From positions 27,528,001 to 27,592,000 of the forward strand of contig NC_083281.1 in the NCBI RefSeq assembly GCF_963506605.1: a stretch of 64,000 nucleotides of DNA, given 5' to 3'. This document shows, piece after piece, positions 1-64,000 of the stretch (its first letter is position 1; every line of letters begins with the position of its first letter). The stretch is from Zootoca vivipara. Lineage: Eukaryota. The notes under the pieces were generated by a model that did no database searches, was not told where the DNA came from, and worked only from the letters and a program-made list of their open reading frames with translations. Made by a program: the position numbers and the translations under genes.

Positions 1-616
1 TCTTTCGTCAACTCATCTTTAGTATACCACTCTACCAGCAAGTTATACATTTTGGACAACAATTTTACTCTGCCCCCTAGCAACTCTGTTTGAAATTTGG
101 ACCTTCTCTCCTCAAAACCAATTTTTTTATCTTGCACAAATACATCATTAATTTGATGATATTGCAACCAACTCGACAAATATACTTTCACCTCTTCATA
201 CGGTTTCAGTTTCCAACCTTGTTCCGATTGTCTTAGAAAATTTTCATATGTTGGTCTCTCACCTTCCATATTCACTTTTTTCACTATGATCACTTCCATT
301 GGTGAGATCCACCATGGCGTCTTAGTCTCTAACAAGGCTTTATTTCTTTCCCATACTTCAAATAACGATCTTCTTATAACATGGTTCGTAAATCCTTTAT
401 GGGTTTTTTTCTTATCATACCATAGATATGAATGCCAACCTGCTCTGTTGTCAAATCCCTCCAAGTCCAACAAGTCCGTATTTTCCAATGTTATCCATTC
501 TTTTATCCAACAGAGACATGACGCTTCAAAGTATAGTTTCAAGTCTGGCATGGAGAATCCGCCTCTTTCGGTCTTATCTACCAATATTTTATATTTTATT
601 CTTGGTTTCTTCCCCT
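1..616 (-). mobile_element. L1-clade LINE ORF2 fragment (post-RT region), continues off the left edge
   Basis: The minus strand reads GKKPRIKYKILVDKTERGGFSMPDLKLYFEASCLCWIKEW...KLLSKMYNLLVEWYTKDE, homologous to the L1 fragment at 17905-18411. Confidence 0.8.
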
Positions 617-843
617 AGCACAGGCAGTTTTCCTGGCCACCTCACTTGGAATGTCTCACAATTGGAATGTCCCACAATTGGCTCCTCCTCCTCAGAATGA
701 GACAGTAGAAGAAGGAGCAGCAGAGAAGCCTCTCCCTAGTCACCTGCCTCATCATTGGCCTGCCTCCCTACTCACCTGCCTCATCACTGGACAGATCACT
801 TGCCTGGTCTTCTGTTGGTAGGTGCCACAGACTGCCCATTAAA

Positions 844-895
<52 letters not shown>
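844..895. repeat. (TATC)n microsatellite
   Basis: Direct reading. Confidence 0.95.
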
Positions 896-1522
896 GCAAA
901 GCACCATTCTCAGGCATTTCATAAGTAATCTACCCAGCTTCTACTCATATTGATCTGGAGCCGAACTCCAACATATAGTTAGCAGAATAAAAAACTTAAA
1001 AACACATTGCAGGATTACCAATAAATAGACCAGACACAATTAATATTTCACCCAGCAGAGCTTTACAGCTACTGAAGGCAAATGAGCATAAAGGTCACAA
1101 ATCCAATACATTCAAGATTGGCACTGTCCATAAGAAATCCAGTTGCGGCAGACTTAAACTTACAATAACTTATAATAAGACTAAACCTTAACACTATATA
1201 TAGAACAGAACACCAGAAGAGAGATAGAAAGAGAAAGTGAAACTCAGGCTCCTTCTGGCCTTACAGAAAGAGATAACGCAACCAGTTGAAGCCAGCTGTA
1301 CTCAGCTTCTCTGTAGGAATAAGCCAAACATCATGAACCTTAAGCTTGTTTCTTTCACACAGAGAAGCTTCCAGAACTCTCTTGAATTAATTAGAATAGG
1401 ATAGATCTCTGGATATCGGATCAATGCTTTCTGCACTAAGAAATGCAAACTGAGACTTAAGGCATGATAACATATCTATCTCTAAATCACTATAAGTGTA
1501 TCAATATATATTTAAGTGTGTG

Positions 1523-1526
<4 letters not shown>

Positions 1527-1563
<37 letters not shown>
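1527..1563. repeat. (AG)n microsatellite
   Basis: Direct reading. Confidence 0.95.
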
Positions 1564-1569
<6 letters not shown>

Positions 1570-1914
1570 GGGGGGGTAGACATACAGTATGTAAGACTAT
1601 GTAGCTAAATGTTTAGACTTCTACCTTCCTCGGGGATACAGTTGGGATTTCAAATGAACACCATTAGCCTGGATGACAGTTTTAAGAACACTCGTGATGG
1701 AATAATTCTAAGGAGGGTGTCATACACAATACATTGTTGTTGTTTTTAATTGAAAAGGAAAAGGCTATATGGGAAACAAGCATTGTATTCTAGATGAAAA
1801 CCATTGTTGATTAATCGCGTCTTAAGGTGATTGATTCAGAAATCCTCTTTCTTATAATGGTGGATTTGATGGTTTCCCCGTAGAAAAAATATGTATTTTA
1901 TATCTGTATTACAT

Positions 1915-2090
1915 TTCTTCAAGGAGCTCAAGCTGGTATACATAGATCTCCTCTTTTATCCTCACAACAACCTTGTGAGGTAGGTTAGGCTGAGAGTGAG
2001 TGACTGGCCCAAAGTCACCCAGTGGCTGGCTGGGGATTTGAACCCTGGCATCCTAGGTTCCAGTCTGACACTAACCACTATGCCATGCTA
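1915..2090 (-). mobile_element. MIR/Ther1-derived squamate SINE (Squam3-like)
   Basis: cctcacaacaaccttgtgaggtaggttaggctgagag...gactggcccaaagtcacccag...gggatttgaaccc; a related copy lies at about 36905-37025 (+). Confidence 0.65.
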
Positions 2091-2348
2091 GCCCTCTAGT
2101 AAGATTCCCATTCATGCCTCGGAATAAAGGGCTGAATGTTTAATTAAACATTGCAACTTGCCTTATACCATATCAGACAATTGATCTATCTACCAACTTT
2201 CCCGTTGCTCATCTTTATGCAGAAATGTTTCTATGAAAGGTCCAGAAAGGTTGAGGGCCATCAGAATTAAAATGCTTTGTAACAGGTTGCACAATTTTCT
2301 TGGTCCAGGTTACTGATCTATTTATTTTGATGTCTTTAGCGTTTTTCA

Positions 2349-2484
2349 ATGTCATCACCATTTTTCGTCTACAATGGGATCTTATTACCCACAGCCCTGT
2401 CCTCAGCAGAATCGCTCGCTTATCTGGAAAAAGAATTTCGCTTCTTGGATGATGATATACTGAGTGTCTCTTACCCCAAGTCAG
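2349..2484 (+). CDS. SULT2-like coding exon 1 ([10 protein letters not shown]...SYPKS)
   Basis: ATG at 2349; donor G|gtagga. Confidence 0.9.
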
Positions 2485-5400
2485 GTAGGAAAGACAGTGT
2501 GTAGTATGAGAGCTGTGGAACATTTTCAGAATAAACAGGGAAAGGTCATTGGAAGTGGCATTGGCAAATCATTTATTTTGTTTATTTATTAAATACCTGT
2601 CACAGTGGCCGGAGTGGACTACTTCAGAGTAACGACGCTACGCAGCTCTGCATTTTATTCTTTTATTGGTGCTGCGTATTTACAGTGCTCAAGTCATTGC
2701 TATTTACACGGAGCGATGTTGTCAGTCGGTTTCAGAACCTCCTAATGGCTTTTGGCGCGTCTTTCTCCAACACAAAAGCTTTGGCAGACCCATCCTCTTG
2801 CCCCTCCTCTTCCTGCGTAATTCTGGAGTTGGAGGGATGGGTCTTCCCCCCTTGCTTGCCCCTTCCTGTCCCACCTGGGACCCTGGCTCCTCTACCTTGC
2901 CTGAGCCTCGGACACGACTTCCTGCTTCCCCACTGGAATCGGAACTCTCCCTGCTTTCCCCTTTGCTCGGGGACGGGCTTGAACTCAGGAGGGGAGGGAC
3001 TTCGCGATATCCCCTGTCCCTCACATCCACCCCCCTCCCAAGCTCTCCTTCACCCCTCCCCAGGCCCCCCCCATGTGTCGGTGACGACTGGAAGCCTAAG
3101 AACTCAGTGCTCTCCGAGCCCGTTGGTGTGAATACCTCCCCCCAGTCCTGCGAGCCCCCCCCTTCCGCCTGGGCTGACGGGAATCCCAAAAAGTCCGTGG
3201 CGTCAGAGCTGGTGGGGGTAAAAACGTTCTGCCAATCTGCTCCTTCCTCTGACTGGGTGGATCTCGGTGACACCCATACCTCATCCTCTGGTTCCTCAAA
3301 CTCCGCTTCCCAGCGCCATGGTGAGCTGCTCTCCCGTGCCTCCTCCTCCTCCCCCTCCCTTTCCATGTGCCAGGGCTTGGGTCTGTGGGGAAAGAGGGCG
3401 TGAAATTCTTCCACCAAGAATTCCTCCTGTATCTGAGTGGCTGGGACCCATTCATTCTGGGACGGTGGAGCATCCTCCCATGCCATGAGGTACTCCAGTC
3501 CCCCCACCCCCCACCTTGAATCCAGGATGGCCGTGGCCTCATTGAGTTGCTCCCTGCCTTCCCTCTCCCCCCCTCCCTCGGGGGTTTGTTCGCTGTCTCG
3601 GAGCCTGCTGCTTTCCCTGTACGGCGACAGCAGCGATCTATGAAACACTGGATGCACCCTCATGTCCTCTGGCAGTGCCAGCCTGTATGCCACCGGGTTT
3701 ACCTGTTGCGTGACCGTGAAGGGGCCCAGCCTTTTGGGTGCCAGCTTTTTGCACCTCCCTCTGGTGGGAAGGCCCTCCGAGGACAACCACACCTTGTCCC
3801 CCACCCTGATGACCTCCCCTTGTCGCCTGTGGCGATCTGCCCCCTTTTTGTACGCTTCCTTGGCCCTCTCCAAGTGTTCTCTGAGCTGCTGGTGCACCGT
3901 CTCCAGTTCCTCTGCCCAATCCTCAGCCTGTGGGCCCTCCTCCTCCTCCTCCTCCCTCTCCCTCTCTGGGAAAGATCTGAGGTCGCGCCCGTAATTGGCC
4001 TTAAAGGGCGACACCCCTGTGGAGACGTGCACTGCATTGTTGTAGGCAAATTCTGCTAGTGGCAAGCGATCCACCCAGTCCGTTTGCCGCTGGCTGACGT
4101 AGCATCTCAGGTACTGCTGCAGAATGGCGTTGACCCTCTCCGCTTGTCCGTTGGTCTGCGGGTGTCTAGCCGTCGACAAGCTGACCTCCACCTGCAGGAG
4201 GTTCATGAGCCGCCGCCAGAACCTGGAAACAAATTGGCGGCCACGATCCGAAATAACCCTTAAAGGTAATCCATGCAGTCTGAAAATGTGATCAACAAAC
4301 AGTTTGGCTGTCTCTTCTGCCGAGACTGCCCTGGCACACGGTATAAAGTGACACATTTTGGACATAAGGTCCACCACCACCAACACTGCAGTCTTACCCC
4401 TGGACGAAGGCAGATCTGTGATGAAGTCCATGGACACCACTTCCCACGGCCTGTGTGGTGTGGCTAAGGGCTCCAGCAACCCTGGTGGCGCTGCTCTGAC
4501 CACCTTCGCCCGCTGGCAGGTGGTACAGCCCCTTACATAGTCTCGAACATCTTCCCGCACCCCTGGCCACCAGAAGTGTCTCATGACTAGGTGAGCGGTT
4601 TTGTCCCTTCCAAAATGCCCCGCTGTAGGGTTGTCGTGCATCTGCTTGAGGACCGTACGTCGAAGCTGGGTGGTGGGTAGGTACAGCGCACCCTTGTAGA
4701 AAAGCAGCCCTCTGCGTTCTGCAAAGTCTTTTGCCTGCTCCCTCCCCCCTCTCAGTTCTCTGAAGATGCGGTTGGCAAATTCATCCGCTGCCGTCAGTGC
4801 TGTGAGTTCTGCCTCGCTCACCACAGCTGCTCCGCAGGACCATGCCGACGGGGGGAAAATGTGCCTTGGGGCTGGTGGCGCCTCCTCCTCCATGTACTCT
4901 GGCTTGCGGGAGAGGGCATCCGCCCTGACATTCTGCTCCCCCGGGATGTAGTGGATGGAGAAGTTGAAGTTCGAGAAGAACTCTGCCCACCGTATCTGCC
5001 GCTGGTTGAGCACCCTGGCAGTTCTCCAGAACTCCAGGTTCTTGTGGTCTGTGCACACCTGGATGGGGTGCTTCGCGCCCACCAGGAAGTGTCGCCAGTG
5101 CTGGAACGCAGCGTAGATCGCAAGAAGTTCCCTATCAAACACTGTGTAGTTGCGTTCAGGCTGTGTCAGCTTCCTGGAGAAGAAGGCACAGGGTCTCCAC
5201 TCCCTGTTGGCGTCCAGTTGCAACAAAATTGCGCCCACAGCTTTTTCAGAAGCATCTGTCTCAATGCGTAGGGGCGCGTCCTGCACCACATGGAACAGGT
5301 TTTGGTCTGAGGCGAACACTCTCTTGAGGCTTTCGAACGCTGCTTGCGCCTCTGGTGTCCACTTGAACTTCTGCTTGCCTCTCAGGCAGTCCGTGATGGG

Positions 5401-8400
5401 AGCCGTAACGCGAGAGAAGTTCTTGATGAACTTCCTGTAGAAGTTAGCGAAGCCTAGTAGGCGTTGGGCATCTTTGCGCGTCCTGGGGCTGTGCCAGTCC
5501 AGGATGGCCTGCACCTTGTCCTTGTCCATCGCCAGCCCCTTGTCTGACAGCTTGTAGCCCAGGAAGTCCACCTCCTTGGTGTGAAACTTGCACTTCTCCA
5601 GCTTCACATACAGGTGGTTCTCCTTCAGGCGTTGCAACACCTCTCTGACATCTTTCACATGCTGCACTGGGTCATTCGAGTAGATAAGGATGTCATCTAG
5701 GAAGACCAAGCATTTCCTGAAGAGGAGGGACCCCAGGACGTGGTGCATGAAGGCCTGGAAGCATGCTGAGCCCCCTTGCAAACCGAAGGGCATCACCAGA
5801 TATTCAAAAGAGCCCAGAGGCGTGAACATCGTGGTTTTCCATTCATCTCCTTCCCGGATCCTGATCAAGTTGTACGCCCCCCTTAGGTCCAGCTTGGTGA
5901 AAATCTTGCCCCTGCGTGCCGCTGTCAGGAGATCATCCACTCTGGGCATGGGGAAAGCCACGGGCTCTGTCACCGAATTCAGCCGTCTAAAGTCCACCAC
6001 AAGACGGCGCTGTTGCGTGTCTTTCTTGTCCACCCAGAAGACCGGGCTGCCCCCTGCTGCCTTGCTTTCCCTTATGAACCCCCGCTTGAGGTTCTTGTCG
6101 ATGAAAGCGCGCAGATCCTCCAGCTCCTGGTCTGACATGGCGTACAGCTTGGCTGGGGGTATAGTTGCCCCTGGCACCAGGTTGATCTGGCAGTCAAAAG
6201 ACCTGTGTGGGGGTAGGTGGTCGGACTCCGCTTCGCTGAAGACCTCCTGCAGGTCCCAGTACGGCTTGGGTATCGCCTCACCCCCTTTGACGTGCATGGT
6301 GGCCACCGTGGCTATCGGAGGCCCCTCCCCTGGTTGGTGCTGCATGCAATGTTCCAGGCAAAAGTCCGATCCAAAAGTGATGCATCTCTGATGCCAACTT
6401 ATGGAGGGGTCGTGGCGCGCCAGCCAGCTCATGCCCAAGACGATGGGGGGGTCTGAGATGGTGGTGACGTTGAACGCCAGTGTCTCTGAGTGCCTTCCCA
6501 CCGTCATTCTCATGGGGGGGGTTTGATGTGTGATGGCCCCTCCCAGCAGCTCCCTGCCGTCAATGGTTGCTACGTGCAGAGGAAAATCCAACTGCAAAAG
6601 CTGGATTTGGTGCTCTTCTGCAAAGCTTCTCGAGAAGAAGTTGGCGGACGCCCCACTGTCAATTAAGGCGAGGACCGTCAGGGGATAGCCATTTGGGAGC
6701 GTTAGCGTCACTTCTAGAACCACTCCTGCTCTGGGAGGGGTGGGCTGGCTCTGCACCTCTCTGTGCGGGTGGGCGGGCTGGGGCTGTTGTCTGCTGACTG
6801 TGCCTGGCTGCTGCCCCTTGTCTCCTGCAGCCAGGCTTTCCCGTTTCCCTGCTGTGGTGCTGCGTCAGTGGGGGAGGGCACCACCGTTCCCGCCTTTCCT
6901 TGCCACTCCCTGCGATGTGGGCAGTCTCTGACGAGATGCTGGGGTGAGTTGCAGAGAAAGCAATTCCCGCCCCTTCCCTCCTTGCGTCTTGGCGCCGCTG
7001 GGGTTTGAAAAGCCCGCGCGCGCGCGCTATCAATCTGCATGGGCTCCTGGTCCTGGCTGGCTCCAGGCGTGGCCTGAAAGGGTTGTTGAGGGAGTGGCTT
7101 CTCCTGCGACCGTGGGAACCAAGCCCGCTTTGCGCGCGTCGCTTGCTTGTCGTTCCACCGGGATTCCTGCCTCACCCCCACCGCCAGAGCTGCTTTGCTC
7201 AGCTGATCCATAGTACTGGGCTTTGGACCTCTCGAGAGTTCATCCTTCACCTCCTCGCTCAAACCCAAGTAAAACGCAGCTTGCATGGGAGGCGAATCCA
7301 AAACCCACCCCAGTCTGTGCACCAGCATGGTGAATTTCGCCCAATATGCGCGAACTGTCATATTTCCTTGGCGTAAATTATGCAGTTCCTCCTTAGTCTG
7401 GTCCAAATGACTATCGGACGAATACATCGTCCTCAAACCTTCTAGAAATTGTTGGACATTTTTCATGCAAGGATTCTTGGTTGCGATTAATGGTCTTAGC
7501 CACTCCCTGGCTGCTCCGGTGAGATGTTCCACAATAAACGCTACTCTGTGCTCATCATCGGGGAACTCATTCTGGTGCAGCTCAAGAGCATACACGATCT
7601 CAGTCTCAAAGCCCTGAAACTCCTTCGGGTCTCCATTGAACTTGCTTACAAGGGTCCCTGCTCTCCTTCCTGGCAGCACTTGGACTTGGGGAGCCCCTCC
7701 CGCCTTGTTTTTCTCTGCATCCAGCTTGTTTTGGAGGTCTACCGCCACCGCCCTTAAATGCTGCTCTTTTTCCTGGAGCTCTCTCACCTGTTCCGCAAGT
7801 TGTAGCCGGTCGTCCTGGACCTTCTTAGTCTCCTCTTTAGCTGCCTTCAATTCTCCCTGCGCCTGCAGCGACAGCTGTTGCAGTTCTAGCTGGGCTTGCT
7901 CAGCGATCTGCCGCCACTTCTCCGCCTCGGACACGCTCATCCCGGCAACTCCGAAGTAGCCCAAAAATGATTAGGAGGTTGCTGTCACAGTGGCCGGAGT
8001 GGACTACTTCAGAGTAACGACGCTACGCAGCTCTGCATTTTATTCTTTTATTGGTGCTGCGTATTTACAGTGCTCAAGTCATTGCTATTTACACGGAGCG
8101 ATGTTGTCAGTCGGTTTCAGAACCTCCTAATGGCTTTTGGCGCGTCTTTCTCCAACACAAAAGCTTTGGCAGACCCATCCTCTTGCCCCTCCTCTTCCTG
8201 CGTAATTCTGGAGTTGGAGGGATGGGTCTTCCCCCCTTGCTTGCCCCTTCCTGTCCCACCTGGGACCCTGGCTCCTCTACCTTGCCTGAGCCTCGGACAC
8301 GACTTCCTGCTTCCCCACTGGAATCGGAACTCTCCCTGCTTTCCCCTTTGCTCGGGGACGGGCTTGAACTCAGGAGGGGAGGGACTTCGCGATATCCCCT

Positions 8401-9102
8401 GTCCCTCACAATACCCATCCTGCTCTTCCTCCCATAGGAGCCGAGGGCAGCAAACACTAAAATGTTAAAGCAATAATATTGTGATAATAAGATATTTTTT
8501 TTAAAAAAATTAATGCACATGAAAACACCAGACAATTTAAAAACATTTAAAACAGTCACATACCCTCACCACTAATAATTTCATATTGCCAGGAGGTTTG
8601 CTTTGGTGGTCAAAGTAGTTGTAAGGTGTGCATTGCAGAACCAAAAGGGCTGTGGGAGAAAAGGTAGCCCTATGATTGCTATATTCCCTCCTAGGTGGCC
8701 GTTGGATGGTAGAGATCTTGTCAGCGATCCAGCAAGAATGGGACCCCTCGTGGGTTTTCATTGAGAAAATAACCTGGATCGAGACTTTTGATGGCATGAA
8801 GACTGCCTTGAAATCTCCTTCACCCAGAATCTTGGCTTCTCACCTTCCAATAAACCTTCTCCCTAAGACCTTTATTGAGTCCAAGGCCAAGGTAAGAGAG
8901 AAACAATTCACACACAAAAGCCTGATCATGTCTGTCTGCAGTAAAGATACTGGGAATTCCATACTGTCAATATTTGGCACAGCCCATTTCCAGGAAGGTG
9001 CCACAAGGGTTGTTTGTTGTAATAGCAGTAATAGTGCAAGCTTAGAAAGCACTATAGGAAAGATGCTTTAACCATCATCTTAATTCCAGAATGGTATAAA
9101 TA

Positions 9103-9153
<51 letters not shown>

Positions 9154-12100
9154 TTATTATTTATACCCCGCCCATCTGGCTGGGTTTCCCCAGCCACTCT
9201 GGGTGGCTTCCAACAGAAAAATGAAATAAAATAATCTATTAAACATTAAAAAGCCTCCCTAAACATCTGGTAGCTGTTTTTCTCTTTGACATCTGATGGG
9301 AGGGCATTCCACAGGGTGGGCGCCACCACCGAGAAGGTCCTCTGCCTGGTTCCCTGCAACTTGGCTTTTCGCAACGAGGGAACCGCCAGAAGGCCCTCGG
9401 TACTGGACCTCAGTGTCCAGGCAGAATGATGGGGGTGGAGACGCTCCTTCAGCTATACTGGACCGAGGCCATTTAGGGCTTTAAAGGTCAGCAGCAACAC
9501 TTTGAACTGTGCTCGGAAACGTACTGGGAGCCATTGTAGATCTTTCAAGACCGGTGTTATGTGGTCTCGGTGGCTGCTCCCAGTCACCAGTCTAGCTGCC
9601 GCATTCTGGATTAGTTGTAGTTTCCGGGTCACCTTCAAAGGTAGCCCCACGTAGAGCACATTGCAGTAGTCCAAGCGGGAGATAACTAGAGCATGCACCA
9701 CTCTGGCGAGACAGTCTGCAGGCAGGTAGGGTCTCAGCCTGCATACCAGATGGAGCTGCTAAACAGCTGCCCTGGACACAGAATTGACCTGCGCCTCCAT
9801 GGACAGCTGTGAGTTACCCCATTCAGGACCAGGGAGTCCTCCACACCTGCCCGCCTCCTGTCCCCCACAAACAGTACTTCTGTCTTGTCAGGATTCAACC
9901 TCAATCTCTTCAGTCCATGACCTCAGCGGAGGATTGCTGTGGCCCCAGTTTGCTAGGCTGCCCCCAAAGCTCTCTCTGAAGCTGGAAGTCGCAATGAAAC
10001 ATCTCACTTTCAAAATCTGGCAAAATGTCAGAGTTCAAACTGTGTTTTTGGCTTTCACTTCTGAGGGCCAGACTAGCTGGCGTGATGATTTGGCAAGTAG
10101 GAAGTCATGCAGGTGGGTTCTGAAGCCATATCTGTATAGTGAGGCAGGGACTGACTTTTTCAATCCATGCCACTGGCAATGTTCATGTATCTTTCCTCAA
10201 TGGTGGGAATCTTCACGGGGAAATGAATGAAAGAAAATGATTTTTTTTTAAACCCCACACCAGTCCCATTTCCTCTGTCCCATAAGCAGGCACCAGACAC
10301 CTGCTCTTGTATAAATCTCAAACAGACAATATATCACAGGTTTCCACTATTAACACCTACTTAAGGTTCAGGATGGGGGTGGCGCTGTGGTCTTGGCACT
10401 TAACCAGGGTTGTGTTTTCTTTGGAAATGAGACACAACGGAGGCTGTGCTCCATTTCCATATTTCTTAAAAACACTCATCTCTGCTGTGCCTCGATTTCC
10501 CAATTGAAGCAATTCTGCTAGAGAACCTGGAACCCTCTGGGATCCTGCTACTGCTCAGCAGACTGGGGTGGCATGCAACCTTTGTAACAATACGGCTATT
10601 TGATTTGATTTATTTCCACGCTGCTTTTCATTCAAATGAATCTCAAAGCGGCTTACAAACAATAAATAACAACCACATAATAAAACTACAATAAATAGCT
10701 AATTTCCTGACACCCCACTTGGCCGCCACACTCTACCTAATGTTAGAATGTGTCATGCTGCTCCTCCCTTAAGATGTGCCCGCTGCTCTCTTTCAGGTTA
10801 TTTACACCCTACGTAACCCCAAGGATGTGCTGGTCTTGTTCTACCACGCCTATAAAAAATGGAAGGACCCTGGAAGTCTGGATAAGTTCTTGGAGGAGTT
10901 CTTAAATGGGAATGGTATGGAAAGAGGCAAATCAGCTCACCCAGGGCCGTCTTTAGCATATGTGCCGCCGGGGTGCAAAGATCCACCCAGTGCCCCCAAA
11001 TTTAGTTAATTTTGCATGCACAGCGCCATTGAGAATGACAAGCGCTGCCGTTGTGAATGACAAGCGCCACTGCTGGCACGCGCTTCTTTAGTAAATGAGC
11101 GCACAAAGTCAAAAGTCCTTTAGTGAAACAGTAGGTATACATTTTGGCAATACCTAGGTATATATGTATTTTGTTTGTCTAGCTTGATCAAAATTATTTA
11201 TTATTTCATAACAGGTAGATAGTTCTGAAGCTTAGGCGGCTTCAACGATGGGTGCGGCACCTGGTGCCCCCCAGAATTTGGCACCTGGGTGCCCTGCACC
11301 CCTTGCATCCTGGGCTCATCTCCCTCTGTTGCAGCCCAAAGGTCTGCTCCCCGACACCACGGAGGCTCTCTTCTTAACCATTGCAAGAGCCCTATCGTAG
11401 AACTGTAATTCCAGCAGGGATAAATCAGAAGGAAGGTGGGAGGTGCCGTGATAGTTAAACTCAGGCATCCCCAAACTGTGGCCCTCCAGATGTTTTGGCC
11501 TACAACTCCCATGATCCCTAGCTAAGAGGACCAGTGGTCAGGGATGGTGGGAATTGTAGTCCAAAACATCTGGAGGGCCGAAGTTTGGGGATGCCTGGTT
11601 AAACTCCTTTTAAAATGAATAACGTCCTTAAGTAGTGAATGGCCCAAATGTGTGGGGAGGGGATATAGTGGGGTCTCAAATCCAGTGTTTTGTGGCAATA
11701 TTATAAGGAATGTGTGACACTGGAATTGTTACTAGACTACAAATGCCATCATCCCTGACTATACTTGCTGGGTGTCAGGGACTGGGCAGAGGAGGAATGG
11801 TGGAGACCCGCCTCCGCATCTTGACCCTTCCAGGGAGGAGGAAGAGGAAGACAGTATAGTTTTACAACAGGGGTTTGAGGGAGGTAGCAGCTCAGAGGCA
11901 GATGAGGGGAGAAGCTCAACAATCATGGGATAGTCGGGACAACACCCAGCTGACACGTTGCCATTAGAAAGCATCCCAGACCCTCCATCTCATGGAACCT
12001 GGCAAGCCTTGAAAGTAGGAGAGCACAGAGCATGAAGACAGAGGGCAGGTAGCAGCACCCATAGAAGTGACGAATGAGGAAGTGGGAGAGATGGGGCGGG

Positions 12101-14398
12101 GTGGAGATTCATTCAGGACAATGCCATTTTCCAAGAGGCTGGGTTCCATAGCCTCTCTCTGTAAAGATTGAAATGAAAAAGGACAGTAAGAAATTTTCCC
12201 TTGCCTGTATACTTTCCTGGGCAACCAACCGACAACACCCTGACACTGGGGCTGATGGGAGGTGTGGTCCAAGAGAAGTGGTAAAGTTGTTGTCTCACCC
12301 CAAACTCTGTGTCATTATATAGTCTAGTAACTAACTGGCAGTACCTGGATAGGATTCAGGAGCTTCCTGTTGCTATTCTGCTTTTGTTTGAGAAAAGCAT
12401 TAGACGTTCCTTGCTACCTTCTTGGTTAGTCTGTTCTCCCCGAGTCTTCCTTGACACACCTCCTTACCGTTGATGCTTACTGGTGCCTCTGTTTTCCTCT
12501 TCCAGTGTCCCATGGCTCCTGGTTTGACCACGTGAAAGGCTGGCTGCAGATGAAGAAAAGGGAAAACTTCTTGTTCATCACGGTTGAAGAGTTGAAGCAG
12601 GTGTGGTCCAACCTTAGCGCTTGCCCTGGAGTTGTCCACACTTCAGCTTGTCCCGTAGCTAGGAAGCACGGGTCCAGCCGGGTCCAGCTTGTAACTCATA
12701 CTTTCTAGGCATGAGTCCAAGCCGTTTTGCGTTTGCCCCATTGCTTCCGCCTGGAAAACCTGCTCTTTAGGGCCAAGTCTGAGCAAACGTCCATTTGGAG
12801 AAAAACCTGATTGATGTTTGTTCCAATTCAGCTATAAACAGCGGGTTTTCCTGGGGGGAAAGTGGCAGAGAAGCAGAAGTGTAGATGAGCCCATTGTTAT
12901 ATTCACACATCCATAGTTACCATCATCTTATTTATTGCTTATCTATTTCATAAAATCTATATAGCACTTGATTTAAAAAACAACAACCTCAAAGAAGTTT
13001 ACAAAAGGTTACAACCATTTTCATTTTTGTAAATTCTGGTATTGTTTGCTAGATACATTTGAATATGTGCAGTATTCCTTTCTGCCCCTCTACATGATTA
13101 AACCTAATATGAAAGTCACTTAATGGAAAAGAGCTTTATATCATGTGCAGAGTGCCCTTACTTTGTCCCACATCAGACCAGGAATGCCCTCAGATGAACT
13201 ATTTTGTATTTATTTCAATATCTCCTTTTACTTGTATTTTCTTCAAATTCTTACTTTTAAAAAAAGACTTTATTTTAGGTGTCTGTGCACAGGGAAACAA
13301 ATACTTGCATGCATGCCCACAACATGTGGAACAACACACGAATTTTTTATTGATTGCTATGCTATTTTGTGCAAATCTGATAGTTCAAAAAACTTGTGTT
13401 CCCACCCCCGATTTTTTTAAAGGTGTGCACACAGATAAACAAATAGCCTACAATCGACCTCAGATTTCCAGAACTTGTGAAGGACAAGGATATACTAATA
13501 CTAATGGGGAGACACACAGCATGAAAACATTCCATCAAGCATCACCCACTAGTATAGACAGGAAGCAACAGGACGGATTTTGGAGGCATAAAATCAAAAC
13601 TGCTCATATGTGGATGAAGACAAACAAATTTGCACATGGACTCAGTGACCCATGCATATGTTAGTGCCCTAGTGTGGACACAACCAAGTTCTGCTGCTGT
13701 CTCAGATGCTCCTTCAGTGCTGAGCAGGCCAAGCGGCAGTCTGAGACAAAAAGAGAGGCAGTCTTTTGAGAACAGGATTCTACTCTGGCTTCTGCACTAT
13801 GGTGGCTGAGAGGTCAATACACTCATGGAATCACTGTTGTTAAATGCACCCTACAAACTAGCAGCAATGCCCTCTGTGTGCCTCTTAATCAGCTTCACAG
13901 TAATTTGCTTTTCCCTTCTGCAGGACCTTCGAGGGAGTGTGGAGAGGATCTGCCAGTTCCTCGGCAAGGAGCTGAACAGCCAGCAAATAGACTCTGTGGT
14001 GGAAAGCCCCTGCTTCAAGAAAGTGAAGCATGAGACCATGCCCATCTCATCTCGGAAGCGAAGTAGTTTAATGCCCAGTAAACATGCGCTGACAGGTAAC
14101 AATAGAGCTTATGGTGGAGTCCATAGATAAAGGCCATTAGGCAAGGGGGGCGGGCGGTTCGGGTGGAGAGTCTTTCCCTGTGAAGTGCCATTGACCAATG
14201 GATAAAGTTAATCAGGAATTGAAGCCGGTGCTGAAATAATTCTGGCTGAACATCTTTGTGGTTATGAGTCCCTCTTGTGGTCTTTCAGGGCTCCCCGGGG
14301 ATTGGAAGCACCATATCACAGTGGCACAGAACGAACGCTTTGACAGTTGTTATCCACCTCACATTCAGGGTGTGGGTGTGCGTTTCCCTTGGGACTGA
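2349..14398 (+). CDS. SULT2-family (SULT2B1-like) cytosolic sulfotransferase-like gene, 6 coding exons, 275 aa, divergent PAPS site
   Basis: Exons 2349-2484, 8695-8891, 10797-10914, 12506-12600, 13924-14095, 14289-14398 (828 nt, all GT-AG, phases compatible, no stops). Motifs [62 protein letters not shown] at 14729-14734. Confidence 0.93.
2598..3025 (-). repeat. 3' LTR of the Gypsy element
   Basis: Matches 7983-8410; preceded on the element strand by the [17 protein letters not shown]. Confidence 0.97.
2722..6849 (-). CDS. pol: Gypsy Pol (protease, RT, RNase H, integrase, chromodomain, long acidic/basic tail), entered by -1 frameshift
   Basis: LIDSGA protease; FLDD RT; ETDAS RNase H; HHCC, DDE and GPF integrase; chromodomain at about 3375-3540. 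The frame is -1 relative to gag and is open from the GGGAAAC slip site at 6849-6843. Confidence 0.95.
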   Translation of the reverse strand, partial: GKRESLAAGDKGQQPGTVSRQQPQPAHPHREVQSQPTPPRAGVVLEVTLTLPNGYPLTVLALIDSGASANFFSRSFAEEHQIQLLQLDFPLHVATIDGRELLGGAITHQTPPMRMTVGRHSETLAFNVTTISDPPIVLGMSWLARHDPSISWHQRCITFGSDFCLEHCMQHQPGEGPPIATVATMHVKGGEAIPKPYWDLQEVFSEAESDHLPPHRSFDCQINLVPGATIPPAKLYAMSDQELEDLRAFIDKNLKRGFIRESKAAGGSPVFWVDKKDTQQRRLVVDFRRLNSVTEPVAFPMPRVDDLLTAARRGKIFTKLDLRGAYNLIRIREGDEWKTTMFTPLGSFEYLVMPFGLQGGSACFQAFMHHVLGSLLFRKCLVFLDDILIYSNDPVQHVKDVREVLQRLKENHLYVKLEKCKFHTKEVDFLGYKLSDKGLAMDKDKVQAILDWHSPRTRKDAQRLLGFANFYRKFIKNFSRVTAPITDCLRGKQKFKWTPEAQAAFESLKRVFASDQNLFHVVQDAPLRIETDASEKAVGAILLQLDANREWRPCAFFSRKLTQPERNYTVFDRELLAIYAAFQHWRHFLVGAKHPIQVCTDHKNLEFWRTARVLNQRQIRWAEFFSNFNFSIHYIPGEQNVRADALSRKPEYMEEEAPPAPRHIFPPSAWSCGAAVVSEAELTALTAADEFANRIFRELRGGREQAKDFAERRGLLFYKGALYLPTTQLRRTVLKQMHDNPTAGHFGRDKTAHLVMRHFWWPGVREDVRDYVRGCTTCQRAKVVRAAPPGLLEPLATPHRPWEVVSMDFITDLPSSRGKTAVLVVVDLMSKMCHFIPCARAVSAEETAKLFVDHIFRLHGLPLRVISDRGRQFVSRFWRRLMNLLQVEVSLSTARHPQTNGQAERVNAILQQYLRCYVSQRQTDWVDRLPLAEFAYNNAVHVSTGVSPFKANYGRDLRSFPEREREEEEEEGPQAEDWAEELETVHQQLREHLERAKEAYKKGADRHRRQGEVIRVGDKVWLSSEGLPTRGRCKKLAPKRLGPFTVTQQVNPVAYRLALPEDMRVHPVFHRSLLSPYRESSRLRDSEQTPEGGGEREGREQLNEATAILDSRWGVGGLEYLMAWEDAPPSQNEWVPATQIQEEFLVEEFHALFPHRPKPWHMEREGEEEEARESSSPWRWEAEFEEPEDEVWVSPRSTQSEEGADWQNVFTPTSSDATDFLGFPSAQAEGGGSQDWGEVFTPTGSESTEFLGFQSSPTHGGGLGRGEGELGRGVDVRDRGYREVPPLLSSSPSPSKGESRESSDSSGEAGSRVRGSGKVEEPGSQVGQEGASKGGRPIPPTPELRRKRRGKRMGLPKLLCWRKTRQKPLGGSETD
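6714..7940 (-). CDS. gag: Gypsy Gag (coiled coil, capsid, CCHC zinc knuckle)
   Basis: First ATG at 7940 (MSVSEAEKW); [14 protein letters not shown] knuckle; PEG10/RTL-like capsid region. Confidence 0.93.
   Translation of the reverse strand: MSVSEAEKWRQIAEQAQLELQQLSLQAQGELKAAKEETKKVQDDRLQLAEQVRELQEKEQHLRAVAVDLQNKLDAEKNKAGGAPQVQVLPGRRAGTLVSKFNGDPKEFQGFETEIVYALELHQNEFPDDEHRVAFIVEHLTGAAREWLRPLIATKNPCMKNVQQFLEGLRTMYSSDSHLDQTKEELHNLRQGNMTVRAYWAKFTMLVHRLGWVLDSPPMQAAFYLGLSEEVKDELSRGPKPSTMDQLSKAALAVGVRQESRWNDKQATRAKRAWFPRSQEKPLPQQPFQATPGASQDQEPMQIDSARARAFQTPAAPRRKEGRGGNCFLCNSPQHLVRDCPHRREWQGKAGTVVPSPTDAAPQQGNGKAWLQETRGSSQAQSADNSPSPPTRTERCRASPPLPEQEWF
6780..6849 (-). other. -1 ribosomal frameshift signal (G GGA AAC plus stem/pseudoknot)
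   Basis: Slippery heptamer in the gag frame, 6-nt spacer, 10-bp stem GCCTGGCTGC/GCAGCCAGGC; loop GGGGC can pair with downstream GCCCC. Confidence 0.85.
7970..7980 (-). promoter_or_regulatory. Self-priming primer-binding site (non-tRNA)
   Basis: AACCTCCTAAT, 2 nt downstream of the 5' LTR, is the exact complement of ATTAGGAGGTT inside the LTR (8131-8121); no TGG tRNA-type PBS is present. Confidence 0.85.
7983..8410 (-). repeat. 5' LTR of the Gypsy element
   Basis: 428 bp, TG...CA ends; AATAAA on the element strand near 8047-8052. Confidence 0.97.
8695..8891 (+). CDS. SULT2-like coding exon 2 (GGRWMVEIL...ASHLP...SKAK)
   Basis: ctag acceptor, gtaaga donor. Confidence 0.92.
9107..9908 (-). mobile_element. 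L2-clade LINE 3' portion with (AAT)n tail
   Basis: [13 protein letters not shown]...[10 protein letters not shown]...[21 protein letters not shown]. Confidence 0.88.
10797..10914 (+). CDS. SULT2-like coding exon 3 ([10 protein letters not shown]...FLNGN)
   Basis: tttcag acceptor, gtatgg donor. Confidence 0.92.
11462..11597. mobile_element. 136-bp hairpin hAT-type MITE
   Basis: TIR CAGGCATCCCCAAACT; 8-bp TSD GTTAAACT. Confidence 0.9.
11773..12245 (+). mobile_element. Solo LTR (473 bp) nested in a MITE
   Basis: TGTCAGGG...CCCTGACA termini, 5-bp TSD CTGGG; the flanks rejoin into a ggactacaa...ctggggctgatgggag MITE. Confidence 0.85.
12506..12600 (+). CDS. SULT2-like coding exon 4 (VSHGSWFDH...EELKQ)
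   Basis: ttccag acceptor, gtgtgg donor; 95 nt. Confidence 0.92.
13924..14095 (+). CDS. SULT2-like coding exon 5 ([14 protein letters not shown]...HALT)
   Basis: ctgcag acceptor, gtaaca donor. Confidence 0.88.
14289..14398 (+). CDS. SULT2-like coding exon 6 ([16 protein letters not shown]...FPWD*)
   Basis: tttcag acceptor; TGA at 14396-14398. Confidence 0.9.
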
Positions 14399-14999
14399 AG
14401 AAGGGTTGCTTTTTCGCATCCCCACACTCTTTTATCTCTCATATGATGCATGTCCCTCCTACCAAACCACCAGGCTCTATCGCTCTTCTTCAGATGTGAT
14501 CAGAAGAGGCTGGTCAGTGAATGGTATCGTTGTATTGTCTTTTGTATTTTCAAATATGGTATGCAAGAGGTAGGCAACCTGTGGCCATCCAGATGTGGTG
14601 GAACTGCACGCCCATCATCCCCGACCATTGACAATGGTGGCTGGGGCTGATGGGAGCTGGAATCTATTAGCATCTGGAGGGCTACAGGTTCCCCATCCCT
14701 GCTGTATGTTGTTTGTTTTTTATTCTGTAATAAAAATTGTATTGTATCTTATAGTATTCATAATTGTATTGATGCACAGCTAAATGTATTCAATTACCCA
14801 TACCAACACAACAGGTGGTAATGCTGTCAGGGTGATGTTATGGATTCCAAAGTTATTTCCCAAGGTGGCAGTCAGTCAGTTAGTCAATCAGTCAGTCAGT
14901 CTGTCTGTCTCTCTCTCCCCCACCCCACCCATTACAGAGCCTGTTCTGGTTGCTTTTTCCTTGTGATTGAAGCAATATCCCCTCATGCCAAAGAAACCC

Positions 15000-16443
15000 T
15001 TCCAGGAGGTGGGAGTTTCCTGGTAGTGAGTGATTCAATCATTAGGGTTTGGAATGGGTGTGTGGACTTCATGGTGACTTGCCTGCCAGGTGCAATAGTT
15101 GAGAATGTGACACATCATCTAGAGAGCTTGATTGTTAATGATGGGGAAGTGTTGGTGGTTCAATAACCTGTGGAAGTGTAGACATGCAGTTCTGGAAGCA
15201 ACATTTCAGGTGTTAGGTAGGGGCTTGAAAACCAGCATCTTCAAGGTCGCTTTCTCAGAACTGCTACCAGATCCACATGCAAGGCCAGTAAGACAGGAAA
15301 CAATGAGGACTCTCAATGCATTGATGAGATGATGGGTGTCAGTAGGAGGAGTTTGATTTGTTAGGCATGGGGGAATTTGGGGGGGACAAACTGGGCCTCT
15401 ACAAAAGTGTCAGGCTCCACTTCAACCAAATGTTGGTGTTCGAAATCAGAACACACTGAGAGGGATGCAGAGGAGATCAGGGAAACTGCTGGCCAGTTAG
15501 CTTAACATCTGTTCTGGAAAAAAAAGATGAAATTATGAAGCATCTAGAAAAGAAGACATGCTGAAGGAGAACCAGCATGACTTCTGTGAAAGTAATTCCT
15601 GTCTAATCAACATTTAGAGCTCATAGAGAGGGTCCATAACTATATAGGGGTACACAGTGTGTATTTAGACTTTCAAAAAACCTTTGGTACAGTCCCACAC
15701 CAAAAAAACACCTGAGTAAGTTTAGCAGTTATTAGATAAGAGCCATATCATTTCATGGATCTGTAACTGGTTAAGAACAGGAAACAGTTCTCACAATGGA
15801 TGAATGTAAGGAGGGGTGTCTCCAAGGATCTGTATTGGTGCCAGTGTTTTTAACTTGTTCATAATAGAGTTGGGAGTGATAGTGAAGTGGTCAAGCGATG
15901 AAACTAAAATATTCGGTGTGGCAAAATAAAGGAGGGGTTGTGAAGAGGTCCAAAAGAATTGCTGCAAACTGGGTGAATGGGCCTTAAAATGGAAAATATT
16001 GTTCCATGTAAGTGTATGTACTTTGAAGCAAGAAATCCTATAGCGGATCACTCAATGAAGACATTGACCCAGTGTACAGAAGCTGTGAAAAAAGGTGAAA
16101 TTCATGTTAGGAAAGAGATTGAAAATAAAACTGCCAATAGTCTAATGCTAGTCTACAGTGTGATCACATACTTTGAATATTGTGTATTGGTATTGTTGCT
16201 GCACCTCGAAAAGGATATTGTGTAGATCTGAAAAAGGTGCAGAAAAATGCAAACGGTCAAGGGGCTGGAGCAGCTCTTCTGTGAGGAAAGGTTGCTGCAG
16301 TGGGGACTTTTCAGGTTAGGAAAAAAGCAAGTAAGGGTAGACATGATAGGGTACAATAAAATTATGCACAGGGTAGAGAAAGTTAAGAAAAGTGTTTCTC
16401 CCTCTTGCATAAATCTAAGAACCTGCAGTCTTCCAAGGAAGCT
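15000..16443 (+). mobile_element. Degenerate CR1 LINE (ORF1 esterase and RT remnants)
   Basis: LVVSDSIIR...VTCLPGA (SGNH-like ORF1); NQH-F...SCL-N and VYLDFQK-F--VPH RT motifs with frameshifts. Confidence 0.75.
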
Positions 16444-16618
16444 NNNNNNNNNNNNNNNNNNNNNNNNNNNNNNNNNNNNNNNNNNNNNNNNNNNNNNNNN
16501 NNNNNNNNNNNNNNNNNNNNNNNNNNNNNNNNNNNNNNNNNNNNNNNNNNNNNNNNNNNNNNNNNNNNNNNNNNNNNNNNNNNNNNNNNNNNNNNNNNNN
16601 NNNNNNNNNNNNNNNNNN
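16444..16618. other. Assembly gap (N run)
   Basis: Run of N. Confidence 1.
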
Positions 16619-17174
16619 GAGAGTAAGTAAACATTCCTAATAGGGTTCCTTGCAATGTGTAGGTCACTGCATACAAGACAAATTTCCTACACGGAAGATA
16701 CTTATGGGTAAGTTAGCCACTTAACTCATCGCCAAAAAAGTTGAAATGCACCAGCTGCTCATTCCACATGCTCACAATTGATAGGCAACATCAGGATTCC
16801 TCAAACTCGGCCCTCCAGATGTTTTGAGACCACAATTCCCATAATCCTTGACCACTGGTCCTGCTAGCTGGGAATCATGGGAGTTATTTTTCATGAGAGA
16901 TTTTTCAGTTATTGACCTTTAATCCAGACTTGGATAATCCTTCATAGAGAGGATTCCTTGAATAGAACTGATCTCTGTAAAGAAACAACCCCTGCTTCTA
17001 TGTAGTATATGCTGCATGTTTCTTGGGTGGGTTTCATCACTTCTGCACAGTGTTGCAACTCAAAGAGTATGTAGATAACAACCATAGGAACACTAGTGGT
17101 TGTTTTCTTCTTCTGACTCATAACTCGGGTCCATCCCGGACGGTAGTTATCTACATACTCTTTGAGTTGCAACA

Positions 17175-18980
17175 TGAGAGAGATTAGAAAATATTACCAA
17201 ATATTTTTCAGACCAATACCGAGCCGGACCAGAAGATAAAATAGAAATTGAAAGATATATAAGACTAAATAAGTTGCAAAAATTCCAAATGAAAAATTGA
17301 ATATTTTAAATGTACCAGTTCATATAGCAGAAATCTCAAATGCCATTAAACAAGCAAAAACAGGAAAAGCACCAGGCCCAGATAGACTAACAGCAAAATA
17401 CTACAAATAAAATTAGAAAATTACTTAATTCACCCACTACAAAATGTAATGAACGAAATATTAAAGATTGGGGAAATACCAAAGACTTGGAAAGAGGCCT
17501 TTTTTACTCTAATTCCAAAGACAAGAGACAGACAAAATGGAAGTTAAGAATTATAGACCAATCTCATTATTAAACAGTGATTATAAATTGTATGCAAATA
17601 TATTAGCTAATACAGTGGTACCTCGGGTTAAGAACTTAATTAGTTCTGGAGGTCCGTTCTTAACCTGAAACTTCTTATCCTGAGGTACCACTTTAGCTAA
17701 TGGGGCCTCCTGCTGCCACTGCACTGCTGCCGCATGATTTCTGTTCTCATCCTGAAGTAAAGTTCTTAACCCGAGGTACTATTTCTGGGTTAGCGGAGTC
17801 TGTAAGCTGAAGTGTCTGTAACCTGAAGCACTACTGTAGAATGAAAAAACATATTATTAGAAATAATACATCAAGACCAAACAGGATTTCTGCCAGGAAG
17901 ACATATGAAAGATAATATAAGGAATGTAATTTATATTACTGAATACCTGGAAGTAAGGAATGAAAAACAGGCAGCAATGATGTTTGTAGATGTGGAAAAA
18001 GCATTTGATAATGTTTCCTGGACCTTTATGTTGAAAAAAGTAAACATGAAACCCAATTGGGCAACATATAGAGAGGTAACAGATTGGTTACAATATTTTC
18101 AATTAAATGAAACATTTAAAAATGATAAAAAGAAAGGATTTGCATATGAAATTTCAAAATTCCAGAGAGAAATAATGGAAAGTGAATATAAATTACTATC
18201 AAAAATGTATAATATTTTGTTGGAATGGGAAACAAAGGATGAAGAGGTAAAAAGTGTTATGATAAAATGGGCAAAATATGTGGGACATAATATACAGATG
18301 ACAAATCGGGAAAGATTATGGAAAAATGATATAAAATTTCTAGCATGTACAGCTCTTAAGGAGAACTATATGAAAATTATGTACATATGGTATCTAACTC
18401 TGGTTAAATGATCAAAATGCATAAGACAAAAGATAATAAGTGCTGGAAGTGTAAAGAAGTAGTAGGTACATTTTACCATATGTGGTGGCAATGTAAGGTT
18501 ATAAAAAGGTTTTGGGTAAATGATTCATGATGAATTGAAAAAAAATGTTTAAAATCACCTTTGTTAAAAAGCCAGAAGCTTTCTTAATAGGTATAACTGG
18601 AGTGGATATACCGAAATACAAAAATGTGTTTATGTATGCAACAACAGCTGCCCAGATATTGATAGCTCAACATTGGAAAGAAGAACAAGTCCCAACTAAA
18701 GAAGATTGGCAACTTAAATTAATGGAATATGCTGAAATGGCTAAATTAAGTGGAAGACTAAGAAATCAAGACAACAAATATAAAAAAGAATGGAAAATGT
18801 TTATTGCATATTTACAAAAGCATTGTAAAGAAGTTAATACAATAGCAGGTCTTTAAAAACAATTGTAATATTAAGGAGAATGTTTAAAATTGGAAATAAT
18901 TAAGGATAAAGAAATTATAGGCATGTATAATATGAGATATTATAAAAGAACCAGGGGAGGAACTGGAGGGGAGTTATGAA
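17175..18980 (+). mobile_element. Degraded, internally deleted L1-clade LINE ORF2 and 3' end
   Basis: GKAPGPD, NYRPISLLN, DVEKAFDNVSW, C-terminal CWKC...HMWW motif; interrupted by a MITE. Confidence 0.85.
17613..17836. mobile_element. Tc1/mariner (Tigger-like) MITE inserted in L1
   Basis: CAGTGGTACCTC...CTACTG ends, TA TSD; removing it restores the L1 reading LANRMKK. Confidence 0.8.
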
Positions 18981-19226
18981 TGGATTATTAATAATGCTGC
19001 CACACATCCCAATAATTTTGTGCCTTCATTTTTATTCCAACAAAAGAAAGCTTTTATTTGGGTCAGCATTCCTTGAATATACCAGTGAGTTCAAATTACA
19101 ACCCCAAGGACGTCAGCTAAAAGACTTGGTATCTATATGAGCTGTTCAGCCTCAGGGAGTGGTGGGTGATTTTTCACCCAAGATTCTTAAGTAGCTACTG
19201 AATGGCCACCTCTATTCCAGGCTATA

Positions 19227-19578
19227 AAGGTAAAGGTAAAGGACCCCTGACAGTTAAGTCCAGTCACAGACTCAGGGGTTGCGGCATTCATCTTGCTTTA
19301 TAGGCCAAGGGAGCCGGTATTTGTCCGCAGACAGTTTTCTTTCATGTGGCCAGCATGACTAAGCTGCTTCTGGTGCAGCGGAACAACGAAGCCAGAGAAG
19401 TGCATAGAAATGCCGTTTACCTTCTTGCAGTTTTTGGCGTGCTTTTGAACTGCTAGGTTGGCAGGAGCAGGGACCGAGCAACGGGAGCTTACCCCGTTGC
19501 GGGGATTCGAACCGCTGACGACCTTATTGGCAAGTCCAAGAGGCTCAGTGGTTTAGACCACAGCGCCACCCACGTCCC
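19227..19578 (-). mobile_element. Sauria SINE
   Basis: GGGACGTGGGTGGCGCTGTGG head, (ACCTTT)n tail, 14-bp TSD TATTCCAGGCTATA. Confidence 0.9.
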
Positions 19579-20436
19579 TATTCCAGGCTATAGTAGTGCT
19601 GTAAAAGGGGGTTACCTTTGTGGTCGCTTTCAGCTCTGTGGTTCTGTTATTTTAACCCCCTGCTCTACTCAAGATTTGTGGTACAGGTGCAATTCCAGTA
19701 TCCCTGGGCTGATGGCCACCCAGCTTCTGCATAAATGTCTCCAACACAGGACAGCCCACCATCTTCTGTGACTCCTAAAACAACTCCTACTCCTACTTTT
19801 CCCACTTGAGGCCTGGCTGCCTTCCAAGGTGGTATCTGGAATGATAAAAGCCACCGAACAGATCTGGGGAATGGATCTCAAAAAACAAAGATTGTCATTT
19901 TCAGACAATTGCAGCCACTTGGAGCTTGCAGTGTTGTGCAACAATCTAGAGCTCTACCCTCTTCTTACAACTGAATCCAGGCAGATGCCAACAGACAGCT
20001 CTTCAAGGGCTTAGGGCTGTCCTGCCCCACCCAAGTCCTATTCTCTGCTAATAGTTACACAGGGATCAGTGCACCAGCAAATGAATCCGCTCCAGGCAGA
20101 TTCACTGAGCCGTAGATATGCACATGGGATGGGCAAACAACTTTAAAATGTGAGTGCATTGCAAGACCTGAACGGCAGGACCTTTGGCAGTCAGGAAGGA
20201 GATCGGGTTTGGACCAGACTCTGGCTCTCATCTTCTGAGAAACACTGGCAAATAAGCAGAACATGAATGGACACAGATGAGCCCTTACCATGCCAGTGAC
20301 CTCTAGGTCAAAATCTGACGAGGGGTTCTTATTTCATCTGAAAGTGGGATTCACAGAAGCAAGGCAACCCCTTGATACCCAACTTTCAGTTTTCCAAATG
20401 CTCTTTTCATACCCTCTAACATTTCTATGGTGAAAA

Positions 20437-20770
20437 TGTTGTTGTTGTTTAGTCGTTTAGTCGTGTCCGACTCTTCGTGACCCCATGGACCATAGCACGC
20501 CAGGCACTCCTGTCTTGCACTGCCTCCCGCAGTTTGGTCAAACTCATGTTCGTAGCTTCGAGAACACTGTCCAACCATCTCGTCCTCTGTCGTCCCCTTC
20601 TCCTAGTGCCCTCCATCTTTCCCAACATCAGGGTCTTTTCCAAGGATTCTTCTCTTCTCATGAGGTGGCCAAAGTATTGGAGCCTCAGCTTCACGATCTG
20701 TCCTTCCAGGGAGCACTCAGGGCTGATTTCCTTCAGAATGGATAGGTTTGATCTTCTTGCAGTCCATGGG
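20437..20770 (-). mobile_element. 5'-truncated BovB copy
   Basis: Nearly identical to the 3' end of the full-length element at 47622-50845; (CAA)n tail. Confidence 0.93.
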
Positions 20771-22149
20771 AAAAATAGGGTGAAAATAGGGACGTCCTAT
20801 TCCATCCCCTCTATAATATTTCTCAGGTGAGCGAGCCTGCTAGTGGGACACCTGGTCATGCCTCCTCGCAAAAAATGCACCCAGGGCCACACACCCCAGC
20901 CCCCCCCCCCCCACTACACCACGGTACCAGAGAGAGGTTGACAAGGGAAGTGGACAGCAGCAAGAGGGAGACTCTTTAACATGTCTGTGTGAAATGAGGA
21001 ACGCAGTGTCAGAAATCTGCCAGAAGTCATACCAGTTTAGGTATGTGATGATCTTATCTATAGCCGAAGGCTATCTACTTCCTTCACGTGCTAGCAAAAC
21101 TGAATTACTGTGTCGTGAAATGATGCATGTTTAAAAAGTGTGTCACCAACATGCAAAGTTTGGAAAGCTCTGCTTTAAGAGATACAGCTGCCTCCTGGTG
21201 AAGTTATATAGACAGGATTTACAAGGCTGGGCAACTGAGAGTTAGTGCATTTGCCCTGTTGCTTGTTCTGTGTTGTTGTGGATGCTCACTGCTGAGACGG
21301 AGGGCAATACAGCCATTAAAAGGAATAGCATTACACCAATTCCCAGGGGTGTGGCAAGATCCTGTTCCCCAATCCATATCTCCTTTTGCAAACATGTGGG
21401 AGTTCAAGCCAAGTGGGATGATCCTGTCGCAGAGTTCACCTAATCCTTGTTGACCCTCTCTCAATAAAGGAGCAAACAAGAGGATCAAGGCCTAATCCAC
21501 ATCCGCCTTGCCCTCTCAGCAATGAGTCATTTTCTGCTTTCTTAATTGGGACTGCTAGATTGGGGCCCTTAGATCTCCTTGTCAGAAGGACGCTGGGTGG
21601 AGGACAGCTAATACTGATTTTCATAGTTGGGATAAAGCGCCCTGAAGGGAGGTCTTGAAGAAGGTGCTTCTTTCAAACCACACAGTCAGGCTGGGTGTTT
21701 TAGGACAGAGTAGTCGATAATAATGGTAGCTTTTCATATTTTGGTGGACTCCAACTCCCATCAAGCTCAGCTAGCATGGCCAGTGGCTGGAGATGATGGG
21801 AGTTGTAGCTCAGCAACATCTGGAGGGCCACACGTCCCCTACATGTGCATTAGAAGACACATCAGCCTGTGAAACAGGCTGTGAATCATGGGCACCTTAG
21901 TCTATAGTACAGCTTCGCTTGTGCCCTCACATCATGGCAACTGTGTTTCTTGGCCCCCACCAGTACCAAATTTAGGGGTGTGGGGGCAGATCACCCCCCA
22001 CTGGGCGCTGAGCCGAGGGGGTGCAAAATTGAGAATATCTACAATTGAGAAGATCCATTTGGGGGCTGTGTGTTTTCCTATACATCACAATGTTTCAATA
22101 GCTTTAAAAGATGAGGCTGTTCAACAATTTTCTTGCAAAGAACTGAAGA

Positions 22150-22502
22150 GGTAAAAGGTAAAGGGACCCCTGACCATTAGGTCCAGTCGTGACCGACTCT
22201 GGGGTTGCGCACTCATCTCGCATTATTGGCCGAGGGAGCCGGCGTATAGCTTCCAGGTCATGTGGCCAGCATGACAAAGCTGCTTCTGGAGAACCAGAGC
22301 AGCACATGGAAACGCCGTTTACCTTCCCGCTGTAGCGGTTCCTATTTATCTACTTGCACTTTGACGTGCTTTCGAACTGCTAGGTTGGCAGGAGCTGGGA
22401 CCAAGCAACGGGAGCTCACCCCGTCACAGGGATTCGAACCGCCGACCTTCTGATCAGCAAGCCCTAGGCTCAGTGGTTTAACCACAGCACCATCTGGGTC
22501 CC
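22150..22502 (-). mobile_element. Sauria SINE
   Basis: Same head, body and (ACCTTT) tail as 19227-19578. Confidence 0.88.
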
Positions 22503-41796: not shown

Positions 41797-44700
41797 ATGA
41801 GACTACGCCCCCTACTGTTCACAGAACTAGCACTGGGTAAGTATGTCTTCTTCTTCAAAAAATTCCACCCTCCCCAAGCCTACCCAAAGGATCAGAGAGC
41901 CAATGAAAAAGCCTGTGTTCAGTACTGTATTAGCCATTGTGGGCTATGTTATATGCTTTTAGAGGTGCTATGAATAAGACTTTTCTGCTCTGAAGCAATG
42001 CATGCCAAGTGATAGAGATTTTCTTGACTTGTTGGCCATAGTCAGATGGGGGGAAGTGTATCTGGCCAGCAGGTAACCCATCAGGTGACTTGTTCTTAGA
42101 AAGCCCTGGGGATCAGCTGATTGCTGGGGCTCATAGCTGCCAACTCTCCCATTTCCCCTGGGAAATCCCCGTTTTTCTAGCTGTTCCTAGCTGAAAAAAA
42201 CGGATTTTTTTGTTTTTCCCCGGTTTATTCTGGCGCGGTGGCCATTTTGGAACTGGGCGGAGCATGCTCAGAAGTGACTTTTGATGCTGCTTTGCCCAGT
42301 TCCAAAATGGCTGCAGTGCGACTTCTGGCGCGGTGGCCATTTTGGAACTGGGCAAAGCAGCATCAAAAGTCACTTCTGAGCATGCTCCGCCCAGTTCCAA
42401 AATGGCGGCAGCGCTACTTCCGGTCTGCTATTTCCGCCCGGTCCCTTATTTCTCTGACAGCAACTTGGCAGGTATGCTGGGGCTTGCAAAGCACAGCGCC
42501 TGTGCAGGGCTATGCAGATGTTGCCAATCATCTTTTTGGCAGTGCCTACAACCCCCCTTCCAGTTCATCCATATATTTACCTGCCCTCAACCTGAGGTCG
42601 TATATGTCAGGTATAGGGCAGGTGGGCGTGGTTTGCCTAAAACAACCTCCCGTCCCAAATGAAAAGGCTTGGCAGGCATAATTAGGGCCACAGACTGCAG
42701 GTTCCCCAGCACTGGGGATGATTCTCGCATAGGGCATGATAGGTCCTAAGCTCAAATCCTAGAGAAGCCCTGTATGTAGGAAAGGAAGCTATCAGATCTT
42801 TTGCAGCCCAAAGCCTGAGGCTCAAGTAGTGGGTTTAATGATGTCTCTAGGTGTTGGTGTCATTGAGACAGGGCCTGGTAATGTCACAACTCTTGAAACA
42901 AACATAGGGCATGCAGGTCAGGCATGGTACATGACCTCTTGATGATTGGGTGCAGCCTAGAGTTAAAGGGATAGCACTAGAGATGTTCAGCAGGTGCCTG
43001 AGCTCTTGCTAATTCCATTGACTAACTTGCTTCTAATTCTAGCACTACAGATGCTATTGTTGGGAGAAGTAGCTGAGGCAGGTAAGTTGAATTCAAGTAC
43101 TCCAAAGCCCATCAAACAGCCTCCCCCAACGTGATGCCCTCTAGTTGCTTTACATTTGAGTAGTTTTAGCAGATCACAAAGGAGTTGCTTCAGCCCTTCG
43201 GCGCACGACCGGCTCTCTTTTCTATGCAACTATTAATGGGCCTCAATTTACATTGAAGTGTTTTATTTTCTTTGCACTGGGCTCAACTAATATGTGCTGA
43301 GGTGAAGATGTGGTCACACTTTTGTGATCCCCCCCAGATTTTATTAAAACTTTTTCATAACACAATAAGATGAAATAAACTAATCTAATAAAAACAGAAA
43401 TGGGAGAGGGGGGGAGAAAAGGCAGAGTCCTCTTTCAAATGCAGCTCTTCTCTCTCACAGAAAGTGGTAGACCCTCCCAGCTTTCCTTTCTTCTCCCAGT
43501 CTCTGAAACTGGGAGTTCTTCCCTGCCCTCTTTTCCACATGGCCACTGTATTGAAATATTAAAATGAAGTGCAATTTTCTTTCTGGAAGCTGTGACATTG
43601 CATGGTAGTATTCACAACATTCCTCCCTACTATTACTCACGATTTCTTTCCCGATTCTCTTCAGACGAACTGCTCTACCCGTATGGACCCAAACACCAGG
43701 ACAGAACCACCCCAAAGGCAGATGACGGGGCATCTCCTCAGATCCCCATCTCTGAGAGCTTCTACTTTTACGCCAGGAGGTATCAGTCTCTTTATGTAAG
43801 TATCACCCTGATGGTTCTCATGACCCTCTGTAGCCCTTTCCATTTACAGCAGAAAGCTCTCTGGAGATTCCCCAACTGTCTAGAAGGCAAAACCAGCCTG
43901 TGATACCCCAGACCAGGGGTAGTGGTGCTTTTCAGATCTTGGTGACCTTCAACTTCCATCATCCCTGACCATTGGCCATGTTGGCTGGGAGTGATGGGAG
44001 CTGTAGTCCAGCAACATTTGCATAGCATCACATTGGCTATCTCGTCCACAGACTTCCAGGAAGAACGCCAGGACTGGCAGGTTAATTTTTTTCACACTTT
44101 CCTTCAAAAAGCAAGGACCATCCATGATGTTCCAAAGATGACAAAAATTTCACCTGGGATAATCTACTTTTTAAATAAAAAAACGTTCTGTAGAATCAGG
44201 GGAGAAGTTGGCAGAGGGAGGGGGATTCTCTAATCCAGGCACCCCCAAACTTCGGCTCTCCAGATGTTTTGGACTACAATTCCCATCTTCCCCGACCACT
44301 GGTCCTGTTAGCTAGGGATCATGGGAGTTGTAGGCCAAAACATCTGGAGGGCCACAGTTTGGGGGTGCCTGCTCTAATCAGAGATGGCCATGTTGCTTGA
44401 TCACACCTCTAAAGGCAGCAGTGTTGGACAAATAGTCCAACTGGTACATCAGGAGAGGGGAATCTGTGTCTTTCTAGCTGCTGCTGCAACTGCCATCATC
44501 TCTGACCACGTTGGTTTGGTCTGGAGCCCAACAGCGCCTAGAGGGGCACAGCTTCCCCATCTCTGATCTACATATTGGCAGATGGGCCACTGACACCTTG
44601 CAACAACCCAGGACTCCTTTAAGAGTCTTACAGAAGAGCAGCTATACAACTATCAAAAGTGTGGGGGCCCCTGTCTTCTTTTTCACCTGACCACTCTTAG

Positions 44701-47700
44701 TGAAAAGTGAGAGTATGCATGGAGGACTATATTATATTTCATTATTTTTTTAATACGACATTTTATTTTATTTTGCTTAATTAATTTGATTCACATACTG
44801 CCCTTCATCATAAGATCTCAGGGTGGTTCACAGAATAAAATAGAGGAAAGAAATAAGTAAATAAGTAAAACAAAACAGAAAAAAACATACTCCACCCCGC
44901 CCCTTCTCACAGACACATGTAAAAGGCTGGAGAATATTCATCAGCCAAAGGCCTGGTTGGTTATAGGGCTGCTATACATCCGGATTTTCCTGGACATTAC
45001 CAGGATTTCAAAGGCGGAACTGACGTCCGGGGGGAATTTCCAAAAGGTGGCGCTTTGTTCTGGATCTTAGGAAAAAGCTTTTGGGTTTTTACTTTTTGAA
45101 ATATGGCAACCCTAATGAAGAGGAACTATATTAGAAACATTGAGTAATTTTCTGCTCTGTGTCTTTGGAGGGTGCTTGGAATGGGACAGCTAGCTAGCTA
45201 GCTTGATATTTAACAGAGAAGCTAGGGCATTATTCCAAGNNNNNNNNNNNNNNNNNNNNNNNNNNNNNNNNNNNNNNNNNNNNNNNNNNNNNNNNNNNNN
45301 NNNNNNNNNNNNNNNNNNNNNNNNNNNNNNNNNNNNNNNNNNNNNNNNNNNNNNNNNNNNNNNNNNNNNNNNNNNNNCTTTACCTCGCCCCCCCCCCAGG
45401 TGAACAATAATGGAGTGGTGTCATTTGGTAAGCCGGTCAGCCAGTTCACTCCTGATCCTTTCCCCTTGACGGATGGACGGGCCTTTGTCGCTCCCTTTTG
45501 GGCTGATGTCGATAACCGCATCACCGGCGAGGTCTACTACAGGCAGAGTCAAGAAAAGCATCTCCTGCAGAGAGTCACAGGTGACATCAACACTTACTTC
45601 CCGAGTGAAAAGTTCACGGCTACCTGGGCCTTCATAGCCACTTGGGACCAAGTGGCTTTCTATGGATCCCTGTCCTCCAAGGTACGATTCTTTGATCATT
45701 TCTTCATGACGGCATTTCACTAACACACCAAAAACAGCTGTATACATGACAACACTGGCTGCCTGAGTACAGTTCACTGGCATGCAAATAGCAGCTGTGG
45801 GGAAGACTGAGCAGCTTCTGGACCAAGGGGATTGGGGAGGAGAAATTTAATTTTTTCTCTCCCTGCCAAATTCTTCTTGTAACTGCTATTTGCATTTCAA
45901 GGGAATGTGCTAGTGGTACCATGTGAGACTTTGCTGGAAATGCAAATAACATGTTCAGTATTGTGATATTTGCCAGGACCACAGCAGGGAGGGAGGGAGA
46001 ATTACTCATGCCCCTGCTTGGTCTTTCTTAGGGCTGCCAGACGCAGACAAGGACAGAGCTCCTACGCCTTTAATAGTTGAGTCCAAGGGAATTTCAGCAG
46101 ATGCACCTGCTGAAATCCGTTTTTTGGCATAATTATCAAAGGTGCAGGAGCCCTGTCCCATTTTTGCACCTGGTTATCCTAGTCTCCCCTGCAGCTGCTA
46201 CTTACAGAACCAAAAAAGGTGTGTTGATTGCATTTCCACAATTAACATCCCTTCTAGTTTGGCCCTAAACTAGGCATCCCCAAACTGCGGCCCTCCAGAT
46301 GTTTTGGCCTACAACTCCCATGATCCCTAGCTAACAGGACCAGTGGTTGGGGAAGATGGGAATTGTAGTCCAAAACATCTGGAGGGCCGAAGCTTGGGGA
46401 TGCCTGCCCTAAACCATTCACTTCCATGGATCCAATATGGAGCAAATATAATGGCTGCCCAGGCTTTCCTACAGCTGCTATTGATGCAACAAAATGGATG
46501 AACATTAATTGCATTCGCACAGTTAGTGTCACCATCTGCTGTGAACTTCAGGTGGCCAATGAATAAATCTCAAACTTTGGTTCAAACAGCTGCAAACCCA
46601 GGGGTTACCAAAGGGGCTCCTGCCAGATGTCAGTGGACTACAACTTCCATAATCCCTAGTTTGTTGTGGGGGAGGAAGGGAAAGGAGAATGTTAGCCGCT
46701 TTGAGACTCCTTTGCGTAGTGATAAAGCGGGATATCAAATCCAAACTCTTCTTCTTCTTCTGACCATTAGCCATGCAACTTCTGGAAGACTCCACATTGG
46801 CTATTCTTGCTCAAACCTTTCCTGATTTGAACGCTACAGTAATACTCACTCCATAGCACCCAGCTCTAGCCTATAATAAGGCTTTATTTTAAAAAAGAAA
46901 AAAGCAGAAAAAATATTACAAGAGGAGGGGTGGGAAGGAAGGGGTGGTTTTATTGAAAACGCCGTCTTCATCTGGTGAAAATAAAGGCTGTTTTCTCCCA
47001 TTGCAACCTGGGCCCTGCTTTACTTGTGTTTAACTGTAACCTGGCATGTATTTAATGTGCCATAAAAGTCACAATAAATCCTGATTAAATGCCTGGTTAA
47101 GAATTTTAAACCCTTGGGACACCGTGACCAGATTACAGAGCAGAGTAATAGTTCTACCAGCTGACAAAATCAAGGGAACTGTAAGTAGACGGCTTATTGC
47201 TTTCTGCTCCAGTTAACCGCAGTCTAAAAGCAAACAATATTCACTGGAATAAAGGAGGAAGATGCCACTCCCACTCGTGTACACATTCAAAAATTGTCCA
47301 TATGAATTCAATGGTACACCCTTAAGGGCCAAACAAATGCAATGAATGCTTTTGAATTTTAAATTCATGTTTGTTTTTCTCATATACACGCGACAAACCA
47401 TTCAATCATAGGGTGCTTCCAGAATGTGCTGTTTATGGTTTGGGATTCAATCACATACCAGCAAAACTCTGGTTGTGCAATTGTAGTTGATGGGGAGGTC
47501 CTGTGCAAGAAATCCACTTCCCCAGAATATTGGACCTTTTGTGCTAAGGAAAGTGACCAGACAATGCAGTGGGTAGTGTGGGTGTGAGATAACTGTTGCT
47601 TTGATGCAACATCCTCCTACTGTTGTTGTTGTTTAGTCGTTTAGTCGTGTCCGACTCTTCGTGACCCCATGGACCATAGCACGCCAGGCACTCCTGTCTT

Positions 47701-50700
47701 GCACTGCCTCCCGCAGTTTGGTCAAACTCATGTTCGTAGCTTCGAGAACACTGTCCAACCATCTTGTCCTCTGTCGTCCCCTTCTCCTTGTGCCCTCCAT
47801 CTTTCCCAGCATCAAGGTCTTTTCCAAGGATTCTTCTCTTCTCATGAGGTGGCCAAAGTATTGGAGCCTCAGCTTCACGATCTGTCCTTCCAGGGAGCAC
47901 TCAGGGCTGATTTCCTTAAGAATGGATAGGTTTGATCTTCTAGCAGTCCATGGGACTCTCAAGAGTCTCCTCCAGCACCATAATTCAAAAGCATCAATTC
48001 TTCGGCGATCAGCCTTCTTTATGGTCCAGCTCTCACTTCCATATATCACTACTGGGAAAACCATAGCTTTAACTATACGGACCTTTGTCGGCAAGGTGAT
48101 GTCTCTGCTTTTTAAGATGCTGTCTAGGTTTGTCATTGCTTTTCTCCCAAGAAGCAGGCGTCTTTTAATTTCGTGACTGCTGTCACCATCTGCAGTGATC
48201 AAGGAGCCCAAGAAAGTAAAATCTCTCACTGCCTCCATTTCTTCCCCTTCTATTTGCCAGGAGGTGATGGGACCAGTGGCCATGATCTTGGTTTTTTTGA
48301 TGTTGAGCTTCAGACCATATTTTGCGCTCTCCTCTTTCACCCTCATTAAAATGTTCTTTAATTCCTCCTCACTTTCTGCCATCAAGGTTGTGTCATCTGC
48401 ATATCTGAGGTTGTTGATATTTCTTCCGGCAATCTTAATTCCGGCTTGGGATTCATCTAGTCCAGCCTTTCGCATGATGAATTCTGCATATAAGTTAAAT
48501 AAGCAGGGAGACAATATACAACCTTGTCGTACTCCTTTCCCAATTTTGAACCAATCAGTTGTTCCATATCCAGTTCTAACTGTAGCTTCTTGTCCCACAT
48601 AGAGATTTCTCAGGAGACAGATGAGGTGATCAGGCACTCCCATTTCTTTAAGAACTTGCCATAGTTTGCTGTGGTCGACACAGTCAAAGGCTTTTGCATA
48701 GTCAATGAAGCAGAAGTAGACGTTTTTCTGGAACTCTCTAGCTTTCTCCATAATCCAGCGCATGTTTGCTATTTGGTCTCTGGTTCCTCTGCCCTTTCGA
48801 AATCCAGCTTGCACTTCTGGGAGTTCTCGATCCACATACTGCCTAAGCCTGCCTTGTAGAATTTTAAGCATAACCTTGCTAGCGTGTGAAATGAGCGCAA
48901 TTGTGCGGTAGTTGGAGCATTCTTTGGCACTGCCCTTCTTTGGAATTGGGATGTAGACTGATCTTCTCCAATCCTCTGGCCATTGCTGAGTTTTCCAAAC
49001 TTGCTGGCATATTGGGTGTAGCACCTTAACAGCATCATCTTTTAAGATTTTAAATAGTTCAGCTGGAATATCATCACTTCCACTGGCCTTGTTATTAGCA
49101 GTGCTTTCTAAGGCCCATTTGACTTCACTCTCCAAGATGTCTGGCTCAAGGTCAGCAACCACACTACCTGGGGTGTACGAGACCTCCATATCTTTCTGGT
49201 ATAATTCCTCTGTGTATTCTTGCCACCTCTTCTTGATGTCTTCTGCTTCTGTTAGGTCCTTACCACTTTTGTCCTTGATTATGGTAATCTTTGTACGAAA
49301 TGCTCCTTTCATATCTCCAATTTTCTTGAACAGATCTCTGGTTTTCCCCATTCTATTGTTTTCCTCTATTTCTTTGCATTGCTCATTTAAGAAGACCCTC
49401 TTGTCTCTCCTTGCTGTTTTTTGGAAATCTGCATTCAGTTTCCTGTATCTTTCCCTATCTCCCTTGCATTTTGCTTGCCTCCTCTCCTCCGCTATTTGTA
49501 AGGCCTCGTTGGATAGCCATTTTGCTTTCTTGCATTTCCTTTTCCTTGGGATGGTTTTCGTTGCTGCCTCCTGTATAATGTTACGAGCCTCCATCCATAG
49601 TTCTTCAGGCACTCTGTCCACCAAATCTAAATCCTTAAACCTGTTCCTCACTTCCACTGTGTATTCATAAGGGATTTGATTTAGATTGTATCTTACTGGC
49701 CCAGTGGTTTTTCCTACTTTCTTCAGTTTAAGCTGGAATTTTGCTATAAGAAGCTGATGATCTGAGTTACAGTCAGCTCCAGGTCTTGTTTTTGCTGACT
49801 GTATAGAGCTTCTCCATCTTTGGCTGCAGAGAATATAATCAATCTGATTTCGATGCTGCCCATTTGGTGATATCCATGTGTAGAGTCTTCTCTTGTGTTG
49901 TTGGAAGAGAGTGTTTGTGATTACCAGCTTGTTCTCTTGACAGAACTCTATTAGCCTTTGCCCTGCTTCATTTTGAACTCCAAGGCCAAACTTGCCAGTT
50001 GTTCCTTTTATCTCTTGATTCCCTACTTTAGCATTCCAATCCCCTGTAATGAGAAGAACATCCTTCTTTGGTGTCATTTCTAGAAGGTGTTGTAGGTCTT
50101 CATAGAATTGGTCAATTTCACTTTCTTCAGCACCGGTAGTTGGTGCATAAACTTGGATTACTGTGATGTTAAAAGGTCTGCCTTGGATTCGTATCGAGAT
50201 CATTCTGTCATTTTTGAGATTGCATCCCATTACAGCTTTTGCCACTCTTTTGTTGACTATGAGGGCCACTCCATTTCTACTACGGGATTCTTGCCCACAG
50301 TAGTAGATATGATAGTCACCCGAACTGAATTCGCCCATTCCCTTCCATTTTAGTTCACTGATGCCCAGGATGTCGATATTTATTCTTGTCATCTCATTTT
50401 TGACCACATCCAGCTTACCTCCACTCATGGTTCTTACATTCCAGGTTCCTATGCAATATTTTTCTTTACAGCATCGGACTTTCCTTTCGCTTCCAGGCAT
50501 ATCCGCAACTGAGCGTCCTTTCGGCTTTGGCCCAGCCGCTTCATCAGCTCTGAATCTACTTGTACTTGTCCTCCGCTCTTCCTCAGTAGCATGTTGGACG
50601 CCTTCCGACCTGAGGGGCTCATCTTCCAGCGTCATAACTTTTATATGCCTGTTGTCTTTGTCCATGGAGTTTTCTTGGCAGGGATACTGGAGTGGCTTGC

Positions 50701-53700
50701 CAGTTCCTTCTCCAGGTGGATCACGTTTAGTCAAAACTCTCCACTATGACCTGTCCATCTTGGGTGGCCCTGCATGGCATAGCTCATAGCTTCTCTGAGT
50801 TATTCAAGCCCCTTCGCCACGACAAGGCATTGATCCATGAAGGGGATCCTCCTACTACTTTCCCGCAAACAAATGAGACTGGATGCTCATTGATTAGCCA
50901 ACTTTGTCTAACCTCCCTGCAAACAAACCAGGATAACTGCTCAATAAACGGGTTGTCTGGGAGTGGCCAGAGAAGCTATAAACAATACATACCTCACCAT
51001 CCAGGAAGGTGGATTTACGCTATGGATGCTCCTCTGCCTCTTATACAGTACATGGGTAAATTAGGGAGCTTCAGAAGAAGGAATTGACCACTGAAAGGCA
51101 AGCTGTACCCATCTACATTCCAGTTGCATTATTCTACCTGTATATAAAGGGATTGAACCTGGGACCTTTTGCATGCAAAACACAAGCTCTAACACTGAGC
51201 TGTGGCCTCACAGAAACTCTGCTCTGGGTACCGAGTTTTATTGCTGATGCTATTCCACATTATACAGGAAAAAGTGCAAAGCATATGGATATGAGAGACA
51301 ACCAGTCATTATACACCTGCTGTAGGGAAGAGGGTGCTGATATTACCCATTGATCATGCATTTGGTGTTGGTTTTTAGTAATTGGGTTAGAGAATAAAAG
51401 GCGAATTCCCTGGATGCCTAGATCCAAGTTTGGGGCAAGTGTTATTTGGTGAGAGAGTCCCAGCAGAGATTTAAAATAACAAAACATACACCAAACTAAA
51501 GTGTGGAAATATAGGCCATTTGACATTTAAAATATCCCCTTCTAAGTTTCTTTTAAAGTTTCCCACTTAGCATAAAAAACACATTTGACAAGTTAAAAAT
51601 AGTTTATTTACAAACTCTTTGACGGTCAGATTCATGCGCTTTTCCATACAGCAGCTAGAAAAGACAGGCAGCACAACTTAGTTTCAAAAAGTGGTTAATA
51701 CTTCTAAATTATTTGTATAGAAACACAAAGATGGCTTGCTAAAGCCATGTGGTCTAAGCTTGGAGCATTCAGCTTAGACATCCTTACATAAAGGGTTCAC
51801 ATAGTGAAAGAGAAAGAACAAAGAGTTTGGTAACCTTTCCTTCCAAGGTGAGGATGTGGGACCCAGCTAAGCCTGGCAGGACTACTTACTCTATGATATT
51901 AACCCCTTAATAGCAGGGACGTGGGTGGTGCTGTGGTCTAAACCACTGAGCCTCTTGGGCGTGCCAATTGGAAGGTTGGCAGTTCGAATCTGTGCAACAG
52001 GGTGAGCTCCTCTTACTCTGTCCCAGCTTCAGCCAGCCTAGCAGTTTGAAAGCATACCACTGCAAGCAGATAAATAGGTACCACTGCGGTGGGAAGGTAA
52101 ACAACCTTTCCGCGCGCTCTGGCTTCCATCATGGTGTTCCATTGTGCAAGAAGCAGATTAGTCATGCTGGCCACATGACCCAGAAAGCTGTATGTGGACA
52201 AATGCCAGCTCCCTTGGTCTGAAGCGAGATGAGTGCCACACCCCACAGTTGCCTTTGACCATCCAGGGGTCATTTTACCTTTTACCTTTACCTTAACTCC
52301 TTAATGCATTAATTAGAGTTAAGCATGTTGGTTACATGAGACTGACATATCCCACATTTGACACCTGTTTTGTATAGGTGAACACATTCCAGGCTGTTTT
52401 AACCTCCAATGGTAAACTGTCTTTCGTTATACTGAACTATCAGGACATCCAGTGGATCTCAGGGCAGGCAAGTGGTGGAGATGCTCACACCGGCTTGGAG
52501 GGCACACCTGCTCAGGTAAGTCCCACCTGTGGTTACATGCTGAAAAGAAGTAGTAGTCCTAAACATCAAAAGGGCACCTGATTGATGAAGGTAGATGATC
52601 TGGTTGATCCAGTTCAGCAGTTCACTGTATGTTATGTCACCAGGAGGAAGTGAAGTTACCTAGCAAACCATGTATTCTGGAGACACATGAGCAGAACTCT
52701 CATCCTTTGCTCATGTTCCATTTCTCTCTTCTAGGCTGGATTTAACAATGGGGATGCAAACAACTACTTCAACATCCCTGGATCTTGGACTCCAAACATC
52801 ATTAACGTCAGCTCCACGAGTAACATCATGGACCCTGGGCGCTGGATCTTTGAGGTGGATGTCTTTGCAGTGCCAAATGGCTGTGTTTACAAAGGTATGT
52901 TGATTGCGATTCATCTAGAAGAGCTATGAAGGATTCAGATCAAATTCTTCTAAAATCTTGGGTAGAGTTGTAAGGGAAGAATAGAACATCTGCTTTGCTA
53001 CCAGCTCCACACCCACCAACCCCTGTCCTCCCAGGCCTCACCAAATTCACCCACTTCCCTTAGACCTCCTCCCACTGCTCCTGCTTATACTGCCTGCTTC
53101 ACTCCAAGGATGCTGTTTCAGATCAGAGGTGGAGGGCAAGGAAGAGGGAAATGGCAGGATGGTAATGGCAGAGGGCAAGGAAGAGGCAGCATAGCAGGAT
53201 GGTAGCTGGGCAGTTGCCTAATCCTGTTTTGTGCCCTGCCCACCTACCTCTGTCTCCCTCCTCTGCGCCCCTTCTCCTTGGACACCAGCAGCTCTCAGAA
53301 ATGTGCCACCATGCTGTGATTTGCAACACCACCTGTTGGTAGCCATGCAGACAGCAGCATGGCAACAGGGTAAGACCTAGGGTAGGGAAACTGGATCCAG
53401 ATAATGGGCCAGATCCTTATCCCCCTGCCATGGATGATCCTGCCCAGCTATCAATCACCCAATGTCAGAATGTTGGGTGACCCATTTATGCCCGCATGGA
53501 CAGTCAGCTGACCACCAGGGCTTTGCAGGTGTCACCAATCAGCTGATTGGCAGTGCCTACTAACAGCCATGGGTCCTTTCATGTCTTTACCTATCACACA
53601 CCTGAAATCATATATGGCATCAGGTGTAGGACAGGTGGATGTGCCTTGACTTGCCCCCAACTCCCTTGGGAGCCAAATGAGCAGGCCTAGTTGCCCTGTG

Positions 53701-55713
53701 GGTTGGAGGTTCCCCACCTCTGCCATAAGGGAAGGGTCATCGGTCGGTGGTACAGCTGATGCTTCACATCTTCAGTGAAGTGGCCAGATGAAGGCAGAAA
53801 TGTCTTGGAGAGCCTTGTCTAGGTGGACCTTGTATAAGGCAGATTTTCTGTATATCCATCTTATTGCCGTTAAATTTTAGCATCTCTTTCCTGCTTTGAC
53901 TAATATGTGCTGTTCTAACCTCATGTGTGAGGTTTGCATTGGCTATTGCTTCAGTTGGGTTTGTAATGTGACTATAATTAAACCAGAATGCTCTTGCGCA
54001 AGCTATTGGCACAATCCCTTCTGGTCACTTAAGTTGCTTATGACTTGCATTCTGTCTTGATAGCTAATTTCCTGCCAGTCAGTGCCACCTTCTGGACTGA
54101 ATCAGCTTGCGAGGAGAAGTGCCAGTGCACGTCTGAAGATCCCAGGGTGACGTGCCAGGCCAGTGGGTGCTCTGCAGATGAGATTTGCCAGCCGAATTCC
54201 TGGTACCATGTGTGCCGGCCCACCCATAAGGCCACCTGCCACGCCTTAGGTGGGCGACACTACACCACCTTTGATGGCCGACTATATCAGTTCCAAGGCA
54301 ACTGTGTTTATGTGCTGTCTCAGATGTGTGCACCCTCAGACAACCGCAGCCTGGAGTATTATCGGGTGGAAGCAGGGATTTCAGGGAAAACCCCAGAAGT
54401 GTCACAGATAGAGCACTTGCGCATGATGGTCTATGGACAGGACATTGCTGTAATAGCCAATTCTGCTGGGCATGTCATGGTAAGTGCTTTGAATTCAACA
54501 GCCAAGATAAATCCTAAACTCTCCAGATTTCCCTCTGCTCTTCTTCCCTTATTTACTATTTTTCTTTTTCTCTTTGCAGCCTCCCCTCTCCCCACACCAT
54601 TTTCGCTCAAGGGAATCTGCAAAACAGATTCTCTACCCCTGAGCTAGCCTATGAATCCTGCACCACACTGAGCTATGATCCTGCTTTCTTTGCAGGTGAA
54701 TACTGGAATAGATACAGGAACATAATAGTGTCCATAATTCCATGAGTTCAGATCTCGGATGTCTGTCTGGATAGATCTCAGATCTATCCAGAACTGTTAT
54801 CATGTGGGGCTTTAAACACCAGCATCACTTTCTTAAGTACAATCTTACAATCTTAGCCAGAGCTAAGCTATGGCTTTTAACTCTGCTTTATTCTGCTGAA
54901 CCCCCTTCTAGATCAATGGAATCAAGAGCCTTCTTCCTGTGACCCTCCTTGGTGGCAAGGTCCGAGTGCATCAGAGTGGATTCTCAACTACGATAGCCAC
55001 TGATCTAGGGGTGGAAATTTCCTACAAGGGGAGTCAACATGTGGAGGTTGCTGTTCCTGCCAGCTACCATAATGCCACCTGTGGCCTCTGTGGAACCCTG
55101 AATGAAAACCCCACTGATGATTTCTCGACTCCAAACCGATCCCTCGCGGCATCAGCAGCTCTGTTTGCTAAAAGCTGGCAGGTGCACTATGCGGAGGACC
55201 AGTGTGGGGACACCCAAGAGTTGCCAAGCTGCCCTTCAACTGAACTGGCTCTTTTTTCCAGCCCAGAGTACTGCGGCATCCTGAAGGAATCTCCGGGTCC
55301 TTTTGCAAACTGTGCAAAGGCTCTGCCTCTCTCCAGCTTTATGGAAAGCTGCACGTATGATCTTTGCACATCTGCGGGCAATCGGACGGTACTGTGCGAA
55401 TTTCTCCATATTTATGCTGGAAGTTGTCAGGCAGCAAACGCCACAGTTGGGCAGTGGAGATCGGATGAATTTTGTCGTGAGTCAACAATAATAATTGTGG
55501 TGACAATCACCTCTGAGCCCCTGTTTTCCAGTCTAGGCTTGTTGCGAGGACGGCCTGGTGGGGTAGGGAGCCTGAGGCCTAGCAGCTAAATGCAGCCTCT
55601 CTAGGGGCTGAAGGGACTTTGGGTTCAACAACACCTGGGAGGCCATAGGTTTCCCACTGCTATCTTATGAGAGAGGGCCAGAAGAAGGCAGCCCCTGGTT
55701 TCCTCGGGTGAAC

Positions 55714-55761
<48 letters not shown>

Positions 55762-56600
55762 CCCAGGGTTTCCTAAATTTGAGTCTCCAGCTCTTTTTGG
55801 ACTACAATTCCCATCATCTCTGACCACTGGTCCTGCTAGCTAGGGATGATGGGAGTTGGAGTTCAAAAAGCAGCTGGAGACCAAAGTTTGGGAAACCCTG
55901 GTATCAACTCAGGTACCGTTTGCATGATTCAGGAACCTAATTTTCTTTTCAAGCCCAGCCATGCTATTCAGTAGGGTGAAGCAACCTTCTTCAGCTTGGA
56001 GAGAGTTGGTAAAGGCATAAATGGCTGTTCGAATGGTGCAGCACAACTTTATGAAAAATTGGGCTTAATAGAGTGTGTATGTTTGCACTCCTCTCCAGGA
56101 AGCAAAATGTCTTGGGCCAGCACTGATTTCCTCTACCCCTCTTCATACATCCTTTCTCCATCAGGAATCACTTGTCCAGAGAACAGCCATTATGAGCCTT
56201 GCTCTACTGCCTGCCCAGCCAGCTGCTTGGATTCCACGGCCCCACTTTATTGCAACGAGCCTTGCAGGTAAGGACAGGCAAATCCATCAGTTTTGGTTTT
56301 CCAGTCACATTCTCTACATTCTTAGTTTGAATTTTTTTTAAGTCCTCAAGAGAATCCATCAGCATTTTATTGCAAATTTCTCCCAATAGACACATATTTG
56401 TGTACAATTTCCCCTAATAGACAGAATTATGCAATGTAATTCCCGCTAATAAAATGCATTTTTTTGTATCTTATTTTCACAAATGTATGCATTTTTATGC
56501 ACACTTTACCTCAGCATATGCCAAAAAATGCAAAGAAGAAGAAGTCCCAGCAAAAGAAGAATGGATACAAAAACTTGTGGAATGTGCAACTTTCTGCAGA

Positions 56601-56643
<43 letters not shown>

Positions 56644-59600
56644 TATTAATATTTATACCCCGCCCATTTGGCTGGGTCTCCCCAGCCACTCTGGGTGGCT
56701 TCCAACAGAAGAATAAAACACAATAATCTATTAAACATTAAAAGCCTCCCTGAACAGGGCTGCCTTCAGATGTCTTCTAAAAGTCTGGTAGTTTTTTTCC
56801 TTTTTGACATCTGTTGGGAGGGCGTTCCACAGGGTAGGCGCCACCACCGAGAAGGCCCTATGCAAAACTTACCGGAAAAATAAGAAATCAAGTTAACAAA
56901 CTTTTAATAAAAGAATGGAAATGGTTTATTTAATATTTACAAACTGTAGACAGATTAGAACATTGGCAGGATTGTTGTAATAACCTGCAGTTTTATAAGA
57001 GTATACATTTAAAGTAGATGAATAAATGAGCAAATTAAGTTAATTTGGATATGCAGAAAATATCAAAAATAAATGTAAGGAACTGCAAAAAGGGGGGAAG
57101 GAAGTCACATTTTGAAATGTTAAAATGATTGTAAAATTATTGAAATGTATAAAATTGAAACTCATAAAAAGCATATGCATTTCTGTACACATTATTGGCT
57201 GGAATACTGCAGTGCAAAATTTGCAGGAATTTCGGTTTTGATACTGGTAGTTCAAATTAGGTGGACTCGCCTCTAGACATGGGTGCCAACTTCCTTGGGC
57301 CCTGGGTGCCCGAGCACCCACAAAATTCTCCATGAAGGGGCCAGGCACCCACAAATTTTGGTGCCAGGGCTGTGCATGCTACATGGCACTCACGGCCCCA
57401 GGCTCCCATGGTTGCAGTGCCAAGCTGACGCTCCTGCCTCTAAATGTGAACTGAATGGAATTTCTTCCCCGTCCCCTACTTGCAGGGAGGGCTGCTTTTG
57501 CAACAGAGGCTACATTCTTAGCGGAGGAGCTTGTGTGCCCCTGGACCATTGCGGCTGCACTCTGAACGGCCGGTATTACCAGGTGGGAGATGACGTGATC
57601 CTGACAGATACCTGCAGCCAGAAATGCTCCTGTAGGCGCCCTTCTCACCCCATGGAGTGCCAGAAGCATGAGTGTGGGGCTCTGGAAACATGCAGAGTTG
57701 TGGGCGGCGTGCTGGGCTGTTACCCGGCGACCTTTGGCAACTCCTGGATGTTTGGGGACCCCCATTACATCACTTTTGATGGGGTCGCATTTGACTACGA
57801 GGGAACGTGCAAATACACGCTGAGCAAGTACTGTGCCCCCCAGGGAGCCCTCCCTTACTTCGCCATAAAAGTGGAGAACGAACACCGGGGCTCCTTGGCC
57901 GCAACATGGGCACGTCTGGTAGAGATAGATGTCTATGGGGAGCACATTGCCATAGCGGCTGGTCAGTACGGCAAAGTGCAGGTAAGGACCTTGTCCATAT
58001 TCTTTCCTTGTCTGGTTCCACCTGGCATTATTTTGTGTTGCATGGCAGAGAAGGATGTCAATGGTTGGATGCACAAACTCTTGAGCAGGCTTGGCAGAGG
58101 AGGAGGAACACGGGCTGAACGCAGATCCAGACCTGGATCCCTGTCGTCACGCTCAACGGGATGCATGTTCTTAATTGTGTTTTTTATTTATTTGATGGTA
58201 TTTGTATACTAGTTGATCGTAGGGTTGCCATATGTCTGGAACTTCCCGGATCCATCCTGAATACTGCATTCGGCAGCAGTGTCCAGGCAAGTCTAGTCGT
58301 ATGGCAAGCCATGTCAGTAGTGTCATTTTCACTTGTTTTCCTTAAGAGTAGCTCAAAAGCATCATTTTTTGTGTGTGTGTGATTTTGCAAAAAAGAACAT
58401 CAACAACTTTGGCCAAAAGCAAAACAAAACAAAAAACTCAATGACTTTTCACTCTGGATTTTCACGGTCCGGATTCTTATAAGCAGTTTACAGAAAATAA
58501 AATGCACATTAAGATTATAAGTAAAAGTCATTTAACCTACTCCCCTCCCAAAAAACATATAAATAAAATCATTTAAAAAAAAAAGATACGTTGTTTTCAG
58601 CACTATACCTCCAGCATCTATCTGAATTAGACACTGCCTTTCTATACAAATATTGTGCAGTCCAAGGGCTGGTGTCCATCCTGGCTCTCTTGCAAATGTG
58701 GATCCTGAATCAGCAGGGGGCGCACACATAAAACCCTCCTCCTGCGTATGAATGACCCTTTGCTACAAATGGTTGTCACCTATACTTTTGAATTCATGTT
58801 GCAACTTAAGCCGGTGGCTCTTATTTGGCTGGTACAATATCTTACTTACTAGTCTTATTTTGGATCTAGCCAGTACTTTTTTTCTGGGGGGGATGCAGGG
58901 GTTCACATACCCCCTAAACATTTTTTGTTTTGTTTTTCAATATCAGTAGGAAAATGAGAGTACCCCTAAACATTTTTCAAGGAAAAAAACTACTGGCTCT
59001 AGCTATTTATTGTAGCTGTGCTAGGATGTACTAAACCAGCAAATTCTGAAGATGCCAAGGTTTGGCCAGTGAGAAATGGTGCAATGGTAAAACCTTCAGA
59101 AGGTATTACATCCACAACTGAAATGTTTACTTGCTTATTAATCAGGGGGGGGGGGTTACAGTTGGTTTTCGAACAGCTTAGTTCTCGAATGTTCTGGATT
59201 GCTTAATATGTAAAGTAAGTGTGCTGCACCCTTTTGTTAAGTGGTGGAAGGAATGTAACTCTGGGTTAAATTGGTTGCTATTCAGTAATCCCCCAAGAGC
59301 ACTCTGTGGTCCAACCACTAATATGCAGCACAAATCTATCTGACAGAAATGTGGGCAGAGAAAACCACATCAGTAATTTATTATTATTATTGAAATCAAT
59401 AAAGTGGTTTGCTCATTAAAGTAGGCTTGGCTACGTCCAACCACAATTCGGCTTGAGGAATGTATGCTGCACCAGCTTAAAAAGTGCTTTGATAGACAAA
59501 TCACATGCACCTCTACTATACTTGTTTGGGAAATGGGGGGGGGAGGACTGGGCTGCAACAGAGCCATTTCCCTCTGGGAACATTGGAAGCTGCTTTTAAT

Positions 59601-62600
59601 GAGTCAGACTGCTATTCCACCTGGCTCAGTATCGTGCATGCTGATTGGCAGTGCCTCTCCAGGGTTTGAGATTGGGAGTCCCTACCTGCCCTAGGTGGAG
59701 ATGGCGGGGGTGGAAATTGGGATCCTCTGCATCTTCTAACACTGAGTTACTGCCACTACCAAAAAAGTAATGGATGGTGGAGGGCTTCCGAAAAGATTGA
59801 CGATCATCATAGTTGGGAAGGATGCTCTGTAGTGACAAGCAGACGCTCTCCGGGACGTCAACCCTACTCGGAGATGCCAGGGATTGAACTGAAACCTTCT
59901 ACATGTGAAGTATGTATAGATGGAGAAGCTATGGCCTGTATCCATCTAGGCTGTGTTGTGTTTCCCCTGTGTGCTGAAGTATTGTTACAACATTTTGTTC
60001 TGCCTCTCCTCTACGTAGTTCCATACTTCTCCCATTTTAAAAACACAATTAAGTTGTCTGAAACCACATGCCCCACCCAGAACTTGTGATGGGTGAATTT
60101 GTGGCTGGACAGTGTTGCTGAACTCCAACTACCATCAGCCCCAGCCAGCATGGCCAATGGCCAGGGATGATGAGAGCTGGAGTCCATCAACGTCTGGAGG
60201 GCACTGAGTTGGGAAAGGCCTCAAGAACATCTTATTGGACACTTTTGAAAGCCTATGAGATGGCGGTGAAAGCTGCAAAGAAGTCTTACTTCTCAGCTTC
60301 CATCGCATCCGCTAGCTCTCGCCCGGCACAACTTTTCAGAATAATTAGGTCTCTAACAACCCTAGAGGAACAGCCAGATTTAAATACGAATTTTACCCAT
60401 AGCTGTGAGGCATTTGTGAGCTTTTTTTGTGGAGAAAGTCTTGATACTCCGCCGTGTCCTCCCTGCCAATTTGGATACAATAACAGAACTGGAGGCCCCT
60501 TGACTGTCTTCAAGTCCAGTATTGGACCACTTCGATCAGATACTCCCTGCCGATGTAGACAGATTCCTCCGAGCTGGAAGGCCCACCACTTGCTCCCTTG
60601 ACCCGTGCCCGTCCAGGCTGATTAGAGCGTGTCCAGATGAGGTACGGGCCCCCCTGGGTGAGATCATCAACTTGTCCCTTGGCACAGGGACTTTCCTAGA
60701 GGAGTTGAAGGAAGCAGTGGTGCGTCCGCTCTTAAAGAAAACATCTCTAGATCCTTTAGATCTATCCAATTATCGTCTGGTTTCAAATCTTCCGTACCTG
60801 GGTAAGATAATTCAGAGAGCGGTTGCCGAACAGCTTGGTAGGTTTCTGGATGAGACATCAGCTCTAGATCTATTTCAGTCCGGCTTTCGCCCTGGTCATG
60901 GGACCGAGACGGCTCTGGTCGCCTTAACAGATGATCTCCATAGACAGCTGGATCAAGGTGGGTCGGGGCTGCTGATTCTTTTAGATTTGTCAGCAGCCTT
61001 TGATATGGTCGATCATGAACTTTTAGACCACCGCTTTGCTGACGTGGGGATTCAGGGCACAGTCCAACAATGGCTGCGCTCCTTTATCTCAGGTCGGGGG
61101 CGGAGGGTGGCGCTAGGGATGGAGTTGTCACTGCGGCACTCCTTGGTGTGTGGAGTCCCGCAAGGTGCAATCCTTTCCCTGATGCTTTTTAATATCTTTA
61201 TGCGCCCCCTTGCCCAGATTGTCCAGAGTTTTGGGCTGGGTTGTCATCAATATGCTGATGACACCCACCTCTATCTGTTGATGGACGGCTGCCCTGCCTC
61301 GGCGCCAGACACACTGACCAAGTGCTTGGAAGCTGTGGCTGGATGGCTACGTGGGAGCCGGTTGAAGCTAAATCCTTCGAAGACAGAGGTCCTCTGGCTG
61401 GGTCGGGACTACATGGGGTTGGGGGGTCAACTCCCATCTCTTGCAGGGGCTCAATTAGTGCCAGTGCCTTCTGTCAAGAGCTTGGGTGTAACCTTCGACG
61501 CCTCCTTTTCCATGGAGGCGCAGGTTGCAGCCACAGCTAAGGAGGCCACGGGATCACATTCATCCAGTGCTTTACCAGCTGCACTGACTCCCGGTAGAGT
61601 ACAGGATCAGGTTTAAGGTGTTGGTTTTGACCTTTAAAGCCCTATGCAGCTTGGGAACCTTGAACCTACAGGACCACCTCTCCTGGCATGCCTTGCGGAG
61701 GACCTTAAGGTCCACAAACAACAATATTCTGGAGATCCTGAGCCATAAGGGCAAGGGCCTTTTCAGTATTGGCCCCAATTTGGTGGAACGCTCTCTCACA
61801 GGAGACCAGGGCCCTGCGGGATTTGTCATCTTTCCACAGGGCCTGCAAGACAGAGCTGTTCCGCCTGGCCTTTGAGTTGGATTCAGTCTGACCCCTGTGT
61901 TTTCCTCCCTCATGGTTTGGATTTATGGACTACTTAAAATGAGGCTGCATTTTAAATTTTAATATTGTATTTGAATCTGTATTTTAATTAATTGTTTTCT
62001 TTTCTTTTATGTCTTATTGTAATTTTATTGGTGTTGGCCGCCCTGAGCCCGGTTTTGACTGGGGAGGGCGGGGTATAAATAAAAATTTATTATTATTTTT
62101 ACTTAAATGGGGATGTGAATGCCGCCATAATGGTTTGAGAAAGACATCTCCCTGCCTTTCTTTCCATTTAGCTGAATGGCATCCTCCTCCAGCTGCCTTT
62201 CGACTTTGGAAACGGGAAGATCTATGGCTACTATAGTGGCTTCTCTGCCATCATCCAGACCGATTTTGGCCTCTTTGTCTCTTACGACTGGTCCTACTAT
62301 GTGTCATTTTCTGTCCCCAAGTCCTATTCCGGACTGCTCTGCGGCCTCAGTGGAGACTTCAATGGGAACCGGAGCGACGACTTCAAAAGCCCCGATGGCA
62401 CTGTGCTTCTGGATGCTGTCGCTTTTAGCAATAGCTGGAAGGAGGCCACCTCACCTTTCCACTGCACAGCGGTTGGGTTTCCGCCACACTGTGACAAAGA
62501 CCTGCTAGACCGGTATTCCTCTGTGAGCTCCTGCGGAATCATCCGCGATCCAGATGGGCCATTTAGACTCTGCAGTGACCCCGATGTGGCTCAGGTCTAC

Positions 62601-64000
62601 TTCGAGAGCTGCGTGAAGGATATGTGTGTCACGAACGGCAGCAATTTGTGCGAGGTCCTGGGCACATACGCCCAGCAGTGCCAAATTCACGGAGCCACCA
62701 TTAAGCCCTGGAGAGAGATCACTGGGTGTGGTAAGGGATTGCCAACTGGCATGTGAACTGCAATAGCAATACTGGTCACAGTGTTTTAGAGCAGTGGCTC
62801 TCAGACTGTGGCCTGCGAACTCTATTCAGGTGGCTCACAAAAAAACGGTTGCAGAACTGTCAAGAATATATGTTTTGGGCTAGGCACTTGATTTATTATT
62901 TCTGACAGTTGAGATCTTTTAGGGCTGGATTATTGAACAGGCTAATAAGGCCCCAGCCTGGGGCCAATGATTGTCATAATATGTTGCAGGCACGGTCCAT
63001 TTACTACTACTTCTTCTTTTTTTAAAAAAGAGATGTCAGTTAAAGACAAGGCTACAAGTTATGTTATGCATAGCTGCCAAGTTTTCCCTTTTCTCGCGAG
63101 GAAGCCTATTCAGCATAAGGGAAAATCCCTGTAAAAAAGGGATAACTTGGCAGCTATGATGTTATGATTTCTAGAATGAGAAAGAAAAGCTTATTAAATA
63201 TCCCATTGGGATCCCCCAGCAATTTTTTCAACTGGTTTACAGAAGGAGATTTATTTTTTTTAAGAATCACTGCTTTAGTGTATTCAAAGAACTTTGAACA
63301 CATTTTCTCACTCATCCTTGCAACAGTCCTATAAGGTAGGGGGGTGAGGTTGGGACTGAGAAATTAAGGCTGGCAAAAACAGCATCAGTGCCTGCTAAAG
63401 CCCCAGCACCAAAACAAAGTTCACCACTGAGGTCTGCTCTGCAATTCTCCTTTAAAAAAACAAAAAAGTTGTATCTGCCAAGGTGCCCATTGCAATCGAC
63501 TCCTCTACAGTTTTGACATATTTACTGACACCAGAATAGTTTCTTTAATTACTTTAGTGGTTTGTAATAGTTTCAAATGTAATTAAAGATAAGAGCTGGT
63601 CTTTCCCCTAGAGATTCATCTCCAGTGCCATAAGCAGTGCTTCAGCAAATGCTGTAATTTCACCTCTCTCCTGGTTCATGCATCCTTCTGAAAGGATTTC
63701 TCTATCCCTCATCAGCTTGTTATCTCTGTCCGTGGAGATAAGAACAACAGATAACTCTGTCATAATTATTCGCCACTTAATTACAACTTTCGGGGAGCTC
63801 CGAAAGCTGCGACTGACCTGCTTAGCTCCTTCCCGGAAGTCCGTCTCCTCTACAGTGTTGAAGGAGCTGCACTTTTGCATTCTCAATATCTTTTTGTTTG
63901 TGCTTGTTTCAGAGTTGCTCTGCCCTGCCAACAGCCACTATGAGCTCTGTGGACCTTCCTGCCCTCCTTCTTGCACCCACCCAGCTGTGCCCTCCAGTTG
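41797..64000 (+). CDS. Alpha-tectorin-like / FCGBP-like secreted glycoprotein (signal-NIDO-VWC-VWD-C8-TIL-VWC-VWD-C8-TIL...), 3' end outside the window
   Basis: Exons 41797-41836, 43043-43081, 43665-43795, 45400-45681, 52378-52515, 52735-52894, 54064-54479, 54912-55476, 56165-56267, 57486-57981, 62172-62730, 63913->64000. All GT-AG, phases compatible, no stops. [17 protein letters not shown] is shared with TECTA; FGDPHY, CGLCG-like and TIL motifs present. Confidence 0.92.
42132..42476. mobile_element. MITE with an internal perfect 71-bp inverted repeat
   Basis: CATAGCTGCCAA...TTGGCAGGTATG ends; arms at 42241-42311 and 42336-42406. Confidence 0.75.
43665..43795 (+). CDS. Tectorin-like exon (DELLYPYG...YQSLY)
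   Basis: 131 nt, AG/GT boundaries. Confidence 0.9.
44236..44371. mobile_element. 136-bp hairpin hAT-type MITE
   Basis: Same family as 11462-11597; TSD CTCTAATC. Confidence 0.9.
45240..45377. other. Assembly gap (N run)
   Basis: Run of N just upstream of an acceptor site. Confidence 1.
45400..45681 (+). CDS. Tectorin-like NIDO exon (VNNNGVV...SLSSK)
   Basis: 282 nt. Confidence 0.93.
46271..46406. mobile_element. 136-bp hairpin hAT-type MITE
   Basis: Same family as 11462-11597; TSD CCCTAAAC. Confidence 0.9.
47622..50845 (-). mobile_element. Full-length BovB (RTE) LINE, about 3.2 kb
   Basis: 11-bp TSD ATCCTCCTACT, (CAA)n tail, single intact ORF. Confidence 0.96.
47633..50734 (-). CDS. BovB ORF: APE endonuclease plus reverse transcriptase, 1033 aa
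   Basis: [26 protein letters not shown] (APE); [30 protein letters not shown] (RT). Confidence 0.96.
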   Translation of the reverse strand: MTKRDPPGEGTGKPLQYPCQENSMDKDNRHIKVMTLEDEPLRSEGVQHATEEERRTSTSRFRADEAAGPKPKGRSVADMPGSERKVRCCKEKYCIGTWNVRTMSGGKLDVVKNEMTRINIDILGISELKWKGMGEFSSGDYHIYYCGQESRSRNGVALIVNKRVAKAVMGCNLKNDRMISIRIQGRPFNITVIQVYAPTTGAEESEIDQFYEDLQHLLEMTPKKDVLLITGDWNAKVGNQEIKGTTGKFGLGVQNEAGQRLIEFCQENKLVITNTLFQQHKRRLYTWISPNGQHRNQIDYILCSQRWRSSIQSAKTRPGADCNSDHQLLIAKFQLKLKKVGKTTGPVRYNLNQIPYEYTVEVRNRFKDLDLVDRVPEELWMEARNIIQEAATKTIPRKRKCKKAKWLSNEALQIAEERRQAKCKGDRERYRKLNADFQKTARRDKRVFLNEQCKEIEENNRMGKTRDLFKKIGDMKGAFRTKITIIKDKSGKDLTEAEDIKKRWQEYTEELYQKDMEVSYTPGSVVADLEPDILESEVKWALESTANNKASGSDDIPAELFKILKDDAVKVLHPICQQVWKTQQWPEDWRRSVYIPIPKKGSAKECSNYRTIALISHASKVMLKILQGRLRQYVDRELPEVQAGFRKGRGTRDQIANMRWIMEKAREFQKNVYFCFIDYAKAFDCVDHSKLWQVLKEMGVPDHLICLLRNLYVGQEATVRTGYGTTDWFKIGKGVRQGCILSPCLFNLYAEFIMRKAGLDESQAGIKIAGRNINNLRYADDTTLMAESEEELKNILMRVKEESAKYGLKLNIKKTKIMATGPITSWQIEGEEMEAVRDFTFLGSLITADGDSSHEIKRRLLLGRKAMTNLDSILKSRDITLPTKVRIVKAMVFPVVIYGSESWTIKKADRRRIDAFELWCWRRLLRVPWTARRSNLSILKEISPECSLEGQIVKLRLQYFGHLMRREESLEKTLMLGKMEGTRRRGRQRTRWLDSVLEATNMSLTKLREAVQDRSAWRAMVHGVTKSRTRLND
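51916..52294 (+). mobile_element. Sauria SINE
   Basis: GGGACGTGGGTGGTGCTGTGG head, (ACCTTT) tail. Confidence 0.85.
52378..52515 (+). CDS. Tectorin-like NIDO exon (VNTFQAV...TPAQ)
   Basis: 138 nt. Confidence 0.93.
52735..52894 (+). CDS. Tectorin-like exon (AGFNNGD...NGCVYK)
   Basis: 160 nt, phase 0-1. Confidence 0.92.
54064..54479 (+). CDS. Tectorin-like exon (VWC and N-half of VWD1)
   Basis: 416 nt; [10 protein letters not shown]. Confidence 0.92.
54912..55476 (+). CDS. Tectorin-like exon (C-half of VWD1 and C8)
   Basis: 565 nt; TCGLCG, GPFANC, WRSDEFC. Confidence 0.93.
55717..55759. repeat. (GT)n microsatellite
   Basis: Direct reading; a hairpin MITE follows at about 55764-55900. Confidence 0.95.
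56165..56267 (+). CDS. Tectorin-like exon (N-half of TIL1)
   Basis: [18 protein letters not shown]; ends in phase 2. Confidence 0.92.
56269..57478. mobile_element. hAT-type non-autonomous element that forms an entire intron, with nested L1, L2 and MITE insertions
   Basis: 8-bp direct repeat CTTGCAGG at 56261-56268 and 57479-57486; imperfect TIRs TAAGGACAGGCAAATCCATCAGTT and (reverse complement) TAGGGGACGGGGAAGAAATTCCATTCAGTT. Confidence 0.78.
56522..57169 (+). mobile_element. 5'-truncated L1 3' end, itself interrupted by a minus-strand L2 3' end (about 56601-56858)
   Basis: [17 protein letters not shown]; TSD AGCATATGC (56513-56521, 57170-57178). Confidence 0.78.
57486..57981 (+). CDS. Tectorin-like exon (C-half of TIL1, VWC, N-half of VWD2)
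   Basis: [18 protein letters not shown]...[11 protein letters not shown]. Confidence 0.93.
60220..62098 (+). mobile_element. 5'-truncated L2-clade LINE with RT domain
   Basis: ORF 60522-61616 has [21 protein letters not shown] and LKLNPSKTE; internal deletion near 61540; ataaat/att tail. Confidence 0.9.
62172..62730 (+). CDS. Tectorin-like exon (C-half of VWD2 and C8)
   Basis: 559 nt; LNGILLQLP...[12 protein letters not shown]...WREITGC. Confidence 0.92.
63069..63158. mobile_element. 90-bp hAT-type mini-MITE
   Basis: TIR CATAGCTGCCAAGTT; TSD ATGTTATG. Confidence 0.88.
63913..64000 (+). CDS. Tectorin-like exon (TIL2), truncated by the window edge
   Basis: [18 protein letters not shown]. 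Confidence 0.88.

Follow-up and report, generated by a model that had tools for sequence, protein, structure and literature searches.

Gene structure and genomic context

A 64,000-nt stretch of the Zootoca vivipara genome (contig NC_083281.1, positions 27,528,001 to 27,592,000; "the window") contains a gene that reads as an intact cytosolic sulfotransferase of the SULT2 family with a dismantled site for the cofactor PAPS. This locus raises the question of whether the gene is misread, is decaying, or encodes a protein that is maintained for something other than sulfation.

The gene is real. Six coding exons on the + strand (828 nt, 275 aa) are joined by GT-AG introns without internal stops, and the protein is identical to XP_034974619.1 (RefSeq "SULT2B1-like"), which confirms the open frame and canonical splice sites reported by the first-pass annotation. 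The motif stretches as first read are [23 protein letters not shown], then [19 protein letters not shown]. The features are:

618..817, + strand: likely 5' exon ahead of the coding exons, not coding here; followed by a GT donor (818), start not defined
2349..2484, + strand: coding exon 1; ATG, PSB loop PKS, Lys44 at 2478-2480; acceptor AG at 2338-2339
2598..8410, - strand: chromodomain Ty3/Gypsy LTR retrotransposon in intron 1; identical 428-bp LTRs at 2598-3025 and 7983-8410, 5-bp target duplication
8695..8891, + strand: coding exon 2, 197 nt (209 in paralogs); 4-aa deletion in loop 1; Gly47 replaces Thr (8697-8699), Trp61 replaces an invariant Gly, His95 is retained (8841-8843)
10797..10914, + strand: coding exon 3, 118 nt (127 in paralogs); 3-aa deletion in loop 2; Arg117 is retained, Leu125 (10836-10838) stands in place of the 3'-phosphate Ser
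12506..12600, + strand: coding exon 4, 95 nt; His153 in place of Tyr/Phe, Val177 (12583-12585) in place of the adenine-contact Tyr
13924..14095, + strand: coding exon 5, 172 nt (181 in paralogs); loop 3 remodelled; Leu238-Thr239 (14089-14094) replace Arg-Lys of RKG
14289..14398, + strand: coding exon 6; GDWK, dimer motif Lys246-Glu255 (14306-14335), stop
14729..14734, + strand: candidate poly(A) signal, the first AATAAA past the stop (sequence match only)

The gene sits at the end of a tandem SULT2 array, whose other six intact members are canonical and share its coding exon number and phases. The exon shortfalls noted earlier were correct for exon 2 (12 nt) and exon 3 (9 nt), and exon 5 is short by 9 nt rather than 6, a loss confined to Zootoca. 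In the newer RefSeq annotation the gene is broken into models of 217 aa and 126 aa. Mis-splicing and assembly error were rejected as explanations of the unusual residues: orthologs support these residues, and DNA runs X2 and X5 are identical over exons 3-6. In two frames the upstream exon resembles the extra N-terminal sequence of Podarcis models, and it is interrupted by stops in the window; the 62-aa extension of those models was rejected as coding sequence in Zootoca, its frame not being open within the window. The 5.8-kb LTR retrotransposon, absent from the first-pass annotation, begins 113 bp into intron 1 and is a fresh insertion.

Family membership and predicted structure

Both domain content and descent place the protein in the SULT2 family. 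It carries a Sulfotransfer_1 domain (PF00685, 213 bits against a cut-off of 22), its AF2 model retains the SULT fold (pLDDT 86; TM 0.86 to SULT2B1b, 1Q1Z), and it falls among SULT2 sequences in the tree, with 47% identity to SULT2B1b, in line with its exon structure. The tree makes it one of many squamate SULT2B1-like paralogs and not the SULT2B1 ortholog. In lacertids, loops 1 and 2 are partly deleted and loop 3 is rewritten; residues 217-235 (loop 3) have pLDDT below 50, whereas an active paralog has no residue below 50. The pocket residues Trp77 and His99 are retained, with a derived His153 at pocket position 160.

Replacement of PAPS-binding residues

With contacts taken from PMC10997614 and PMC8134075, five of the 12 conserved PAPS contacts are replaced in the Zootoca copy (T47G, S125L, Y177V, R238L and K239T). 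Across lacertids the proportion is 5/12 against 13/80 other conserved sites (p=0.054), and in the Florida worm lizard Rhineura floridana 6/12 contacts are changed (p=0.015). The motifs PKSGGRW, VLVL, VEE and LTG were read properly from the start, and the residues they replace are near-invariant in 136 other homologs. In SULT2A-type numbers, the canonical residue is present in 122 at Thr47 (11 gaps, 3 Ser), in 133 at Ser129 (2 gaps, 1 Leu), in 135 at Tyr184 and in 134 at Arg247; the lone Leu at Ser129 and the lone non-Tyr at Tyr184 both belong to the Rhineura ortholog. Four database models (P0005, P0049, P0050 and P0051) fuse exons of the Zootoca gene with paralog exons and were taken as annotation chimeras; the count of 136 excludes the first three and includes P0051.

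In the 5'-PSB loop (K-S-G-T-x-W), Thr has become Gly, and Lys, Ser, Gly and Trp remain. The loss of Thr had been recognized correctly; the Arg of PKSGGRW occupies a variable position that is His in orthologs. The 3'-PB motif keeps its Arg, and its Ser is Leu in 6/6 species of the clade and Ser in 101/101 others. LTG stands in place of the RKG before GxWK, and Val in place of the adenine-contact Tyr. Two other features had been described as retained, and they are: the catalytic His95 is present in every clade member and the KxxxTVxxxE dimer motif is intact in all six species. His99, Arg121 and Trp49 are kept in all members, and Lys44 and Gly249 in lacertids.

When human SULT2B1b variants are mapped onto the clade by sequence alignment, two of the five replaced sites correspond to variants with 3.5% and 0.5% activity; the values given in PMC11392796 are 3.5% for T73M, 0.5% for R274Q and not detectable for G276V. 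The copy lacking these PAPS residues is, on sequence grounds, likely unable to sulfate.

Orthologs and age of the loss

Lacerta agilis and three Podarcis species have orthologs whose frames are open and whose PAPS site is dismantled in the same way. The Rhineura protein groups with this lacertid clade with support of 100/97, and of 99/94 when PAPS columns and loop 3 are left out. It has the S-to-L change in common with lacertids, has lost other PAPS contacts, and shares 11 rare residues with them (next best sequence, 3). At the sites of T-to-G and Y-to-V, changes that each take two steps, it has Ser and Phe, the one-step intermediates. The remaining decay differs by lineage, with Lys-to-Gln in Rhineura and Thr-to-Gly, Tyr-to-Val and Arg-to-Leu in lacertids. 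Because the Rhineura protein joins the clade and has S-to-L and other lost contacts, the loss of the PAPS site is dated, from these sequences, to at least 64 My.

Separate decay in Rhineura and lacertids is a rival reading of this pattern. The two branches (0.46 and 0.67) are long and can attract each other, and by score the Rhineura protein matches canonical enzymes better than the lacertid proteins. Placing it with its canonical paralogs is modestly rejected (p-AU 0.042 and 0.022), and the 11 rare residues also argue against separate decay.

No orthologs beyond lacertids and Rhineura were found among the 120 best matches of two homology searches, and each of 143 further representatives had at most one of the four clade signatures; coverage was thin for teiids, other amphisbaenians and unannotated genomes, so that these searches do not prove absence. 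Literature searches found no description of this clade, and one for precedents of steroid binding yielded nothing of use.

Selection on the clade and on the Zootoca copy

Stops in orthologs and a dN/dS near 1 would mark a decaying pseudogene. Neither was seen: after loss of the key residues the frames are open in six species, and omega on the clade branch is 0.575, below 1 (p=0.011), with dN/dS within lacertids being an indirect estimate. This value is above the background of 0.39, though not significantly (p=0.11). Under neutrality, the chance that frames stay open across three genera is ~1e-5 or less. Lineage-specific changes number 6-10 in Podarcis and 10-11 in Lacerta, compared with 9-15 in active neighbours and a rough neutral expectation of 27. 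Because the same lesions and open frames occur in five lacertid species, the Rhineura ortholog is degenerate, and omega is below 1, the sequences support a selected pseudoenzyme rather than a pseudogene. A pseudogene decaying throughout, like separate decay in the two lineages, is in our estimation very improbable.

The earlier claim that selection maintains the protein and not sulfation holds for the clade, from its lesions, open frames and omega; the Zootoca copy itself shows signs of relaxation. It has 18-20 private changes, against 6-11 in orthologs and a Zootoca count of 8-15 for active neighbours, and evolves ~2x as fast as its orthologs. Its count lies between the canonical (p 0.004-0.015) and neutral (p 0.04-0.09) expectations, and it has lost the clade-specific Phe260 and three loop 3 residues. 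The new LTR element, the split RefSeq models and the near-absence of RNA reads point the same way. In three RNA runs without known tissue, exon 6 depth was zero in 3/3, and reads over exons 2 and 5 were nearly all paralog-like, only 1-2 reads lacking such letters (X8). Still, frame and splice sites are intact, which has a rough chance of 0.03-2% if evolution was neutral over the whole terminal branch, and run X6, compared over 2,267 bp, shows 3 indels and 14 substitutions, all of them outside the 377 coding bp (p 0.045-0.078). The Zootoca copy may be losing constraint within a functional clade, which we regard as possible but doubtful and which is compatible with the other readings.

Elsewhere, several RefSeq isoforms in Podarcis and Rhineura hint at possible RNA support. 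X1 is a single unspliced 224-nt piece that is uninformative on expression, and the UniProt id of the ortholog is not on a 667-protein list from Lacerta femoral glands.

Possible functions

We tentatively favour the reading that this intact SULT2 paralog, with PAPS residues replaced in six lizard species and likely non-sulfating, works in the cytosol by holding a fat-soluble ligand, probably of sterol or steroid type, where the acceptor substrate used to bind. A tandem duplicate would have lost Ser129 and started eroding Thr47 and Tyr184 before the lacertid-amphisbaenian split. The PAPS site, once freed, would then have decayed along separate routes in each lineage, while selection held the fold and new residues (Trp61, His153 and Phe260) were presumably fixed. 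The protein, probably dimeric, could bind its ligand without cofactor, as described in PMC1847840 for SULT2A1, which binds androsterone without PAP, and SULT4A1, which binds catecholamines and not PAP. Trp77 and His99 are invariant family-wide, and their retention may serve the fold instead of the ligand pocket. Judging from the model, the loop 1 and 2 deletions and the rewriting of loop 3 may have wrecked the steroid pocket in lacertids.

The dimer motif suggests another role, in which a PAPS-less subunit would pair with active neighbours through KTVE and alter cofactor release, half-site behaviour or stability. The motif is intact in 6/6 species, and a predicted complex with an active neighbour scored 0.70 (best of three controls, 0.00); this mark is reached by 51/78 solved and 2/108 mismatched microbial pairs, and by 39/65 and 2/126 eukaryotic ones. 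Runs share at least 81% of contacts, the partner has pLDDT of at least 83, and the interface is the motif itself (residues 245-255). Simulations (PMC4492763) suggest cofactor-dependent talk between SULT subunits. Yet SULT dimers are already solved, so that the model indicates likeness and does not prove binding or partner. Motif retention is also weaker evidence than was implied earlier, as its four positions would stay unchanged with a probability of ~0.31 under the background conservation of the clade. In addition, the Zootoca gene is nearly silent in the RNA runs in which paralog-like reads are present. We consider this role unlikely.

Less probable again, and quite unlikely in our view, is that the protein is still an enzyme, with weak PAPS-dependent sulfation or other chemistry through the retained His99, Lys44 and Arg121, alongside Trp49. 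SULT4A1, long considered inactive, was later reported to sulfate 1-naphthol (PMC7694633). Lineage-specific decay would be unexpected of a retuned cofactor site, and the single changes at two sites that nearly kill human SULT2B1b (PMC11392796) speak against residual sulfation.

A broader version of the favoured binder, about which we have considerable doubt, would give vertebrates, in this clade, a second pseudo-sulfotransferase lineage of independent origin, restricted to lacertids and worm lizards and no younger than 64 My. The protein would be a cofactor-free carrier or sensor of sterols or their sulfate esters that reuses the anion nest Lys44/Arg121/His99 and also docks active neighbours via the dimer motif.

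Comparison with known sulfotransferases

Human SULT2B1a/b and SULT2A1, which give the top PDB match in sequence and in fold, resemble the clade in fold, catalytic His and dimer motif; they differ from it in that the clade has replaced 5/12 PAPS contacts, has shorter loops 1 and 2 and has a rewritten loop 3. To our knowledge, SULT4A1 is the sole well-known candidate pseudoenzyme among vertebrate cytosolic SULTs, and its function is disputed. By analogy, it is the nearest precedent, although not an ortholog: the best PDB match of the Podarcis ortholog is SULT2B1 (E 1e-79), against E 3e-28 to SULT4A1. SULT4A1 shares the SULT fold, the His and the dimer motif and, according to PMC1847840 and PMC11275347, binds small ligands without PAP and does not bind PAP. 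It originated independently of SULT2. Its TYPKSGT motif is intact, and its failure comes from a short loop 3 together with a Trp-to-Leu change; in the lizard clade that Trp is present, and the residues exchanged are Thr, Ser, Tyr, Arg and Lys. SULT4A1 occurs throughout vertebrates and evolves slowly, while the clade evolves fast and turned up in lacertids and Rhineura alone. Mouse SULT2A8 is likewise an array-derived SULT2 paralog with an altered catalytic set; according to PMC8134075 it has lost His99, kept the whole PAP pocket and remained active, the reverse of the clade.

The clade is a separate natural experiment, in which the cofactor site was taken apart one residue at a time and selection continued to act on fold, His and dimer motif, with six active siblings adjoining as controls. 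It makes testable both the role of a SULT without PAPS and trans regulation between SULT dimers. Databases call these proteins ordinary sulfotransferases, and lizard skin or steroid transcriptomics citing "SULT2B1" could consequently count a non-enzyme.

Gene structure and array context

The coding exons of the pseudo-SULT gene, all with GT-AG boundaries, are located as follows:

2349-2484, forward strand, coding exon 1
8695-8891, forward strand, coding exon 2
10797-10914, forward strand, coding exon 3
12506-12600, forward strand, coding exon 4
13924-14095, forward strand, coding exon 5
14289-14398, forward strand, coding exon 6

These six exons encode 275 aa without a stop, in line with the intact, canonically spliced gene of the first-pass annotation. 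The protein matches XP_034974619.1 (Zootoca vivipara "sulfotransferase 2B1-like") at every residue, and the current annotation divides the gene into 217-aa and 126-aa models. It is the final unit of a tandem SULT array (G000:C6, 27.415-27.542 Mb). Of the eight units upstream of it, six are intact genes, another carries stops and the remaining one is a fragment of two exons. PKSGTHW, the 3'-PB Ser, YEE and RKG are present in all six intact genes, whose exons measure 209, 127, 95, 181 and 110 nt (last exon longer in one gene). Given paralog exons of 209, 127 and 181 nt, exons 2, 3 and 5 of pseudo-SULT are shorter by 12, 9 and 9 nt; the shortfalls first proposed hold for exons 2 and 3, and that of exon 5 is 9 rather than 6 nt. 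The paralog with stops also has a broken exon 4 and is followed by the fragment, itself with a stop (G000:C6:27447000-27458500); both are ordinary birth-and-death within the array. Elsewhere, at G000:C3:51477000-51618000 (L046-L060), some ten cytosolic SULT genes from a different subfamily form another tandem array, with canonical motifs and stray last-exon copies.

A dismantled PAPS site

By descent, pseudo-SULT belongs to the SULT2 family. PAP contacts listed for SULT2B1a are Lys55, Ser56, Gly57, Thr58, Arg132, Ser140, Tyr195, Ser229, Arg259, Lys260 and Gly261, plus one Trp and one Phe (PMC10997614), and the mouse SULT2A8 list agrees (PMC8134075). PDB alignment matched Thr58, Ser140, Tyr195, Arg259 and Lys260 to Gly47, Leu125, Val177, Leu238 and Thr239, confirming the replacements (Thr, Ser, Tyr, RK of RKG) first read from the sequence. 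These positions are near-fixed in other homologs (Ser 133/136, Tyr 135/136, Arg 134/136), and pseudo-SULT changes 5/12 conserved PAPS contacts versus 13/80 remaining conserved sites (p=0.054). Residual activities reported for human SULT2B1b are 3.5% for T73M and 0.5% for R274Q, with G276V undetectable (PMC11392796). Lys44, Trp49, His95, Arg117 and the dimer motif are still present, so the PSB Lys, catalytic His and motif were rightly described as kept. Pseudo-SULT departs from three defining PAPS motifs and is therefore not classed as an active sulfotransferase; residual or new catalysis, for which reported SULT4A1 activity speaks (PMC7694633), is improbable. Five skink SULT2 paralogs (P0033, P0034, P0082, P0091, P0165) have REG for RKG and an altered GDWK, a separate event at the cofactor site.

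Orthologs and age of the clade

Four other lacertids, Podarcis raffonei, P. muralis, P. lilfordi and Lacerta agilis, carry full-length orthologs (86-88% identity). In these, Leu, Val and LTG are unchanged and Gly or Ser stands in for Thr; the substitutions thus recur in other lizards. Ser-to-Leu extends to Rhineura floridana XP_061452978, which also shows Lys-to-Gln, Thr-to-Ser and Tyr-to-Phe and lacks RKG (6/12 PAPS contacts changed, p=0.015). This protein clusters with the lacertid ones with support 100/97 in a 58-protein tree, and 99/94 when a 23-protein tree was built with the PAPS columns and loop 3 left out. They share 11 rare residues (runner-up of 101 sequences, 3), and joining XP_061452978 to its own canonical paralogs was modestly rejected (p-AU 0.022, 0.042). 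However, branches are long on both sides, and its top-scoring matches are canonical enzymes. Thr-to-Gly and Tyr-to-Val each take two base changes, and Rhineura carries intermediates, consistent with gradual, stepwise loss from a single ancestor. Fossils put the lacertid-Rhineura split at no less than 64.2 My, and the posterior estimate is 68.5-83.3 My (PMC2719621); the clade is old. In P0042 (P. raffonei isoform X2), the rewritten loop 3 is 13 residues shorter, apparently via an earlier exon 5 donor.

The proteins form a real clade of probable pseudoenzymes, apparently previously undescribed: no description was found in the open-access literature searched, and PMC10963123 goes no further than tying a lizard "SULT2B1" to skin colour. 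SULT4A1 is nearest in predicted working (PMC11275347) but differs in its separate origin and substitutions.

Selection and expression

A codon branch model was fitted to seven Zootoca genes (271 codons, purpose-written script). On the pseudo-SULT branch, which also spans time preceding PAPS-site loss, omega came to 0.575; this is lower than 1 (p=0.011) but does not differ from the 0.39 of the background (p=0.11). Lineage-specific amino-acid changes number 6-10 in Podarcis and 10-11 in Lacerta, similar to the 9-15 of active neighbours, but 18-20 in Zootoca. A rough neutral expectation, scaled from neighbours, is 27; under neutrality, open frames in three genera would have a chance of ~1e-5 or less. 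Over 2,267 bp, sequencing run X6 departs from the window by 14 substitutions and 3 indels; the 377 coding bp show no difference (p 0.045-0.078). The Zootoca copy lacks the clade residue Phe260 and has loop 3 shortened by three residues. Together, omega, change counts, open frames and the X6 comparison indicate at sequence level that the clade is constrained and the Zootoca copy intermediate.

Expression was surveyed over exons 2-6 in three RNA runs of unspecified tissue, with ~6% of each run sampled. Exon 6 depth was zero in all three, and no exon-exon joint was among the 15 listed of 77. Reads with other letters made up 73/73 and 22/23 at exon 2 and 34/36 and 35/35 at exon 5, and were closer to two adjacent paralogs. 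A 667-protein Lacerta femoral-gland table includes two other sulfotransferases but not the id of the P. muralis ortholog (PMC9000839). Alternative RefSeq isoforms suggest RNA support for the Podarcis and Rhineura orthologs.

Predicted structure and proposed role

The AF2 model has the SULT fold (pLDDT 86; TM 0.86 to SULT2B1b), with residues 217-235 below 50 and loop 1 at 64. An active neighbour modelled with the same 106 sequences reached 94.5 without a segment below 50, a gap that may partly come from the canonical-dominated alignment. The predicted complex of pseudo-SULT with an active neighbour scored 0.70 (best of three controls 0.00; 51/78 solved and 2/108 mismatched pairs reach the mark), with at least 81% of contacts agreeing between runs, partner pLDDT of at least 83 and the interface at the dimer motif (defined in PMC5550701), whose retention has a background chance of 0.31. 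Since SULT dimers are already solved, the prediction shows likeness to them only. That pseudo-SULT acts as a heterodimer regulator, for which PMC4492763 can be cited, is unlikely, if less so than catalysis.

That the PAPS site decayed differently in two lineages speaks for released constraint rather than a new cofactor. The protein keeps its fold and, in the acceptor pocket, the Trp and His; it also keeps residues newly shared in the clade, among them His153, at pocket position 160 (numbering of PMC8134075). SULT2A1 is reported to bind androsterone without PAP, and SULT4A1 to bind catecholamines but not PAP (PMC1847840). From the kept fold and pocket residues and these precedents, we tentatively prefer cofactor-free binding of a lipophilic ligand over regulation or catalysis, at somewhat under even chances. 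Which ligand it would be is made uncertain by the loop deletions in lacertids.

Other features of the window

A full-length chromodomain Ty3/Gypsy LTR retrotransposon occupies 2598-8410 (reverse strand), with identical 428-bp LTRs and unbroken gag and pol frames. Of 2,128 candidate copies, 40 were scored, and every one is 100% identical across 1,201 bp, marking a very recent burst in the Zootoca genome. A small NIDO-domain gene lies at ~27400-33000 (forward strand); its ortholog P0045 has 324 aa and an acidic tail. Model P0043 of P. lilfordi, probably an annotation fusion, joins pseudo-SULT to this gene and confirms matching gene order in Podarcis. An alpha-tectorin/IgGFc-binding-like gene with NIDO, VWD, C8 and TIL exons follows at ~43600-64000 (forward strand), and LINE-like reading frames were judged by eye at 1-615 (reverse), 47636-50743 (reverse) and 60122-61613 (forward).

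Follow-up and report, generated by a model that had tools for sequence, protein, structure and literature searches.

A probable 1.2-kb mobile element, apparently spliced out as a precise new intron of an alpha-tectorin-like gene in a lizard

Introduction

In the lizard DNA analysed here (a stretch of 64 kb, referred to as the window), the two borders of a 1218-nt intron in a multidomain protein gene carry the same eight nucleotides, which raises the question of whether this intron is an inserted mobile element, and, if so, how its splice sites came about and when it was gained. To our knowledge, intron gain is very rare in vertebrates, and land vertebrates offer few gains with a mechanism legible from the sequence.

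Intron-generating DNA transposons, called introners, occur in algae, fungi and other mostly aquatic eukaryotes, the term being defined by families that have produced many similar introns within one genome; surveys of intron-making transposons report neither introners nor recent intron gain in vertebrates (PMC9860276; PMC12130899). Another survey lists 342 recent intron gains in the human lineage, of which only three could be assigned a mechanism (intronization); detecting transposon insertions was not part of its design (PMC12124190). Here, we describe 1.2 kb of probable mobile DNA that, judged from its sequence, appears to be taken out of a lizard coding exon as a precise new intron.

Results

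The Host Gene and the Exons on Either Side of the Intron

Across the exons, Pfam detects NIDO, VWD, C8, TIL and TILa domains (NIDO first, then repeated VWD-C8-TIL-TILa units), and the closest named proteins are “alpha-tectorin-like” and “IgGFc-binding protein-like”; the host gene is thus predicted to be one for a NIDO/VWD-C8-TIL protein of the alpha-tectorin-like/IgGFc-binding-protein-like kind. The exon directly upstream of the intron (acceptor cag|GA at 56164/56165) encodes positions 1–31 of the 55 positions of the TIL profile (E 3e-5), while the downstream exon encodes positions 33–55, followed by TILa and VWD. An earlier note on this DNA had described a phase-2 intron dividing a TIL domain, and the Pfam profile is indeed cut at position 32.

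The gene looks alive. An exon further upstream (54064–54488) differs from that of species B at 11 synonymous and seven non-synonymous sites, and this synonymous excess is accompanied downstream by open exons of 496 and 576 nt that retain the VWD and C8 profiles and all cysteines; for the 496-nt exon, the retention of every cysteine is seen in the alignment. In RNA run X22, depth was zero on all four exons (54000–58100; approximately 6% of the run read); that sample does not express the gene, and the splicing of 56268–57485 is one that we can therefore only infer. The junction 56267→57486 was absent among the joints listed for the DNA runs.

An Exact 8-nt Direct Repeat Shares Its Bases with Both Splice Sites

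The octamer CTTGCAGG occurs in two exact copies, one at each end of the insert (Table 1), and the repeat is exactly 8 nt long, the flanking bases being different on both sides (56260 C vs. 57478 A; 56269 T vs. 57487 G). As an 8-mer, it is common in the window (five observed vs. 4.2 expected); repeats of at least 8 nt in register across GT...AG have a frequency of 2e-4 among approximately 2.1 million pairs from this window, and at five further introns of the gene, inspected by eye, the in-register repeats measure 1–3 nt.

The donor reads CAG|GTAAGG, where GT consists of the G of the first repeat copy and the T of the element, and the acceptor reads ...CTTGCAG|G, with its AG within the second copy. 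The features of a U2-type intron are present, i.e., GT-AG ends, a pyrimidine tract and a frame-restoring join (CAG|GTAAGG ... TTTCTTCCCCGTCCCCTACTTGCAG|G), and unspliced reading from the upstream exon meets a stop immediately (AGG TAA). With the donor provided by the first copy and the element, and the acceptor by the right end and the second copy, splicing would therefore remove the element plus exactly one target copy. The exact repeat, the division of the splice sites between repeat and element and the immediate stop upon read-through had all been claimed before, and we found them, and every coordinate of the earlier note, to be as described.

Table 1. Features of the intron, the inserted element and the adjoining exons (positions in the window).
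Feature	Position	Strand	Basis or remark
Upstream exon, 103 nt; N-terminal half of TIL, ends ...NEPC plus AG of the split Arg codon	56165..56267	+	translation; Pfam; tblastn of homologues
First copy of the direct repeat, CTTGCAGG (a putative duplication of the target site)	56261..56268	+	its final G is shared with the donor GT
Phase-2 GT-AG intron, 1218 nt (1210-nt insert plus one repeat copy)	56268..57485	+	sequence
Composite insert of 1210 nt between the two 8-nt copies	56269..57478	+	sequence; copies in related genomes
Left inverted terminus, TAAGGACAGGCAAATCCATCAGTT	56269..56292	+	anchored alignment; single-copy depth in related genomes
Nested 684-nt segment, missing from other copies of the outer element	56511..57194	.	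joints; blastn, nhmmer
SINE-type repeat with (AAT)n end, nested in the 684-nt segment	56577..56861	.	window copies; joints
Right inverted terminus, reverse complement TAGGGGACGGGGAAGAAATTCCATTCAGTT	57449..57478	-	anchored alignment; contigs of other loci
Second copy of the direct repeat, CTTGCAGG	57479..57486	+	provides the acceptor CAG and the G that opens the exon
Downstream exon, 496 nt; C-terminal half of TIL, TILa, start of second VWD	57486..57981	+	translation (R)EGCFCNRGY...; Pfam; alignment

Homologous Exons Are Uninterrupted at the Intron Site

Homologues were compared at the level of open reading frames (ORFs), not of DNA, using gene-caller ORFs of non-human vertebrates from Logan genomic contigs that read through exon borders. 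In the alignment, the homologous proteins continue from 56265 to 57487 with no gap at the junction. The snake orthologue P0237 reads straight through the site (...FCPKPCREGCSC...), as do P0076, P0157, P0095, P0108 and P0244; each of these exons has exactly 199 full codons, i.e., 599 nt, the sum of 103 and 496. Some 20 further vertebrate ORFs or paralogous exons are likewise uninterrupted there.

In the tree, the window exon belongs to an orthogroup with P0076, P0173 and the snakes (support 98/96), with P0076 in basal position, while the turtle and P0157 (a turtle-type orthologue) fall into the group beside it, on a branch with weak support (91/74). The absence of the intron from homologues, which the earlier note had claimed, is therefore seen in the snake, the basal member of the orthogroup, the turtle-type orthologue and the paralogous exons, and by this comparison of sequences the intron at 56268–57485 is a lineage-specific gain.

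The nearest ORFs, P0158 and P0173, begin 17 codons past the junction, as they might if snakes carried the intron; this was rejected, their cluster mate P0237 being uninterrupted. A search of the protein collection with the exon-1 ORF (55975–56268) gave no match; hence, intron-carrying close relatives are absent from that collection. P0076 itself is pseudogene-like, having lost cysteines and the VWD/C8 exon, and the fish paralogues have an additional intron some 35 codons downstream (...LQ|AGESFW).

The insertion is already present in three congeners that have diverged by approximately 5%. In their contigs, exon 1 continues into the inserted DNA (X13 record 10; X15 record 20), or the inserted DNA into exon 2 (X12 record 8), and the insertion predates that amount of sequence divergence.

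The Ends of the Element

The left terminus begins with TAAGG and provides the T of GT and the donor positions +2 to +6. On the plus strand, the right terminus is the polypyrimidine tract TTTCTTCCCCGTCCCCTA, and its reverse complement carries TAGGG. The inverted repeats are imperfect (TAAGG.../...CCCTA, alignment over approximately 24–30 nt). Their unanchored local alignment is weak (p ~0.03); the alignment anchored at the termini was matched by 33 of 20000 composition-kept shuffles and by two of 358 acceptor-like, pyrimidine-rich controls (p ~0.002–0.006). Imperfect inverted termini are thus present, as had been stated.

An 8-bp target-site duplication (TSD) and YARNG termini are the hallmarks of hAT families in lizards (PMC3014272). 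The resemblance to hAT ends noted earlier agrees with these hallmarks, TAAGG (left) and TAGGG (right) both fitting YARNG beside an 8-bp repeat; this match is, however, confounded with the splice signals, since TAAGG and CCCCTA also resemble a good donor and a pyrimidine tract. Copies of AATCCATCAG at 56281 and 56353 enclose a 62-nt insert that might conceal the left end of the family; its removal in silico made the inverted repeat no longer, and this 10-mer is not enriched in the window.

A Composite Element with Two Nested Inserts

The 684-nt segment within the element is flanked by an imperfect direct repeat of approximately 18–24 nt (56486–56509 and 57174–57197), and its core is an old repeat with approximately 65% identical copies at 18669–18965 and 31723–32060. 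In two related genomes, 56510 is joined to 57195; in the third, 56463 is joined to 57195 with a 30-nt diverged filler. The SINE inside this segment is bordered by AAAACTT (56570–56576 and 56864–56870) and has further copies in the window (9109–9345, 39248–39502, 26866–26999). Its joint, 56576→56862, occurs in all three related genomes, with a depth in millions.

At other loci of the three related genomes, 56508/56521 is joined directly to 57441/57442, and the similarity continues for up to 30 nt. Together with the joint 56510→57195, these joints place the outer element in a dispersed family that includes internal-deletion variants; such variants would be as expected for non-autonomous DNA transposons (PMC3014272). 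The inner parts of the element amount to approximately 130–250 copy-equivalents in the related genomes. The left 60 nt (bin 56192–56328) have single-copy depth in all three and the next bin approximately 130–170 copy-equivalents; the left end is therefore unseen in other copies at a likeness of at least 85%. Neither terminus has another copy in the window; two exact-pattern scans against metagenome contigs gave no match, nor did Rfam on 55600–58100.

Of the parts of the proposed dispersed family with terminal inverted repeats (TIRs), the inner ones and the right end recur in related genomes, and the left 60 nt have single-copy depth; both termini may belong to one such family. The proposed MITE had to be given up in its simple form: the element is a composite carrying the nested 684-nt segment and the SINE.

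Discussion

We consider it probable that a non-autonomous hAT-type transposon inserted into a 599-nt coding exon and became a precise intron. A transposon mechanism is likely from the sequence; we infer the transposase-mediated origin, and the hAT assignment, from the footprint that the element has left. By this mechanism, a cut-and-paste, non-autonomous DNA transposon, most likely of the hAT superfamily, would have entered the proto-splice site ...CCT TGC AG|G GAG... in the exon encoding TIL, TILa and the start of VWD. This would have taken place in a lizard lineage after the split from snakes and before the source species parted from its three congeners. The event would have doubled the 8-bp target CTTGCAGG, such that a strong donor, CAG|GTAAGG, was formed where the final G of the upstream copy meets the initial T of the element (TAAGG...), while the pyrimidine-rich right terminus and the downstream copy (CTTGCAG|G) formed the acceptor. 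The spliceosome would then excise 1218 nt, i.e., the element and exactly one target copy, restoring the frame ...NEPC-R-EGCFC... with an unchanged number of codons, and RNA left unspliced would stop immediately at AGG TAA. The 684-nt repeat would have been inserted into the element later, and the SINE, thereafter, into the 684-nt repeat.

A new intron with a short direct repeat could also arise when a staggered double-strand break is repaired with captured filler, in which case the 8 nt come from overhang fill-in and part of a dispersed repeat was caught by chance with no transposase involved. Described break-repair gains look like this (the mechanism is listed in PMC12124190), and the left 60 nt, unique in the related genomes beside repeated sequence, suit a captured fragment better than a complete element. 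Such an origin is, nevertheless, unlikely, because the ends are similar in inverted orientation from the first base (p ~0.002–0.006) and fit YARNG, 8 bp is exactly the length of hAT duplications (PMC3014272) and the right terminus recurs in other copies, where it adjoins the left inner part.

The proposed splicing has its own alternative, namely that the exon was disrupted by the insertion and the gene, in whole or in its downstream part, is in decay, or that the exon pair is skipped or spliced elsewhere. The zero RNA depth on all exons in the single run X22 would agree with this, as would the fast evolution of the gene family and the state of the pseudogene-like relative P0076. We hold it to be improbable: the insertion is older than approximately 5% divergence, yet the 496-nt and 576-nt exons are open with their cysteines and VWD/C8, the upstream exon shows a synonymous excess, strong splice signals are present, the exon regains its exact length when they are used, and only one random insertion in 64 would be expected to hit a target ending in AGG. 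That the intron is ancient, with the repeat and inverted ends due to chance plus splice consensus, is scarcely credible even though CAGG (four of the eight repeated bases) is splice consensus, purine-rich donor flanks and pyrimidine tracts increase inverted similarity and intron positions vary in the family (e.g., the extra intron of the fish paralogues), because it would take independent loss in snakes, the P0076 lineage, the turtle-type orthologue and all paralogues, i.e., no fewer than three exact losses within the orthogroup plus its sister group, with many more in the paralogues, and the joint chance of the repeat (2e-4) and the anchored ends (~3e-3) is ~1e-6 per intron.

A transposon insertion spliced from its host transcript has a precedent in maize, where, reportedly, Wessler and colleagues saw Ac/Ds (hAT) insertions in exons being spliced from pre-mRNA by signals at or near the termini. 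Splicing of maize Ds is usually imprecise and gives altered proteins in mutant alleles. The lizard intron resembles Ds as a probable hAT-type element in a coding exon, putatively removed by the spliceosome via signals at its termini, but its predicted removal is exact and the insertion is fixed across species. With introners, it has in common, by sequence, a TIR/TSD element in an exon, splice sites partly derived from the TSD and an mRNA of unchanged length (Fig. 2 in PMC9860276); it differs from them as one known intron in an amniote host, with no second copy in the 64-kb window.

The non-autonomous hAT elements of Anolis (32 families, approximately 24,000 copies) share with it the 8-bp TSD, the YARNG termini, a length of a few hundred bp, internal-deletion variants and captured or nested foreign DNA (PMC3014272), whereas the left terminus of the lizard element is unseen in other copies. 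Like the gains reported for the human lineage (PMC12124190), it is a lineage-specific intron where other vertebrates have exon; unlike them, its insertion footprint is still readable.

Inferred intron gains, such as the 342 in the human lineage (PMC12124190), hardly ever reveal their mechanism; here, the footprint can still be made out in the target duplication, the inverted ends, the exact exon arithmetic and the uninterrupted orthologues. A genome-wide screen for introns with ends that match DNA-transposon ends and with 8-bp repeats ending in AGG is suggested by these features. It is very doubtful that a hAT family with the ends TA(A/G)GG...CC(C/T)TA, a ready-made intron at 8-bp targets ending in AGG, has made several introns in coding exons of this genome and its relatives; if true, amniotes would thereby gain their first introner-like family. 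The lizard case would add a vertebrate example to a known kind, the TSD-assisted, transposon-made intron, and may be a clean single instance of an ordinary hAT-type element turned, in one step, into a spliceosomal intron in an amniote coding exon.

The host gene and its exons

On the plus strand, tblastn with homologous proteins and Pfam profiles outlined a gene at 43.6–64 kb, with NIDO exons (43634–52905) followed by VWD, C8 and TIL/TILa units. Its closest named proteins are the "alpha-tectorin-like" and "IgGFc-binding protein-like" proteins of snakes, turtles, salamanders and sharks. If the intron studied here is left unspliced (features listed in the table), the reading frame meets an immediate stop, AGG TAA.

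NIDO-coding exons occur twice in the window, as the homologues P0009 and P0023 gave tblastn matches on 27449–32782 and on 43634–52905; an N run (45240–45377) stops 22 nt upstream of the acceptor of the NIDO exon beginning at 45400. In the following repeat unit, the TIL exon begins within 63912–64000, and the window stops about 14 nt short of the site equivalent to the new intron.

Table. Exons, intron and components of the inserted DNA (window coordinates)
Feature	Position	Length	Strand	Description
Exon 1	56165–56267	103 nt	+	First TIL half, Pfam positions 1–31 of 55
Exon 2	57486–57981	496 nt	+	TIL rest (33–55), TILa, start of next VWD (translation, Pfam)
Intron	56268–57485	1218 nt	+	Phase 2, GT-AG; donor CAG|GTAAGG, acceptor TTTCTTCCCCGTCCCCTACTTGCAG|G
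Outer element	56269–56510 + 57195–57478	about 526 nt		Remainder after nested segment
SINE's host segment	56511–57194			Missing from other copies of outer element
SINE-type repeat	56577–56861			Three further window copies; depth in the millions

Junction repeat and inverted termini

The direct repeat CTTGCAGG occurs at 56261–56268 and 57479–57486, and its length is exactly 8 nt, because the flanking bases beyond both copies differ. By itself, this 8-mer has an unremarkable frequency in the window; among 2.1 million GT...AG pairs of the window, only a fraction of 2 × 10−4 have an in-register repeat of at least 8 nt across them, and five other introns of the same gene have junction repeats of 1–3 nt. 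From the first base inside the repeat, the termini of the inserted element are similar in inverted orientation (TAAGGACAGGCAAATCCATCAGTT vs TAGGGGACGGGGAAGAAATTCCATTCAGTT). In a free local alignment this similarity is weak (p about 0.03); anchored at the termini, the alignment score was matched by 33 of 20,000 shuffles and by two of 358 acceptor-like controls.

We consider it probable that the intron was made by insertion of a DNA transposon, the target duplication of which supplied part of both splice sites, and we lean towards a hAT element specifically. Terminal YARNG motifs and an 8-bp duplication are the criteria applied to lizard hAT families (PMC3014272); the repeat has the hAT duplication length and both ends fit YARNG, a match partly confounded with splice signals because TAAGG and CCCCTA resemble a donor and a pyrimidine tract, respectively.

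An exact 10-mer, AATCCATCAG, is present twice in the left end (56281–56290 and 56353–56362; 72 nt apart), with a relative, ATTCCATTCAG, inverted in the right end (57449–57463). These copies might serve as a subterminal binding motif, or represent a duplication from a small later insert.

Composition of the inserted DNA

The inserted DNA is composite. SINE-free copies of the repeat hosting the SINE join 56576 directly to 56862, while copies of the outer element that lack this host segment join 56510 to 57195, or 56463 to 57195 with diverged filler. Two old copies of the host segment's core, about 65% identical, are present in the window. The inner parts of the outer element amount to roughly 130–250 copy-equivalents in related genomes, and shorter versions have 56508/56521 joined to 57441/57442, within the right terminus; non-autonomous DNA transposons typically have such internal-deletion variants (PMC3014272).

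The bin 56192–56328, which contains the left 60 nt, has single-copy depth only and fits a dispersed element poorly; at a threshold of 85% likeness, no other copy thus shows the left terminus. This could be explained by a small insert that arrived later between the two AATCCATCAG copies (56281, 56353); taking it out in silico left the inverted repeat no longer than before, and the 10-mer shows no enrichment in the window. Chimeric hAT derivatives with foreign ends have been described (PMC3014272), and the single-copy left end may possibly be such a foreign end. Repair of a break with captured filler DNA is an unlikely origin of the intron.

The intron preceding the TIL exon contains a very high-copy repeat (55781–55917), adjoined by a (GT)n run (55708–55766). 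In three related genomes the summed depth of this repeat runs into the millions, and thousands of RNA reads match it, with loose ends (...GGCCCTCCAGATG...) at either side; it resembles a palindromic MITE.

Age of the insertion and proposed splicing of the intron

About 27% of 31-mers are present in contigs of three related species, which corresponds to ~5% divergence. Among these contigs, X13 record 10 and X15 record 20 (55837 to about 56550) span the border between exon 1 and the element, and X12 record 8 (57375–58100) spans that between the element and exon 2; the insertion therefore predates the split of the source species and these relatives. The whole stretch is present in several individuals of the source species.

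Precise splicing of 56268–57485 is predicted on indirect evidence. Despite an insertion predating ~5% divergence, the exons downstream have remained open, with all cysteines and the VWD/C8 profiles retained; between the upstream exon and that of a related species (species B) there are 11 synonymous and seven non-synonymous changes; the splice signals of the putative intron are strong, and 56267/57486 is the only junction that gives back the ancestral 599-nt exon. RNA depth was zero on all four exons in one run, of which about 6% was read, implying that the gene is silent in that sample. An unspliced or disabling insertion is considered quite improbable.

Uninterrupted homologues

Each exon was queried separately, and orthologues were compared at the level of ORFs from short genomic contigs in protein collections. 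Such ORFs begin at a stop codon in the intron before the exon, span the exon and continue into the following intron; their first residues are pyrimidine-tract read-through (e.g., ...LIFFFSG), and they end in ...Q|VR.., the in-frame GTAAG. The earlier note had proposed to look for an uninterrupted exon in orthologues. At the ORF level, some 25 genomic ORFs of diverse vertebrates are unbroken across the site, six of them with exactly 199 full codons, or 599 nt, the sum of the two exons here (103 + 496).

A maximum likelihood tree of exon-2 equivalents places the window exon in a clade (support 98/96) with P0076, P0173 and snake proteins (Thamnophis P0163 and P0158); a turtle repeat and P0157 fall in the neighbouring group, where branch support is weak (91/74). 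P0237, which clusters at 90% with the snake ORF P0158, is unbroken across the site (...FCPKPCREGCSC...), as are P0076 and P0157; it is a genomic ORF, because both its flanks are unlike the spliced Thamnophis protein. The uninterrupted homologues and the tree together argue that the intron very probably arose in the lizard lineage. An ancient origin of the intron, with repeats due to chance, is highly implausible, since at least three exact losses would be required in the orthogroup and the neighbouring group, and many more among paralogues.

P0076 (a Logan contig of 1945 nt), basal in the orthogroup, looks like a decaying copy: conserved cysteines are substituted at several sites (EGCPRKRGYKLSRGTRVP; NNYSKKC), and its VWD-C/C8 exon is seemingly deleted, as the VWD N-terminal exon runs almost straight into the intron that precedes the TIL exon. 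The fish paralogues P0224–P0235 are genomic ORFs that begin with intron-like read-through, then continue ...LQ|AGESFWTEGCSQRCEC, which points to an additional intron ~35 codons downstream of the studied site; intron positions in the TIL/TILa exon would therefore vary across the family.

Relation to known systems

In maize, Ds is spliced out of exons, which resembles the removal proposed here. The proposed mechanism is the same as that of introners (PMC9860276, Fig. 2), although here one intron is known, and a second copy of either terminus is absent from the 64-kb window. Gains of this kind have been reported as lacking in amniotes (PMC9860276; PMC12130899). The novelty would lie in the amniote host; the footprint is also unusually readable.
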